Shown here: positions 1 through 64,000 of the stretch, piece by piece
How the letters are laid out: each line of letters starts with the position of its first letter
Position numbering within the stretch: position 1 is the stretch's first letter
From: Dehalococcoidia bacterium
GTDB taxonomy: Bacteria; Chloroflexota; Dehalococcoidia; UBA2979
Direction of reading: 5' to 3'
Length of the DNA: 64,000 nucleotides
Assembly (NCBI GenBank): GCA_963667465.2
Contig: CAXXDN010000002.1
Location: forward strand, 1,760,001 to 1,824,000
Made by a program: the position numbers and the translations under genes
Notes under the pieces: generated by a model
Seen by the model: the letters and a program-made list of their open reading frames with translations, nothing else
Told to the model about the DNA's origin: nothing
Database searches by the model: none

Positions 1-712
1 CGCGAGTTAACGCTGAGACGAACTCTAGCGCCCGAGCCTCTCCCGGACCCCCATAGGTCCGAGACTGCCAACTTGATCGATCGCCCAAGCCAAAGTCCAT
101 GCAGTCTGGATGGAACAGGCATCGCCAAGGTAAGGCCTTGGGGGAGGAATGAATGGAGCAGAAGTTCCTTGGACCTCGACCATCGTGAACGGGTCGGACC
201 ACATCAATGGGCGCTAAGGTGCATCCGATCTGATGAATACTTGGTGGTTGCTGTACACGACAGTTCCAGTACATCAGCGCTGTGTCGCAGTCAACGCTAT
301 TGTAGAAGCAATACAATGGAACCGCTCCCAACCAATCTGCGAAATCTTCAAGAGCATCCATTTGGTACTTCGAACCAGCCGGATACCTGAGCCTGCCATA
401 CGAGTATGCTTGGGATCGATCTAGCTTCATTTTCTTCGCTTGAACGACGCAAATGGTTGGCTGGTGTCCAGGTCTGGAAATCACCCATAGCCAGTCGAAT
501 CCCACCAACCGTTCCTTCCGCTTTGAGACCCGTTGAACGTCTATGCCGCTCAATCCGCTCCGGCGGATCTCCAGCATGGCCAGGTCCGAAATCGTATCTT
601 CAGAAAAGCCGAGCCCCAGCTTCCGTGCGTCGTGCAGCCAGCCCCAAGTCGATTCTGCCAAGTGCTCGAACAGGCCAAGGGCAGAGAGCCCCACTGTCTG
701 GAATGCGCGCAT
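1..712 (-). CDS. DUF6615-like putative PD-(D/E)XK nuclease-fold protein, 3'-partial
   Basis: Not in the ORF track. Manual translation from ATG 712 (GGAGG upstream) is open to the window edge: MRAFQTVGLSALGLFEHLAESTWGWL...SEDTISDL...GFDWLW...VVQAKK...Q..AL...PLYCFYN. Visibly lower GC than the backbone. Confidence 0.75.
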   Translation of the reverse strand, partial: MRAFQTVGLSALGLFEHLAESTWGWLHDARKLGLGFSEDTISDLAMLEIRRSGLSGIDVQRVSKRKERLVGFDWLWVISRPGHQPTICVVQAKKMKLDRSQAYSYGRLRYPAGSKYQMDALEDFADWLGAVPLYCFYNSVDCDTALMYWNCRVQQPPSIHQIGCTLAPIDVVRPVHDGRGPRNFCSIHSSPKALPWRCLFHPDCMDFGLGDRSSWQSRTYGGPGEARALEFVSALTR

Positions 713-1116
713 GCCTTGCTTGGCTCCTCCGCTCGAACCAGTGGTCGTGGTGGAGAGTGTATTCGTCAGCGCGCCATCCCTCCAGCGCGGAAGCGCCTGC
801 GACGTTGACGGACTGCACACCATATGCCTCGCCCATGCCGTCGGCCCGAGGTCGGCTATCAGCGTTCGCCTAGGGGGAAGCATCCGAGACCATCAACCGC
901 GTCGTGAACGACCGATCAGTCACGCTGTGAATGGATGTCAGGCGGAGGATCGTAGCGACGGGAGGCGGGGACGCATGCGGGGACGACCGCATTCGGATCC
1001 TGGCCGACTGCCCTGTCGCTGGACTGCGCGGACTGAAACGCAAAGGGCCGTACACATAGACGCCGAGGGGAGGCCACCGCACCACATGCTGGTGGCCTCC
1101 CCCGTTTGCTCCCGGC

Positions 1117-3366
1117 CTATCGTCTCTGGCCGACCGGCTCCGTCTCCCGCTCCCTTTCCAACGCCCACTCGAAGAGCGAGATGGATGCGGGCTCGGACCT
1201 CCGGCTGCGGCGCTTCGGCTCGGCCGTCTCCTCGGCCATGAACTCCGCCCACGAGAACAGCGAGCGCTGCGGTTCCGTGGCCTCGGTGTCCACGACGCCC
1301 GTCGCGACTTCGGCAGCCACCGGCTCCAGTTCCGGCTCGTGCCAGCCCTCGTCGACCAGCAACGCCTCGGCCTCGGCCGCGACCTGCTGGGCCTGCGCGA
1401 ACACCGACTCGACTGAGTCGGCGTCCTCCTCGCCGGCGACGATCTTGCGGGCCAAGGCGAGCATCAGGTCGTCGCCGTCGTCCCCGTGGGCGGCGAGGCC
1501 GTCCTCGGGCAGCTCACCCTCCACCGCCAGCGACGATTGGAGCTTCTTCGCCACGAGCTTGAGGGCGTCGGCCTGCAGGGTGTTCCGGTAGGCCATGAAG
1601 ACGACCTGGACGGGCTCGGTCTGGCCGATGCGCCAGGAGCGCCGTGACGCCTGCCGCATGGTGTAGACGGAGTAGTCCGTCTCGAACCAGACGATCGTCG
1701 GGAAGTCGACGAGGTCGAGGCCCGTCTGCACGAGTCGGGGGTGGCAGACGAGCACGTCGACGCCCTCCTCGACGCGCTTCGCCACCCACGCCTCGCGGCG
1801 CTCGGGCGGCACGGCGTCGGCCTTCATCACCGCGACCCGGAGGCCGTGGCGGCCGAGGAACTCCTCCATCCGCCCCGTGATGTCGCGCGTGCCCGTGTGG
1901 GTGGCGTAGACGAGCACCCGGCGGCCCGCCAGCCGCTCCGCGGCCACCAGGTCGAGCAGCGCCTGCTCCTTCGGATAGAGCCGCTCCCCGGGGAGGGGCG
2001 GGACCTGCACGAGCAGCTCCTCGCTCTCCGGGTCGAAGACCGCCTCGCCGCGCGTGCAGCCGTCGGGGTAGGCGAGCAGCGTCTGCAGGTAGGTCGCGAG
2101 CAGCCTTCTGGAACCCTTCGAGAGCGCGTCCGCGAGCGCCGCACGCAGCGTCCCGAAGAGCTCGTCGTAGCCCGAGCGCTGCGAGAGCCCCGCCGCGCCG
2201 GCCTCCGTGTCCATCGAGGAGAGCAGCACGCGCTCCTCGTAGGGCGGAAGCCCGGCGGCGACGTCGGAGAGCCGGAGGAACACCGAGTTGCCGATCAGGT
2301 GGAAGAGCGCGGCGGGGGCGAGCCCCGGACGCTCCCGGATCACCTTCCGGTACTTGCGGCGGCGGCTGGTGCGCCCGTCCTCCTCGGCCACGTCGTCGTC
2401 GCGCCCGATGGTGTGCTCGACGAAGCCGTAGCGCTCGATCCAGCGGCCCTCCTCGGAGCGCCCGAACTCCCCCCTGATCTCCGGGCTGAACCGGTAGAGC
2501 AGGTGGAAGAGCGTCGAGGAGTAGCCGCCCATGAGCGTGCCCGAGAGGCTGAGCGACTTGCCGCAGGCGTCGGCGAGCACGCCGGCGGCGATGCCCTGGG
2601 CGGAGCCGCGGCCCTTGTACTCGTGGACCTCGTCGCCGACGAGCAGGTCGAAGAAGCCCTTGAGGCGGTGCTTCACGTAGTCGGCGAGCGGGTAGCGCTT
2701 CGGCCCTGAGCGGTCGGCCTGCCAGAGCGCGGAGCCGCACTCCGGGCACCAGCGCTTGCGGCGCGCGAGGTCGCGGCCGAGCAGCGGCACGCCGTCCTTG
2801 TCGACGATCTGCTCGTGGCAGTCCGGGCAGCACGGCACCCGGAACGGCTCGCCCGTCTCCTCGTGGCGCACGAGCCCACGGGCGGTGGTGGCCCAGCGCT
2901 CCACCACGGCGGGCTGCCAGCGGTAGGAGAGCTTGGCCCGCTCGCGCGACATGATCGTGAAGAGCGGTCCACTGCCGGTGGCAGTGCGCAGCCGCTCCAG
3001 ATCGGTGATCGAGGCGACGATCACGGCGCGGGCGCCGGGCACCGTCGCCTCCACCTCGCGCTTCCACTTGCGGGTGAGGTGCGGCGGGCAGAGCACGAGC
3101 ACCCGCTCGAAGCCGGCCATGTAGGCCGCCGAGGCGGCGATGAAGGTCTTGCCCGTGCCCATCTCGCCGACGACAGTCGTGCCGCGCTGCGCCTCGAGCG
3201 AGAGCGCGGCGCCGCGGATGGCGTCGGCCTGTGCGCCCAGGGGAGCACGCAACAGGGGCGGGAGTTCGCGGCCCTGCTCGGAGGGCCGGTAGCGGGGTGG
3301 GTAGGACTCCACCACCCGCCGGGCGATGGCGTCGCGGTACGTGTCGATGAATCCTGCGAGGTCCAT
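1117..3366 (-). CDS. ICE-associated superfamily 2 (SNF2/DEAD-like) helicase
   Basis: Walker A GEMGTGKT, DEVH box, LSGT motif III, C-terminal TGLDL...QASRRSWRIGQ, CPDC/CPEC zinc motifs. Confidence 0.9.
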   Translation of the reverse strand: MDLAGFIDTYRDAIARRVVESYPPRYRPSEQGRELPPLLRAPLGAQADAIRGAALSLEAQRGTTVVGEMGTGKTFIAASAAYMAGFERVLVLCPPHLTRKWKREVEATVPGARAVIVASITDLERLRTATGSGPLFTIMSRERAKLSYRWQPAVVERWATTARGLVRHEETGEPFRVPCCPDCHEQIVDKDGVPLLGRDLARRKRWCPECGSALWQADRSGPKRYPLADYVKHRLKGFFDLLVGDEVHEYKGRGSAQGIAAGVLADACGKSLSLSGTLMGGYSSTLFHLLYRFSPEIRGEFGRSEEGRWIERYGFVEHTIGRDDDVAEEDGRTSRRRKYRKVIRERPGLAPAALFHLIGNSVFLRLSDVAAGLPPYEERVLLSSMDTEAGAAGLSQRSGYDELFGTLRAALADALSKGSRRLLATYLQTLLAYPDGCTRGEAVFDPESEELLVQVPPLPGERLYPKEQALLDLVAAERLAGRRVLVYATHTGTRDITGRMEEFLGRHGLRVAVMKADAVPPERREAWVAKRVEEGVDVLVCHPRLVQTGLDLVDFPTIVWFETDYSVYTMRQASRRSWRIGQTEPVQVVFMAYRNTLQADALKLVAKKLQSSLAVEGELPEDGLAAHGDDGDDLMLALARKIVAGEEDADSVESVFAQAQQVAAEAEALLVDEGWHEPELEPVAAEVATGVVDTEATEPQRSLFSWAEFMAEETAEPKRRSRRSEPASISLFEWALERERETEPVGQRR

Positions 3367-3404
3367 GTTTCCGTTCCTTTCGTGATTGCCATGGTCTTGA
3401 TGAA

Positions 3405-3479
3405 GCGAGGACCCGCCGGTTCCCGGTAGGGGAGGGCGGGGCCTCGTGGTGCGGCTCGTTGGGGTGAGCCGTCAGGCGG
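3405..3479. repeat. Intergenic hairpin repeat, copy A
   Basis: GCGAGGacCCGCC...GGCGGGGCCTCGTGGTGC-GCTCG...GGTGAGC-GTCAGGCGG, similar to 3705..3769. Confidence 0.75.
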
Positions 3480-3657
3480 TCGTGGCGTCGCGCCCGGCGC
3501 CGTCGTGGCAGCCGCCCTTGAGGTGGATGGCCCGCACCGGGGAGGCGACGGCCCGTCCATAGGCGAGGTCGACCGACGCCGTCCGTATGACGGGTTCGCC
3601 GGGGAGGATCGAGCGCCCGCAGCGGGCGCAGGTCTCCGGGGCCAGGGTCATCTGCAT
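3472..3657 (-). CDS. Small CxxC protein (61 aa)
   Basis: MQMTLAPETCARCGRSILPGE...AIHLKGGCH; purine-rich RBS GAGAGGAAG; 3' part of track ORF 3472..4194. Confidence 0.6.
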   Translation of the reverse strand: MQMTLAPETCARCGRSILPGEPVIRTASVDLAYGRAVASPVRAIHLKGGCHDGAGRDATTA

Positions 3658-3704
3658 CTGCTTCCTCTCTTCCTTCGGAGGGACGTTGTGTCCGTCGTGA
3701 CGTG

Positions 3705-3769
3705 GCGAGGCCCCGCGATCGCATGACCGCGGGGCCTCGTGGTGCCGCTCGAGGTGAGCGGTCAGGCGG
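3705..3769. repeat. Intergenic hairpin repeat, copy B
   Basis: GCGAGGCCCCGCG...CGCGGGGCCTCGTGGTGCCGCTCGAGGTGAGCGGTCAGGCGG. Confidence 0.75.
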
Positions 3770-4795
3770 CGATGTCTGTGATCTCGCCGATGTCGAGGTC
3801 GAGGGCGACGACGGTGGTCCGCAGTCGCTCCCGGTAGGTCTCCTTCTCGGGCGTGGTCTCGACGAGGACCATCTCCTTCGAGGTCCTGCCCTTGACGAGG
3901 ATGCGGCTGCCGTCCGCCTCGAGCTGGAGGTTGTCGAGGAACCCCGCCGCGACCAGCATCGCGAGGTGGCCGCGGCGCAGCGGCATGAGCGGCCGCGTGC
4001 GCCCGTCCTCGGCCGGCCAGAGCGCGTCGGTCACCGTGGCGCTGACCCAGAGCCCGGAGCCCCTCGACTCTGCAGCCGCGGCCACGGGGTCGATGGTGCG
4101 GGTGGCGAAGAGCACCTCGCCACCCGCGCTCGCCCGGGCGTTGTAGACGGGGTAGCGCTGGCGGCTCAGCTCCTCGACGTTGCCCTCCATGCACTCCTGC
4201 AGCCGCACGGCGCTGTACTGGTCGTACTGCACCTCGGCCTTGCGCGTGCCGGTGACGACGACCTGGTCGAAGGCGTCGCGCTCCGGGTCCGGGAAGGCCC
4301 AGCAGCGCAGCCGCGCGTAGTGCGAGGCGAGGTAGTTGGCGGAGCCCGCCAGCCGCCGCCTCGGCACCACGAAGACGAGCAGGCCGTGCTCGGCCAGATA
4401 GCGAGTGCAGTGGCGCAGGAACGCGTGCTCGGTGCGCTTCTCCTCCCCTGCATCGTCGTCGTACGGCGGGTTCAGGTAGAGCAGCCCGAACGCCCCGTTG
4501 GCGATCGACGTCTGGAAGAGGTCCGTGCCGAGCACGTGGTCGAGGCGGTCCTGCGCCTCCTTCGCGCGCTCGGCGTGGAGCTCCACCCCGTAGGTCTCGA
4601 CGGCGGAGCCGTCGGGCCGGTCGATGCCCGCTGCGAGCTGCGCGAGCGCGTCCCCGGCCCCGCGCAGGGGTCGAGGATGCGCAGCGTCGTCTCGCCGCGG
4701 ACGGTGCTGCGAGCCTGCATCAGGCTCGCGATCATCTCGGTGACTCGTGGCGGCGTCGGGTAGAACCCGCCCTTCGCCTGGGCTGCCAGTCTCAT
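3762..4795 (-). pseudogene. DUF6094-family SAM-dependent amino-DNA methyltransferase with one frameshift (real or sequencing error)
   Basis: N-terminus MRLAAQAKGGFYPTP...LDPCAG is in ORF 4472..4795. It continues as AGDALAQL...GVEL...LYLNPPY in the frame of ORF 3762..5234. One extra G in the run at 4658..4661 joins the two. Confidence 0.85.
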
Positions 4796-5445
4796 CTCGT
4801 GTCTCCTTCCGGGTGTTCATTGGTTGACTGCTCCCGCGGCAGCGTGAGCGTCCCGGCCGCCACGGCGTGCGAGAGGTCCTCGCGCAGTGCCTCGGCGTTC
4901 GGGGTGCAGCGGTAGGCGGCGATGCCGGCCGACTGCAGCGGCACGATCTCGTCCTCCGCCAGCCCCCGGCGCCACAGCCAGTCCGCCCAGTTGCGATGCA
5001 GGGGCAGGGGGCTGCGGCGGTCGAGGAAGCGGTGGTGCAGGGCGGGCGCCTCCTCCTCGCCGGGGGCGAGCAGCAGGAACGCGTCCCGCTCGAAGGCGTA
5101 CTCGGCGAGGCGGGTGTAGACGAGGGCGTGCCAGCCTCCCGAGACGGGCAGGCGGGCGATCTTCGTCGTCCACGTGCCGAGCGTTTCGTAGGGGACCTCG
5201 CAGCGGTGGAAGCCGCCCGAGAGCACGTTCCCATCCGTGCCGGCGAGCAGGTGCGCGGTCTCGGGCGGCCGCTTGAGGAGAGCGGCCCAGATTGCCTTGA
5301 GGGCGCTCTGGGCGCCGACCATCGATAGGAACCAGAGTCCCTCGCTGTCGGGGTCGCGCGCGAAGGCGTCGGCCGTGGCCGAGAAGCCGTTCGCGCTGAT
5401 CGTGTACAGGTCCCGGGTGTCCGGGGCGGCGTGCGCCGCGAGCAT
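4792..5445 (-). CDS. Conserved ICE hypothetical protein
   Basis: 217 aa, strong RBS, overlaps the methyltransferase start. LWFLSMVG...SPLPLHRNW resembles the protein found with DUF6094 and helicase genes in proteobacterial ICEs (recognised from memory). Confidence 0.7.
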   Translation of the reverse strand: MLAAHAAPDTRDLYTISANGFSATADAFARDPDSEGLWFLSMVGAQSALKAIWAALLKRPPETAHLLAGTDGNVLSGGFHRCEVPYETLGTWTTKIARLPVSGGWHALVYTRLAEYAFERDAFLLLAPGEEEAPALHHRFLDRRSPLPLHRNWADWLWRRGLAEDEIVPLQSAGIAAYRCTPNAEALREDLSHAVAAGTLTLPREQSTNEHPEGDTR

Positions 5446-5506
5446 GGGCTGTCTCCTTCCGTTGAGTGCCTGGTGGTTCGTGCGCGGGCGAGCGCCCGCG
5501 TGTGCG

Positions 5507-6004
5507 TCAGCCGCCGAAGAGCCCGCGCTCCCGGAGGCTGACGGCCTCGTCGCCGATCACGATGTGGTCGAGCAGCTCGATGCCGAGCAGCGTCGCCGCC
5601 TCCGCCAGCGCCTTCGTGACGTCGACGTCGTTGGTGCTCGGTGACGCGTCTCCGCTGGGGTGGTTGTGGACGACGATGAGGTTGGGGACGGCCTCGACGA
5701 CCGCCGGCCGCAGCACCTCGGCGAGCCGCACGACCGCCGAGTAGCAGTTGCCGAGGTAGATCACGCGCTGCCCGACGACGCGGTTGCGGCGGTCGAGCAG
5801 CAGCACGCGCAGCTGCTCCTGCGCGAGCGTCGCCATCTCCGGGCCCAGCAGGCGCTGCACATCCTCCGGCGAGCCGACGATCGGAGCGTCCGGCTCGCGC
5901 TCGGGCCGCGTCTCGACCTCGTAGCGCACGGCCAGCTCGCTCAGGACGTCGAGGTTGCTGCGGAGCGCCGCGAGCAGCGCGTCCGCGTGCCCGGTGGCGG
6001 TCAT
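5507..6004 (-). CDS. radC: RadC-like JAB domain protein
   Basis: QEQLRVLLLD...HNHPSGDASPSTND...LLDHIVIG. Confidence 0.9.
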   Translation of the reverse strand: MTATGHADALLAALRSNLDVLSELAVRYEVETRPEREPDAPIVGSPEDVQRLLGPEMATLAQEQLRVLLLDRRNRVVGQRVIYLGNCYSAVVRLAEVLRPAVVEAVPNLIVVHNHPSGDASPSTNDVDVTKALAEAATLLGIELLDHIVIGDEAVSLRERGLFGG

Positions 6005-6540
6005 ACCGTCACCTCCACGGGGATCGCCTGCCCGAGCGGGCAGTTGCAGTCCTGGTGGTCGGGCGAAGCCTCGTCGTCGCAGTCGAGGCAGTTGCCGCAG
6101 TTGCGGCAGGCCACCCGCTGGTGGGCGGCGTCGCGGGCGTGACGCCGGGCGACGGTGTCCTCCCAGCAGCAGTTGCGCTCGCAGTTGTCGCCGTGGTCGT
6201 CCCCGGCCGCAGCGGCGGCGTCCAGCTCGCAGGCGCGGCAGTGCGTGCGCCCGCGCACGATCGGGTGACCGCAGCCGGGACAGTCACCGCCGTAGTCGCC
6301 GCTGCGCTGGAGCTCGGCCCGCACGATCTGGCGGGCCGAGGGGTGGCCGTCGGGTCCGCCGGACTCGGCGACGTAGTGCCAGGCCCACTTCGCCCCGAGG
6401 TCGGCCCAGTCGTCGGTGCGGTAGGACCAGCCGTCGCAGGTGCAGTGGCCGTTGAAGTGGTCCGGACCCTCGAGCAGGGTCATGACCAGCGTGTGCGCGC
6501 TCCAGGTGGGGAGCGCGGCGCATTCGGTAGTGCGCGCCAT
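6001..6540 (-). CDS. Cys/His-rich hypothetical protein
   Basis: RBS ACGAAGGAGA; overlaps the radC start; motifs CTC, CPGC, CRAC, CERNCC, CRNCGNCLDC, CNC. Confidence 0.7.
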   Translation of the reverse strand: MARTTECAALPTWSAHTLVMTLLEGPDHFNGHCTCDGWSYRTDDWADLGAKWAWHYVAESGGPDGHPSARQIVRAELQRSGDYGGDCPGCGHPIVRGRTHCRACELDAAAAAGDDHGDNCERNCCWEDTVARRHARDAAHQRVACRNCGNCLDCDDEASPDHQDCNCPLGQAIPVEVTV

Positions 6541-6582
6541 GTTCGGTTCTCCTTCGTGTGTTGCTGATCGGGTGGAACGAGA

Positions 6583-6620
6583 GCGGGGCCGCCCCCGTGA
6601 GGGAGCGGCCCCGTGTGCGC
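6583..6620. repeat. Intergenic hairpin repeat, copy C
   Basis: GCGGGGCCGC...GCGGCCCCGTGTGCGC; shares the 15-mer CGGCCCCGTGTGCGC with 7150..7164. Confidence 0.7.
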
Positions 6621-6659
6621 CCGCGACGTGGCGGACGGCGTCTGTGTGCCGTGAGGTGG

Positions 6660-7058
6660 CTAGAAGGGCTGGTCGTCCGCGACCTCGGCGGCGGCGTCGC
6701 GGCTACCGTTCCCGTTGCCGTTGGAGCGCCCATTGCCGTTCGAGTCGAGGAAGATGACCTCCTGCGCGTGCACCTCGCTGCGGTGGCGGCGCTGGCCGTC
6801 CTGCGTCTCGTAGCTGTTCTGGGCGAGCGAGCCGGCAACGAAGATGCGGTTGCCCTTCTTCACGTACTCGGCGACGGCCTCGGCCTGCTTGCCCCAGCAG
6901 ACGACGTTGTGCCAGTCGGCCTCGGTCTCGCCGTTCTGGCGGCGGCGGTCGGTCGCCAACCTGAGCTGGCAGATCGCCGTGCCGTTCTGGCTGTACTTCA
7001 GCTCCGGGTCGGTCCCGACGCGGCCCAGCAGCTCGATGCGGTTGATCGTGCGTGACAT
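6660..7058 (-). CDS. ssb: Single-stranded DNA-binding protein
   Basis: INRIELLGRVGTDPELKY...WHNVVCWGKQAE...KKG, acidic tail DDQPF. Confidence 0.96.
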   Translation of the reverse strand: MSRTINRIELLGRVGTDPELKYSQNGTAICQLRLATDRRRQNGETEADWHNVVCWGKQAEAVAEYVKKGNRIFVAGSLAQNSYETQDGQRRHRSEVHAQEVIFLDSNGNGRSNGNGNGSRDAAAEVADDQPF

Positions 7059-7130
7059 TTCAGTCTCCTTCGTTGGTGATGGTTGTCACCGTGGCGGTGC
7101 GGCCTCGCCGCACCTAGGTTCGAAACGACG

Positions 7131-7164
7131 GCGGGGCCACCCCGAAGGACGGCCCCGTGTGCGC
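7131..7164. repeat. Intergenic hairpin repeat, copy D
   Basis: GCGGGGCCAC...ACGGCCCCGTGTGCGC. Confidence 0.7.
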
Positions 7165-7251
7165 TCCCGTCCGGGAGCGTCTCTGCAGCGCTTGTGCCTC
7201 AGGCACCTGCGATGGGCACCTCCTTCCGTACGTTCGCTGGCTGCTGGCGGC

Positions 7252-7983
7252 TCAGGCGGCCTTCGGCGTCTCGCTCGCGCCGTCCTCCTGGAGCTTCCGC
7301 GCGGCGGCCTCCACCAGCGGGGTGAGGGCCGCGACCGGCAGGTCGTCGAGGTCCCGACCCGTGCGCTCGCGCACGGCGGAGCGCACCTTCGCCTCGTCGA
7401 AGCCCCGGCAGTTGCCGAGGTCGACGAGCGTCTTGCGCAGCGACGGCGCGACGTCGCCCGTCGCGCCGTCGCCGTAGAGGCTGTTCCCGAACTGGTCGCC
7501 GTAGCTCCGCAGCGCCCGCTTGAGCGCATTGGTCACGACGCCCTTGTGCGCGGTCTCGTGGCCCTCGACCGTCTCGTCGGCGACGGCCTGGAAGCCGACG
7601 TCGGTACGCGACGGCGAGCCGGGAACCGTGACGCGCACGGTCGCGGTGTAGGCGCGCCACGGCTTCGCCTCGCCCGTCCTCGGGTCGACGCTCTCGCCCT
7701 CGCGTAGCTCCACCGGGGCGACCAGCTCGTAGCCCCAGCCGCCGTGGCCGAAGACTCGGTTCGCCTGGTCGATGGCCGTGCGCCCCTCGAGGTAGGCGTA
7801 GCTGCGGTTGCCGCGCCCCTTGCGCTGCGAGACGAGCCCCTCGTCGAGGGGCTCGGCCAGCTTCGTGGTTACGGCGGTCGGGAGGCTCTCCCACAAGAGA
7901 TCCCGCTCGGTGACGGGCTCCGGGTGGACGCCGTTGGCGCTCGCGCCGTTGCGGCGACCGTTGAGGGTTGTGGTCTCTACCAT
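7252..7983 (-). CDS. Rad52/Rad22-family ssDNA annealing protein
   Basis: VSQRKGRGNRSYAYLEG...ANRVFGHGGW...AHKGVVTNALKRALRSYGDQFGNSLY; ATG 7983 with RBS GAAGGAGA. Confidence 0.9.
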   Translation of the reverse strand: MVETTTLNGRRNGASANGVHPEPVTERDLLWESLPTAVTTKLAEPLDEGLVSQRKGRGNRSYAYLEGRTAIDQANRVFGHGGWGYELVAPVELREGESVDPRTGEAKPWRAYTATVRVTVPGSPSRTDVGFQAVADETVEGHETAHKGVVTNALKRALRSYGDQFGNSLYGDGATGDVAPSLRKTLVDLGNCRGFDEAKVRSAVRERTGRDLDDLPVAALTPLVEAAARKLQEDGASETPKAA

Positions 7984-8183
7984 GTGTCTCTCCTTCGTGC
8001 TGTGCGTTGCCTGGGTGGACTGCTGCGGGTCTCCCGGCGGGAGGCCCGTGCGCGGGGCGGAGCCCCGTCGGTCATCGGTCATCGCGCCTCCTCTCTGTGG
8101 GCGGCTGGTCGGGCAGGCACGCGGGGGCGGCCCGGCTCGTAGCGAGCCGGGCTGTCCGCTGTCCGCCGGGTGGGATGGGTGGG

Positions 8184-9230
8184 CTAGCGGGCGGCGCGGG
8201 CCGCCCGTTCGAGGAGGCGCAGGAAGACCCCGCGCCCGTCTGGTTGCGTAGCCAGTTCGGCCACGTCGGCAACGCCCTCAGGCAGCGTCACGACGGCGGC
8301 GCGGCGGCCGAGCAGGTCGCCGAGCCGCGCCGTGGCTTCACGCCCGGCGTCGTCCCGGTCGAAGGCGAGGAAGACGTTGGGGCAGCCACGCAGGGCGGGT
8401 GCCACGCGCTCCATGCCCTGCGTGCCGAGGGCGGCGCAGACGGGCAATCCCCACTCGCTCAGGACGAGCCAGTCGAAGACGCCCTCGGTCACGACCGCCC
8501 ACGGCGGCGCGGGACCGAGCCGTCCCACGCCGAGCACGGGCTTCGGGCCGGGCAACGCCTGGAAGCGGGGTGAGCGCTCCCGGTCGATGGCCCGCCCCGC
8601 CAGCCAGCGGACGCGACCACCCGCGACCTCGGGGACGACCACCATCCCAGCGAAGCGCTCCCCCTGCTCCGTGAAGAGCCCGCTCTCGCGGATCCGTCCG
8701 GCCGCGAAGCCCGCGGACGCGAGCACCGTGCGCAGCCCGCGCCCCGGCGCGTAGCCGAGGCCGAGCCGCGCGGTCGTCTCGAGGCCGACCCCGCGTGAAG
8801 CGAGGTACGCCCTCGCCCCGGGACTGCCGCGAAGCTGCCCCGCGTAGTACCTCGCTGCCGCCGTCGCGATCACCGGGTCGGGCGGCGGGACCGCCGTCTG
8901 AGCACCGGCCCGTCGAGATGCTCCGAGGTGGGCCCGCGCGGTCGTGGGCGGAAAGGCGTCGAGCCTCCGGATCGCCTCCGGCAGGCTCAGGCCCTCGGTG
9001 CGCCGGACGAAGTCCAGCACGTCGCCGCCTTCGCCGCAGCCGAAGCAGTAGAAGCGCTCGGTGTCGGCGTAGACCGTGAAGCTGCCCTCGGCCTCTTCGT
9101 GGAAGGGGCAGACGCCCTGGCGGACGCGGCCCCTGCCGCGCAGCCGCACACCCGACGCCTCCACGACGTCGCCCAGCGGGTGACGCCCCTTCAGTGCCGT
9201 GATGTCGACGGGTGCGTGCGCGGCGACCAT
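8184..9230 (-). CDS. DnaG-like primase (CHC2 zinc finger plus TOPRIM)
   Basis: CPFHEE...FYCFGC; VVTEGVFD; LAFDRDDAG. Start overlaps the upstream stop codon. Confidence 0.9.
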   Translation of the reverse strand: MVAAHAPVDITALKGRHPLGDVVEASGVRLRGRGRVRQGVCPFHEEAEGSFTVYADTERFYCFGCGEGGDVLDFVRRTEGLSLPEAIRRLDAFPPTTARAHLGASRRAGAQTAVPPPDPVIATAAARYYAGQLRGSPGARAYLASRGVGLETTARLGLGYAPGRGLRTVLASAGFAAGRIRESGLFTEQGERFAGMVVVPEVAGGRVRWLAGRAIDRERSPRFQALPGPKPVLGVGRLGPAPPWAVVTEGVFDWLVLSEWGLPVCAALGTQGMERVAPALRGCPNVFLAFDRDDAGREATARLGDLLGRRAAVVTLPEGVADVAELATQPDGRGVFLRLLERAARAAR

Positions 9231-9694
9231 CACGAGCCGCCCTTCGCCAGGGACCGGAGCCCCCGCAGGCTGCGCCGCGAGACGGCCTTGCCGGGGTGCC
9301 AGCGCATCCCGAGGACTGCCAGCACCTCCAGCGCCCCGCCGGGGTGCGGTGCGAGCACAGCCGCCCGCCCTGTGGCCGCGCTGTAGACGACCGCCTCGCG
9401 CCCCGCGAAGCGCCTGCGCGCGACGTCGAGCCACTCGGCGTACGCCCAGCGCGCCTCCTGCTCCGTGGCCCCTTTCAGGTCTGCGCCAGCGAGGAGTGCG
9501 AGCGCCCCGTCGAGGTCGCCGACCCGGCGGAGCCGCCGCGCCTCGTGGACGCTGCGGGCGATGCTCCGCTCGGGCTCCGGGACCGCTCCGAGGAGCGCCT
9601 CGAAGACCCGGTCCACCAGCTCTTCGAGAGTTCGGCCGGGGCGGTCTCCCGCCGCGGTCGCGCCTGTGCTGATCGTCGTCGTTGCCATCGTCAT
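9230..9694 (-). CDS. Hypothetical protein
   Basis: Translationally coupled to the primase; start set at ATG 9694 downstream of AAGGGGG. Confidence 0.65.
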   Translation of the reverse strand: MTMATTTISTGATAAGDRPGRTLEELVDRVFEALLGAVPEPERSIARSVHEARRLRRVGDLDGALALLAGADLKGATEQEARWAYAEWLDVARRRFAGREAVVYSAATGRAAVLAPHPGGALEVLAVLGMRWHPGKAVSRRSLRGLRSLAKGGS

Positions 9695-9817
9695 GACCGT
9701 CCCCCTTGTGGTGGTCTCGTTGCTAGTGTTGTGCGCCCTCGTGAGCACGAAGAGGGGCCGTCTCCGGAGAGACGGCCCCATGGCTGGGTGGATGCGGTGG
9801 GGCGAAGCCCCGGGTCC

Positions 9818-10321
9818 TCAGCGCCGGACCACCCTTCGTCGCTGGCGGCTCGCGAGGAGCCGTGCGACGAGGAGCGTTCCGATGCCGAGGCCGGCCGCGT
9901 TGAGCACGGCCAGTTCACCGCCGTGACCGAGCAGCAGCGGCGCCGCGAGCAGCGCCACCAAGCCGACGACCACCGCGGGCTTCCGGCCTCGCCGCCTCGG
10001 GCGAACCGGGGTGGCCTCGCCCACCGGCTCGTAGGCCGTCCAGATGGGCAGCCCGATGGCGCCCTCGAGCGCGGTGACGGCGTGGGCGCGCGTGCAGCCG
10101 CCGGTGTGGCAGCGCACGTCGATGCCGTTGCCGTCGGGCCGCTGCCGGAACGCCAGACCGTCCGACGCGCCGCCGTGGCAGATGGCGGTGGTCGTCCAGA
10201 ACCAGCCCCGCTCGAAGCTCACCCGCGTCGGGATGAGGTTCGCGATGCGACCAGCGCTCGGTCCCGTGTACTGCTGGGCCACGGCTCGCATCTCCATGGC
10301 GTCCCTCTGCTCTGTGTTCAT
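9818..10321 (-). CDS. Hypothetical protein with putative zinc-binding N-terminus and C-terminal hydrophobic helices
   Basis: RBS ACGAAGGAGG; CHGG...CHTGGC; two hydrophobic stretches after a basic patch. Confidence 0.7.
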   Translation of the reverse strand: MNTEQRDAMEMRAVAQQYTGPSAGRIANLIPTRVSFERGWFWTTTAICHGGASDGLAFRQRPDGNGIDVRCHTGGCTRAHAVTALEGAIGLPIWTAYEPVGEATPVRPRRRGRKPAVVVGLVALLAAPLLLGHGGELAVLNAAGLGIGTLLVARLLASRQRRRVVRR

Positions 10322-11020
10322 GTCTCGTGACCTCCTTCGTCACTGCTGCGTTGCTGGTGACCCGTGCCGGCATCCGTGGCTCGGGTCATGGCTCGATTGG
10401 CGTTGGACACACTCCGCCCACGGTCGGATGCCGGACCGGGGAACGGGGTGGTTTGGCCGCGCATGCGAAGCGGCCGGCCTGCGAGTCAGTCGCGGGCCGG
10501 CACGGTGCAAGGGCGGCGGGCGTGGGGAACGGGCCGAGCGCAGGACGCACTCCGCCCAGGGACTCCGGGGTCGAGTGCGGAACGCAACTCGCCCGCGGTC
10601 TCCCGGTGTTCGAGGCAGCGTCGGGGGAGCAGCGCTCGACCCTTCAACTGCCTCCCGCTGCGGGAAGGCGGATGTCCCTCACTGGACCGCCGTCAGGAGA
10701 GCAGAGCTCCATCCGTCAGAGCGTTCCGGGTCCGGGATGGACCCTCCAGGTTTCTACGGCAGGAAACGCTGGCAAAGCCGGAAACTGCTTGGCAGTGTCG
10801 CCGAACGCCCGCCCCCAATGGAAGGGGTTTCGGGCCCTCCGGCCCAAAGTGATCACTCCGGTTCAACAGGAGTGCGACAACTCTTCGACTGGGGCCGCCC
10901 CGGGCTACTTCCAGCGGAGGTCTGGGCGAAGATGGGCGTACCTAGCACGGCACGCACGCCAAGCTGTGCGGTGCCGACATTAGCGTCGCAACGGCCGAGA
11001 GTGGGACGATGCCACGTACG

Positions 11021-11827
11021 ATGAATGACCCTCACGTCGACGCGCTGGTTTTCAGAATCGAGCATCGCCCTGCCCTGGCCTACAGCGACGATGCGCCGTC
11101 CATTGATCGCGAAGAGCCGGGGTTCCGGGTGACACTCAAGGACGGAACCGTTCGCTTCGAACTCAAGGAGCACTTCTCGACCAAGGAAGAAGCGCGGGAG
11201 AGGGTTGGCCCGTACGTTCGCAACTGGGAGATGGACGCGGGCCTCAATGGACGACCAGGCGACTTTCGCCTGGAATTTCAGGAAGCAGAGGTCATCGACC
11301 GAAGCCCTCCGCGACCGACTCCGGGGACCGTAAGAGTCCCGGCGTCCGGCATCGCCTTCCATTTCACCATCGGGAGCCCGGAGGTAACTCTCACGCGGCC
11401 CGCCTATCCCTCGCCACCAGCGGGCGTGACTCTTAAGGCGAACGACCCGGATGTCGCGACTATGTATGGTCGGCTGTCCGGCTACTACGAAGGCCGCGAG
11501 CCCCTGCCAGGCGTGGCCTACTTCTGTTTCACCATGCTCAAGTACCTGTCATCGAAGCACGGGCGCGGAGGTCAGCGAGCACGCGCTGCCGCTTACCACT
11601 ACATCAGCGATGCAGCTCTCAAAGAGATTGAGAAGCTCTCGTCCACCAAAGGAGGAGCAGGCTCGGCACGCAAGGCTGACGGCGTGGGTACCGACCTCTC
11701 GCGCAAGGAGGCGCTGTTCCTCGAAGCGGCGGTCAAGATGATCATCCGCAGGGCTGCCGAGGTAGCCCAAGACCCCGGCGCAGCCCTCCCGCTGATCACG
11801 CTCGCGGACCTTCCCGACCGCTCCTGA
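11021..11827 (+). CDS. Hypothetical protein (cargo)
   Basis: About 268 aa with globular composition; isolated plus-strand gene converging on the next gene. Confidence 0.75.
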   Translation: MNDPHVDALVFRIEHRPALAYSDDAPSIDREEPGFRVTLKDGTVRFELKEHFSTKEEARERVGPYVRNWEMDAGLNGRPGDFRLEFQEAEVIDRSPPRPTPGTVRVPASGIAFHFTIGSPEVTLTRPAYPSPPAGVTLKANDPDVATMYGRLSGYYEGREPLPGVAYFCFTMLKYLSSKHGRGGQRARAAAYHYISDAALKEIEKLSSTKGGAGSARKADGVGTDLSRKEALFLEAAVKMIIRRAAEVAQDPGAALPLITLADLPDRS

Positions 11828-11852
11828 CCGGGGCCCGAGTACTGCGGCTCGG

Positions 11853-12611
11853 CTACTTCCACCACAACCCGAGGGTGAGCACGCGCCGCACCCAGCGCAG
11901 CAGTACGGCTCGCCTGCGCGCCCCCCTCAGGTCCGCCAGCGACCGCTCTAGCGCCCACACTTCGTCGCGACGGTCGAAGCGGTCCCAGGGGTACGAGGCC
12001 GGTGGCAGCGTCAGCTCGTGGTCCCTGATGAGCACGACCTCCAGTTCCCACAGGCGCCGCTCGGCATCCAGTCTGTCCAACCGGTGCGTGGCCTCGCGGT
12101 ACTCGCTCCGCGTCTGCCGCCACGCCACGATGGTCGGCGTCGCCTCGCCGTAGACGAGCTCCTCGCCGGGCTCTGGTTCCGGGGTGATGAGCTGGGGGTA
12201 GGGCCTCCACGGCCGGCCTGCTGCCGGCTCCTCCACGGAGGGCGCAGCCACGGTGGTGCGCTCGTCTCTGACGGGAGGTGGCGGCGCTGCTCGGGTCGCC
12301 CGCAGCTCGCCGGCCAGTTCCTCCACGCGGGCCTCGAGGTGTTCGAGCCTCTGGGCCAGACCGCCGGCTTCCTCATCCCTCGGGCTCGCAGTGGCGCTCT
12401 CTTCGGACAGCCGACGCAGTTCGAGGGCGGCGTGCACGCGCGCGGTGAGCCGGCCCGACGCCATGGTCCGCTGCAGGGTGCGGGCGCTCACGCCCAGCAA
12501 CTCCGCCGTCTCCGGCAGGCCACCGGCCTGAATCAGCTCGCGCAGCAGCGTCAGGAGCTGCGCGTCGTCCGTGCGTTCCCGCTCTTCGCCGTCTGAGGTC
12601 TGCCCGTTCAT
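11853..12611 (-). CDS. HTH and coiled-coil protein
   Basis: LPETAELLGVSARTLQR (HTH), LAQRLEHLEARVEELAGELR (coiled coil); divergent from the conjugation operon. Confidence 0.7.
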   Translation of the reverse strand: MNGQTSDGEERERTDDAQLLTLLRELIQAGGLPETAELLGVSARTLQRTMASGRLTARVHAALELRRLSEESATASPRDEEAGGLAQRLEHLEARVEELAGELRATRAAPPPPVRDERTTVAAPSVEEPAAGRPWRPYPQLITPEPEPGEELVYGEATPTIVAWRQTRSEYREATHRLDRLDAERRLWELEVVLIRDHELTLPPASYPWDRFDRRDEVWALERSLADLRGARRRAVLLRWVRRVLTLGLWWK

Positions 12612-12823
12612 GCCGTCCAACCGGGGTGACAGCCTGTCGCTACCCGTGGAACAGGCACTACTGTCCAGGTGTTCACTGGATACCGCCTGTAGGGGCGCGC
12701 TTCCGTTGGTCTGCCTTGGTTCTCTGGACTGACGACAACCTGTCACCAACGTCGATTCCCTGTACAGCCCAATGACATCACGGGCGCCCCGATCGGGGTG
12801 AGGTCCCCGAAGGGACTGCACCG

Positions 12824-12872
12824 ATGAAGTCCCCTGCGGGGGACTCCGCTACGGGCACCGGCCTTCCACACT
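12824..12872 (+). promoter_or_regulatory. Shared palindromic motif with downstream -10-like CACACT, upstream of the conjugation operon
   Basis: ATGAAGTCCCCTGCGGGGGACTCCGC matches 38026..38051 at 24/26 positions. Confidence 0.65.
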
Positions 12873-12915
12873 CCGCAACCCGCGAAACACACATGCGCCG
12901 GGTACGGAGGCGTCC

Positions 12916-13533
12916 ATGAGACGGCAGTGGAGCATCGGAGCCGGTAGGGGAAGGCGGCTGAGGACGCTGGCGGCGACGCTGCTGTTGGCTGCGCTCGCGG
13001 CCATCCCCTCAAGCGGCACCGCCCTCGCCCAGGAGCCGCCCGTCGGCGCCATCGTGTTCGTCAACGAGAACGACGAGGACCTCGTCGAGCGCAAGGACGA
13101 TGGGCGCTTCATCGCCCGCCCTGTCTTCGACCGCGCGGTCCCGCTCCTCTACTACGGCGTGCGCCACGGCGACACGGGCGAGTGGCTCAGCGCCGTGTTC
13201 CGCGTGCGCGACGGCGGCAAGGACCGGCGCGACGGACGCGAGTACTCCTTCGAGTACCCCTTCGAGGACAGCCAGCCCGAGCTCGACCCGGAGCGCCCTT
13301 ACCTGCTCGTGATGCTCGCGGGTGAGTTGGCGGAGTCGCCACAGCCCTTCTACGCCGTGATCCCACCGCACCAGCCCGGTGGCCTCTGGAACCGGGTCCT
13401 CGGCGCGCTCGAACCCGAGCGCTGGGGCAAGGCCGCCGCCCGCTGGATCATCGAGGGGGCGCACGGAACGCTCTGCGGCGTCGTGGAGCGCGCAGCCGGC
13501 GACGACGCCGAGACCTGCGAGGCCACCCCGTGA
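12916..13533 (+). CDS. Secreted protein, first gene of the conjugation operon
   Basis: Signal peptide ending ALA-QE; GGAGG RBS; stop overlaps the next start. Confidence 0.75.
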   Translation: MRRQWSIGAGRGRRLRTLAATLLLAALAAIPSSGTALAQEPPVGAIVFVNENDEDLVERKDDGRFIARPVFDRAVPLLYYGVRHGDTGEWLSAVFRVRDGGKDRRDGREYSFEYPFEDSQPELDPERPYLLVMLAGELAESPQPFYAVIPPHQPGGLWNRVLGALEPERWGKAAARWIIEGAHGTLCGVVERAAGDDAETCEATP

Positions 13534-14501
13534 GCGACATCTTCACGGGCACCCCGCCCGGCCTCACCTACGACCACGAGATCGTCCGCCAGGCGTGGAC
13601 CGCGGTCTGGATCATCACCTCCGGCGCGCTGGTGGTGATCATCGGCTGGATGGGGCTGAGCCTCATCGTGGGCGACCACCTCGGCCGCGCACAGGCGGGC
13701 TGGCGCGAGCTGGTCCCGCGCCTCGGGCTGGGGCTCGTGGCCGCTGCCGCTTCGCTCTGGTGGTGCGCGCTCGTGATCGACCTGGCCGACGCCGTGTCAG
13801 GGTTCGTGGCCGCCGAGCTGGGCGTCACAGCGGGCGACATGCTGCGCTCGACGCTGCGCACCCTCCTCACCGCTGTCGCGGCGGGCAGTGTGGGCATGGC
13901 CCTGTTGCTGGCGCTGCTCTACCTCGTCTACGGCTTCTTCGTGCTCTACCTCGTGGTGCAGATGGTGCTGCGCCTCGCGCTGATCGACATCCTGCTGGCG
14001 CTCGCGCCGATCGCCCTCGGGCTCTGGATCCTCCCGCACACGGCGGGCTGGGGGCGGCACTGGCTGCGGCTCTTCATGACGACCGTCTTCCAGCAGGCAA
14101 TCCAGTTGATCGCGCTGGCGCTGGGCATCGGCTTCCTCAACGAGTTCGCGGCGATCGGCGCCGGCGAGCCCGTACAGGAGCTGGTCTGGAAGCTGCTGAT
14201 GTCGCTCGCCTTCATCTACCTGGCGACGCGGGTGCCGTCGATGCTCGGCAACACCGGGACCTTCGACGCCTGGCTGCACACCCTCTACTTCGGCATGTCC
14301 CTGCCCGGCTCGATGGCCCGCTCGGCGCGCTCGCTCGCGCTGATCGGCGGCGGCGCGGCGGGTGGTCCGGTGGGTGCGGCAGTGGCCGCCGGGGGCGCGG
14401 GCGGAGCGGCCTCGGCGGCCACCACGGCCGTGCGCTCGGCGGCTGATATGGCAACCCCCTCTTCGGGCGGCGGTGGCGCGCCCAGGAGCAGCAGCGAATA
14501 G
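13530..14501 (+). CDS. TrbL/VirB6-like polytopic membrane protein
   Basis: Multiple TM helices, RLALIDILLALAPIALGLWILPHT..W..W, Gly/Ala-rich tail. Confidence 0.85.
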   Translation: MSDIFTGTPPGLTYDHEIVRQAWTAVWIITSGALVVIIGWMGLSLIVGDHLGRAQAGWRELVPRLGLGLVAAAASLWWCALVIDLADAVSGFVAAELGVTAGDMLRSTLRTLLTAVAAGSVGMALLLALLYLVYGFFVLYLVVQMVLRLALIDILLALAPIALGLWILPHTAGWGRHWLRLFMTTVFQQAIQLIALALGIGFLNEFAAIGAGEPVQELVWKLLMSLAFIYLATRVPSMLGNTGTFDAWLHTLYFGMSLPGSMARSARSLALIGGGAAGGPVGAAVAAGGAGGAASAATTAVRSAADMATPSSGGGGAPRSSSE

Positions 14502-14645
14502 CGACGACGACAACCGCAACCACGCGGCGCGGACTCTTCGCGCCGATCGAGACGCAAATGGAGGTGGGCGATGTGCCGGTAGGCGAACGAGCAGCAGCAC
14601 CGAGACACGAACGAGAACACGCAAATGCGAGAGGAGCGAGTACAG

Positions 14646-14939
14646 GTGGAAGACCTGACTCAGACCATCTCCAACCTGGTGGGCATCCTGCTCGGAGTCG
14701 TCGGCGCGATCGGCGTCGGCTTCTTCATCTACGGGTCCTACCTCTACCTCACCGCCTCGGGCGCGCCGCACCAGATGGAGCGGGGCAAGAGCGCGATGAT
14801 GACCGCACTCGCCGGCATCGTCCTGGCCATGGTGGCCTTCGGCGTCGTCGAACTGGTGATGGACGCCGTCGTCAACCCCGTCGTGGACGTCGACGTCCCC
14901 GAGCCCGAGGGCTCGACCACGACCACGGACGGGGCCTAG
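14646..14939 (+). CDS. TrbC/VirB2-like pilin
   Basis: Two TM helices around IYGSYLYLTASG...ERGKSAMMTALAGIVL; GTG start after GAGGAG. Confidence 0.85.
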   Translation: MEDLTQTISNLVGILLGVVGAIGVGFFIYGSYLYLTASGAPHQMERGKSAMMTALAGIVLAMVAFGVVELVMDAVVNPVVDVDVPEPEGSTTTTDGA

Positions 14940-14942
14940 GCC

Positions 14943-16676
14943 ATGAGAGAACACGAGGTTCCCACCCACGTGCAGGCCGAGGACCGTGTCCTGCTGTGGT
15001 TCACGTTTCCCCAGATCGTGGCGATGACGGCGGTCTGCGCCCTCGCCTACGGCGTCTACCGTTACGCCCCGCTCGGTGCCTCCGAGGTGCGCATTGCCGC
15101 GGCCGTGCTCTTCGGGCTGGCGGGGCTGGCCGTGATCGCGGGGCGCGTCGGAGGCAGGCGGTTGCCGCTCGTGGCGGCCGACCTGCTGCGGTTCGGGCTG
15201 GGGGCACGGCGCTACGCCGGGCCTCCGGCCCAGCTCGTGCGGAGCGAGCCGCCCGCACCGGCGCAGCCCGCGTCCAGCGGCTCCAGGCCACGACGGCTGA
15301 TGGCGCGTCGCATGAGGCGCGTCGTGCGGCGCCGGTCGCGGAGGCGGAAGGAGGGTGAGCGCCGCAACGGGCGGATGCCCTTTCGTCCGCATCGACTCTT
15401 CGGGAAGCGCCGCCGGCAGGGCGTCGAGGAGCCGGCGGAAGCGCAACGGGCGGCGACGGAGGCGCGTGGCAAGCGGCGTCTCGGGCGCTGGCGCGTGCTC
15501 CCGGCGGTCGCCGTCCTTGCCGTCGCCTTCGCCGCCACGCCGCTGCTCCCGGCGCTGGCCCAGGACCCCGGCGAGGAGGGCTGGTTCTCGGAGGAGATCG
15601 AGTTCCAACCCCCACCCGTCGTGCCGGGACGGCGGCTCTTCGTCGAGGGGCTCACGGTCAGGAGCGAACAGGCCGCAGTCACGCTGCGGGCCGCCACGGA
15701 CCTGGACCTGACGGTGCGGGTCTACGGCGGTCCGGACGGACGGGCGCTCCGCTTCTTCGGCACGGCCGCCCTCGAGCAGGGCGCGCGCACCGAGTACGAC
15801 CTGCCGCTGCACGGCCCTTCGCCCTCGCTCGTCTTCTCGTGGGAGGACGAACTGGGGCAGGCCGGGGCCGTCAGCCTCGGTGGCGAGCGGCTCCCGTATC
15901 CGCTGCCCGCGGTGACGGGCGAGCTGTGCGCGCTGCGCGTCGTCTCGCTCGGCTGGAGCGCGGGGGCCATCGAGGGGGCGATCACCTCGGAGTGCGTGAG
16001 CACCACCGAGGAAGTGGTTGCGCTCCAGACGGTCGCCGGTCACGCCGACGTAACCATGACGGCCCTGCTGGAAGGCGGGGTCCTTGCTGTCACCGGGACC
16101 GTCATGGTCGCGTCCGGCGCGTCGGAAACGACTGTTGCCTTGGTCGCCGGCGGCGAGACCCGCTTCCGGCTCCCGGTCGCGGCGGGCGAGGCCGTCCACG
16201 CGCTCGCCATCGAGGCGGACCTGGAGGCGTCGCTGCGGATCGCCCTGCCGCCGCTGGTGGAGCTCACGCACCACCCGCGGCGCGTCGAGCAGCTCACGGA
16301 GACGGCGGAGGTCGGTATCCCCGCCTTCGGCGACACCGTGACGGAGACGTTCACGGTCCCAGCCGAGGACGGCACCTTCACGGAGCACACCGTGACGGCC
16401 GATTGCTACTCCCCCGCGTCGACCGTCCGTCAGGACGTCGTCTTCAGCGTCGTCCACGAGGAGCGCGTCGAGGCCGAGGTGATGGCGCGGCTGCCGCTCG
16501 CCCGCAGCCGGGCGGAGTCGCTTGCCCTGGCGCTCAGCGTCGGGGCGGACGACCCGTACGCCGCCCTCGTCCTGCCGGAGCCCGAACCCGAGCCGGACCC
16601 GCCCACGCAGACGCCCGTCACGGGCGACGAGCTGAGCGACTGGTTCGAGCAGCTCGGCTGGGAGTGGGTCTGGTGA
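14943..16676 (+). CDS. PrgI/VirB3-like protein fused to a long beta-rich extracytoplasmic region
   Basis: N-terminal HEVPTHVQAEDRVLLWFTFPQI plus 2 TM, Arg-rich linker, internal signal-like helix ending ALA-QD. Confidence 0.75.
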   Translation: MREHEVPTHVQAEDRVLLWFTFPQIVAMTAVCALAYGVYRYAPLGASEVRIAAAVLFGLAGLAVIAGRVGGRRLPLVAADLLRFGLGARRYAGPPAQLVRSEPPAPAQPASSGSRPRRLMARRMRRVVRRRSRRRKEGERRNGRMPFRPHRLFGKRRRQGVEEPAEAQRAATEARGKRRLGRWRVLPAVAVLAVAFAATPLLPALAQDPGEEGWFSEEIEFQPPPVVPGRRLFVEGLTVRSEQAAVTLRAATDLDLTVRVYGGPDGRALRFFGTAALEQGARTEYDLPLHGPSPSLVFSWEDELGQAGAVSLGGERLPYPLPAVTGELCALRVVSLGWSAGAIEGAITSECVSTTEEVVALQTVAGHADVTMTALLEGGVLAVTGTVMVASGASETTVALVAGGETRFRLPVAAGEAVHALAIEADLEASLRIALPPLVELTHHPRRVEQLTETAEVGIPAFGDTVTETFTVPAEDGTFTEHTVTADCYSPASTVRQDVVFSVVHEERVEAEVMARLPLARSRAESLALALSVGADDPYAALVLPEPEPEPDPPTQTPVTGDELSDWFEQLGWEWVW

Positions 16677-16990
16677 GGCGGCTCACGACCGCCCTGCTAC
16701 TCGGCGGGGTCGCGCTGGTCACGACCGGCGCGGCCCCGGCCGAGGAGCGGGCCATGCTCGACGCCTTCGATGAGGCGCTGACGGCGCTGGCCTACGCCGC
16801 CGCCGGGGTCTGCGTCTTCGCCATCGTCTGGGCGGGCGTCCTGCTCATGGCCGACGGCGCCGACGAGCGCGGCGGCGGACGCGCAAAGAGCGCCGTCTTC
16901 CTGGCGGTGGCCGGGCTCGTGCTCGTGCTCTCGGCCAAGGGCGTGGCCGCGCTACTGCGCGCAGGCGTCGTCCCCATCCCCGTCCCCTGA
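16673..16990 (+). CDS. Second pilin-like membrane protein
   Basis: GTG overlaps the upstream stop; AIVWAGVLLM...RAKSAVFLAVAGLVLVL pilin-like hairpin; 3' end of track ORF 15839..16990. Confidence 0.7.
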   Translation: MRRLTTALLLGGVALVTTGAAPAEERAMLDAFDEALTALAYAAAGVCVFAIVWAGVLLMADGADERGGGRAKSAVFLAVAGLVLVLSAKGVAALLRAGVVPIPVP

Positions 16991-17009
16991 CACCAAGGAG
17001 CACATCCCG

Positions 17010-19286
17010 ATGAGACCACTACTCGAACTCGCGAAGCGCGCGGCGGCGGCCCTGCCAGGCGGGGCCGCCGCCGCGCAGGAGCCCGGAGCCGCCCGCGAGG
17101 CAGCCTCGCCAGCAACCGAGACCGAAGCCGCCGTCCCGAAGCTCCCGCCCGGGCTGCCGCTCGCCTTCATGCTCTCCCACCTCGAGGACGACGGCCCGGT
17201 GCGGCTCGACGGCGTGAAGCTCGGCGTCTGCGAGGTGCTTGGCCTCGAGTTGGACGAGCCGAAGCTGGGCGCCTTCGCCGGCGCCCTCAACGCCTGCGAC
17301 TTCCCGCTCCAACTGCTCGTGCGCCAGCACCCGCCGGGCCTCGGACAGTTGCGTGACGACCTGGCCGAGGCGGAGCCGCCCGGTCTGCCTCCGCAGACGG
17401 AGGCGGCGGCGCGGTCGCTCGGGCGCCTGCTCGGCGAGCTGGAGCGCCGCGACGGCATCCTCGACCGCCGCTTCTACGCCGTCTGCGAGCACGAGCGGAT
17501 CGGCGACCAGCGCGGCCTGCTCGCGCGCGCCGGGCTCTCCGTCCACCCGCTTGAGGGCCGCCAGTTGCGCATGCTGCTGCTCGCCTCGGCGCTCGGCGGC
17601 TCGCCCCGCGAGATCGACGAGGACGCGCCCACCGAGGTCGCCGTCAACCGCCGCGACATCCGCGTCGGCGCGCGCCTCGTGCGCTCGCTGCATCTCGGCA
17701 AGTGGCCGCGCTCCCTCTCGCCCGGCTTCCTCCAGAACCTGATGGCGACGGGCGCGCCCATGGATCTCTCGCTCCACCTCGGGCCGATCCCGGCCGCTCA
17801 GGCGGCGCGCACGCTGGAGTGGCAGAAGGTGCGCTTCGAGTCGGCGCAGAGCCTCTCCTTCAAGCGCGGCCGCTCGATGTCCTCGGAGGCGGAGATCGCC
17901 CTCGAGGATGTGATGCGGCTGCGCGACGAGGTGCAGCGCGGACGCGAGCGGCTCTTCCACGCCTCGCTCTCCGTCACCCTGCACGCCGACGACGAGGAGT
18001 CGCTCAAGGAGCTTACGCAGCGGGCGAAGGCGCACTTCGCCGCCTCCCTTGGCAAGCTCGACGCCCTTCCCTTCCGCCAGCGCGAGGGTCTGCTCTCGAC
18101 GCTGCCGCTCGCGCTCAACGCGGTCGCCGTCTGGCGCACGCTCGACACCTCGTCGCTGGCGCGGCTCTACCCCTTCTCCCCGCCCGACCTCGACACGCGC
18201 GGCGGCACGCTCTACGGCATCGACATGCGGGCCTCGTCGCCCGTCGTCTACGACCCCTGGGACGGTACCCACCTCAACGCCAACACGGCGGTGCTCGCGC
18301 GCTCGGGTAGCGGGAAGTCGTTCGCGACCAAGCTTGGCGTGCTGCGCGGCATCTGCCGCGGCGTCACCGCCTACGTCATCGACCCCGAGGGTGAGTACGC
18401 CGATATGGCCCGCGCCGCGGGCGGACGCGTGCTCTCGCCCGGCGTCGCCGGCGAAGGGATGAACCCGTTCGTCATCGACCGCGGCGATGCGGAGGAACTG
18501 CTACTGCGCATCGGCAGCCTGCGGCGACTGATCGAGGTGATGATCGGGGAGTCGCTCGGCGCCGAGCGCCGCGCAGCCCTCGACCACGCCCTCGCCGCCT
18601 ACTACGCGCAGCCTCGAGAGCGCACCGGCTTCGGCGACTTCTACGCGTTCCTCAAGGGTGACGAAGCCGACGGCGACCCCGACCTCGCTAGGGTGCTGCG
18701 GCCCTTCGCCACGGGCAGCCTGCGCCACCTGCTCACCGACGAGGGCGACGACCTGCTCACCAACGAAGCGCTCGTCACCGTCTTCGACCTGCGGCTGCTG
18801 GAGCCCGAACTGCGCCCCGCCGCCGCCATGGTCTGCACGGAGACGGTCTGGGCCGCCGCCGCACGCGACCCGAAGCCACGGCTGCTCGTCGTCGACGAGG
18901 TCTGGTCGATCATGCAGCACCCCGAGGGCGCGGCCTTCATGGTCTCGATGGCCAAGCGGGCGCGGAAGCACCGGCTGGGCCTGCAGTTCATCACCCAGGA
19001 CGTGCAGGACCTGCTGTCGGAGGACTCCTCGCGCGCCATCACCGGCCACTCGGGGCGCGCCCTGCTCCAGAACGCCGCCTTCAAGCTCCTGCTCCAGCAG
19101 GACGCCGCCGCCATCTCGACCGTCGGCGACGCCTTCGACCTGCCACAGGACCTGCAGCGCTGGCTGCTCTCCTGCCCGCGCGGCGACGGGCTGCTGCTCG
19201 CCCGCGGCAACCGCTTCCCGATCCGCATCGAGGCGACGCCCGAGGAGACCGAGGTGATCGAGTGGCGGCCGGGCTCGCACCGCTGA
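17010..19286 (+). CDS. VirB4-like conjugation ATPase
   Basis: NANTAVLARSGSGKS, VIDPEGEY, LLVVDEVW, KRARKH...ITQ. Confidence 0.92.
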   Translation: MRPLLELAKRAAAALPGGAAAAQEPGAAREAASPATETEAAVPKLPPGLPLAFMLSHLEDDGPVRLDGVKLGVCEVLGLELDEPKLGAFAGALNACDFPLQLLVRQHPPGLGQLRDDLAEAEPPGLPPQTEAAARSLGRLLGELERRDGILDRRFYAVCEHERIGDQRGLLARAGLSVHPLEGRQLRMLLLASALGGSPREIDEDAPTEVAVNRRDIRVGARLVRSLHLGKWPRSLSPGFLQNLMATGAPMDLSLHLGPIPAAQAARTLEWQKVRFESAQSLSFKRGRSMSSEAEIALEDVMRLRDEVQRGRERLFHASLSVTLHADDEESLKELTQRAKAHFAASLGKLDALPFRQREGLLSTLPLALNAVAVWRTLDTSSLARLYPFSPPDLDTRGGTLYGIDMRASSPVVYDPWDGTHLNANTAVLARSGSGKSFATKLGVLRGICRGVTAYVIDPEGEYADMARAAGGRVLSPGVAGEGMNPFVIDRGDAEELLLRIGSLRRLIEVMIGESLGAERRAALDHALAAYYAQPRERTGFGDFYAFLKGDEADGDPDLARVLRPFATGSLRHLLTDEGDDLLTNEALVTVFDLRLLEPELRPAAAMVCTETVWAAAARDPKPRLLVVDEVWSIMQHPEGAAFMVSMAKRARKHRLGLQFITQDVQDLLSEDSSRAITGHSGRALLQNAAFKLLLQQDAAAISTVGDAFDLPQDLQRWLLSCPRGDGLLLARGNRFPIRIEATPEETEVIEWRPGSHR

Positions 19287-19310
19287 AGCCAACCAGAACA
19301 GCCACAACGG

Positions 19311-21905
19311 ATGGACACGATGAGATTCAATCCTCTGCGCCCGCTCTTCGGCGCGCCTGATCCGAGGCCACCGGTGCTGCTCGCGGTGACGCCGCCGCGC
19401 ACGGGTGAGCGCACCCTGCTTGGCATCGAGAACCTGCTCCAGTCGATCGCAGTGCCCGAGCCGTTCTCGCTCGAACTCGCCGGCGACACCGACGGCGTCA
19501 CGCTCATGGCGCGCTGCATCGACAAGGAGGTGGTGCGCGGCCAGATCGCCGCCCACTACCCGCAGGCGCGCATCCACGAGGTGCCGGCCGACGAGGACCC
19601 GCTGCGCCTCGGCGAGGACGAGCAGGCGTGGTCGATGACCTTGCGCGCGAGCGGCCCCGAGTACGTGCCGCTGCGCGTCTTCCGCGACGACGACCTGCTC
19701 GACCCCGGCTCCGACCCGCTGCTCGCGTTGATCGGCGCGCTCTCGGCGTTGCGCCCGGGCGAGCGCGTCGTGGCGAGGCTGCTGCTGCGCTCGCTCGGAC
19801 CGGACTGGTCGCAGGACCACCAGGAGAAGGCGCACCGCCGCCCACTCGATGAGCGGCGCGACCCCGCCTACAGCTACCAGACGCGGCCGCTGCAGACCGA
19901 CGGCGTGACGATGGCCGTCCTCGGCTCGATCGCCCTCGCCGCCTTCCGCGGCTATCTCTGGGTGCAGGCCGGTGAGCCGTGGAAGGCGATCGCGCTCGGC
20001 GCGGGCGTTGTCATCGGGCTCGCGGTGGCGGGCTGGGCGTGGCACCGCTGGAAGCGCTCGCGAGCGCGCGTCCACGATCCGCTGCTGATCCGCGAGAAGG
20101 TCTCGCGCATCGCCTTCGACGCCGAGTTGCAGGTGGTCGCCATCCTCCCGGGTGGAGAGGGCGGACAGGGGCAGCGCCGAGCCGCCGAGCTGCTCGGCCA
20201 GGTCGCTGCCGCCTACCGTCACTACGACCACCCCGCGGGCGCTCGCTTCGAGGTCGGCAAGGTGCGGGCGGGGCTGCCCACGCCCGAGGCGCTGCATCCC
20301 TCAGGGCCCGGCCTGTTCGGCAGCCGCAGCGTCCTCGGCGTTCGCGAGGTTGCCTCGCTGTGGCACCCGCCGGGCGCCGGCGACGAGACGCCGCTCGTCG
20401 AGCGCTCCGGTGCGAGGGTCCTGCTGCCCTCCGCCCGAGGCGTCCGTGGCGGCGCCCTCGTCGGCGAGACCACGGCGGGCAAGCCTCGCCCGATCCACTT
20501 CCCCGCCGACCTGCTGCACCGACACCACCTCTACGTGGCGCGCACCCGCATGGGGAAGTCGACGCTCATGCACCACCTCGTCACCCACAAGCTGGCGGAG
20601 AAGGCGGCCGGCCGCGACGGCGACGCGATCGTCGTCGTCGACCCGCACGCCGACCTCGTGGGCGGGATCCTTGAGCAGGTGCCGGAGTCGCTGGCCGACC
20701 GCGTGCGGCTGGTGGACCTCGGGGACGAGCGCGGCGCGCCCGGCATCAACCTGCTCGACACGCGCATCTTCGCCGACCGCGACCGCACGGCCGACTCGGT
20801 CGTGCGCGTGGCGAAGGGCCTTTGGGAGCAGTGGGGACCGAGGATGCAGTCGATCCTCGAGCAGACCGTGAAGACGCTGCACGAGGCCAACGCCCACCCC
20901 GACACGGCGGCCGAGGAGCAGCACACGATCCTCGATGGGCTGCGGCTGCTCTCGGACGACGGGTTCCGCTCCCTCGTGCTGGAGCGGGTGAGCGACCCAT
21001 TCCTGCTCGACTGGTGGGCGCGCGACTTCGGCGGCTGGCGCCGCGAGTACCGTGCCGAGGCGCTCGCGCCCGTGCAGACGCGCCTCTCCTACTACGCCTC
21101 CTCGAAGCGGGCGCGCGCCATCCTCGGCCAGCCCCGCTCCACCATCGACCTGCGGCGCACGATCCTCGACGGCGGCGTGCTGCTCGTCTCCACTGCCCAG
21201 GGCACGGCCGGGCGCGACGTCGCGGCCCTGGTAGGCGCGTCGCTGCTCAACCTCGTCGACTCGGTGATCCGTGAGCAAGGAGGCCTGCCGCCCGAACGGC
21301 GGCGCGGGGCGCTCGTCGTGGTCGACGAGATGCAGTCGATGCCGGGCGTCGACTACGAGTCGATGCTGTCGGAGCTGGGGAAGTTCGGGGCCTCGTTCGT
21401 GCTCGCCACGCAGAGCCTCGCCAAGCTCGCCGACCTCTCGCTCACGATGCGCGACACCGTGCTCGCCAATGTCGGCTGCCTCGCCATCTTCCAGGTCGCC
21501 GGCAACGACGCCCGGCAGCTCGTCTGGGAGTTGGGCAAGGACCGCATCTCCGAGGAGGACATCGTCTCGCTGCCCGTGCACCACTGCTACGTGCGGGCCA
21601 CCGTCGGCTCGGAGCGGATGCCGACGTTCTCGATGATGGTGCGCAAGCCCGAGCCGGGGAGTGCTGAGACCGCCGCCCGCATCCGCGCCGCTGCGTCCTC
21701 CTACGTGTTGACCTCCGAGGAGATCGAGGCGCGACAGGCGGAGGGCCGCAGGCGCGTCGAGGAGTTCCGCGCCGGTGCCGAGGCCCTGCGCCAGGCAGAC
21801 GCCGAGCCGAAGAAGACGCGCGCATCGCGCGGATCGGCCTGCGCGAAGCAGCGCAGCAAGCACCTCCAACGGCCGAACCGAGGCAAGGGGCAGCCTGAAC
21901 AGTGA
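19311..21905 (+). CDS. Type IV coupling protein (VirD4/TraD/TrwB-like)
   Basis: 2 TM helices, ARTRMGKS Walker A, VVVDPHAD, VVVDEMQ Walker B, KFGASFVLATQ. Confidence 0.9.
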   Translation: MDTMRFNPLRPLFGAPDPRPPVLLAVTPPRTGERTLLGIENLLQSIAVPEPFSLELAGDTDGVTLMARCIDKEVVRGQIAAHYPQARIHEVPADEDPLRLGEDEQAWSMTLRASGPEYVPLRVFRDDDLLDPGSDPLLALIGALSALRPGERVVARLLLRSLGPDWSQDHQEKAHRRPLDERRDPAYSYQTRPLQTDGVTMAVLGSIALAAFRGYLWVQAGEPWKAIALGAGVVIGLAVAGWAWHRWKRSRARVHDPLLIREKVSRIAFDAELQVVAILPGGEGGQGQRRAAELLGQVAAAYRHYDHPAGARFEVGKVRAGLPTPEALHPSGPGLFGSRSVLGVREVASLWHPPGAGDETPLVERSGARVLLPSARGVRGGALVGETTAGKPRPIHFPADLLHRHHLYVARTRMGKSTLMHHLVTHKLAEKAAGRDGDAIVVVDPHADLVGGILEQVPESLADRVRLVDLGDERGAPGINLLDTRIFADRDRTADSVVRVAKGLWEQWGPRMQSILEQTVKTLHEANAHPDTAAEEQHTILDGLRLLSDDGFRSLVLERVSDPFLLDWWARDFGGWRREYRAEALAPVQTRLSYYASSKRARAILGQPRSTIDLRRTILDGGVLLVSTAQGTAGRDVAALVGASLLNLVDSVIREQGGLPPERRRGALVVVDEMQSMPGVDYESMLSELGKFGASFVLATQSLAKLADLSLTMRDTVLANVGCLAIFQVAGNDARQLVWELGKDRISEEDIVSLPVHHCYVRATVGSERMPTFSMMVRKPEPGSAETAARIRAAASSYVLTSEEIEARQAEGRRRVEEFRAGAEALRQADAEPKKTRASRGSACAKQRSKHLQRPNRGKGQPEQ

Positions 21906-23533
21906 GGCCGGAGCGCGACCTGCTGCGGCTGCTCGCCGCAATGCCCTTCCTCGACCGGCTGGAGATGGTCGCTGTCTCCGGCTGGTCGAGGGGTGCGGTC
22001 TACGCGAGCATCGAGGCGATCGAGAAGGCAGGGCTGGCTATCTCCGTGCCACACGCCTCGGAGCTCATCCCCTCGACGCGCCGCTACTGCCTCACGGCTG
22101 CCGGTCTCCGCCGCCTCGCCCGCGAGGAGGACGTGATCTTTGACGATCTGCTCCGGCTGCATCCCGTCTCGGAGCAGTGGCGGCGCATCCTCCTCCAGCG
22201 GCTCGACGCGCTCGCCGTCGTGTACCGCCTCGCCGCGGCGGTCTCGGACATCGCCTACCCGATCCGCTTCCGCTGGTACCGAGCCATGCCCATGGATGCC
22301 GCCATCGCACTCCAAGACGGACGCACCGTGGCCGTCGTCCGGCAGGGCCACACGGCCGACCGCACGGCCTTTGCCAAGCGCCTCTGGAGGCTGCGCGAGG
22401 GACCGCGGCTCGGTGCGTTTCTGCTCCTCATGCCCGACGAGGTGCGCCTGCGCCACACCGCCCGCTTGATGGCTGCCGCGCCCTCGAGCACCTTCCTCGC
22501 TCAGGAGCGCGATGTCGTCTCCGCTGGAGCGGGCTCACGCGTCTGGCGCACGCCGTCGGGCTCGCCTCCCCTCGCGCTCGACGAGGTCCTGTCGCACGCC
22601 GCTTGGGGAGGCGCGTGGCCCGAGGAGCGCCCGCTCAAGCGAGCCTCGCTGCCGCCGTTGCTCCCCCACCCGGGCGGGCGCGACACTCCCGACTGGCTCC
22701 TCCCCAGCGCGATCGGACCCGCCTCGAAACGCACTCTCGACCTGGTCGGCGACTGGCCCTGGATCACGCCGCATGACCTCGGAGGACTGCTCGGCGTCTC
22801 CGACCGACGAGTCTCGCAACTCGTGCTTCCACTCGCGGACGCCGGGCTCGTGACTCGCGGCGGCGGCGGCCGCCTTGCCCTCAGCGACCGCGCGCTCGCC
22901 CTGCTCGCCCGCCGCGACCGCGCTGCCGTGGGTCTGGCACGCAGACGCTGGAGCGCCGAGCCTTCGGACCCGAACGGCCCGCTCGCCTGGCGGAACATCT
23001 CCGGCAGGCGCATCCGCCAGCTGCTGCGCCACCTGGAACACACAGCGGCCGTCCACGGCTTCGTCGCTGCGCTGGCAACGCAGGCCCGCGAGCGGGGCTG
23101 GGAGGTCGTCCGGCTCGACCCGCCGCACCGGGCATCCCGCTACTTTCGCCACGACGACAGGCTCCACTCCGTCCACCCCGACGCCTTCGGCATCCTGCGT
23201 CGCGGGGACGAGACCTGGCCGTTCTTCCTCGAGTGGGAGCGACGCGCCGTCCGCCCCGTCACGATGGCCGCCCGCCTCGCCCCCTACCTGCGCTACTACG
23301 CTTCGGCGCGGCCCACCGACGACCACGGTGCGCGTCCCGCAGTCCTCGTCGTCTTCGAGGACGAGCTAGCGGCCGCGCACTTTCTGCGCGTGTCACGGGG
23401 CGAAGGGAACCGCGCCGGGGTCGAGGTGCCGTTGTGGGTCTCCCACGAGCCGGTGTTGCGGAGCGAGGGACCCCTGGGGAGGGCTTGGCTCGGCTCAGGC
23501 GATAGCTCCCAGCCCTTCCCTTCGGCGGCGTGA
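21902..23533 (+). CDS. Replication-relaxation (Replic_Relax) family putative relaxase
   Basis: wHTH followed by HLEHTAAV...HPDAFG...FFLEWER; last gene of the operon, directly after the coupling protein. Confidence 0.8.
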   Translation: MRPERDLLRLLAAMPFLDRLEMVAVSGWSRGAVYASIEAIEKAGLAISVPHASELIPSTRRYCLTAAGLRRLAREEDVIFDDLLRLHPVSEQWRRILLQRLDALAVVYRLAAAVSDIAYPIRFRWYRAMPMDAAIALQDGRTVAVVRQGHTADRTAFAKRLWRLREGPRLGAFLLLMPDEVRLRHTARLMAAAPSSTFLAQERDVVSAGAGSRVWRTPSGSPPLALDEVLSHAAWGGAWPEERPLKRASLPPLLPHPGGRDTPDWLLPSAIGPASKRTLDLVGDWPWITPHDLGGLLGVSDRRVSQLVLPLADAGLVTRGGGGRLALSDRALALLARRDRAAVGLARRRWSAEPSDPNGPLAWRNISGRRIRQLLRHLEHTAAVHGFVAALATQARERGWEVVRLDPPHRASRYFRHDDRLHSVHPDAFGILRRGDETWPFFLEWERRAVRPVTMAARLAPYLRYYASARPTDDHGARPAVLVVFEDELAAAHFLRVSRGEGNRAGVEVPLWVSHEPVLRSEGPLGRAWLGSGDSSQPFPSAA

Positions 23534-23585
23534 CGGTCAGGGCTCAACGCGATAGATGGCGTCGACCCGCTGAAGCACCCCCGCC

Positions 23586-23753
23586 TCAGCCACCGCCCTT
23601 CCGGTTGCCGTCCGGTGGCGCCTGCCGCTCCGTCCCCGCCCGGTCCTCGTAAACGCTCGGGTGGGCGAAGGCGTGGCGCGCGATGATGCGGGCCAGAATC
23701 CGCAGACCCTCGAGGCGGATCCGCTCCTGTTCGTCAGTCAGTTCTTGATGCAA
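23586..23753 (-). CDS. Small protein, 55 aa (not in the ORF track)
   Basis: TTG start after GAGGAG: MHQELTDEQERIRLEGLRILARIIARHAFAHPSVYEDRAGTERQAPPDGNRKGGG. Confidence 0.65.
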   Translation of the reverse strand: MHQELTDEQERIRLEGLRILARIIARHAFAHPSVYEDRAGTERQAPPDGNRKGGG

Positions 23754-23828
23754 GGTCCATCTCCTCTGCTACGTGTTTCCGGTCTCGTCTTCGAGGGTCG
23801 CGCCTTCGGGAGCGTGTAGGAGTGACGC

Positions 23829-24236
23829 TTATTGGCGGACCAGCTCGTCGGGTACCCCGAAGTGCTCCGCCACCTCACAGGAGTGGACCAGCCCCTCCGC
23901 CAGTGCCTCCCGTTCGTCGATGAGCAGCGCGCGAGCGAAGTCCTCCGCCTCCCGCTCGAAGCGCCGGGGCAGGTCCGTGTGGACGCGCAGCTCGAGGTGA
24001 TTGCCGGGGTGCAGGAGCCGGTGTCCGATAGCGTGTGCGATCACCCAGCGCCTCCACTCCGGGCCGAGCCGTCTGGCCACTGCGACGTGGCCGTCCAGTT
24101 GCACCTCCGTCTGGACCGCGAAGTCCCAGGGCCACACCTCGAGGCCGAGGCTGTTCGCGACCGCCTCGGCGTCGACGCGGCCACGCAGTCCTAGCTCCTC
24201 CCGCAGCGCCGTGCCCCGCTGTTGTGCCCGGTTCAT
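23829..24236 (-). CDS. ImmA/IrrE-family protein, copy 1 (HAIGH in place of HExxH)
   Basis: RRWVIAHAIGH...FEREAEDFARALLI...VAEHFGVP. Confidence 0.85.
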   Translation of the reverse strand: MNRAQQRGTALREELGLRGRVDAEAVANSLGLEVWPWDFAVQTEVQLDGHVAVARRLGPEWRRWVIAHAIGHRLLHPGNHLELRVHTDLPRRFEREAEDFARALLIDEREALAEGLVHSCEVAEHFGVPDELVRQ

Positions 24237-24294
24237 CGGGTACACGGTCTGTGCGCCCGCGCACTCGCCGGCCCCGCGCAATCCAATGGGTGGC

Positions 24295-25400
24295 CTAGTT
24301 CCCGGCGTCAGCGTCGGTGCCTGCGCTGGCCACAGACGGCCCGGCGCTCCTGGCGACCAGCGGCGCAATGGGGCTCAGACCATCGGCGTACAGCTCCCGG
24401 AATCGCTGGTTCACGAACTCCGGGGCGCCGAGGATGTAAGAGACGAACTCGCCCTCGCTCAGGGCGTACAGGGCGGTAACGCCGAGGCTCCCCGCGCAGG
24501 CCTCGAGGTCATCGACGCTGCCACCCTCGTAGAGGACAAGACTGAAGCCCTCGACGATCTCGCCGCGCACGCACTGCGGCCATGAGGAAACGAGGACCTC
24601 GTCGCCGGCGTCTCCGTCGAGGAACGGATCCGCAGTCGGCGGCCCCTCGCTCTTCACGGTCAGCGCGGTCAGCGACGGAAGCCCGTCAGGGAACAGCTCG
24701 CGGAAGCTCGCGTTCACGAACTCCGGCGCACCGAGGACGTACGAGACGTAGGCGCCCTCGTGCAGCGCGCAGAGCGCCGTGATGTGCCGGCTCTCCGCGC
24801 ATCCCACGAGGTCCTCGATGCTGCCGCCGCCGTAGACGACGTGACTGAAGCCGGCGGCGACCGCGCCGCGGAAGCAGTCGAATGTGAGCTCGCTCGCGGC
24901 CGCCTGCTCCGGCTCACCGAGCCGCACGCGGTAGATCCGCTCGCGGCTGCGGTCCGCCGAGGTCACCGTGACGGTGATCGCCTCGACACGCTCCAGTGCC
25001 ACCTGGAGGCCGTCCGCCTCCTCGTCGGAGTCGGGTAGGTCGATGTCGACATCCGTGCGCCGCTGCATCGCCTCCGCTGACACGACCGTCTCCGTAACAC
25101 CATCGGCGATGATGCCCTCATCGTCGGTCCGGCTCGGGTCGAACTCCCCGATATCGATACCGCTCAAGGTGAGCGAGGCCAGGCGGGCGTCGATCGCGTC
25201 GGGCATGTTGTAGGTGTAGGCTCTCTCGTCGCTCTCGTCGCTCTCGTCGCTCTCGTCGCTCTCGTCGCTCTCGTCGCTCTCGTCGCTCTCGTCGCTCTCG
25301 TCGCTCTTCGTCGCTCTCGTCGCTCTCGTCGCTCTCGTCGGCGACGTACATCACCTCGCCGTCGGAGCAGATGCCGCGGGGCTGTTTGTTGCTAGCATCG
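24295..25400 (-). pseudogene. C-terminal fragment of a large surface protein (cadherin-like beta sandwich plus two homologous C-terminal domains), interrupted by a VNTR frameshift
   Basis: PRGICSDGEVMYVAD(ESD)n joins ERAYTYNMPDAIDARLASLTLSG when one base is removed. Two repeats C.RG....GFS.V.Y.GGS..DL..CA...SY.LGAPEFVN..FREL..DGL. No signal peptide; 5' boundary approximate. Confidence 0.7.
25223..25340. repeat. Tandem repeat of CTCTCGTCG x13, one unit with an extra T
   Basis: Counted directly; the 10-nt unit CTCTTCGTCG lies at 25304..25313. Confidence 0.97.
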
Positions 25401-25487
25401 CGGCTATTCGCTTTGCGCTGTCGAGAGAGCACTGCCGGACAGCGGATGGCAGAGTCGCCATCCGCTGTCCGGCTTAGCCGGTCGACG

Positions 25488-28400
25488 TTAGTTGGGACCG
25501 AAGACAGTGAAGTCCAGGGACTCGGACAGTTTCCTGCCATCCCTCGTGCAGATGGCACCCTGGGCCGCACAGTCCGTCGTGACCGGCAATTCGACGGTTA
25601 CTGTACCGTTGGAGTCAGGCACGACAGTGATTTCCCAGCGGATGCTAGCCGGACGTTCCAGGCGCCGAGCCTTCGTCACCGCACCGTTGGTTACGGTGAA
25701 GGCGGAGTCACGCAGGGTCCGGTAGCTCACGCCAAAGTCTTCGCTGAACTTCAACTCGAAGACGAAGGCATTCTGTCCACCATGGGACGAAGGCATATTC
25801 GCGAAGATCGCCGTAAGGCGGGGCTTCGCCACAGCAGCAGTAGGCGTGCTGGTTAGCTCCTCGTCGTAACCTGCGTCGTCGGTGAAGCTCACCTTCACCT
25901 TGAGGTTCTTACCCTGGTCGGCGCCGACGAGGGTGTAGCTGTTGCTCGTGGCCCCTGAGATGTTCGAGTCATCCGTGCCGTCGTTCCGTATCCACTGGTA
26001 GGTGTACGAGACGTTGGTCAGTCCGTCGGCGTCGGATATACCTGACGTGTCCACCGTCAGCGTCCCGGCCACCTGAGCCGTGCCGCTGATGGCAACGGTC
26101 CCAGTGGCCGGCGAATTGGGCCGAGCCGCCACAGATGAGGTCGCTGCGCTGGTCAGTTCCTCGTCGTTGTCGGCATCGTCGGTGAAGCTCACCCTCACCT
26201 TGACGGTCTTGCCCCGGTCGGCGTCGACGAGGGTGTAGCTGCTGCTCGCGGCCCCTGAGATGTCCGAGTCGTCGGTGCTGCCGTTCCGTATCCACTGGTA
26301 CTCGTAGGACACGTTGGTCAGGCCGTCGGCGTCGGAGATCCCGGAAGTGTCCGCGGTCAGGGTCTGACCGACCTGGGCAGTTCCGGTGATCGTCGGAGTT
26401 CCCGTCGCCGCACTGTTCGCTTGTTGTCGCTGTACGGCGAGGGAAACTGCTTCGGTCGCCTCACTGGTCAGGGTCTCGCTGTGTCCCGCGTCGTCGGTGA
26501 AACTCACCTTCACCTTGATGCTATCGCCCTCGTCGGCAGCCAGAATGGTGTAGGTAGACCCCGTGGCGTTCTGGATGCCTGTGTCGGAAGCTCCATCATT
26601 CGCAATCCACTGGTAGGCGTAGGACACGTTGGTCAGGCCGTCGGCGTCGGAGATCCCGGAGATGTTGGCCGTCAACGTCTGCCCCACCTTGGCGGTCCCG
26701 CTGATCGTCACCGCTCCCGTGGGCGCACGGTTGGCCGCCGCCACCGTGAAGAAGACGGTCAGCGTTCCAAGCTGGTCGCCGCCCAGCCTTCTCTCCGAGT
26801 AGGCCGTGGCCGTCAGGGTGTAGCTGCCCACCGGCAGGGACTGGCCGTTGAGCGCGCCCTCTCCTCCATCCCCGTACAGGGAGTAGGGGGTGGTGCCCTC
26901 GGTCTGGTCGACCGACTTCCCTCCGGACAGTTGCAGCCGGACGCTGCCGATTGCAGCTCCCGACTCTATATCGACCCGGATGCCGTAGCTGCCGTTGGCC
27001 GGGTCGTCCAGGGTCAGGGTCCCGCCGTCACTGAGAGTGCCCAGTACCGTCTGGGGCCGGCCGGATGTATCAACTACGGTGAAACCGGTCAGGGGGTTGG
27101 TTGCTGCGGCAGCAACCGCCGCCGTCGCCACACTGGTCAGCTCCTCGTCGTTGCCAGCATCGTCGGTGAAGTTCACCTTCACCTTGATGGTTTTGCCCTC
27201 GTCAGCATCGACAAGGGTGTAGGTCGATGCTGACGCGCCGGAAATGTCCGTGTCCGTCGATCCATCGTTGCGGATCCACTGGTACTCGTAAGACACGTTG
27301 GTCAGACCGTCGTCGTCGGAGATACCGGACGTGTCCGCCGTCAGTGTCTGGCCGACCTGGGCGGTGCCGCCGATCGTCGGACTCCCGGTCGCACCCGTAG
27401 ATGCGGAACTCTCACGAATGCGGTACAGAGCAAGGGAAACCCTGTCCCCATAGTCCCAGTACAAGTTCTGATCCTCCCACCAGAGCAGTCTGGTGGAGCT
27501 GTACGACGAATGAGTAGCATCGCTTGAGTGAAGCTTGACGCCATCAACTTCTAGCCTGAATGTGAACGGCATCTCCTTGTCGAGGCCGATGTAGAACCAG
27601 CCAGAGGCCTCGATCAACTTGACCGTGTAAGTGGTGCCATCGGCGACAAAGCTGTCAGCGGTGAGCGAACCACTTTGATATCCGTCGAGATTGACGTACC
27701 CGAAGTCCTGGTACACATCTGCCGTCGCCATCGTCGCAGCCCAGACCGGAGTCCAAGCGACCATTGCGGTCGCGGCGCTGGTCAGCTGCTCGTCGTTGTC
27801 AGCATCGTCGGTGTAGCTCACCAGCACGCTGATGACCGAACCGATGTCCGACTCTTTGAGTGTGTAGGTCGAAGCAGTCGCGCCGCTGATCTCAGACGTG
27901 GTGGTGCCGTCGCTACTGATCCACTGGTAGCTGAAGATTGCGTCAACCATGCCGTCCGGGTCAGAAATCGTAGAAGTGTCGACTCTCAGGGTCTCACCGA
28001 CCTCCGCCGTCCCGGAGATCAGAGCGTACTTCACGACCTCAGTGGAACTGCTGGTCAGGGTCTCTTCGTAGCCGGCATCGTCGGTGAAGGTCACTCGCAA
28101 CTTGATGTGGTTGCCCTCATCGGCTGCCTGCAGCGAGTACGTATCGTTGCTTTCGCCGGCGATGTCTGTGTCGTCGGTACCGTCACTTCTGATCCACTGG
28201 TACATAAACGTCGCGTTGTCGATACCATCGGCGTCGACAACCTTTGACACCTCGGCGCTCAGTGTCTGAGCCACGTGAGCGGAGCCCACGATATTCGGCG
28301 CCCCACTTGCTGGCCTGTTAGGCCTACGAGCGACCGCGCTCGTCTCGACGCTGGTCAGTTCTTCGTCGTGGTTCGCATCGTCGGTAAAGCTTACCTTTAC

Positions 28401-30648
28401 CTTGATGTACTGGCCTTCGTCCGCCTCAACGAGCGAGTAACTGCGAGCAGTTGCGCCGGCGATTTCTGAATCCTCGCTACCGTCGTTCCGGATCCATTGG
28501 TAACTGAAGGTCGCATTGGTCATACCGTTGGCGTCCGACATCCCCGAGGATTCTGCCGTCAATGTCTCACCAACACGTGCGGTACCACTGATAGTCGGAG
28601 CGCCTGCCGCAGACACGTTGGAGTCCTTGATCAGCCCGGTTGCCGTGCCAACCACGAAGGCTGCGCCAGACGGATTGGAAAGCGTCAATGTTACGGTCTC
28701 ATCACCCTCAACGACGTCGTCATCTTTCAGCTGCACCAACACCACTTTCTCGGTGTCGCCCGGTTCGAAGATGAGTGTCCCGCTGTCAGCGACGTAGTCA
28801 GCTCCCGCCGTTGCAGTGCCATCTGAGGTCGTGTATTCGACCGATACCTGTTCAGATGCTGCGGGGCGCAACATGACCGCAAAAGCCAGCTGTTCGGTGG
28901 CTCCTTCAGGTGCGGTTTCACCCTGCACCCTCACACCCGTGTACTGAGGAGTATACGTTGCCACCCTATAGGTGGAGCGATAGCAGCTACCGCCCCTATA
29001 GTCCGTTACGTGGAACAACGCTTTATCGACGTACACGGGCCAACCGTCAAGCATGCTCGCCCGGCGAGAAGAAGTGACCTCACGCAGGTGTGCTTCCTTG
29101 TTGCTAAGTTGGACATCATATGTGAGTGCAGTTGTTCCCTGTGAGGCCCACGCAGTGTAATTGTGAGTTGTGGAACTGAAGGTAGGGCTGAAGGAAGTCA
29201 GGCTTCCTCCCACCGCTGTCACCTCAAGGCCTTCGGCTTGCGTGTATTGGAAGCCATCGATGCACGTTGTAGCTGCGACGAAACCGGTAAGCGAACTGGT
29301 ATACGGACCTGAACGGTTGTTTCGCTCGTCCGTGAGCCACACCTGAACCCTGAGCTTGTGGCTTTGGTCTTCTAGCTTTACGACATACGATTTGCCGAAC
29401 CCGTCGTTGACGTCCACAATAGCTCCGGTGTCGGCATCCTGACGCTGCCATTGGTAGTCGTAGGTGTAGACGGGATTGCCGATGTTGCCATTACCCTTGT
29501 CGTTCTTGGGCTGGTTTCTGTCATCGGGATTGGACAGGTTGCTGACTCCTGCAGTCAGAGTCTTGGCCACCTGCGCACTGCCGCTGATGCTGGGTTTGTT
29601 GTTTGGATTTCCGATAATCGATTTGCCCACGGGAGGTGGAGTAGTCCTCTCCTCGCCCTTGATCTGAATCATGGCAACCCAGCCTCGGTTAAGGATCCAT
29701 CGATTGCCATAGTAAGCGCTGTAAAGGTAATTTTGGTTCTCTAGACTCCATGATGAGTCGTTCGTCGGGTCTTCGTTCCCTGATCTCGTCTGGGCTCGCC
29801 GAAGTATTCCATACTCCCGCTGGGGGAAGAACGAAGTGGGTCTCTGCCCGACTTCCACCCAGTATGTGGTGTTGGCTTTCAGCGCGACCCCTTCGCTCGG
29901 AGCTGTCCAGGTATTGAGTGCCCCAAGTCTGATGTCCGAGGAATGGACCCTGAAGCTTGATGGATTGACCATCGTGGCGATGATCCTGCCCGGTGTGTTG
30001 CCATTGTTGTTTTCCCGGATCAACATCTCATACCAGTACGGGTCAAAGGTTCCACCCCCTGGAGTGCCACCAAGCAGCGTTGAAATGGTGGTGATGTCGT
30101 AGCCGTCGGCGTGGTCGCCGGTCGTGAAGCGCTGCGCGATTCGGGCCGCATTGATGTTTTCAGGATTCTGCAACCAGTTGCTGACGAGCGTGTCGGTGTT
30201 GTCGTCGTCGGCTACGTGGACCCTCATAGTCTGTTGTCTGTTGTTGAAGCCGCCGCCGTTAAGGGTCAGGGTGACCTCTTTGCGCTCATCGTTACTATCG
30301 GAGTCGGTGACCGGTGTCACCGTAACGGTCTGAGTGTCGCTATAGTTTGTGGTTGTGAAGGTCCGGGTGGCCGGTGACACGGTGACGGCTCCGGTATCGT
30401 TGGAGCGGATGGTCATGGTGACGTTGCCCGTGGGAGCGTTTCGGAGCGCAATGTTAAACGAAGCGCTACTTCCCCCCCTCGGAGAGCAAGATGAACTGCG
30501 GGTCGATCTCTAGGTCACTTGTCTGGGCTTGAATTGGATTGTCCGGGCCGCTTAGCCAGACCGTGAGCGCGATGAGCACGACCAAAGTAGTGGTCACGGC
30601 CCTACGGCTTCTGCGTGCCAAGGCTCGCATGTCTCTTGAACTGCTCAT
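25488..30648 (-). CDS. Large adhesin-like surface protein (8 Ig-like repeats, Calx-beta, cadherin-like domain), frameshifted after its signal peptide
   Basis: ORF 25488..30416 has 8 repeats of type ISGTAQVGQTLTADTSGISDADG...YQW and Calx-beta YTTSDGTATAGADY...EGDET. The signal-peptide ORF 30466..30648 fuses in frame if the G7 tract (30472..30478) is G6. Confidence 0.85.
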
Positions 30649-30705
30649 CTCAACGGGTCCTTTCCGCTTGGATTCACCGAGGGGCTGCCTTCAAGGGGTG
30701 TGGAG

Positions 30706-31191
30706 TCATGCATCGGTAGTCCCGCGACATCCCGCGGGCAGTGCATGACGCTGGGGTGGTACGTCTGTGGCCAGGGCCCGGGCTCGCTGCTGAACCATCT
30801 CGTCCGGGACCCCGAAGTGCTCGGCGATCTCCCACGAATCGACGAGACCCGCGGCTCGCGCCTCTTCAGCGTCGACGAGTAGCCCGTACGCAAAGTCCTC
30901 GGCTTCTCGCTCGTAGCGTTTGGCAAGGACCGCGTGATCGCGCAGGAGGAGGTGGTTACCTCGATGCAGAAGCCGATGCGCGATGGCGTGGGCGATGACC
31001 CACCGTCGCCACTCAGGTTCCAATCGCTCGGCAACGACAACGATGCCGTCCACTTGCAACTCGCTGAGGACTTCGAGCGGCCACGGCTGCACTTCCAGCC
31101 CAAGGCCATTGGCCACCGCTTCAGCATCAACACGACCCTCCAGGCCCAGTTCCTGCCGCAGCGTGGAGCCTCGCTGCTGAGCCCGATTCAT
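30706..31191 (-). CDS. ImmA/IrrE-family protein, copy 2 (HAIAH)
   Basis: Collinear with copy 1 from MNRAQQRG to AEHFGVPDE. Confidence 0.85.
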   Translation of the reverse strand: MNRAQQRGSTLRQELGLEGRVDAEAVANGLGLEVQPWPLEVLSELQVDGIVVVAERLEPEWRRWVIAHAIAHRLLHRGNHLLLRDHAVLAKRYEREAEDFAYGLLVDAEEARAAGLVDSWEIAEHFGVPDEMVQQRARALATDVPPQRHALPAGCRGTTDA

Positions 31192-31356
31192 CGTTTTGTG
31201 GTGCCTCTACCCCGCTACGCCCTTGCAGCACCGGCATCAGGGCGAAGCCGCCGTGAGGCTGTGAAGATGGCTCGATGAAGCCCGGAGTCGCGTGAGTGTG
31301 CTGGGGGTGTGCAATTTCGTCGGGGTCGTGAGGGGCGGCTCTCGGAGCAGCCGTGT

Positions 31357-31373
31357 ATAAGTGCAGTTATCCA
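31357..31373. repeat. Left 17-bp inverted repeat, putative tyrosine-recombinase core site
   Basis: ATAAGTGCAGTTATCCA, exact reverse complement of 32779..32795. Confidence 0.85.
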
Positions 31374-31544
31374 CCCCTTAGCTCTCTAGTCGCGATGACT
31401 GGCGGACGTGACGCGTGCCCCACGGGACCACGAGTGCTGCCTACCAAGCGGAAGCCACCCGAGCCGCTCAGGGGGATAGCCCGGTACGGCGTGGAGAGCG
31501 AGCCAGGGGGAGCCTGCCCCCTCGCTCTGGGACCTGCGGTTGAG

Positions 31545-32693
31545 ATGCACCGGTTCTGGGGAGTTGGGAACCTCGCGGATAGTGCTGCAGCCCTGCGTTC
31601 GGCGGCTGACTCCGGCTGGGCAGAGTCTCAAGCTGCGCCCCCCGACCTGAGCGCCGGTCCCACGGGGGCAGATGGGGTCGGGGTGGTTGGTGAGACGCTG
31701 CCGGACGGCGTAGCCGTGAGCGTGCCTGACCCCCTCTCAGAGGGTGCCGCTCAGTTGACGGAGTCCGATGTCGTCAACCTTGCTGGGCTCCTCGACCACG
31801 AGGTCGCCAGGAATACCGTGAGGAGCTATCGGAGCCAGTGGGGGAGCTTCCTCGCGTGGGCGATGCGACGGGGTGTTCCCGCCCTTCCTGCTGAGCCGGC
31901 GCACGTCGCTGCTTACCTTGCGGAGCGCATCGAGGAACTCGGGCACAAGCCGGCAACGCTGCGAGCGGCAGCCGCAGCCATCGGGTTCGTCCACCGGGCG
32001 GCAGGGTTCGACAACCCATGCGTTCGGCCGGAGGTGAAGAGGACGCTCAGGAGCGCCACGCGAAAAGCCGGCAGGGCACAGAAGCAGGCCAAGGGGCTGA
32101 CAGCAGACGGGCTCGCCGCGATCCGGTCGACAGCCTGCGAGCCGCGAGCCGGCAGGGGCGGGCGGCCGGAGAGTGCGGAGACTGCGGAGTCCCGAGGCAG
32201 GCTGGACATCGCGGTAATCAGCCTCATGCGCGACGCCATGCTGAGGGTCTCAGAGGCCGCGGCCCTGACCTGGCTGGACATAGAAGAGGAACCTGACGGG
32301 ACGGGGCGCCTCCTGATTCGGCGCTCCAAGACGGATCCTGAGGGTTCCGGTGTTGTCGCGTTCGTGTCCGCCCCGACCATGGAGGCGCTCGGATCGATAC
32401 GAAACGGTGCCCCGACCAGCGCCAACATATTCGGGCTGCGGCCAAACCAGATGTCGAAGCGCATCAAGAAAGCCGCGCAGGCGGCGGGGCTCGGGGACGG
32501 CTTCAGCGGTCACTCGCCACGGGTGGGGATGGCACAGGACCTTGTGCGGGCTGGCGTCGAGTTGCCCGGCCTCATGACGGCCGGGCGGTGGCGCACACCC
32601 GCCATGCCAGCGCGCTATACCCGCAATGAGACCGCCAGCAGGGGCGCCATAGCGCAGTTCTACCGCACCTACCCCCTGGCCAGCCGAGCGTGA
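31545..32693 (+). CDS. Cre-like tyrosine recombinase (start uncertain, possibly as late as TTG 31755)
   Basis: N-terminal ARNTVRSYRSQWGSFLAW; catalytic residues MLRVSE (R), RSKTD (K), HSPR, GRW, RY. Confidence 0.92.
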   Translation: MHRFWGVGNLADSAAALRSAADSGWAESQAAPPDLSAGPTGADGVGVVGETLPDGVAVSVPDPLSEGAAQLTESDVVNLAGLLDHEVARNTVRSYRSQWGSFLAWAMRRGVPALPAEPAHVAAYLAERIEELGHKPATLRAAAAAIGFVHRAAGFDNPCVRPEVKRTLRSATRKAGRAQKQAKGLTADGLAAIRSTACEPRAGRGGRPESAETAESRGRLDIAVISLMRDAMLRVSEAAALTWLDIEEEPDGTGRLLIRRSKTDPEGSGVVAFVSAPTMEALGSIRNGAPTSANIFGLRPNQMSKRIKKAAQAAGLGDGFSGHSPRVGMAQDLVRAGVELPGLMTAGRWRTPAMPARYTRNETASRGAIAQFYRTYPLASRA

Positions 32694-32778
32694 GCGAGGA
32701 CCAGGAGGAGTTTGCAGAGTATCAGTAGCCCGTAGTAGGCTCCGCCGGAGCAACCATCAATGCCGAGGAGTCAAGCGA

Positions 32779-32795
32779 TGGATAACTGCACTTAT
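32779..32795. repeat. Right 17-bp inverted repeat, putative tyrosine-recombinase core site
   Basis: TGGATAACTGCACTTAT. Confidence 0.85.
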
Positions 32796-33093
32796 TCTCG
32801 CTTTGATTGTGAAGAACTGAACGACTAACCGCGTTCTTTAGTGACTGAAGCGGCCCCATCTTATCCTGCTCCTCGCGAAGCTGGTCGAAGACCACATAGC
32901 TGCCTACTTGTATTGTACTCTTTGAGCTATTGTGTGGCAGTAATCGGACTGTAAGGAAACTGCATCAGCGCGACCGCATTTGACTCGACCTTGATGTAGC
33001 GCCGAATCCCGAGGATCCACCTCGGGGGTGCTGACTTACTGGCCCCGTGCGGGACCGTGCCTCTATCCAGGGAGGGTCCCTACCGGCCGCGAT

Positions 33094-33462
33094 TCATCGC
33101 TCGCTGCGCAGTCTCTCGCGGTGTTGAGCCCGAACGAACTTGATGAAGTTGTGAATCGACTCGACATCCTCAGGCGGGAGGCCGGTAACCGCGTCGCGGA
33201 ATGAGACCTCCGCGGCTTTGAGCAACTCGGACTCGACGACGGATTGCCCCAGGAGATGCTCGGGGCTCGTCTCGCAGTGGAACGCCACCTCGACGAGGTG
33301 TTCGTGCTGGGGCTTCATGCGCCCCGCCTCCCACGCCCAGACCGTGTGCGAAGCAACGCCGACGAGCTCACCGAGTTGGCGCTGGGTCAGGCCTACTCCC
33401 TTGCGCGCCTCACGGATGCGCGCCCCAAGGTCCTTCCAGCGGTATCCGCGATCCCTGGTCAT
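33094..33462 (-). CDS. XRE-family repressor (ImmR/CI-like)
   Basis: LGARIREARKGVGLTQRQLGELVGVASHTVWAWEAGRMKP. Confidence 0.9.
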   Translation of the reverse strand: MTRDRGYRWKDLGARIREARKGVGLTQRQLGELVGVASHTVWAWEAGRMKPQHEHLVEVAFHCETSPEHLLGQSVVESELLKAAEVSFRDAVTGLPPEDVESIHNFIKFVRAQHRERLRSER

Positions 33463-33527
33463 GCGTTGAGGGCCCCTGTCCTTCGCCCGCCGAGGGAGAT
33501 TGCGCCAACAGGATAGAACGGGTGTTC

Positions 33528-33562
33528 TTGACATGCACTGTGGTCACGCATAGAGTACCACA
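33528..33562 (+). promoter_or_regulatory. Sigma70-type promoter with overlapping inverted repeat
   Basis: TTGACA (33528..33533), 17 bp, TAGAGT (33551..33556). TGTGGT (33539..33544) and ACCACA (33557..33562) flank the -10. Confidence 0.7.
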
Positions 33563-33600
33563 CTGTCCAGACGCAGATCATCGAGGAACTACGCACCGCC

Positions 33601-33843
33601 ATGCCCCGCCGTCGAGCCGTGGTCAGACTCAAGCCCGAGCCGCTCTGGGAGCGGTTGGCCGTTCTCGGTCGCTCCCAGAACTGGCTCGCGCGCGAGGCCG
33701 GGATCAGCCCCGGGTACCTGTCCATGCTCGTCAACGGCAAGCGCTCCCCATCTGGACGCCTCCGCCGGCGGTTGCAACGGATCCTCGAGGTGGAGGACTT
33801 CCATGAGCTGTTCACCTTCGGGTCCACGCCAGACGAACCGTAG
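33601..33843 (+). CDS. Cro-like XRE HTH protein
   Basis: SQNWLAREAGISPGYLSMLVNGKRSPS. Confidence 0.85.
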   Translation: MPRRRAVVRLKPEPLWERLAVLGRSQNWLAREAGISPGYLSMLVNGKRSPSGRLRRRLQRILEVEDFHELFTFGSTPDEP

Positions 33844-33880
33844 GAGTTCGCCCCGGCTTCCGTTTCACGGCGGCGGACCG

Positions 33881-34153
33881 GTGATTGCTGGCCGTCCCGT
33901 GCCCTACCCGAGCGGCGAGTTGCCCGAGGACTTCCCGGAGCGGCTCGAACGGCTGAAGCACGCGAGTGGCCTCTCATGGGACGCCTTCGCCGAAGCCCTG
34001 GGCGTCGAACGCAAGCAGGTACTCCGCTGGCGTCGCGGCACCGAGCCCAGCGGCAGCGCCTACCACGCCCTCGTCGAGCTGGCCCGCTGGATCCCGGGCG
34101 GTATCGAGATCCTCTTCGGCGAGGACTTCTTCCCGTCCCCGGACGGGAGGTAG
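33881..34153 (+). CDS. XRE HTH protein
   Basis: DFPERLERLKHASGLSWDAFAEALGVERKQVLRWRRGTEPS. Confidence 0.8.
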   Translation: MIAGRPVPYPSGELPEDFPERLERLKHASGLSWDAFAEALGVERKQVLRWRRGTEPSGSAYHALVELARWIPGGIEILFGEDFFPSPDGR

Positions 34154-34156
34154 GTC

Positions 34157-34420
34157 ATGCCGCGACGTCGAGCGCGGCCCCGGCGGGTCGCCTACGCACA
34201 CCCCAACGGATTCGCCAGGAGCCTCGTCCGCATCAAAGAGGCGTCCGGTCTGACATGGGCGGCGCTCGCCCGCGAGCTCGGGACCACCACGCTCAACGTC
34301 TGGCGATGGCGGAAGGGCGTGCGCCCCAACGCGCACCACCTGCTCGCCCTCCAGGACCTGGCCCGTCGGATGGACCTCGAGCACCTACTACCGAGGGCGC
34401 ACGTGCGGCGGCGCCTGTAG
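34157..34420 (+). CDS. XRE HTH protein, paralog of the preceding gene
   Basis: FARSLVRIKEASGLTWAALARELGTTTLNVWRWRKGVRPN. Confidence 0.8.
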   Translation: MPRRRARPRRVAYAHPNGFARSLVRIKEASGLTWAALARELGTTTLNVWRWRKGVRPNAHHLLALQDLARRMDLEHLLPRAHVRRRL

Positions 34421-34502
34421 GCGACAGGTCCATCATTGGAACCGCTACCAGGACGCGGACTCGGGCGACCGGTCCACTAGCGCCGACGGCCCGCTCGTCG
34501 CA

Positions 34503-37500
34503 TCAGGCTCCACTGAAGACGAACGCCGCCCAGAAGGATGGTGCGCTGTACCGTGCCGACCCATTCGAGACGCTCGACGACCGGCGGCCACGGGGCAGCG
34601 CGCGCAGTGGCGCTCGCATTGATTCATAAGCATCGAGCTCAGCTTCGTCCGCATCGCGCAGCCAGAGCTGAGCTTCGCGGAGCGCGGCCGCTGGTGGCCT
34701 CTTCGCGAGGAAGAGCTCCTCGTAGAACCTGGATACGATGAGGGCAGTTGCGAAGTCGTCCACCTCCCAGAGCGTCGAGATGACGCCTGCAGCCCCCGCG
34801 GCGACGAAAGCCGTCGCGAGGCCGAGAGCTTCATCCACCGCTTCGTACTCTTGGACCACACCTGTCTCGCACGCGGATGCGACCACGAGTCGGGCAGGGA
34901 TCTCCAGGCCGGCAACTTCGAGGGCGGAGAGTTCTTCCTCCCCTGAGAGCGACAGGGCCGCCGAGAGCAGTGGGTCCAAGAGTCCGCCTCCGCCGTGGCA
35001 GGCGAAGTGGACGTGCGTCGCTGGCGGCAGTACCTCCAACACCCGCTCCTTCGTCGCCTCTGCTCCCTTTAGCACCAGACTCTGTGCCGCCGGCACGAGT
35101 GCTTCAACGAGCTCGATCTCGAGTTCAGCTCCGTTGAGCGGGCGTGAGTGAGGGAGGGGGTTAGCGATCCCAACAAAACGAATCGGATCACTATCCTGCC
35201 GAGATGCGCGTTGCATGCAGGCGAGTTGGAGCCGAGCCGACGGGGCGAACGTCACATCGAAGTCGTCGATCAAGCACCGCTGACTCCCGGCAGGATCCCT
35301 CCAGGCAATAGCATGTAGCGGCATCAGCCCGAGGAGTCCCGCAGGGACCAGCGTGACACCGGACGCGCCGCGACCAGCCAGCGAGTCTGCGAGAGGGCGA
35401 AGCAGTTGTTCACCGATGAGGGGCGAGAGGGCCGCGATGGCTGTATCGAGATGCTCCGGCGCGTGCGCTTGGGCGGCCAGATATGCAGCCGAGCCCACGT
35501 GGGTCCCGTCCGCATCAAGACCCATCATCGCCATGCGAACGATCGCCTGCGAGTCACAATCAGGCGCGTGGATCGCCTCGACCTCTATGCCGGTATCGTC
35601 AGTTCTGTCCACGATGATCGCGAACGAGCCTCCGGGTGCGGAGCCTAGGTAGACGAGCGGCCGTTGGGGCTGTGCAACCTTGCCGATCCCATCGAGAGTC
35701 GGAGGATCAAGAGCCTTCTCGAAGGTTGGGATCTGTCGCAAAGCGGAGCGGATCCGCGCGAACCGCTCCGAGCGATCCGACGCTGAGCGGTCCTCCAAGC
35801 CGAGGATGTCCGCCCGGAACGAAGCGATCGCATTCTCAAGTTCGACACGCAGGCCCGGATCGAGGTGGGACAGCGCACCGAGATCGATGCTTTCGGCCAA
35901 CGTAAGCAAGCCGAGCTCCCTGGTTCGCCCGAGTTCCAGCGCCGTCACGGCCTTCTCTAGACGACCCGCGCGCACCAGTGCGTGTGCAGCGAAGCGAAAA
36001 TCTGTCGTGCTCTTGCTATGCTCCGACATCCGATCGTCGGCGTGCGAGTGGGTGGAGATCGCTGATGCTGCAGCCTCAATGAGGTGCTGTGCAGCATCTG
36101 CAGCGAGATCCACGTCGTCTCGCTCCTCTGCCAGCGCAATGAGGCGCCGACTGGCCTCGCGGGCCTCTGTCGGCCCCATGTCTGCCGACAAGGCGGTGAG
36201 TGCCATCTTCAGGGCTTCGATCGCGCCATCTTGATCGGCGCGTGCCGAGCGGATCTTTCCGATGGTGAACCATGCATGGCCAAAGCGGAGCGGCGACGCC
36301 CCCACCGGACTGAGTCGCACCGACTCCATGGCGCTCGCCTCGGCCCGATCTAGAAGCTCCGATTGATGAGCAGGGGCGATGCCAGCCAATTGCGAGAGCT
36401 GGTACTGCTGGGCGGCAAGATTGTGCTCGGCAGAAGCGAGGAGTGGGGCTTGGCTGGCAGAGCGCGCCCCGTCGCGCGCATTCGCGGTGTGACGGATGGC
36501 CCTACGCAGATTGGCCCCGCGATCGCCGGAGTCGGCACGCGCGTAGGCCATCCCAAGATGCAGTTGGGTGAAGGCCCAATTTCCGGGATCCCGCTCGCGT
36601 GACCGGTGATTCAGAGCAAGTTCAAGGTGTTCACGGGCCTGATCGACGTCACCTGCATCTCCGCGATTTAGAAGGAGGAGCGCGAGATTGGTCTGAGCCA
36701 TGGCCCAACTGTCGCGGTCGCCCGACTGCCATGACAGATCGATCGCGTCCCTGAGCAGTGTGATGCTCTGGGTGCGGCTCCATGCCGGATCGCCGCGCGG
36801 ACGGATCCCGAATGCCATGCTCAAGTTCATCAGAGTGGGGACTCGACGCTGCGGGTGATCGACGTCCGGGTGCGCGTCCAGGATCGAAATCACCATCCTG
36901 AGTAACTCGATGGCGCGTTCGATGTTCTGCTCGCGGTCTGCTCCCTCGCCCTCAAGGAGAGCCGCGGCTGTCCTGGCGGCTACTTCCGCCCGCCGCTCTG
37001 GATAGGTGCCCGACGGCAAGAAGTCCAGTAGATCTAGCCCGGCCTGAGCCAGTGCCTTCGGATCCGCTCCGCGCTTCGCATCCTCGAACGCGCGCTGCCG
37101 CGGAACGACCTCCTCATCCCAGAATCTGCGGATGACCGATTCGCGCACGGACCAGGCACCACTCAAGTCTCCCCGTCGGACGAGCTGCGCCGTTCGCAGC
37201 ATCGACTCGGCGAATCTCCGCCTGTCTTCAGTCGTGGCGCTTTCCAGATGCTGTCCGAGGCGCTGTTCCGCTTCGTCAGTCGCGATCTCCGGCCACCGCT
37301 CTACCACTTCGCGAAGTTGCTCCTCGCTCCCGACGAGCGCGAGGTCCTCAAGCCCACTCTCGATCCGCTGTCGCCTCTGATTGACCTCGATCGCCATCAG
37401 CAGTCTTCGATAAGCGGGTTCATGAGGAGCGGCGTCGCCTGCACCTGCTCTTAGCGCCTCGGCGTCGGCATCTATGTCCAGACCCACACCCGCCTCGAGC

Positions 37501-37886
37501 TCATCGAACGTAACCACTACGGGGGGGCCGGGGACTTCGCGAACGGCATCGCCCAACTCGTGTCGGACAACGGCGACTATATCGGCAAGGCCCTCGATTG
37601 GATCTAGATCGTCGTCGCTCGCGCGTGCCGCGATTAGAGGAGCTGCCTTCGCGAGGCGGAGCACAAGCAGCGGCATGGAGCGGTTCAGTGGCCGATCGCA
37701 ACTCGAGCACTTGGACTCGATCAGGTCCGGAAGTCGCTCAACCAGATCTGGGCGCTCAACGGCGTCGATCGCGAGCCACGTGACCTGCGAGGTCGCTTCG
37801 CCGCACCTAGCGCACTTCCAGTCCACGGTCCTGGCTTGGGATATCGGCATTTGGAACAGTCTCGGTTGCCGACGCAGCCCCGGCAC
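34503..37886 (-). CDS. CHAT (caspase-like) protease with N-terminal CpXC-like zinc domain and TPR-like helices (alternative start ATG 37850)
   Basis: CARC...ERPDL...CSSC; WAMAQTNLA/WAFTQLHLG repeats; HFACHG and SACETG dyad; STLWEVDD; FWAAF. Confidence 0.92.
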   Translation of the reverse strand: MPGLRRQPRLFQMPISQARTVDWKCARCGEATSQVTWLAIDAVERPDLVERLPDLIESKCSSCDRPLNRSMPLLVLRLAKAAPLIAARASDDDLDPIEGLADIVAVVRHELGDAVREVPGPPVVVTFDELEAGVGLDIDADAEALRAGAGDAAPHEPAYRRLLMAIEVNQRRQRIESGLEDLALVGSEEQLREVVERWPEIATDEAEQRLGQHLESATTEDRRRFAESMLRTAQLVRRGDLSGAWSVRESVIRRFWDEEVVPRQRAFEDAKRGADPKALAQAGLDLLDFLPSGTYPERRAEVAARTAAALLEGEGADREQNIERAIELLRMVISILDAHPDVDHPQRRVPTLMNLSMAFGIRPRGDPAWSRTQSITLLRDAIDLSWQSGDRDSWAMAQTNLALLLLNRGDAGDVDQAREHLELALNHRSRERDPGNWAFTQLHLGMAYARADSGDRGANLRRAIRHTANARDGARSASQAPLLASAEHNLAAQQYQLSQLAGIAPAHQSELLDRAEASAMESVRLSPVGASPLRFGHAWFTIGKIRSARADQDGAIEALKMALTALSADMGPTEAREASRRLIALAEERDDVDLAADAAQHLIEAAASAISTHSHADDRMSEHSKSTTDFRFAAHALVRAGRLEKAVTALELGRTRELGLLTLAESIDLGALSHLDPGLRVELENAIASFRADILGLEDRSASDRSERFARIRSALRQIPTFEKALDPPTLDGIGKVAQPQRPLVYLGSAPGGSFAIIVDRTDDTGIEVEAIHAPDCDSQAIVRMAMMGLDADGTHVGSAAYLAAQAHAPEHLDTAIAALSPLIGEQLLRPLADSLAGRGASGVTLVPAGLLGLMPLHAIAWRDPAGSQRCLIDDFDVTFAPSARLQLACMQRASRQDSDPIRFVGIANPLPHSRPLNGAELEIELVEALVPAAQSLVLKGAEATKERVLEVLPPATHVHFACHGGGGLLDPLLSAALSLSGEEELSALEVAGLEIPARLVVASACETGVVQEYEAVDEALGLATAFVAAGAAGVISTLWEVDDFATALIVSRFYEELFLAKRPPAAALREAQLWLRDADEAELDAYESMRAPLRALPRGRRSSSVSNGSARYSAPSFWAAFVFSGA

Positions 37887-38025
37887 TCATCCGTTGGAGG
37901 GCGGCGTTGATCGAAATCTCTTGAGCTTTGCGAATACCGCGAGGATCCCCAGCAGTCTCGCGCAACCGCGCTCCTCGACCAACCCTCCTCGCTCACCGGC
38001 TCTGACACGCCGGGGCCGTTCATGA

Positions 38026-38074
38026 ATGAAGTCCCTTGCAGGGGACTCCGCGCGCGGGCCCGCGCCTCGACACT
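38026..38074 (+). promoter_or_regulatory. Shared palindromic motif with downstream -10-like GACACT, upstream of the recombinase operon
   Basis: ATGAAGTCCCTTGCAGGGGACTCCGC; second copy of 12824..12849. Confidence 0.65.
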
Positions 38075-38150
38075 CCCCGCCCAGACTGTTGCACGATGCA
38101 CCCGACCCGCAGCTTCGCTGTCGCGCGCATCACACGGGCGAACAACCACC

Positions 38151-38366
38151 ATGGACCGCACACCTGACCGCGAGACTCGGGAAGCTCACGCCCCACGGAC
38201 TGCCGGAGAGCCGGCGGCCAAGGATGACGCCGTCGCGCTTGAGACCCGCTGGCGGACGGGTCCGCGAACACGGGCCTGGAGCGAACTCTGGCGCCGGCTC
38301 CTCGATGGGTTGCACGTCGCGCGGGCTAGCGATCGCCCCGCCACGGACGACGAGTCGGCATCGTAG
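38151..38366 (+). CDS. Small protein upstream of the serine recombinase
   Basis: 71 aa with amphipathic RTRAWSELWRRLL; 3' part of track ORF 38022..38366. Confidence 0.55.
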   Translation: MDRTPDRETREAHAPRTAGEPAAKDDAVALETRWRTGPRTRAWSELWRRLLDGLHVARASDRPATDDESAS

Positions 38367-38445
38367 GCGAGCCGCTGCTCAGCGAAGCTCACCCACGCGG
38401 CCGCAGTTGACGGCCGTCGTATCGTGATCCAGCGCCGGGAGGTGA

Positions 38446-40023
38446 ATGATGAAGGCGATTATCTACTCGCGCGTTTCGACGGACGCGCAGGAGCGCGACG
38501 GAACTTCGCTCGACACCCAGGAGCGTGCCTGCGCGGAGTACGCAACCGGGCAAGGTTGGGAGGTCGTCCGCCGCATCCGCGACACGGACAGCGGCGCTCT
38601 CCTCGAACGCGAAGGACTGACCGAACTGCGTGAAGCGCTCCGGCATGGGACGGCCGATGTGATCGTCGCCTTCGCCGTCGATCGCCTCTCGCGTAGCCAG
38701 AATCACATCGGCATCCTGTTCGACGAGTTCGAGGGCGCGGGCGTCACCATGGCCTTCGTGACCGAGCGCTTCGAGGACACGGCGGTCGGACGCTTCATCC
38801 TTGCCGCGCGCGCCTTCATCGCTGAGGTCGAGCGCGAGAAGATCGCTGAGCGCACGATGCGCGGCAAGGAAGAGCGCGCTCGCAGCGGTCGCATTCCCCA
38901 GGCGACAGGTCGCGGGATGTACGGCTACTGCTACGACTCCGACACCGGCCGTCGCGTCATCAACGGCGATCAGGCCGCTGTGGTCCGTCGTGTCTTCGAG
39001 GACTTCGCCGGCGGCGCGTCGATCATCGGCATTACCAACGCGCTCAACGAGGCAGGGACCCTGAGCTTCACAGGGCGAGCATGGTCGGCCTGGACCGTGA
39101 AGAACATGCTGCGCAACCCAGGGTATGCCGGGCGAACGATCTTCAAGCGCACGAAGACGGGCCACCGGCGCGATCCACTCACCGGCAAGCGGCGTCGCAC
39201 GGTCGCGCTGAGGAACGAGTCGGAGTGGATCGAGGTGCCGGACGCGACACCGGCGGTCATCTCCGAGCAGTTGTTCGATGCGGTGCAGACCCGGCTCCTC
39301 GACCCGGAGCGGCGGCGCCAGGCACAGCGTAAGAACGATTATCCCCTCCGTGGCACCGTGCGTTGCTCACACTGCCACAGCGCGATGGTGGGCCAGACGT
39401 CGATGGGCAAGTACCGCTACTACCGCTGCCGGCGGGCCTACGCGGGTCCGCGCCACGACCGCTGTCCTGCGCGGTACGTCCGCGCAGGTGACCTCGAGCG
39501 TGCGGTGGCGCGCGAGCTCACCACGGTGCTCGCCTCGCCGGAGGTGGTGCTGGCCGAGCTGGAGCATGCGTCCTCAGACGACGCGCGCGATGATGACTTG
39601 AGCGCCGCCCAGCAACTCGTCGCGTCGCTCGACGATCAGCGACAGCGGCTGCTCAAGCTCTTCCAAATGGGCGAGGTCGATGAGGCGTACCTGCAGAAGG
39701 AACTCGAGACGATCCGCGTCCGACGCTCGCCGGCCGAGGCGACCATCGCTCGACTGAACGGCTCGGGCTCGACGCCCCGCATTCCGGCGAACCCCGACGA
39801 GTTCGCCGCCACATGTGAGGCGCTGCGGGAGCGCGTCGCGGAGGAAGTCAAGGCGGGTCGGCTCAATGAAGTCGCCGAGGCGATGCAGATCTCGATCACG
39901 ATCGCGCGAACCGGCGACGGAGCGTCAGGCGCGCTCGAGGGCGTGATCCCGCACGAAATCGGTAGATTTGGCGAGGATTTTTCTCACCACTGCACGAACA
40001 TCGGCATGACGACGTGGGTGTAG
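38446..40023 (+). CDS. Large serine recombinase (ICE integrase)
   Basis: IYSRVST catalytic Ser, VDRLSR, recombinase domain, CSHC...YYRC...C zinc ribbon, coiled coil; GGAGGTG RBS. Confidence 0.96.
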   Translation: MMKAIIYSRVSTDAQERDGTSLDTQERACAEYATGQGWEVVRRIRDTDSGALLEREGLTELREALRHGTADVIVAFAVDRLSRSQNHIGILFDEFEGAGVTMAFVTERFEDTAVGRFILAARAFIAEVEREKIAERTMRGKEERARSGRIPQATGRGMYGYCYDSDTGRRVINGDQAAVVRRVFEDFAGGASIIGITNALNEAGTLSFTGRAWSAWTVKNMLRNPGYAGRTIFKRTKTGHRRDPLTGKRRRTVALRNESEWIEVPDATPAVISEQLFDAVQTRLLDPERRRQAQRKNDYPLRGTVRCSHCHSAMVGQTSMGKYRYYRCRRAYAGPRHDRCPARYVRAGDLERAVARELTTVLASPEVVLAELEHASSDDARDDDLSAAQQLVASLDDQRQRLLKLFQMGEVDEAYLQKELETIRVRRSPAEATIARLNGSGSTPRIPANPDEFAATCEALRERVAEEVKAGRLNEVAEAMQISITIARTGDGASGALEGVIPHEIGRFGEDFSHHCTNIGMTTWV

Positions 40024-41117
40024 CGGTCGTCGCCGACGGGGCGGAGGACGCCGGGGCTTGAGGGGGAGCTGGTTTCGACGGCGACCCGGTCGGCGTCGAG
40101 GACTTGCAGGACCTCGGTCAGATAGCGGCTGTTGAAGGCGATCTTCGCCTCCTCGCCTTCGACGATGGCGTCCAGCTCACCTTCGTTGTTGCCCAGCTCT
40201 TCGGCGCGCGCGGTGATCAGCAGCCGACCGGGCGCGGCGTCCTCGCCCGGGGTGGCGACGAGCCGCACGATGCCGGATCCGTCGCGCGCGAAGATCGAGG
40301 CGATGCGCGTCTCTCGCATGAACTCGGCGACGGCGATCTCGGTCCGCGTGGCGTGCGCGCTGGGAATCAACTGGTCGTAGTTGGGGAACGTGCCCTGCAA
40401 CAGCGTGGCGCTCAGCGTCGCGTGGCCGAGGTCGAAGAGCACCTGCGTGCCGACGGCGTTGAAGCGCATCTCCACCGGGTCCTCGACCTCGGCGAGCATC
40501 CGCGCCAGTTCGCCGAGGGCGCGCGCGGGGACGATCGCCTCGCGCTCGGGGGGACTGCCTTCGAGCTCCATCGTGTGGACCGCGAGGCGAAAGCCGTCGG
40601 CGGCGGCGAGGCGCAACTGGTCACCCTTGATGCCGAAGTGGACGCCGGTGAGCACCGGCCGGGAGTTGTCCGTCGCAGCGGCGAAGACCACCTGGTTGAT
40701 TGCGCGCCGAAGCGCGGCCGGATCGAGGGTGAGCGAGTCTCCGTCCTCGACCGGGGGGATGGGCGGGAAGTCGTCCGCGCTCTGCCCGCCGATGGAGGCC
40801 TCGTTGCGGGCACAGGAGAGGCTGACCTGGCGCGAGCGTTCGGCCAGCGAGAGGTTGATCGGCTGCTGCGGGAGCGAGGCGACGAAGTCGGAGAGCAGCC
40901 GCGAGGGGAGCGTGATCGCCCCGGCTTCCTCGGTGTCGGAGGCGATCGTGTAGGTGATCGCGATCGTCTCGGCATCCGTCGCCGAGAGCGTGAGGCTCGA
41001 GTCGCCCGACTCGAGCAGGATGTGACCGGCGATGGGGAGCGAAGATCGCGCTGGTACGGCGCGCGACACGGCGCTCAGGCCGCGGTGAAGGGCTTCCTGT
41101 TGGACCGTAAGCTGCAT
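39984..41117 (-). CDS. dnaN: DNA polymerase III beta clamp
   Basis: AAADGFRLA, FPNYDQLIP, IAFNSRYL, VVMPMFVQW. Confidence 0.97.
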   Translation of the reverse strand: MQLTVQQEALHRGLSAVSRAVPARSSLPIAGHILLESGDSSLTLSATDAETIAITYTIASDTEEAGAITLPSRLLSDFVASLPQQPINLSLAERSRQVSLSCARNEASIGGQSADDFPPIPPVEDGDSLTLDPAALRRAINQVVFAAATDNSRPVLTGVHFGIKGDQLRLAAADGFRLAVHTMELEGSPPEREAIVPARALGELARMLAEVEDPVEMRFNAVGTQVLFDLGHATLSATLLQGTFPNYDQLIPSAHATRTEIAVAEFMRETRIASIFARDGSGIVRLVATPGEDAAPGRLLITARAEELGNNEGELDAIVEGEEAKIAFNSRYLTEVLQVLDADRVAVETSSPSSPGVLRPVGDDRYTHVVMPMFVQW

Positions 41118-41617
41118 GGGCGAGCCCGACCCGCCTAATCGCTCAAGCGCTGCGCGCTTTCGCCCGCTAGGCGAGTATACGGGTGAGCACCAGCCGCGGC
41201 AATGCGGCGGATCGCATCATTGGATCTGTTACCAAGATCAGGCGGGGTGCATCAGAACGGAGTTACCGAACGGCCATAGGTTGTCGAGGTCAGTGAGTTC
41301 AGCAGCGGAGCGGCTCGTGCTCTTGCGGGGAGCAGTACCGTGACGAGCCGCAGCTAGCACTCGACGAATCCTATCGGGGAACAGCCTTTCAGTGCGCATC
41401 TCGTCAACCAATGCCGTGAGGTTGGCCCGGACTTGGCGCTGAACGGCCAGAGGGGTTGTTCCGCTGCTTCCCGCCAACGCCTGCTCGACGGCACTACGGA
41501 CCCGGGCCTGCCCTGCCTCCCGCTCAACACGGCTTCGGCAATAGCCGCACGTATCAGGGCGTCTACAATAGCGGGCAGGGGCGGTTGATCGATATCAGCG
41601 CGCCATAGGCTGGGAGT

Positions 41618-42013
41618 TTGCAGCCGCGGCCGTGGTCCGATGCGCTCAGTACGGCATGCCGTTGCGCGCGTCCCATCCGACTCTTCTGCAGGGAAGCGGG
41701 GTTGGCGATCCGTCAGCGTTCGAAGGCTGTGGCGCACGCTTTCGCCCGTTGCTCAGTCGCGCTGGCGGGCCTCGGCGGGTTCGTGCTGGCCTGGAGCCTC
41801 TGGGCCGTCGTGATCGCCCGGCGGGCCCCCGTGCCAGACGAAGCCGTACTCTGGGGAGTCCTGACTACCAGCGTGCTGGTACCTACCGTAGCCTCGGCAG
41901 CGGCCGTTTGGCGCCCATCGTTGCTCCCGGCGCTCGCGGCGCTCCTTTGCGGAGCGCTCTTGTTGATGCCCGCCTCACTGTTTTGGCTGATCCGGCTCAA
42001 CGCCTCCTCGTAG
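41618..42013 (+). CDS. Possible small membrane protein (start uncertain)
   Basis: Three hydrophobic segments; no clear RBS. Confidence 0.35.
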   Translation: MQPRPWSDALSTACRCARPIRLFCREAGLAIRQRSKAVAHAFARCSVALAGLGGFVLAWSLWAVVIARRAPVPDEAVLWGVLTTSVLVPTVASAAAVWRPSLLPALAALLCGALLLMPASLFWLIRLNASS

Positions 42014-42220
42014 CCATAGCGACCGATCGCGGTGAGCCGCCACCTTACGCTCGCCGTCGCGCGCGGCTCCGCCTCCGTTGCCGCGTGTTCTCGCGCGGCA
42101 ACCATAGAAGCGCACTGCGGCGCGGTCAGGGAAACCGATTTGTGATGCAGCGAAAGCGCGGTACGGTAACAGTTACTTCTGATGCACTGCAATGCGGCGT
42201 CACAGGGCCCACCCGGACCG

Positions 42221-43900
42221 CTACGAGCAGTAGGGCGTGAACAGCTCCGCGGCCGCGCGCACGCGGCGCACGAGCGTCGCATGGCTGGCGTGCTCGCCCA
42301 GCTCGGAACCGACGCCGGCCAGGAGCTCGGACACTGCATCGAGGCTGCCGCACTGCGCCCAGTACGACGTGCGCAGCAGCTCGGCGAACTCCGCAGCGGC
42401 GGCGGTCTGGCGGAAGTGCGGACTGGCCGCTCCGATCTCCGCGGCGATCGCGGCCACCGTGATGCCCTCCTCGATCTCGACCGGCCGCCCGCTCGAGGGG
42501 TTGAGCCAGCGCAGCCGGGCGGTCGCCAGCGCGGCGTCGGGGGCGGCGCCTTCCTGCAGGCGCAGCTCGTAGAGGGCGGTCACGTCGCGCGCGAAGCCGG
42601 GCTCGCCGAAGTCGAGCGAGTCGTCGCGGAAGTCCTCGTCGGACACGGCGCGGTTCTCGTAGCCGATCAGCCGGTACTTGCGGACCGTGGCCGGGTTGAA
42701 CTCCAACTGGATGCGGGCGTCGCGCGCGGTCTCCGTGAAGACGCCCTGGGCGCTCTCCTCCAGGAAACGGTCAGCGGCCGCGCGGTCGGCGAGGTAGTGG
42801 TACGTACCGTTGCCGCGGTTGGCGAGCGCCTCCAGCAGCACGTCGTTGTAGTTGCCGCTGATACCGACGCCGATCGAGGTGAGGGCGGCATTGCGCTGCG
42901 CCTGCACGTCGACGAGCTCCAGGATCGACTCGGGACCGGTCGCGCCGACGTTGGCGACGCCGTCCGAGAGCAGGACGATCCGGGCCTGCCGGCCGCGCTC
43001 GAGATCGGCCGCGGCGAGCCGGTAGGCGAGGCGCAGGCCTTCTTCGGCGTAGGTGCTGCCGCCCGTGGCGAGGGCACGCGCGGCGCTCGCGATCTCCTCG
43101 CGGCGATCCCCGTCCACGAAGTCGCTGACGAGGCTGGCGCGCGATCCGTAGCTGACGAGGGCGGCTCGGTCCCTCGGGCCCAGCAGCTCGACCAGGCCCG
43201 CGATCACCTCGCCGGCCACACCGATCCGGTTGTCCGCCTCCATCGAGCCGGAGACGTCCACGACGAAGATCAGCGAGACGGGGCCTCGCTCCTCCGGGGG
43301 CGCGGGGTTGCTGACGCCGACCCGCAGCAGCACGTAGTCCTCCGGCCCGAAGGGCGAAGGCGCGGCGTCCAGGTGCAGGCCCAGGGCGCCCCCGGCGGCC
43401 GGGTAGTCCTGCGGGAGGCTGTTGATGAACTCCTCGACCCGCACGGCGTCCGGTGGCGGCAGGGCGCGCTGCCCGAGGTAGAGCCCGAGGATCTCGTAGG
43501 ACGCCGTGTCGCCGTCGAGGGCGAAGGTCGAGAGCGCGTCCTCGTCGGCATCGATGAACGGATTGACACCGTGGCCCTTGAAGAACATCAGGGGCAGCGG
43601 CCGGTCGTTGGGGTTGGCCGAGCCACCGGCCTCCGGCGGGATCGCCGGCGGCGCCTGCTGAGCCGCCTGGACCGCAGCCGCCGGCGCCGCCGAGGCCGGC
43701 GCCGCCTGGCGCTCGGTGCTGGCCGCCTGCGGGGCCTCGAACTCGTCCTCGCCGCAGCCGCTGAGCACGAGGCCGGCCGCGAGCGCAGCCAGGGCGAGCG
43801 TCCCGGACACGATCCGTCCCGCCCCGCGCGCGCCCGTCGCGAGCCGGACGAGGGTCGCGAAGGACAGGACGCTGCCGATTGCGAGGACCAATGCTCTCAT
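42221..43900 (-). CDS. YfbK-like vWA-domain lipoprotein (DUF3520 C-terminus)
   Basis: Lipobox LSGC, STFALDGDTASY, VRVEEFIN, MIDAS DVSGS, YRLIGYENR. Confidence 0.9.
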   Translation of the reverse strand: MRALVLAIGSVLSFATLVRLATGARGAGRIVSGTLALAALAAGLVLSGCGEDEFEAPQAASTERQAAPASAAPAAAVQAAQQAPPAIPPEAGGSANPNDRPLPLMFFKGHGVNPFIDADEDALSTFALDGDTASYEILGLYLGQRALPPPDAVRVEEFINSLPQDYPAAGGALGLHLDAAPSPFGPEDYVLLRVGVSNPAPPEERGPVSLIFVVDVSGSMEADNRIGVAGEVIAGLVELLGPRDRAALVSYGSRASLVSDFVDGDRREEIASAARALATGGSTYAEEGLRLAYRLAAADLERGRQARIVLLSDGVANVGATGPESILELVDVQAQRNAALTSIGVGISGNYNDVLLEALANRGNGTYHYLADRAAADRFLEESAQGVFTETARDARIQLEFNPATVRKYRLIGYENRAVSDEDFRDDSLDFGEPGFARDVTALYELRLQEGAAPDAALATARLRWLNPSSGRPVEIEEGITVAAIAAEIGAASPHFRQTAAAAEFAELLRTSYWAQCGSLDAVSELLAGVGSELGEHASHATLVRRVRAAAELFTPYCS

Positions 43901-44085
43901 CTGGGGCCTCCCGGGATGCGAATCCGGTGCGGGCCGGCGCGGGCCGGTGCGGAGCACTTGCCCGCCGCCAACCCGCTGTTACCGATACGTACGTCCCGGG
44001 GCGGTGATTAGTTCCCGAAGCCCGCGCAGGCGGGTCTGCGGGAGGCGCGGACGGGGCTGGCGGTCGCGGGCGTAGGACCGGGGCG

Positions 44086-45405
44086 CTACGCCTCGGGGGC
44101 GGCCTCGCGGAGCGCGGCGGCGAGCGCCTCGACGGTGCGCTCGATCAGCGCTTCGTCGTGGGCGAGGGAGACGAACCAGGCCTCGAACTGCGAGGGCGGC
44201 AGCATGACGCCCCGCTCGAGCAAGGCGCGGTGGAAGCGGGCGAAGCGCTCGGTGTCGCTCTCGGCAGCCTCCGCGTAGTCGCCGGGCGCCCCGGCGCGGA
44301 AGAAGCCGGTCAGCGCCGACCCGGCGCGCGCGACGGCGAAGGGCACGCCCGCCGCCCGCGCCGCCTCGGTGACGCCGGCCTCGAGCTGCGCGCCGAGCGC
44401 TTCGAGGCGCGCGTACGCGGCCTCGTCGGCCTGCACCGTGCGCAGCGTCGCGAGGCCGGCGGCCGTCGCGAGCGGGTTGCCGGAGAGCGTGCCGGCCTGA
44501 TAGACGCCGCCGGCGGGGGCCATTTGCTCCAGCAGCTCGCGTGGGCCGCCGTAGGCGCCGACGGGCAGGCCGCCGCCGATCACCTTGCCGAGCGTCGTGA
44601 GGTCCGGACGCACGCCGTAGCGGCCCTGCGCGCCGGACCAGCCGACGCGGAAGCCGGTGATCACCTCGTCGAAGACGAGCAGCGCGCCGTGCGCGTCGCA
44701 GAGCCGCCGCAGGCCCTCGAGGTAGCCGTCGCGCGGCGGGACGACGCCCATGTTGCCGGCGACGGGCTCGACGATGACGGCGGCGACGGCGCCGGGGTGC
44801 GCCTCGAAGATCGCCTCGACGGCCGTGGCGGCGTTGTAGGGGGCGAGCAGCGTCTGCGCGGCGAAGGCGGCGGGCACGCCGGGCGAGTCCGGCAGCCCGA
44901 GGGTTGCGACGCCGGAGCCTGCGGCGGCGAGCAGGCCGTCCGAGTGGCCGTGGTAGCCACCCTCGAACTTCACGATCAGATCGCGCCCGGTAGCCGCGCG
45001 GGCGAGCCGCAGCGCGCTCATCACCGCCTCGGTCCCGGAGTTGACGAAACGCACCATCTCCACCGAGGGCAGCGCCTCGACGATCAGTTCGGCCAGCTCC
45101 AGCTCGGCCTCCGTCGGCGCGCCGAACGAGGTGCCGCGCGCCGCCGCCTGTCCGACCGCCTCGACCACCGCCGGGTGGGCGTGGCCGAGGATCAGCGGGC
45201 CGAACGACCCGAGGTAGTCGATGTACTCGTTGCCGTCAGCGTCGGCGACGATGGCGCCCGCGCCGCGGTCGAGCACCAGCGGGTCGCCACCGACGGCGCG
45301 GTAGGCGCGCGCCGGCGAGTTGACGCCGCCGGGAAGCACCGCCCGCGCCCGCGCCATCAGCGCGCGCGAGCGTTCGAGCGAGCGGCCGCCGGCCTCGGCG
45401 CTCAC
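44086..45405 (-). CDS. hemL: Glutamate-1-semialdehyde 2,1-aminomutase
   Basis: [44 protein letters not shown]. Confidence 0.97.
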
Positions 45406-46208
45406 GAGGCGACCGCGCTCGGCAGCAGCACGCCGAGCGCCTCCGCCAGCTCGGGGAGTGTGTCGATCGCGAGGGCCGGCGCCGGGTAGTCCTCGGCCAG
45501 CTCGGCGTCCTCGCTGCGGCGCACCCAGGCGACGGGCAACCCGGCACGGTTCCCGCCCAGCACATCGGCCTGGGGCGAGTCGCCGACGTAGAGCACCTCG
45601 GCGGGCGCGCAGCCGAGGCGGAGGCAGGTGACCTCGAAGACCGTGCGGTGCGGCTTGTAGGCGCGGAGCGACTCGGAGCTTTGAATCACGGAGAAGCGCA
45701 GCCGGTTGTGCGAGACCGCGCTCTGCAGGAAGTCCTCGTCCGCGTTGGAGAGCAGGGCGAGGCGGTAGCCCGCGGCAGCGAGGGCGTCGAGCACCTCGCG
45801 CGTGCCGGGGTAGGCGGGAGCGTGGCTCAGCACCTCGCGGAAGTGGTTCGCGCCGGCGGCCGGGTCGCCCTCGAGGCCCTGGTCCTCGAAGACCCGGGCG
45901 AACTGCCGCCGCCAGATCTCCCAGGTCGTGATGAACTCGGGCACGGGGCCGTCGAGCATGTACTCGCGGTCCGGCTTGCCCTCGTCGTCGACGCGGTCGC
46001 CCCAGGGGCTGACGCTGTTCCAGGCCTTCTCGAAGCCCTTCGCGGCCTCCTCGAAGTCCTCGACGGCGAGGCCTTGCTGGTCGAGCGCTTCGCGGAGCGC
46101 CTCGCGGAAGTCCCAGTCGAGGAGCGTGCCGTAGCCGTCGAAGGCCACGGCGCGGATGGCGCCCGCGTCGAAGGCGGGCGCCGCGGGGGCGCCGTTGTCT
46201 GTCGTCAC
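45402..46208 (-). CDS. HAD-superfamily hydrolase
   Basis: [23 protein letters not shown]. Confidence 0.9.
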
Positions 46209-47203
46209 CGCGTCTCGCGTAGCCAGCGCGCCGCCTCCTTCGCGTGGTACGTCAGCAGGATGTCGGCGCCGGCGCGGCGGATCGAGGTCAGCGCCTCGAG
46301 GATCGCGCCGCGTTCGTCGATCCAGCCATTGGCGGCCGCCGCCTTCAGCATCGCGTACTCGCCGGAGACGTTGTACGCCGCGAGCGGCAGTTCGGTCGAG
46401 TCACGCACCGCGCGCACAACGTCGAGGTAGGCGAGCGCGGGCTTCACCATGACGATGTCGGCCTGCTCCGCGATGTCGATCGCGACCTCGCGCACGGCCT
46501 CGCGCACGTTGGGCGGGTCCAGCTGGTAGCCGCGCCGGTCGCCGAACTGCGGGGCGGAGTCGGCGGCCTCGCGGAAGGGGCCGTAGAAGGCGGAAGCGTA
46601 CTTCGCGCTGTAGGCCATGATCGGCAACTGCGCGAAGCCGGACTCGTCGAGCGCCTCGCGAATCGCGGCCACGCGCCCGTCCATCATGTCCGAGGGCGCG
46701 ACCATGTCCACGCCCGCCTCGGCGAGCGAGACCGAGGTGCGCGCGAGCAGCTCGATCGCGGCGTCGTTCTCCACCTCGCCGCGGGCGTTGATCGGGCCAC
46801 AGTGCCCGTGGTCGGTGTACTCGCAGAGGCAGACGTCGGCGATCACGGCCAGCGAGGGGTCGGCCTGCTTGAGCGCCTCGCTGGCGCGCTGCGTGATGCC
46901 GTCGTTCGCCCAGGCGCCACTGCCCGCGGCGTCCTTGAGGTCGGGCACGCCGAACAGCAGCACCGCGCGCACGCCGAGTTCGTGCAGCTCAGCAGCCTCC
47001 GAGGCGAGCATGTCCGTCGAGAGGCGCGCCTGCCCCGGCATCGACTCGATCGGCTGGCGGATGCCGGAGCCCTCGGTGACGAACAGCGGGTAGACGAAGG
47101 AGGCGGGGTCGAGCCGGGTCTCGCGGACCAGCCCGCGCAGCGCCTCGGAACTGCGCAGCCTCCTCGTGCGCGCGAAGTCCCGCGTACGTGTCGCGATGGT
47201 CAT
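46205..47203 (-). CDS. hemB: Porphobilinogen synthase
   Basis: [41 protein letters not shown]. Confidence 0.97.
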
Positions 47204-48189
47204 GGTGCAGCCTCCTCCGTGGTGGCGGCGAGGGCGTCGAGGTCTAGCGCGGCGATGCGGGCGTTAAACACGTCACTGAACCGGGGGAGCAGGTCCACTG
47301 CCCACTTGCGCTGGTCTTCGAGCACCTCCGCGGAAGACTCGATGCCCCCGCTGCGCGATGCGAACACAAGCGCGCTCTTGTTCTGGGGCTGCTCGTCCCA
47401 CGTCAGGCGTTCCCCGATCTGCGCCTCGATCGTCTCGCGCTCATCCCGGAGTCGCAGGAATGCAGCGGTGTTCAAGGGCTGTTCGGGCATCTCGATCCGG
47501 AGAACGACTTTGAGCCTAGACTGCGCATCGAACCACGTCTGTATCGAGAATCCCTTGTGCCTCGTGCGAGCGTACAGCCAGTTTCCAGCATAGAACTCGG
47601 GGCGGGTCGTGAAGAAGTCAGGTAGCGTCTTATCCAACTCAGCGACGAAGTCCGCATAGAAGGCTTGATACGCCTTCTCCTTGTCGCTCAACTCGCGCCT
47701 GGTCTTCTTGGCAAGTTCGCGTTGGAAGTCACTTGGCTGCTCTACAACGTTGAAGCGCAGAGCGGGAGCCGAGTCATCGATCCGCAACACCTCTAACTCG
47801 ACCGCGAAGAACGCCACCGCGTCGCTGAGCTCGTTGAGCCAGTGCACTGCTTCGCGATGCTCATCGCGCACCTCTGGGCTGATCCAGACGACGATCTTCG
47901 CGTCGAGGCCAGCGGCGTAGGCGAGCAACTGGCCGAGATGCCCGTGGTCGGTCCGGTCCAGCTGGTTCTCGACGATGACGACACGATCGCTACCCGACTC
48001 CTTGCCGAGCAGATCAAGGCTGAATGCCCCGACTGCCGCTTCGGTCTGCGTGACTTCGATGTCCATCCCGAGCGCCTCGCCGAGCGAATCGATGTGCTCA
48101 GCCAACCAGGGCGTGAAGTCGCTCGCCTCGTTCGGCCAAACATCGCGAGGGTTTACGTTCTCGATGCTGCCAAGTTCCGGCTCAACCAT
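47200..48189 (-). CDS. DUF4268 protein with N-terminal PD-(D/E)XK-like nuclease domain, allele B
   Basis: [11 protein letters not shown]...DLLG...[21 protein letters not shown]. Confidence 0.88.
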
Positions 48190-48279
48190 CACGCCTCCCC
48201 CGCCGCGTATCTTCGCAGCGCCGCAACGAGTGCGTCGACCGAGGCGCGGTCGGCGACGACTTGCGGCGGCAGGCCCGCC

Positions 48280-48442
48280 TCGACTCGATCGGCTGGCGGA
48301 TGCCCGAGCCCTCGGTGACGAACAGCGGGTAGACGAAGGAGGCGGGGTCGAGCCGCGTCTCGCGGACCAGCCCGCGCAGCGCCTCGGAACTGCGCAGCCT
48401 CCTCGTGCGCGCGAAGTCCCGTGTACGTGTCGCGATGGTCAT
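48280..48442 (-). pseudogene. hemB: Duplicated 5' fragment of hemB fused to a cobA-hemD 3' fragment (48189..48284)
   Basis: [10 protein letters not shown]...GIRQPIES is identical to the HemB N-terminus, then the sequence switches at TCGAC. Confidence 0.9.
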
Positions 48443-49434
48443 GGGGCAGCCTCCTCCGTGGTGGCGGCGAGGGCGTCGAGGTCGAGCGCTGCGATGCGGG
48501 GTGCGAAGACTTCCCGGAATCGTGGCGTCAGATCCACAGCCCAGCGCTTGTGCTGCTCCAGCACAGGTTCGGATGACTCGACGCTCCCATCCTTGTGGGC
48601 GAACACGCGCGAGGCTTGGCGATTGTCCAGTCGCTCCCACGTGAGTTGATCGCCGATCGCCGCTTCGATGGCAGCGCTCTGGTTCTGCAGCTGATCGAAC
48701 GCGGACTTGTTCTTGGCTCGGTCGCCCGTGTCGATGGAGAGTGCGACGCGGAATTGGCCGCTCCCAGTGAACGACCACTGAACGAAGAATCCGGAACGGC
48801 CGGTGCTAAAGTCCATCCCGTTGCCGTGACGCACATTCGCAGGATCCGACTTCGTGAAGTACGGGCTTGCAGTGAGCAGGCGCTGCAGCAGGTCAGCATA
48901 GAACTCGTGGTACGCGATCTGCTTGGCGGTTCGCTCGGTCTGGGTCTCTTTGACAAGCTTCCGCTGGAACTCGCTTGGCCGCGCGACGACATTGAAGCGC
49001 GGCGCAGGTAGCGAATTGCCGATCCGCCACACCTCTAACTCGACTGCGAAGAATGCCACCGCGTCGGTGGTTTGTTCGTTGAGCCAGTGCACTGCTTCGC
49101 GATGCTCATCGCGCACCTCTGGGCTGATCCAGACGACGATCTTCGCGTCGAGGCCAGCGGCGTAGGCGAGCAACTGGCCGAGATGCCCGTGGTCGGTCCG
49201 GTCCAGCTGGTTCTCGACGATGACGACACGATCGCTACCCGACTCCTTGCCGAGCAGATCAAGGCTGAATGCCCCGACTGCCGCTTCGGTCTGCGTGACT
49301 TCGATGTCCATCCCGAGCGCCTCGCCGAGCGAATCGATGTGCTCAGCCAACCAGGGCGTGAAGTCGCTCGCCTCGTTCGGCCAAACATCGCGAGGGTTTA
49401 CGTTCTCGATGCTGCCGAGTTCCGGCTCAACCAT
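48439..49434 (-). CDS. DUF4268 protein, allele A
   Basis: First ~120 aa identical to allele B; C-terminal domain diverged. Confidence 0.88.
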
Positions 49435-50975
49435 CACGCCTCCCTCGCCGCGTATCTTCGCAGCGCCGCAACGAGTGCGTCGACCGAGGCGTGGGCGGCG
49501 ACGACTTGCGGCGGCAGGCCCGCCTCGACCGCCGCCTCGGCGGTTTGCGGACCGATGCAGGCGACGACGGCGCCTCGCAAGGCCTCGAGGTCGCCGCCGA
49601 GCAGTTCGGCGAGGTTGCGCACCGTCGAGGACGAGGTGAACGTCACCGCCTCGATCTCGCCGGCGCGTAGTGCGGCCAGCACTCCGGGCGGCGGGTCGGC
49701 CGGCGGGGCCGCGAGGTAGAGCGTGACCTCGTCCACCGAGGCGCCCGCAGCGCGCAGGCGCTCGACCGGCGCCGGGTCGGCGCGCTCCGCTCGCGGCACC
49801 AGCACCCGCGCGCCCTCGACACCAACCCGCACCAGCAGATCGGCGAGGTCCCGGCCGCTCGCGCGCTCCGGCATCAGGTCCGGCGCTAGCCCGCGCGCTT
49901 CGAGGGCGCGTGCCGTCGCAGCGCCGACGGCGGCGATGTGCGCGCCGGCGAAGAGGCGCGCGTCCTCGCCCGCCTCATGCACGAGGTCGAACCAGGCCTC
50001 GACGGCGTTGCCGGAGGTGAAGACGACCCAGTGGTAGGCGTCATCGAGCAGTGCTTCCATGGCGGCGTCGACCGCCTCGGGGTCGGCGCGGCGCGCGATC
50101 TCGATCGCGGGCAGCAGCACCGGCTCGGCGCCCTCGGCGCGCAGCGCTTCGGCGAGACTCGATGCCTGGCGGCGCGTGCGCGTGACCAGCACGCGCCAGC
50201 CCGCCAGCGGGCGGCGCAGCGCCGGCGCGAGGCGCTCGCGCAGCGCGACGACCTCGCCGACGACGAGCAGCGCGGGCGGCTCCACCTCGGCCGTGCGCGC
50301 CGACTCGGCGATGCAATCGAGCGGCGCCTCGACCACGCGCTGGCGCGGCGTCGTCGCCTCGACGATCAGTGCGCTCGGCGTCGCGGGCGCGCGTCCGCCC
50401 TCGATCAGCGCGCGGGCGATGCCCTCGAGGCGGCCGACACCCATCAGCACGACGAGCGTGTCGACCGCCGTCGCCAGCTCCGCCCAGCGCACCTGCGCGG
50501 CGGGCTTGGTGGGATCCTCGTGGCCCGTGACGACCGCGAAGCTTACGGCGACGCCGCGGTGCGTGACGGGGATGCCGGCCGCCGCCACCCCGCCGATCGC
50601 CGAGGTCACACCCGGCACGACGGTCGCCTCGAGGCCCGCCTCGGCGAGCGCCTCCAGCTCCTCGCCGCCGCGCCCGAAGACGAAGGGGTCGCCGCCCTTG
50701 AGGCGCACGACACGCTTACCGGCGCGCGCCTGGGCGACGAGCGCGGCGTTGATCTCGTCCTGCGTCATCGCCGACCCACCCGGCGCCTTGCCAGCGTTGA
50801 TCAGCTCCGCCCCGGGCGCGCACTCCGCAAGCAGTTCGGCTGTGCCGAGGCGGTCGTAGAGCACGACCTCGGCCCCTCGCAGCGCCTCGAGGCCGCCCTG
50901 CGTCACGAGGCCCGGATCGCCCGGCCCCGCGCCGACGAGCCAGACGTGCCCGGCCTCGCGCTGCGGGGCGCTCAT
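49434..50975 (-). CDS. cobA: Uroporphyrinogen-III C-methyltransferase / uroporphyrinogen-III synthase fusion
   Basis: LVGAGPGDP, RLKGGDPFVFGRGGEE, then HemD VLVTR...VFTS.NAV...FTSSSTV. Confidence 0.95.
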   Translation of the reverse strand: MSAPQREAGHVWLVGAGPGDPGLVTQGGLEALRGAEVVLYDRLGTAELLAECAPGAELINAGKAPGGSAMTQDEINAALVAQARAGKRVVRLKGGDPFVFGRGGEELEALAEAGLEATVVPGVTSAIGGVAAAGIPVTHRGVAVSFAVVTGHEDPTKPAAQVRWAELATAVDTLVVLMGVGRLEGIARALIEGGRAPATPSALIVEATTPRQRVVEAPLDCIAESARTAEVEPPALLVVGEVVALRERLAPALRRPLAGWRVLVTRTRRQASSLAEALRAEGAEPVLLPAIEIARRADPEAVDAAMEALLDDAYHWVVFTSGNAVEAWFDLVHEAGEDARLFAGAHIAAVGAATARALEARGLAPDLMPERASGRDLADLLVRVGVEGARVLVPRAERADPAPVERLRAAGASVDEVTLYLAAPPADPPPGVLAALRAGEIEAVTFTSSSTVRNLAELLGGDLEALRGAVVACIGPQTAEAAVEAGLPPQVVAAHASVDALVAALRRYAAREA

Positions 50976-51910
50976 CGGGGCCCGGCCCCGGCGACACCGG
51001 CAGCGCCGAGCTGCTCCGCGAGGCCGCGGCCGAGCGCCTCGGCTTCGTCGGCCGGTCCAGCGGCGTCGCCGAAGCTGACCCCGCCGCCGTCGCCGCCGCC
51101 GTCCCCTGATCCATCCTCATCCGTGCCGATCATCGCGCGCAGCGCCAGCAGTCCATCGGCAAACTGCGCGTAGGCGCCGACGGGTACGGAGCAGCCGCTA
51201 CCCAGCTCGGCGAGGACGCCGCGTTCGGCCTCGACAGCCGCGCGCGTAGGTGCGTCGTCGCTGCCCGCCAGCAGCTCGCGCGTCGCCGCGTCGTCGCTGC
51301 GGCACTGCACGGCGAGCGCGCCCTGCCCGGGCGAGGGCAGGAATTCCATCGGCTCGAACAGCTGGGTCGCCTCCCCGAGCCGTCCGAGGCGCGCGAGTCC
51401 TGCCGCCGCCAGCACGACGGCGTCGTACTCGCCGCTCTCCACCTTGCCGAGGCGGGTGTCGACGTTGCCGCGGATCGGGGCGACCTCGATGTCCGGGCGC
51501 AGCGCGCGCAGCAGCAGCGCGCGGCGCCGCGATCCGCTGCCGACGCGCGCCCCCGCGGGCAGCTCGGCGAGCCGCCGCCCGCCGGAGGCGACGAGCACAT
51601 CGCGCGCGTCGCCACGGGGCAGGATGGCGGCCAGCGTCAGCTCCTCGAGGGCGGCGGTGGGCACGTCCTTGAGCGAGTGCACGGCGAGCTCCGCCCGCCG
51701 GTCGAGCAGCGCCTGCTCGACCGCGCGCACGAAGACGCCGCGCCCGCCGATCTCCGTGAGCGGCGAGCTGCGGTCAATGTCGCCCTCGGTGCGGACGCGG
51801 ACGAGCTCGATCTCGATGCCGGGGTGGGAGGCGCGAAGAGCGCCGGCGACGAGCTCGCTCTGCGCGAGCGCCAGGCGCGATCCGCGCGTGGCGAGGCGCA
51901 GCCGGGTCAA
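50972..51910 (-). CDS. hemC: Hydroxymethylbilane synthase
   Basis: ATRGSRLALAQ, AVHSLKDVP, IRGNVDTRL, GCSVP; TTG start overlaps the hemA stop. Confidence 0.96.
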   Translation of the reverse strand: MTRLRLATRGSRLALAQSELVAGALRASHPGIEIELVRVRTEGDIDRSSPLTEIGGRGVFVRAVEQALLDRRAELAVHSLKDVPTAALEELTLAAILPRGDARDVLVASGGRRLAELPAGARVGSGSRRRALLLRALRPDIEVAPIRGNVDTRLGKVESGEYDAVVLAAAGLARLGRLGEATQLFEPMEFLPSPGQGALAVQCRSDDAATRELLAGSDDAPTRAAVEAERGVLAELGSGCSVPVGAYAQFADGLLALRAMIGTDEDGSGDGGGDGGGVSFGDAAGPADEAEALGRGLAEQLGAAGVAGAGPR

Positions 51911-53199
51911 GGCGCCGCTGGCGGATCCGCCGGCTCGTCGAGGCGGAAGAGCTGCCGGACCGCATCCACGTAGACATCGCGGTCGCCGCGCTCGCGCAGG
52001 GCGGAGATCGGGTCGTGGAGGATGCGGCGCACGAGCGCCTTCGTCATTGCCTCGATGCGCTCGCGTTCGCCCTCGTCGAGGTCGAGCCGCCGCAGCGTGC
52101 GCTCCAGCTCGCCCTGCCGCAGCTGCTCGGCTCGCTCGCTGAGCGCGGCGATCGTGGGGGCGACCTGGAGGTGCTCCCACCACTCGAGGAAGCGCCCCGT
52201 CTCCTCCTCGACGAGCCGCTCCACGGCCTGCACCTCGGCGGCGCGGGCGTGCGCGTGGGTAGCGGCGATCTCCTGGAGGTCGTCGATGTCGCGGTAGGTC
52301 ACGCCGGGGATGGCGGCGATGCCGGGGTCGCAGGCGCGCGGCACGCCGATGTCGATGATCAGTTGCGGCGCGCCCTCGCGGCGCACGAGCGCGCTGGCGA
52401 CAGGGCCGCTGTTGAGCACGGGCTCCGGCGCGTCGGTGGCGGCGATCACCACGTCGGCCGCGGACAGCTCCGTCCCGAGGCTCTCGTAGGGCACGCTGCG
52501 CCCGCCCAGCTCCTCGGCGAGCGCCTCGGCCCTCGACTCCGTGCGGTTGCTGACGGCGATCGAACCGATGCCGTGATCGACGAGCGAGGCGGCGGCCAGC
52601 CTCCCCGCCTCGCCGGCCCCGACGACGAGCACGGCCGCGCCGGCCGGGTCGGCGCTCAGCTCCCGCGCCTGCTGCGCGGCGATCGAGGAGATCGAGAGCG
52701 CGCCGTGCCCGATCGCGGTCTCCGTGCGGGCCCGCCGCCCGAGCCGGATCGCGGTGTGGAAGAGCCGCGAGAGCAGCGCCGTGTCGGCGCCGGCCGCGAC
52801 CGTCGCCGCGAACGAGGAGCGCACCTGCCCGAGGATCTCGGACTCGCCGATCACCATCGAGTCGATCCCTGCGGCGACGGCGTAGAGGTGGCTGACCGCC
52901 TCGGCGTCGCGACGCGGCAGCAGGTAGCGGGCGCCGACGTCCGGGCCGACGCCCACGGCTTCGCAGAGGAAGCTCGTGAGTTCGGTCGGCTCGTGATTGC
53001 CCGGCACGTAGAACTCGAGGCGGTTGCAGGTGGCGACGATCGCGCCCGCGCCAAAGCGCTCGGCCACCTCGTGGCGGACGTCCGGCAGCGCCTCGGCGGC
53101 AATCGCGAAGCGTTCGCGCACGGCCAGCGGCGCGTTGCGGTGGCTGACGCCAACCATCGTGAGCATCGCGGCCGGCCCTTCGTTTCGCTCCGCCGTCAT
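51907..53199 (-). CDS. hemA: Glutamyl-tRNA reductase
   Basis: TCNRLE, GIDSMVIGESEILGQV, VVGAGEAG, DIGVPR. Confidence 0.96.
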   Translation of the reverse strand: MTAERNEGPAAMLTMVGVSHRNAPLAVRERFAIAAEALPDVRHEVAERFGAGAIVATCNRLEFYVPGNHEPTELTSFLCEAVGVGPDVGARYLLPRRDAEAVSHLYAVAAGIDSMVIGESEILGQVRSSFAATVAAGADTALLSRLFHTAIRLGRRARTETAIGHGALSISSIAAQQARELSADPAGAAVLVVGAGEAGRLAAASLVDHGIGSIAVSNRTESRAEALAEELGGRSVPYESLGTELSAADVVIAATDAPEPVLNSGPVASALVRREGAPQLIIDIGVPRACDPGIAAIPGVTYRDIDDLQEIAATHAHARAAEVQAVERLVEEETGRFLEWWEHLQVAPTIAALSERAEQLRQGELERTLRRLDLDEGERERIEAMTKALVRRILHDPISALRERGDRDVYVDAVRQLFRLDEPADPPAAP

Positions 53200-53927
53200 G
53201 CCGGCTGCCCCTGCCACTCCGGGATCGCGAGCGGCCGGTCGAGGCCGAGTGACGCCACCAGACGGGCGCGAGCGGCCTCGTACTCTCCGGCGCGCAGCAG
53301 CGATCGCAGTTCGTCGTCGATAGCGGCCTGCCAGGTGTCGTTGCTGATGCGGTTCGGGCAGGCCTCGCAGAGCAGCGGGGGAGGCGGTCGCGTGCGGTCG
53401 CAGCTCGCCGCGCACTGGCGGTCGCGCTCGCGGGCCTGCACGCGCACCTCGGCGAGCAGATCGCCGAGCGCCGTCACCTCGTCGCTCAGGAACTCCTCGA
53501 GGCGCTCGCGCAGCCAGCGCGCCAGCGCCGGGCTCGCACCGCCGGTCGAGGCCGCGAGGGCGATGCGGCCGCGCTTCGCGAGCGAGGGCAGGATGAAGTC
53601 GCAGTTGGCCACGTCGTCGGCGGCGTTGACCCAGATGCCGAGCTCGCGCGCCTCGGCAGCGATGCCAGCGTTCACGGCGCCGTCGTCGGTGGCGATCATC
53701 ACGACCTCGAAACCGCGCACGTCGCCTGCCTCGTAGACGCGCGGGAGCCACGTCGCGCAGCCCTGATCGACAACCTCGCGCACGGGCGGGATCAGCTCGG
53801 GCGCGACGATCGTCACGTCCGCGCCGGCGTCGACGAGCTTGCCGAGCTTCTCGTCGGCGACGCGCCCACCGCCGACCAGCAGCACCTGCCGCCCAGCCAT
53901 CTCCACGAAGATCGGGTAGTAGCCCAC
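53196..53927 (-). CDS. Precorrin-2 dehydrogenase / sirohydrochlorin ferrochelatase (SirC/CysG-N-like)
   Basis: YYPIF, LVGGGRVA..K, VNAADD...CDFILP, STGGASP. Confidence 0.92.
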   Translation of the reverse strand: MGYYPIFVEMAGRQVLLVGGGRVADEKLGKLVDAGADVTIVAPELIPPVREVVDQGCATWLPRVYEAGDVRGFEVVMIATDDGAVNAGIAAEARELGIWVNAADDVANCDFILPSLAKRGRIALAASTGGASPALARWLRERLEEFLSDEVTALGDLLAEVRVQARERDRQCAASCDRTRPPPPLLCEACPNRISNDTWQAAIDDELRSLLRAGEYEAARARLVASLGLDRPLAIPEWQGQPA

Positions 53928-53940
53928 GCCCCTCCTCGTC

Positions 53941-54582
53941 CTAGCCGTCTTGCCCATCGTCGTAGGCGGCGCTGACGCCGAGCAGGACGCGGTCGGCGAG
54001 CCCGCCGATGCGTTCCCGGGCGGCGGCGGCCTCGCGCGCGTCCATGCGGTTGCGCTCCGCCATCTGCTTCGCGGTCTCGTCGAGCGAGCGGCGGAAGAAC
54101 GTGAACGCCTCCATCGCCCGCAGCAACGGCGTATCGCGCTCGACGAGCAGCGCGCCGTAGTGGCGGCCGATCTCGTCGACCTCGTGCTCGATCCCGGCGC
54201 GCGGGCGGCGGCCCGCGATGTACTCGCCGACCAACTCGACGAGCCGGCGTCCGAGGGGGCGCAGCGCCTCGCGCTCGGACTCCTCGATCTCCTGGTACCA
54301 GCCAGTCTCGCCGCGCCCGGCGTCCAGCTTGCGGCGGATCTGCGAGACGGCCGCGCTCCGCAGATCGCCTGCGGGACCCTCGCGCGTCAGCGAGAGCAGG
54401 TCTTCCTCAGCGAAGCGGCGGTGGCCGCCGGGCGTGCGGAAGCAGCGGATCTGGCCCGAGTCCGCCCAGCGGCGCACGGTCGACTGGTTGACGCCGAGGA
54501 TTTCGCAGGCTCGGCCGAGGTTGACCCAGTTCGGCCCGGATCGCTGTCCGGAGCGCGCTGCTGCATCCTGGTTCGATACCAC
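53941..54582 (-). CDS. MerR/excisionase-type HTH regulator
   Basis: ACEILGVNQSTVRRWADSGQIRCFRTPGGHRRF. Confidence 0.88.
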   Translation of the reverse strand: MVSNQDAAARSGQRSGPNWVNLGRACEILGVNQSTVRRWADSGQIRCFRTPGGHRRFAEEDLLSLTREGPAGDLRSAAVSQIRRKLDAGRGETGWYQEIEESEREALRPLGRRLVELVGEYIAGRRPRAGIEHEVDEIGRHYGALLVERDTPLLRAMEAFTFFRRSLDETAKQMAERNRMDAREAAAARERIGGLADRVLLGVSAAYDDGQDG

Positions 54583-54729
54583 GCAAATCTACCTGTCTGA
54601 CGAGAAGACCTGAGAGGTTTCCGTTTCGGCGACCGTAGGGTAGCAACGATGCTCGGTAGGTACGAACTCCTGCCCGCAGCCCCGCGAGGTTTGCGCAGGT
54701 TCGGAGCGCCCTCGGCGGTTCTGCCCCGC

Positions 54730-55920
54730 CTACTCGCGCGGCTCCTTGCGCCCTCGCCGCAGGCCACGCCGGAGCGCCTCGCCGCCGTAGCGCCCGCGAA
54801 TCGCGTCGATCGTGTGATCGACGCTGGCGGCGCGGCGCGCCTCGGCGTCGTCGAAGCCGAGCTGCACCGCGTCCTCGACGAGGTTCGTGGCGCCGAGGCC
54901 GATCAGCCGCACGGGGCGCAGCCGCTCGCGCGCAAGCAGCTCGCCGAGCAGCGCGACGCCAACGCCGGAGAGCTCGTCGGTCAGCTGCACGGGCTGCGCG
55001 ACCGTGCGGCTGCGCGTCAGCGTCGTGAAGTCCGACCAGCGCAGTTTGAGCGTGACCGTACGCGCGCGGCGGCTCTGCTGCCGCAGGTCCGCGCCGACCC
55101 GCTCGGCGTGGGCGCGCAGCACACGGCGCAGCTCGTCGAGGTCGTTCACGTCTTCCTCGAAGGTGACTTCACGCGAGATCGATTTCGCGCCCCGGCCGCC
55201 GTCGCTGACCGGGGCCGGGTCGACGCCGCGCGCGCGGTCGGCGAGCAGCAGTCCGGCCTTGCCGAAGCGCTGCTCCAGCCAGCGCGGGTCGAGCGCCGCT
55301 GCGTCGCCGATCGTGCGCACTCCGAGCGCCGTGAGCTGCTCGCCGAGGCGCGGGCCGACCAGCGGCAGATCGCGCAGCGGCAGCGGCGCGAGGAACTCCG
55401 CGTCTTCGCCGGGCGGCACCTCGAGCAGCCCGTCCGGCTTCGCGCGATCGCTGCCGACCTTGGCGGTGGTGCGCGAGCCGGCGATGCAGGCGGAGACGGG
55501 CAGGTCCAGCTCGTCGCGGGTGCGTTCGCGGACACGCCCGGCGGCGGCCCGCGCGCCCGTGCCGCCCTCGCCGAGGCCGGTCAGGTCCGCATACGCCTCG
55601 TCGATGCCGCCGGGCTCGACGATCGGTGCGCAGTCGCGAAGGATCTCGTGGAAGGCGCGCGAGCAGGCGCTGTAGCGCTCAAGGTCCGGGGGGACGACGA
55701 CCGCCTCGGGGCAGAGCCGGAGCGCCTGCGACATCGGCTGCGCCGAATGGCAGCCGTACTCGCGCGACTCGTACGAGGCGCTGGCGACGACACCGCGCCC
55801 GCCCCGCCCGCCGACGAGCACCGGCTTGCCTCGCAGCGCGGGGTCGCGTGCCCGCTCCACGGACACGAAGAAGGTGTCGAGGTCGAAGTGTGCGATGCGG
55901 CGCGGAAGCGAGCGCTCCAC
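54730..55920 (-). CDS. dinB: DNA polymerase IV
   Basis: HFDLDTFFVSVE, VVASASYESR, GIDEAY, KPDG. Confidence 0.95.
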   Translation of the reverse strand: MERSLPRRIAHFDLDTFFVSVERARDPALRGKPVLVGGRGGRGVVASASYESREYGCHSAQPMSQALRLCPEAVVVPPDLERYSACSRAFHEILRDCAPIVEPGGIDEAYADLTGLGEGGTGARAAAGRVRERTRDELDLPVSACIAGSRTTAKVGSDRAKPDGLLEVPPGEDAEFLAPLPLRDLPLVGPRLGEQLTALGVRTIGDAAALDPRWLEQRFGKAGLLLADRARGVDPAPVSDGGRGAKSISREVTFEEDVNDLDELRRVLRAHAERVGADLRQQSRRARTVTLKLRWSDFTTLTRSRTVAQPVQLTDELSGVGVALLGELLARERLRPVRLIGLGATNLVEDAVQLGFDDAEARRAASVDHTIDAIRGRYGGEALRRGLRRGRKEPRE

Positions 55921-55928
55921 GGTTCAGT

Positions 55929-56382
55929 CTCCACGGGGAGCGTACCGCAACAGCGGTTGCGTGAGCGCATCTCTCTTGTGGGGGGCTGCGCCCCCCACAG
56001 CCCCCATCCCGGACGAGCGGGCGCTGCGCGCCGCTCCGGCCCACCCACCCACCCTCGGATTTTCTTTTCTGTGGGGGCTGCGCCCCCACGCCCCCTCGGA
56101 GCTTCCGAGGGCGCACCGAACCCCCCGATGACGGGCCGGCCCTCTCTCCTCCCGCGGGAGGGGGCGGGGGTGAGGGCCCCGACAGACTCCCCGAGACCGC
56201 ACCTCACCCGCGAGCGCAAGGCGCGCGTCGTTCGTGGGGGGCTGCGCCCCCTCTCCCCCCTCGGAACCATCGAGGGCGCACCGAATCCCCGAGGCAGATC
56301 CGGCCCCCTCTCCCCCCGCGGGAGGGGGCGGGGGTGAGGGGGAGCGAGCGCAGCTCGCCACTCCGACGCTCCACGGGGAGCG
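55929..56382. repeat. Composite REP/MITE-like intergenic region
   Basis: CTCCACGGGGAGCG at 55929..55942 and 56369..56382; three GGGGGCTGCGCCCCC hairpins; duplicated modules at about 56071..56179 and 56234..56342. Confidence 0.75.
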
Positions 56383-56477
56383 AAACGAGCGGCGACGAAA
56401 GGTCCCCCCTCGAGGGGGGCCGCGGGCGGGCGCTCTCCCGTGGGAAAGCCAGGGCGCGGAGAATCGGGTGAGGGCGG

Positions 56478-56933
56478 CTAGAGGCCGCGCTTCGCGGGGA
56501 TCACTTCCTGTTGCACGGCTTCGTCCGGGGCGTGGCCGTTGCCGGGCGGGGCCGTCTCCAGCTCCGTCTCGATCTCTACGACGACGCCCTCGGCGACGGA
56601 CTCAGCTCCGGCTTCGGAGGTCTCTTCGTCGTCGTCGTTGCTGTTGGTCCAGGGCTCGCGCTCGTCCTTCTGGCCGGCGAGCTCCTCCTCGGTGAGGGAG
56701 GCGATCGCCTCCTCCTCGCTCTGGCCGCTGCGCAGCCGCCGCGCGATCGCGACGCCGGCGAGCACCAGCAGCGACGAGGAGACCGCCGCGCCGCCGGCGA
56801 TGAACTTGTGACGCTTCACCAGGTCCGGGAAGCGATCGAGGCCGCGGTGCGCCAGCCGCACGGCGTCGGTCGCCGTGCCCTGCAGACGTTCGCCGCCGCT
56901 GGGGTGCTTGAGTTCGTCGGGGAGCTTGCTCAT
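56478..56933 (-). CDS. Hypothetical membrane-anchored protein
   Basis: One TM helix, acidic tail, AGGAG RBS. Confidence 0.7.
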   Translation of the reverse strand: MSKLPDELKHPSGGERLQGTATDAVRLAHRGLDRFPDLVKRHKFIAGGAAVSSSLLVLAGVAIARRLRSGQSEEEAIASLTEEELAGQKDEREPWTNSNDDDEETSEAGAESVAEGVVVEIETELETAPPGNGHAPDEAVQQEVIPAKRGL

Positions 56934-56977
56934 CCTCGTGTCTCCTGTGCCTGGGGCGCCGCGGCGGCGGCGAGGCC

Positions 56978-57442
56978 TCAGCCGATCTTCCGGAACAGGT
57001 TGGCCATCTCGAGCGCCGCTCGCATGGCCTCGTCGCCCTTGTTGCCCGCGGATCCGCCGGAGCGGGCCCGCGCCTGCGCCATGGTGTCGCAGGTGAGTAC
57101 GCCGAAGGCTACGGGCAGATTAAATTCCTGCGAGACCATCGTAAGCCCTCGCGCCGCCTCGCTGCACACATAATCGAAGTGCGGCGTCTCGCCGCGCACG
57201 ACCGCACCGAGGCAGACGATCGCGTCGTAGCCTCCCACGCCCGCCAGCCGTCGCGCTGCCTGCGGCAGCTCGAACGCACCCGGCACGCGCACCACGTCGA
57301 GCGCGTCGTCGCCGACGCCGCGGTCCCGAGCAGTCGCGAGCGCGCCGCGCAGCAGCGGCTCCGTCACGATCTCGTTGAAGCGCGCGACGACGACCGCGAT
57401 GCGCAGATCCGATCCGTCCAGACCGCCCTCGTAGCTGGCCAC
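56978..57442 (-). CDS. ribH: 6,7-dimethyl-8-ribityllumazine synthase
   Basis: VARFN, VPGAFELP, VRGETPHFDYV, GNKG. Confidence 0.97.
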   Translation of the reverse strand: MASYEGGLDGSDLRIAVVVARFNEIVTEPLLRGALATARDRGVGDDALDVVRVPGAFELPQAARRLAGVGGYDAIVCLGAVVRGETPHFDYVCSEAARGLTMVSQEFNLPVAFGVLTCDTMAQARARSGGSAGNKGDEAMRAALEMANLFRKIG

Positions 57443-57443
57443 G

Positions 57444-58715
57444 CTAGACCAGGTCTTCCGATTCCAGCATGTGGCCCATCTTCTCGCGCTTCGTCCGCAG
57501 GTACTCCGCGTTGTGCGCGTTCGGCTCGACCTCGATCGGCACGCGCTCGACGATCTCGAGGCCGAAGCCCTCGAGCCCGGAGCGCTTCGTCGGGTTGTTC
57601 GTCATCAGGCGCAGCTTGCGCACGCCGAGGTCGACGAGTATCTGCATACCGATGCCGTACTCGCGACTGTCGGCAGGGAGGCCAAGCGCCTCGTTCGCCT
57701 CGACGGTATCGAGGCCACTGTCCTGCAGGCGGTAGGCGCGGATCTTGTTGTGCAGGCCGATCCCGCGGCCCTCCTGGTCCATGTAGACGATCACGCCCCG
57801 GCCTTCGCTGGCGACGCGCCGGATCGCTTCCTCGAGTTGCTCGCCGCAGTCGCAGCGCAGCGAGCCGAAGACGTCGCCGGTGACGCACTGGTCATGCACG
57901 CGCGCGAGGATGGGGTCCTCGGTGTCCACGTTGCCGATCACAAAGGCCTGGTGCTCCTTCGCGTCGATCAGTGTGCGGTAGGTGACGGCGCGGAACTCGC
58001 CGTAGGCCGTCGGCAACGCCGCCTCGGCGACACGCTCGATCAGCGAGTCCATCCGCAGGCGGTAGGCGATCAGGTCGTTGACGGTGACGATGCTCATGTC
58101 GTGCTCGCGCCCGAACTCGATCAGATCAGGCATGCGCGCCATCGTGCCGTCCTCGCGCATGATTTCGCAGATCACGGCGGCCGGGTAGCGGCCCGCGAGC
58201 TTCGCGAGGTCGACCGAGGCCTCGGTCTGTCCGGCGCGCACCAGCACGCCGCCGTCACGCGCGCGCAGCGGGAACATGTGGCCCGGCTGCGTCAGATCCT
58301 CCGGGCCCGACTCGGGGTTCACGAGCACCTCGACCGTGCGAGCGCGGTCACCGGCGGAGATGCCCGTCGTGACACCCTCGGCTGCCTCGACACTGACGGT
58401 GAAGGCCGTGCTCAGCGGGGCGGTGTTGCGCGAGGTCATCAGCGGCAGGCCGAGCTTGTCGAGGCGCGCGCCGGTCATCGCGACGCAGATCAGGCCGCGC
58501 GCATGCACGGCCATGAAGTTGATCAGGTCGGGCGTGACTACGTCCGCGGGGAAGCAGACGTCGCCCTCGTTCTCGCGCCCCTCGTCGTCGACGATGATGA
58601 GCGGCTTGCCCTGGCGGAACTCCTCGATCGCGGCGCCGACCTCGATCACGAGACTCGAATCGATGGTGCTGGCGCGCGAGGACCCGCCCTCGTGGTTCGC
58701 CGGTTGCTCTGACAT
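57444..58715 (-). CDS. ribBA: Bifunctional DHBP synthase / GTP cyclohydrolase II
   Basis: DDEGRENEGD, CVTGDVFGSLRCDCG, QEGRGIGL, MTNNP. Confidence 0.97.
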   Translation of the reverse strand: MSEQPANHEGGSSRASTIDSSLVIEVGAAIEEFRQGKPLIIVDDEGRENEGDVCFPADVVTPDLINFMAVHARGLICVAMTGARLDKLGLPLMTSRNTAPLSTAFTVSVEAAEGVTTGISAGDRARTVEVLVNPESGPEDLTQPGHMFPLRARDGGVLVRAGQTEASVDLAKLAGRYPAAVICEIMREDGTMARMPDLIEFGREHDMSIVTVNDLIAYRLRMDSLIERVAEAALPTAYGEFRAVTYRTLIDAKEHQAFVIGNVDTEDPILARVHDQCVTGDVFGSLRCDCGEQLEEAIRRVASEGRGVIVYMDQEGRGIGLHNKIRAYRLQDSGLDTVEANEALGLPADSREYGIGMQILVDLGVRKLRLMTNNPTKRSGLEGFGLEIVERVPIEVEPNAHNAEYLRTKREKMGHMLESEDLV

Positions 58716-58754
58716 CGGCCGCCGCCTTTGCCTGCTCCGCCCGGATCAAATCCC

Positions 58755-59336
58755 TTACGAGCGCGCCTCCAGCAGTTGCTCGACATACCGGGCCAGCAGA
58801 TCAGTCTCCAGATTGATGCTATCACCGGGCTGGCGGCTCGTCAGGTTCGTGTGCTCCTGCGTGTACTGCACCAGCGAGACGGAAAACGACTCCTCGTCGC
58901 GCGCCATCACGGTGAGCGAGGCGCCGTCGAGACAGACCGGGCCCTTCATCAGGATGTACGGCAGGTACTCCGCGGGCGGCCGGTAGCGGGCGATGATCGC
59001 CTCGCCCTCGGGCGTCAGGCTGTCCAGTGTGCAGGTCGTCTCCACCACGCCGCGCACGATGTGCCCGGAGAGCCGGTCCACCGGCCGCACCGAGCGCTCG
59101 AGGTTCACCCGCGCCCCGGGCGCGGCCTCGCCGAGATTGGAGCGCCGGAAGGTCTCCGGCATCACGTCGAAGCTGAGCGAGTCGTCGCCGATCGTGCGCA
59201 CGGTCAGGTCCACGCCGTTGACGGCGATCGAGTCGCCGAGCGCGACGTCTTCGAGAATCGTGCGGCAGGCGATGACCAGCGCGCCGCCCTCGCGCGCGCG
59301 GACCGCCCCGACTTCCTCGATGATTCCGGTGAACAT
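58755..59336 (-). CDS. ribE: Riboflavin synthase
   Basis: MFTGIIEE, GDSIAVNG, VNLER, INLETD. Confidence 0.96.
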   Translation of the reverse strand: MFTGIIEEVGAVRAREGGALVIACRTILEDVALGDSIAVNGVDLTVRTIGDDSLSFDVMPETFRRSNLGEAAPGARVNLERSVRPVDRLSGHIVRGVVETTCTLDSLTPEGEAIIARYRPPAEYLPYILMKGPVCLDGASLTVMARDEESFSVSLVQYTQEHTNLTSRQPGDSINLETDLLARYVEQLLEARS

Positions 59337-59368
59337 CGCTCGACCTCGTTCCCGCCGGGGAAAGCGTA

Positions 59369-60475
59369 CTACCCGTCGGGCCAAGCGGGCAGGCCGCTGA
59401 TCAGCGTGTCCTCGCCCAGCCGCCTGACGGTGACCTCGCGCAGCCGCGGGGCCTGCGCCATGCGTTCGACGCCGCGCCCGGCGACGGCGGCGGGCGCGGC
59501 GTCGGCGCCGATCACGAGGGGCGCGATCACCGCCTGCACGCGATCGACGAGGCGTGCGTCGAAGAGCGAGCCGAGCAGGACGCCGCCGCCCTCGAACAGC
59601 ACCGTGAGCGCGCCGCGATCGCCGAGCGCCCCGACCAGCGCGTCGAGGTCGACGTGGCCACCGGTTTCAGTCAGCACCAGCACCTCCGCGCCGCAGGCGG
59701 TCATGCGCTCGCGCCAGTCCTCGGGCGAGGCAGCGGTTGTCGCGATCAGCGTCGGCGATTCGCCGGCGAGCACGCGCGCCGCCGCAGGCGTGCGTCCGCG
59801 CGAGTCCGCGACGACGCGCAGCGGCTGGTGCGCGCCCTGAGTGCTGCCTCCCGGGCGCGCGGTCAGCTCCGGATCGTCGGCGACGACGGTCCCGGAGCCG
59901 ACCACGATCGCGTCGAGGCCCTGGCGCTGCTCGTGCGCCCATTCGCGCGTCTGCGGACCGGAGACCCAGCGCGAGTCTCCCGAGGAGGCGGCGATGCGTC
60001 CGTCGAGGGAGGCCGCGTACTTGACGATCACGAAGGGCCGGCCCGTGCGCCGCTGGTGCAGGTAACCCTCCAGTTGTGCCCTCACCTCCGTCGCGCCGTC
60101 GCCGTCCTCGACTGCGATGCCGGCGGCCTCGAGGGCGCGCCGGCCCGCTCCGCTCACCTTCGGATCCGGGTCGCCGACGGCGTAACGGACGGCTGCGACG
60201 CCGGCCTCGATCAGCGCCAATGTGCAGGGCGGCGTGCGGCCGCTGTGCGCGCAGGGCTCAAGGGTGACGAAGACCGTGGCTCCGCGCGCCCGATCGCCGG
60301 CCTCGCGCAACGCGCCGACCTCCGCGTGGTCGCCGCCCGGCGGCTGCGTGCGGCCCGCGCCGACGACCTCGCCATCGCGCACGACGACGGCGCCAACGGC
60401 TGGATTGGGCGAACTCCAGCCGAGGGCGCGGCGACCCTCATCGAGGGCCTGTTGCATGTGTTCTGAGATCGCCAC
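59369..60475 (-). CDS. ribD: Riboflavin biosynthesis deaminase/reductase
   Basis: SPNPAVG, HAE, TLEPCAH..RTPPC, ASLDG, EGGG. Confidence 0.96.
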   Translation of the reverse strand: MAISEHMQQALDEGRRALGWSSPNPAVGAVVVRDGEVVGAGRTQPPGGDHAEVGALREAGDRARGATVFVTLEPCAHSGRTPPCTLALIEAGVAAVRYAVGDPDPKVSGAGRRALEAAGIAVEDGDGATEVRAQLEGYLHQRRTGRPFVIVKYAASLDGRIAASSGDSRWVSGPQTREWAHEQRQGLDAIVVGSGTVVADDPELTARPGGSTQGAHQPLRVVADSRGRTPAAARVLAGESPTLIATTAASPEDWRERMTACGAEVLVLTETGGHVDLDALVGALGDRGALTVLFEGGGVLLGSLFDARLVDRVQAVIAPLVIGADAAPAAVAGRGVERMAQAPRLREVTVRRLGEDTLISGLPAWPDG

Positions 60476-60566
60476 CGCGGCGCCTCGCCTCCCGCGTTCG
60501 AGCACTTGGGCGGCGATGGTACCGCGCCCGCGCGGCCGGAGCCGCACGGGCCGATCGGCTAGTCGA

Positions 60567-61373
60567 TTAGTCGATCCCGAAGACGATGTAGACGTTGACC
60601 GAGACCTGGCTCTCACCGGGAGAGACCGGCGAGGAGGAGGGCGAGGAGGAGTCGAAGGCAAACGCCGCCTCGGCATCCGCGAATCCGCGCGTCGCGAATC
60701 CGCCGGACGACTCGGAGATGGCACGCGCCTTGCCCAGCGTGACGCCCGCGAGGTCCGCGAGTTGCTGCGCACGCGCGCGTGCGTCCTCGACGGCAAGCTT
60801 GCGCGCCTCGTCGGTGTACTGCTCCGGCTCGTCGACGCGGAAGGAGATGCCGCCGACGCGGATTGCGTCGCCGCCCGCGGTCAGAGCGTCGTCGAGGACC
60901 TCCGAGATCCGGTCGATGTCGCGGACCTTGACCGCGACCCAGTTGTTCACCGTGTAGCCGATGATCTCTGGCGGGCCCTCTTCCCTGGCGTAGTCGTACT
61001 GCGGGTAGATGTTGAAGGAGCGGGTCGAGATGTCACGCTCCTCCACGCCACTGGCGAGCACGGAGTCGCGGACCTGCTGCATCGCCTCGGCCGCGCCGCT
61101 GCGAGCGAGCGCCACAGTCTCCCCGGTCACCTCGACGCCGATGTCGAACACGCCGATGTCAGGCGTCACGGTGACGCTGCCCGTCCCGTTGACGGAGATG
61201 CCGCCGTCCACTTCGGACGCCACCTGATCGAGGACTGCCTCGATAGCCGCGACCGTGACGCCGCTGTCCTCGGGCGGAGGCGCGGGCTCGACGGTGACGT
61301 CGTAGCAGGCGGCAGCTGCCAGGGTCAGCAGGGCAAGGGCCGCGAGGCCCACGATCGTGATCGCTCGTCTCAT
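60567..61373 (-). CDS. SIMPL (DUF541) domain lipoprotein
   Basis: Lipobox AAAC, ISVNGTGSVTVTPD, AVEDARARAQQLA. Confidence 0.9.
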   Translation of the reverse strand: MRRAITIVGLAALALLTLAAAACYDVTVEPAPPPEDSGVTVAAIEAVLDQVASEVDGGISVNGTGSVTVTPDIGVFDIGVEVTGETVALARSGAAEAMQQVRDSVLASGVEERDISTRSFNIYPQYDYAREEGPPEIIGYTVNNWVAVKVRDIDRISEVLDDALTAGGDAIRVGGISFRVDEPEQYTDEARKLAVEDARARAQQLADLAGVTLGKARAISESSGGFATRGFADAEAAFAFDSSSPSSSPVSPGESQVSVNVYIVFGID

Positions 61374-61449
61374 GTCCGCTCCTCCTCGCTCAGACCTTCA
61401 TTGGGTGCACATCCAGTTAAACGCCGGTGCGCGGCGCACGGTTCCATCG

Positions 61450-62541
61450 TCACACCGCGCCACCCCGGCGTCTCCACAGGCCCAGCAGCAGCGTGAGACC
61501 GACGAGGGCGAGCGCGGCCACCAGCAGACCCTGTTCGGCTCTCCGCAGCGCTCGCGCGGCGTCGTCACCATCCCCGGCCTCGACCTGTACGGACTCGTCG
61601 GGGATCGCTGGCGTCACGGTGGCCGTGGCGGCGGGGACCGCCTCCGCTGCCGCGGCAGGAGTCGCCGCCTCGGAGGCGGCGCCGGCTTCGCCGGAGCCGT
61701 CCGCCGACTCGTCCGCAGCGGGAGTGGCAGCGGGAGTGGCAGCAGGCGCTTCTTCGGCGCTCGCCTCGGGCGCCCCGGCGGCGGCCTCCGGCAGCTCCTC
61801 GGCTGCGGGGGCGGCGGCGGCTTCATCCGGCTCGGCGCTGCGCGCAGCAACGCGGGATTCCCTTGTCACCGTCGGCAAGGCCGGCGCTGCGAGCGCGCTC
61901 GCAGCTGCGGTCGCCTCGGCAGTGGCCGCGGCGACCGCCGCGACGGTGGGCTGAGGCGTGGGGGCCGCTGCGACGGTGTCCGCCGCAGCCGGCGGCTGCG
62001 CGGTCGGGGCAGTCGAGGCGGCCTGCGTCGCCACAGATGTCGCCGTGGCGGCGGTCGCCGCCTGGCGGACCGCAGCCGGCGCGGCCTGTGGCGCGGCGCT
62101 TGCCTGCTCGCTCTCGCCGCTCCCGAAGCCAGGGCGAACCCCCCAGCCCTCGACGCCCTCGCCGCCGAGGCCCGCGATGTCGCCTGTGAGGACGATCGCG
62201 AAGGCCACGGCGGCCGCCACGGCGCCCATGCGGAACACCAGCTCCAGCCTGCCCGGCGTGCGGCGCGCGGCGGTGGGCGGCGCTTCCAGCGTGAAGGGGC
62301 GCGGCGCGCGCACCTCGCCCAGCGAGCCGAGCGCGTCGCGAACCGCCGCCAGCTCGTTGAGGCGGACCGCGAGCGTGGGATCGGCCTCGATGGCTTCATC
62401 CACGACGGCGGCCTCGTGCTCGTCGAGCTCGCCGTCGAGGTGGGCCGAAAGCTGTTCATCCCAGACCGCGGACACGTCGAGCGGCTCGGGGCATTCCTCG
62501 TCCCCGGCATCGCTACGGCGTCGCCAGCCCCAGAGGCGCAT
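61450..62541 (-). CDS. Putative anti-sigma factor
   Basis: EQLSAHLDGEL...APRPFTL, TM helix, Ala/Pro/Glu-rich region, C-terminal TM; downstream of the ECF sigma. Confidence 0.8.
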   Translation of the reverse strand: MRLWGWRRRSDAGDEECPEPLDVSAVWDEQLSAHLDGELDEHEAAVVDEAIEADPTLAVRLNELAAVRDALGSLGEVRAPRPFTLEAPPTAARRTPGRLELVFRMGAVAAAVAFAIVLTGDIAGLGGEGVEGWGVRPGFGSGESEQASAAPQAAPAAVRQAATAATATSVATQAASTAPTAQPPAAADTVAAAPTPQPTVAAVAAATAEATAAASALAAPALPTVTRESRVAARSAEPDEAAAAPAAEELPEAAAGAPEASAEEAPAATPAATPAADESADGSGEAGAASEAATPAAAAEAVPAATATVTPAIPDESVQVEAGDGDDAARALRRAEQGLLVAALALVGLTLLLGLWRRRGGAV

Positions 62542-62554
62542 CAGTTCACCTCTC

Positions 62555-63151
62555 TCAGCTCTTCCGACGCTGCGCGAGCCCGGGAAGTTCCCCGGACTCG
62601 ATCAGCAACTGGCGCAAACGCGCCCGCGCGCGGCTCAGCCGCGACTTCACGGTGCCGAGCGGCGCGTCCACGGCATCGGCGATCTCCTCGTAGGACATGC
62701 CATGCACGTCCGAGAGCAGCACCACCATCCGCCACTCCTCGGGCAGCTCGGCGATCGCGCGCTCCAGCACCCCTCGCAGCTCCGTCTGCTCCGCCCGCTC
62801 CTGCGGTCCCAGGCCCGGCTCGACCGGATCGATCGAGGCCATGTCGGCGTCGTCCCACGTCTCGTCGAGCGAGCGCTGCGGGCGGCGCTTGCGCCGTCGC
62901 AGTTCGTCGCGCGCCGCGTTGGCGACGATACGGAGCAGCCACGAGCGGAAGCGCTCGCCCCGGAAGGTGTCGATGGCGCGCCAGGCGCGGAGGAACGCCT
63001 CCTGCGTCACGTCCTCGGCGGCCTCGCGCGTGCGCAGAAAGCGGAGGGCGAGCGAGTAGGCGGCGTTCTGGTGGCGGATCACGAGCGTGTTGTACGCCGC
63101 GATTTCGCCACGCTGCGCCCGCCGGACGAGGTCCGGAACGTCGTCGCCCAC
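62555..63151 (-). CDS. ECF sigma factor (start uncertain)
   Basis: AEDVTQEAFLRAW, FRSWLLRI, SYEEIA...GTVKSRLSRAR. Confidence 0.93.
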   Translation of the reverse strand: MGDDVPDLVRRAQRGEIAAYNTLVIRHQNAAYSLALRFLRTREAAEDVTQEAFLRAWRAIDTFRGERFRSWLLRIVANAARDELRRRKRRPQRSLDETWDDADMASIDPVEPGLGPQERAEQTELRGVLERAIAELPEEWRMVVLLSDVHGMSYEEIADAVDAPLGTVKSRLSRARARLRQLLIESGELPGLAQRRKS

Positions 63152-63275
63152 GTGGTGTCGTTGCGCCGCCAAGGGTCGGTTCGTGTTCGCTCCATCCCGC
63201 CTCGGCGAGCCTAGCACGCGTCCGCCCTCATGGCCCCGCGCACCGCGCAGCGGCGATCCGTGTGAAGATCGGCGC

Positions 63276-64000
63276 ATGACGCTTGCCGGAGGCCGCGAGT
63301 TGCTGGCCGATGCGGAACGGGGCGGCTACGCCGTGCCCGGCTTCAACGTCTCCAACCTCGAACTCGCGCTCGGCGTGCTCGACGCCGCCGAGGCGCGCCG
63401 CTCGCCGGTGCTGCTGCAGTTCAACCCCGGCAACCTCGAGCACTTCGGAGGCGTCGCCGTCGCCGCCGCGACCGCGCGCACGCTTGCCGATCGGACGCGC
63501 GTGCCCGTAGCCGTGCATCTCGACCACGGCCACGATCTCGAACTGGTGCGCGAGGCCGCGCGCGCCGGCTTCAGCTCGCTCATGTACGACGGCTCAATCA
63601 AGCCGCTGGACCTCAACATCCGCGAGACGCGCGAAGCCGCCGTGGTCGCGCTCGAGCACGGCGTCGCCCTCGAGGCCGAACTCGGCCACGTCGGCGGGCG
63701 CGAGCCGGGCGTCGTCACCTCGGAGTCCGTGCTCACGGACCCCACGGCGGCGCGCCGCTTCGTCGAGGAGACGCAGGTCGACGCGCTCGCCGTCTCGGTC
63801 GGCACGGCGCACGGGCTGGCCGGCGCCGTCGACCTGGCGCTGCTGCGCGAGCTGCGGGCGGCGGTGCGCGGGCTGCCGCTGGTGCTGCACGGCGGCTCCG
63901 GCGTGCCGCCCCGACAGCTGCGCGACTGCGTGCGCGCGGGCATCCGCAAGCTCAACGTCAGCACGGAGATCCACGCCGCCTTCGCACGCGCCATCGCCGC
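63276..64000 (+). CDS. Class II fructose/tagatose-bisphosphate aldolase, 3'-partial
   Basis: Manual translation: GYAVPGFN, VHLDHG, SLMYDGS, EAELGHVGG, SVGTAHG, LVLHGGSG. Confidence 0.93.
   Translation, partial: MTLAGGRELLADAERGGYAVPGFNVSNLELALGVLDAAEARRSPVLLQFNPGNLEHFGGVAVAAATARTLADRTRVPVAVHLDHGHDLELVREAARAGFSSLMYDGSIKPLDLNIRETREAAVVALEHGVALEAELGHVGGREPGVVTSESVLTDPTAARRFVEETQVDALAVSVGTAHGLAGAVDLALLRELRAAVRGLPLVLHGGSGVPPRQLRDCVRAGIRKLNVSTEIHAAFARAIA

Follow-up and report, generated by a model that had tools for sequence, protein, structure and literature searches.

A Cre-Type Recombinase Gene between Inverted lox-like Sites: A Probable Inversion Module in a Conjugative Element of a Dehalococcoidia Bacterium

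Positions 31348–32804 of the 64,000-nt stretch of Dehalococcoidia DNA analyzed here (the window) probably constitute a self-contained site-specific inversion module, which would serve as a biased switch in the XRE–ImmA junction of an integrative conjugative element (ICE). The 17-mer ATAAGTGCAGTTATCCA at positions 31357–31373 on the plus strand recurs at 32779–32795 on the minus strand without a mismatch, giving the perfect 17-bp inverted repeat that the original prediction had described around a recombinase gene alone; this gene is indeed the only long conserved one inside. The chance expectation for matches to the 17-mer, with up to three mismatches allowed, is 0.01. The inverted repeat extends to 33 nt with 82% complementarity. 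Its 14-nt core occurs twice in the entire 2.97-Mb assembly, both times as a cassette site, and the cassette is single-copy in this genome. The 6-nt centers of the two copies are asymmetric, with GTGCAG at 31361–31366 on the left and CTGCAC, which is GTGCAG on the minus strand, at 32786–32791 on the right.

By aligning the sites of related cassettes we could fix the register of the window sites. The left lox-like site (31348–31379, plus strand) comprises an outer arm (31348–31360), the overlap (31361–31366), and an inner arm (31367–31379). The right site is inverted (32773–32804, minus strand) and comprises an inner arm (32773–32785), the overlap (32786–32791), and an outer arm (32792–32804). 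The repeat copies had initially been read as ATAA-N6-TTAT dyads with an asymmetric spacer. The spacer was assigned correctly, but the 4-bp arms are an underestimate, since the family has a 13-6-13 consensus (12-8-12 in the loxP register). The dyad arms in the window are more degenerate than this consensus (for 8-bp arms, 7 of 8 positions match in the left site and 5 of 8 in the right one). The outer arms pair poorly with the inner arms as dyads (5 to 7 of 8 positions), which counts against the inversion reading.

The enclosed gene (31353–32693, plus strand) is open from a GTG at 31353 to the stop codon at 32691–32693, with ATG codons at 31395 and 31545 as start candidates and a conserved core from about position 31740. 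Judged from its sequence, the product is a Cre-type tyrosine recombinase with intact catalytic residues. R298, K326, H387, R390, W413, and Y422 (numbered from 31353) are invariant across 16 homologues and align to the Cre motifs LLRIAE, RTKT, GHSARVG, GGW, and NY, accounting for the full R-K-H-R-W-Y set. Pfam returned a clear match to PF00589 (E 7.9e-11) and a weak one to PF02899 (E 0.004). A profile of the 16 homologues compared with solved structures scored best against Cre chains (E 1.8e-22), with XerD at only 1.4e-4; the Cre alignment spans Cre residues 25–211 and 286–338. The protein thus has the two-domain layout of a simple recombinase, with a core-binding and a catalytic domain and no arm-binding domain. 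Its N-terminal extension of about 65–130 residues is poorly conserved and without family match. The 591 synonymous compared with 419 nonsynonymous codon changes in the core among four orthologues point to purifying selection, and the core differences by codon position (290/220/769) show a third-position excess.

The cassette belongs to a very large family, hosted by sponge-associated Dehalococcoidia, Acidimicrobiia, Binatia, and Nitrospirales. A metagenome scan with the window protein gave 144 pattern matches and no relatives among them. The original prediction had proposed inspecting repeats and orientation around homologous genes, and on both counts the outcome favored self-inversion at the family level. 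A flanking inverted repeat of the same type was found in 61 of the 84 loci examined. Across 56 nonredundant loci, the arms are nearly fixed beside the overlap, with A at −1 and −2 in 96–100% and TTAT at +1 to +4 in 100%. In the same 56 loci the 6-nt overlap takes 27 forms; none is palindromic, which rules out deletion via a palindromic overlap. Between loci the overlap is identical in 97 of 1540 pairs, whereas at the two ends of one element it is the same in 55 of 56 loci, a count somewhat biased toward matched spacers by our detection method, which needed an exact repeat of at least 10 nt. The window locus and the loci L008 and L009 carry GTGCAG at both ends, and the syntenic L010 carries ATGGAG at both ends; within this orthologous locus the spacer has evidently changed in concert.

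Turning to orientation, we compared 38 locus pairs that share adjacent flank homology and found 24 in the same orientation, 12 inverted, and 2 ambiguous. Two-state coloring of these orientations was consistent in 13 of 13 groups. Both flanks are swapped in L023 relative to L021, L036, and L042, and in L028 relative to L020 and L047. The arm types are exchanged as well: the sites of L036 are B-B′ and A-A′, and those of L023 are A-B′ at both ends, as expected from a crossover inside the spacer. Since the segment is present in either orientation at homologous loci while the outer arms stay with their flanks, inversion does occur in this family. These comparisons support the conclusion that, at the family level, the recombinase acts on both flanking sites and inverts its own segment. 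The predicted self-inversion is therefore borne out for the family, by matched spacers and by both orientations, but not for the window locus, where four of four syntenic genomes share one orientation and no flipped form was seen. Logan contigs of the runs X3, X6, and X7 cover the entire stretch without joints and have the orientation of the window; those of run X2 give fragmentary 3× cover. Contigs lose rare variants, so that a single orientation among them is compatible with low-frequency flipping.

The genes around the segment are those that had been predicted, namely an XRE repressor, an ImmA-like gene, and an adhesin-like gene. On the right, an XRE-family HTH gene (33094–33534, minus strand; PF13560, E 3.9e-09) is directed at the cassette. 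On the left, an ImmA/IrrE-type M78 peptidase gene (30706–31191, minus strand; PF06114, E 6.3e-11) points away from the left site; 166 nt separate its start from the repeat. The same strand carries, downstream of ImmA, the gene of a 1642-residue surface or adhesin-like protein with Calx-beta, Ig-like, and PKD-like domains (25488–30416, minus strand). The host locus is a conjugative element with VirB4-, coupling-protein-, and relaxase-like genes at 17010–23533. At its border a large serine recombinase gene (38446–40023) adjoins dnaN. We rejected the Cre-type recombinase as the integrase of this element, because its gene is internal, its sites are inverted, and the border carries the serine recombinase instead.

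In paralogous modules without the insertion, L106 in the same genome and L107 in G001, the XRE stop overlaps the ImmA start. A 1.9-kb segment (31194–33089) is missing from them. This segment comprises the cassette with 163 bp on its left and about 295 bp on its right, and its limits are marked by the two copies of the 10-bp direct repeat CGATTCATCG, at 31184–31193 and 33090–33099. Both sides carry the stop/start junction motif (10/10 in the window, 7/10 in L008).

Based on these data we propose the following mechanism. The two-domain Cre-type recombinase would bind two lox-like sites with arms of about 13 bp and a 6-bp overlap, which are oppositely oriented around its own gene. Strand exchange within the matching asymmetric overlaps would invert the 1.4-kb segment, so that the inner arms move with the gene and the outer arms remain on the chromosome. 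The module probably inserted at the junction of a translationally coupled XRE–ImmA pair and may now be a strongly biased switch. In the orientation seen, the recombinase gene is convergent with the XRE transcript and divergent from ImmA; in the flipped state it would be codirectional with XRE, ImmA, and the adhesin-like gene, and its frame would be joined to an external start codon and ribosome-binding site, both of which lie in the right flank. A flip may thus change transcription at ImmA and the adhesin-like gene, at the recombinase gene, or at both.

Outside the right site lies a conserved, A+T-richer outer flank (32805–32990, minus strand) with a sigma-70-like match that faces the cassette (32940 to 32912). 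It also contains a Shine–Dalgarno-like GAGGAG and an ATG at 32859, from which a 45-codon frame crosses the right site and ends at 32722. After inversion, the recombinase frame would be in frame with this kind of external start and Shine–Dalgarno-like motif, at −68, in four of four orthologues. The codon-position counts upstream of the core (46/34/44 and 143/159/179) give no clear coding signal, and about half of the family has an in-frame stop directly inside the site. We put forward the joining of an external start to the recombinase frame as a hypothesis for this subgroup only. Promoter scanning found no promoter inside the cassette, the nearby matches all being outside, and scans of L020 and L029 returned no promoter-like sites. 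As no promoter was detected inside the cassette, an effect of the flip on ImmA, on the adhesin-like gene, on ICE induction, or on the recombinase itself is a proposal. Two further outputs were considered and rejected. A terminator scan of the conserved flank found none, and outward 125-nt folds at 18 loci gave z values between −3.1 and +1.7, 17 of the 18 exceeding −1. A translational fusion to ImmA after the flip is not expected either, since the small inner frame that points outward to ImmA runs into a stop, as read by eye.

In the family at large, the neighboring genes are diverse. Among 109 neighbor ORFs, Pfam assigned ResIII to five, HTH_3 to five, HTH_63 to four, and HTH_31 to three; with no dominant Pfam family we discarded a single regulated partner gene as a hallmark of the family. 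In an Acidimicrobiia group, a ResIII gene of about 1000 codons begins 27–39 nt beyond one site in five loci, and this gene is found beside either cassette end. This spacing leaves no room for a promoter of its own, and the neighbor seems to be cassette-dependent.

A different reading takes the segment for mainly a selfish mobile, IS-like unit with the tyrosine recombinase as its sole gene, the inverted repeats as its ends, and inversion as a side reaction. The original prediction had offered a minimal mobile cassette as its alternative, and the insertion of the cassette with about 460 bp of flanks relative to the paralogous XRE–ImmA modules, with the junction motif on both sides, lends this some support. 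So do the patchy occurrence (in 6 of the 41 related genomes and in 5 of 18 others from the genus), the proteins at least 70% identical across Dehalococcoidia, Acidimicrobiia, Binatia, and Nitrospirales, the presence of two to four copies in several other genomes, and two copies within one genome (L035 and L045) that are 96% identical over 1514 nt. The structure of the locus speaks against it. An IS should carry its target-site duplication directly outside the terminal repeats, but the duplicated motif lies 163 and 295 bp beyond them. The repeats are not the limits of the unit either: homology between copies runs past them on one side, where about 100 nt of outer flank is conserved and where L035 and L045 share another 1.8 kb, so that the unit exceeds the repeat-bounded segment. 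Furthermore, inverted directional overlaps yield inversion and not excision, orthologous positions have been kept through speciation (in four syntenic genomes here, and in six and three in the ResIII group), and the window genome has one copy. We therefore consider a mainly selfish unit unlikely.

The paired sites might also provide a platform for larger rearrangements or for cassette exchange, between cassettes or with incoming DNA, that shuffles the adjacent DNA in a manner resembling recombinase-mediated cassette exchange between inverted lox sites. Some loci look as if this had occurred. In a second genome, the cassette L077 carries the right flank of L072 (98.4% over 4685 nt), and the cassette L081, about 70 kb away, carries the left one (95.6% over 4706 nt); in G014, 162 kb separate the right site and XRE from ImmA with a decayed left part; and in the Acidimicrobiia group one flank is constant and the other variable. 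Yet copies in the same genome mostly differ in their overlap (five of the seven genomes with at least two copies whose spacers were read), which by the homology rule of Cre-type enzymes should block cross-recombination, and the window genome has these two sites alone. As the principal function, such shuffling strikes us as quite improbable. We give very little credence to the idea that the cassette in the window lineage is a fixed relic that no longer flips, or that it does something else, for instance resolving multimers of the conjugative element. Cre does resolve multimers for P1, but for this a replicon must carry a single site, which dimerization turns into a direct repeat, and not an inverted pair around a gene. 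The single orientation in four of four syntenic genomes and in the contigs of three runs, together with the decayed remnants in G014, would fit a relic; purifying selection on the recombinase core, sites that are perfect over 17 bp, and the concerted spacer change in L010 would not. An inversion module with a strongly biased orientation thus remains our preferred reading.

Beyond the window, we tentatively entertain the possibility that these cassettes are an undescribed class of portable, horizontally spreading flip-switches with inverted lox-like sites and a conserved one-sided flank, which insert at gene junctions and make their neighbors phase-variable. Overlap diversity (27 forms in 56 loci) might let cassettes coexist without cross-recombining, and the window subgroup might gate its own recombinase. 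If this were true, the insertion in the window would separate an ICE repressor from its anti-repressor protease, and the flipped, expressed state would be self-reversing via the outside start, which would explain the orientation bias. Our full-text literature searches found no description of a recombinase enclosed by inverted lox-like sites, although the approximately 500 predicted recombinase/site pairs in the supplement of PMC10250229 might include members. The cassettes adjoin ICE regulators, restriction-type helicases, and surface-protein genes, and if they flip in populations, sponge symbionts would gain a shared means to vary conjugation, defense, or surface properties. As many related Cre-type enzymes with differing 6-bp overlaps, the family may also offer candidate orthogonal recombinase/site pairs for genome engineering.

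Site-specific inversion switches have been described chiefly in gut bacteria and pathogens, where the recombinase is encoded outside a small promoter segment; the present cassette places a Cre-type enzyme within its own sites and is abundant across several phyla of uncultured sponge-associated bacteria. In the Hin/hix H-segment of Salmonella, as in Gin, Cin, and Pin, the recombinase gene does lie within the inverted segment, and the flip switches transcription of the neighbors. Hin is a serine invertase that requires Fis and an enhancer, whereas the enzyme here is a tyrosine recombinase of the Cre type, and the promoter scan found no outward promoter inside the cassette. FimB/FimE acting on fimS, RecV of C. 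difficile, and the Bacteroides invertases are tyrosine recombinases that flip a short segment bounded by inverted repeats. In these invertons the recombinase genes are outside a promoter segment of about 150–350 bp, and the repeats of 9–30 bp lack the lox-like 13-6-13 symmetry, whereas here the invertible unit is the gene itself. The dependence of fimE expression on fimS orientation would be a counterpart to the orientation-dependent start codon that we propose. In Flp/FRT of the yeast 2-micron plasmid, too, a tyrosine recombinase gene lies between inverted copies of the enzyme's own target, and the enzyme flips the intervening DNA, but this system differs in being a eukaryotic plasmid system with 599-bp repeats, in which inversion serves copy-number amplification, and in lacking the family-wide diversification of the overlap.

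The site resembles that of Cre/loxP of phage P1, which is likewise a simple palindrome; the family arms end in GTATA beside the crossover and surround an asymmetric 6-bp overlap, and if the family site is read as 12-8-12, with A and T fixed at the spacer ends, the loxP layout is matched. Dre/rox, Vika/vox, Nigri/nox, and the YR series are other close Cre-type systems; PMC10250229 describes half-sites of 13–15 bp, an 8-bp spacer, and a spacer-adjacent G(T)-A-T(G)-A motif. Compared with Cre, the family protein adds the poorly conserved N-terminal extension. To our knowledge, the Cre-type systems described so far have a single site close to the gene and serve dimer resolution or circularization of plasmids and phages, whereas here two inverted sites enclose the gene, and the setting is the chromosomes and conjugative elements of uncultured bacteria associated with sponges.

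The 17-mer ATAAGTGCAGTTATCCA occurs in the window at 31357-31373 (+) and again at 32779-32795 (-) with 0 mismatches, whereas shuffling the window gives an expectation of 0.01 matches when as many as 3 mismatches are tolerated. The perfect 17-bp inverted repeat that had been noticed around the recombinase gene is therefore real. It extends to 33 nt with 82% complementarity. Since the 6-nt centre is asymmetric in each copy, reading GTGCAG in the left site (31348-31379, +) and its complement in the right site (32773-32804, -), the two sites are truly opposite in orientation. Across all 2.97 Mb of the assembly (93.6% complete), the core of the repeat (14 nt) is found only twice, both times at this cassette (31348-32804), and the surrounding region of 1.55 kb is single-copy.

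The sole conserved gene between the repeats encodes a tyrosine recombinase (PF00589, E 7.9e-11). In a comparison of solved structures with a profile of 16 homologues, phage P1 Cre gave the best match (E 1.8e-22) and XerD a much weaker one (1.4e-4). Six Cre catalytic positions are invariant in these homologues: R298, K326, H387, R390, W413 and Y422 (residues numbered from 31353). Candidate starts are GTG 31353, ATG 31395 and ATG 31545. Conservation sets in near residue 130. Upstream of the core, the poorly conserved stretch differs at codon positions 1/2/3 in 143/159/179 cases, with little bias, compared with 290/220/769 in the core, which by sequence is under purifying selection in the window lineage.

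Relatives of this enzyme comprise at least 120 cluster representatives at 70-100% identity, and 1403 of the 8000 candidates scored matched with E ≤ 1e-3. Relatives are encoded in 306 stretches of species-representative genomes. The 79 loci taken for comparison come chiefly from Dehalococcoidia and Acidimicrobiia (Candidatus Poriferisodalis), but also from Binatia, Nitrospirales and Tepidiformaceae. Copy number reaches 2-4 in some of the genomes; the cassette is present in 6 of 41 related genomes and, within the genus, in 5 of 18 other genomes. Sequencing runs containing the window stretch are labeled as sponge metagenome or as a coded organism. With an exact-seed search, we detected the same type of flanking inverted repeat in 61 of 84 loci, and several of the remaining 23 (for example L022, L041, L053 and L057) show a mismatch-bearing repeat by eye. 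Five loci (L021, L022, L036, L041 and L042) also contain a degenerate recombinase paralogue. In L021 this gene lies at 6875-7702 (-), convergent with the cassette and just past a conserved flank. The paralogue is 46% identical over 265 aa, lacks the K-loop, carries Asp for the catalytic His and ends ahead of Trp and Tyr; possibly it is an inactivated copy, or else a partner that binds DNA.

We could read sites in 56 loci after leaving out duplicates (L015, L016, L082) and mis-anchored cases (L038, L081). The arms beside the centre are conserved, with AA at -2/-1 (96-100% of loci) and TTAT at +1 to +4 (100%), giving the family consensus AAAGCGTGTATAA-N6-TTATACACGCTTT. The central hexamer occurs in 27 forms, none of which is palindromic. 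Nevertheless, the centre is the same at both ends of one element in 55 of 56 loci, compared with 97 of 1540 between-locus pairs. Per position, the two ends match in 98-100% at the centre versus 25-93% in the arms, although sites were detected through exact repeats of 10 nt or longer, which favoured matched centres to some degree. Strand exchange by Cre-type enzymes needs identity in the overlap (the homology rule), and spacer matching is the pattern that would be expected from two sites recombining together under this requirement. Overlaps are unlike between copies in 5 of the 7 genomes with spacers read for at least two of them. In one genome, two cassettes (L035 and L045, ~1.37 Mb apart) are 96% identical over 1514 nt and oppositely oriented relative to a common 1.8-kb flank; their overlaps differ by one base, and each copy has its variant at both ends (ATACAG versus ATGCAG).

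To compare orientations, all loci were set in the direction of the recombinase gene and aligned all-against-all. Homologous DNA directly outside the cassette was shared by 38 locus pairs, with 24 in the same arrangement, 12 with flanks swapped and reversed, and 2 ambiguous. Labeling with two orientation states was consistent in 13 of 13 groups. Two independent groups show the swap on both sides of the cassette. In Dehalococcoidia, L023 is inverted relative to L021, L036 and L042 (cassettes 90-93% identical; flank matches of ~1300 and 177 nt at 87-90%), and in Acidimicrobiia L028 is inverted relative to L020 and L047. The sites of L036 are two perfect dyads that differ in arm type (B-B' on the upstream side, A-A' on the downstream side), and L023 carries an A-B' hybrid site at each end. 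This exchange of half-sites is what a crossover at the centre predicts. The segment has thus inverted repeatedly in the family by recombination in the overlap. At family level, the original prediction of a self-inverting module is thus well supported by swapped flanks and matched centres.

For the window copy the same claim is plausible. The selected core and the perfect sites speak for it, as does the centre of L010, a syntenic locus of the same genus, which reads ATGGAG at both ends instead of the GTGCAG of the window, L008 and L009; the sites of this lineage may plausibly still interact. On the other side, all four syntenic genomes, including the three of the same genus with ImmA-cassette-XRE synteny at L008, L009 and L010, have the window orientation, and so do contigs of three runs (X3, X6, X7; depth figures 9-43) that cover the whole stretch. 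No joints appear in them; contigs as such do not display minor variants. Genome G014 contains decayed remnants at two places on one contig, separated by ~162 kb: L108 has the right site and the XRE module, and L012 has ImmA next to a remnant of the left site and fragments of the recombinase.

The cassette separates an XRE regulator gene (33094-33534, -) from an ImmA/IrrE-type M78 peptidase gene (30706-31191, -). In cassette-free paralogous modules of the same genome (L106) and of genome G001 (L107), the XRE stop overlaps the ImmA start. These modules share ~70% DNA identity; L106 lies ~48 kb before the window, and the genus contains many XRE-plus-ImmA modules. The intervening segment in the window (31194-33089) consists of the cassette with 163 bp to its left and ~295 bp to its right. 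It is bordered on both sides by the junction motif CGATTCATCG (31184-31193 and 33090-33099), and after the XRE stop comes a decayed duplicate of the opening ImmA codons. The motif pair of L008 agrees at 7 of 10 positions. The overlapping genes of the paralogues and the motif on both sides indicate that the unit was inserted into what had been a coupled pair of genes. The junction duplication is positioned well outside the inverted repeats, and directional sites in inverted orientation cannot excise the segment they enclose. Just within the two ends of the inserted 1.9-kb segment is another direct repeat, GTGCCTCTACCC / GTGCCTCTATCC (31201-31212 and 33057-33068).

Every neighbour gene is on the minus strand. 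A 1127-aa protein whose C terminus carries a CHAT (caspase-like) domain (34503-37886, -) comes first in a same-strand row that runs through two small ORFs without family match into XRE; beyond ImmA lies an adhesin-like Calx-beta/Ig protein of 1642 aa (25488-30416, -). Conjugative-element regions occupy 17010-23533, with VirB4/TraC-like, coupling-protein-like and relaxase-like genes, and 38446-41117. Given these genes and the large serine recombinase at the border (38446-40023), which abuts dnaN, the cassette evidently sits within an integrative conjugative element equipped with an integrase of its own. The Cre-like enzyme is not the integrase of this element.

As to what inversion may control, the geometry of the flipped state would give the recombinase the same direction as XRE, ImmA and the adhesin-like gene, and we infer that a flip may alter transcription of neighbours. 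Neighbour genes vary across the family (Pfam matches among 109 ORFs: ResIII 5, HTH_3 5, HTH_63 4, HTH_31 3, large serine recombinases 2, fn3 2). In five Acidimicrobiia loci a ~1000-aa ResIII gene begins 27-39 nt outside one site, a gap that leaves no room for its own promoter. This gene occurs beside either cassette end, and its placement suggests transcription crossing the site from inside the cassette. As in the window, the L072 cassette converges on two HTH genes beside a large serine recombinase, and in L077 a flank 98.4% identical to that of L072 is joined to the opposite cassette end. The two flanks of L072 join, in the genome of L077, two separate cassettes (L077 and L081) ~70 kb apart, as would be expected from a large rearrangement between cassettes.

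Distant members share ~100 conserved nt outside one site only, on the recombinase 3' side in 26 loci and on the 5' side in 8 (no side call in 22), which indicates a preferred orientation. Folding of this flank gave no structure signal. In the window it is the A+T-richer stretch 32805-32990, and in the window subgroup it contains a sigma-70-like match facing the cassette (32940 to 32912) and a Shine-Dalgarno-like GAGGAG motif with a start codon at 32859. From here a small frame (32722-32859, -) reads across the right site as NKCSYP, in the same register in which the recombinase frame crosses the left site as YKCSYP. In 4 of 4 orthologues, inversion would place this start ahead of a recombinase frame of 455-467 codons; as now oriented, it yields tails 29-45 codons long without conservation among them. 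Because the stretch before the core lacks codon bias and about half of the family has in-frame stops just inside the site, we propose such an external start for the window subgroup only.

By sequence, both enzyme and sites conform to Cre-type systems. In the systems described in PMC10250229, a single palindromic site with an 8-bp spacer lies close to the gene, and the family site, read as 12-8-12, has the layout of the sites described there. The listings of our full-text literature search contained no description of this cassette family. The Hin gene lies inside the H segment, and the Flp gene between the 2-micron repeats. The cassette appears to resemble both, in that a recombinase gene is enclosed by its own inverted sites.
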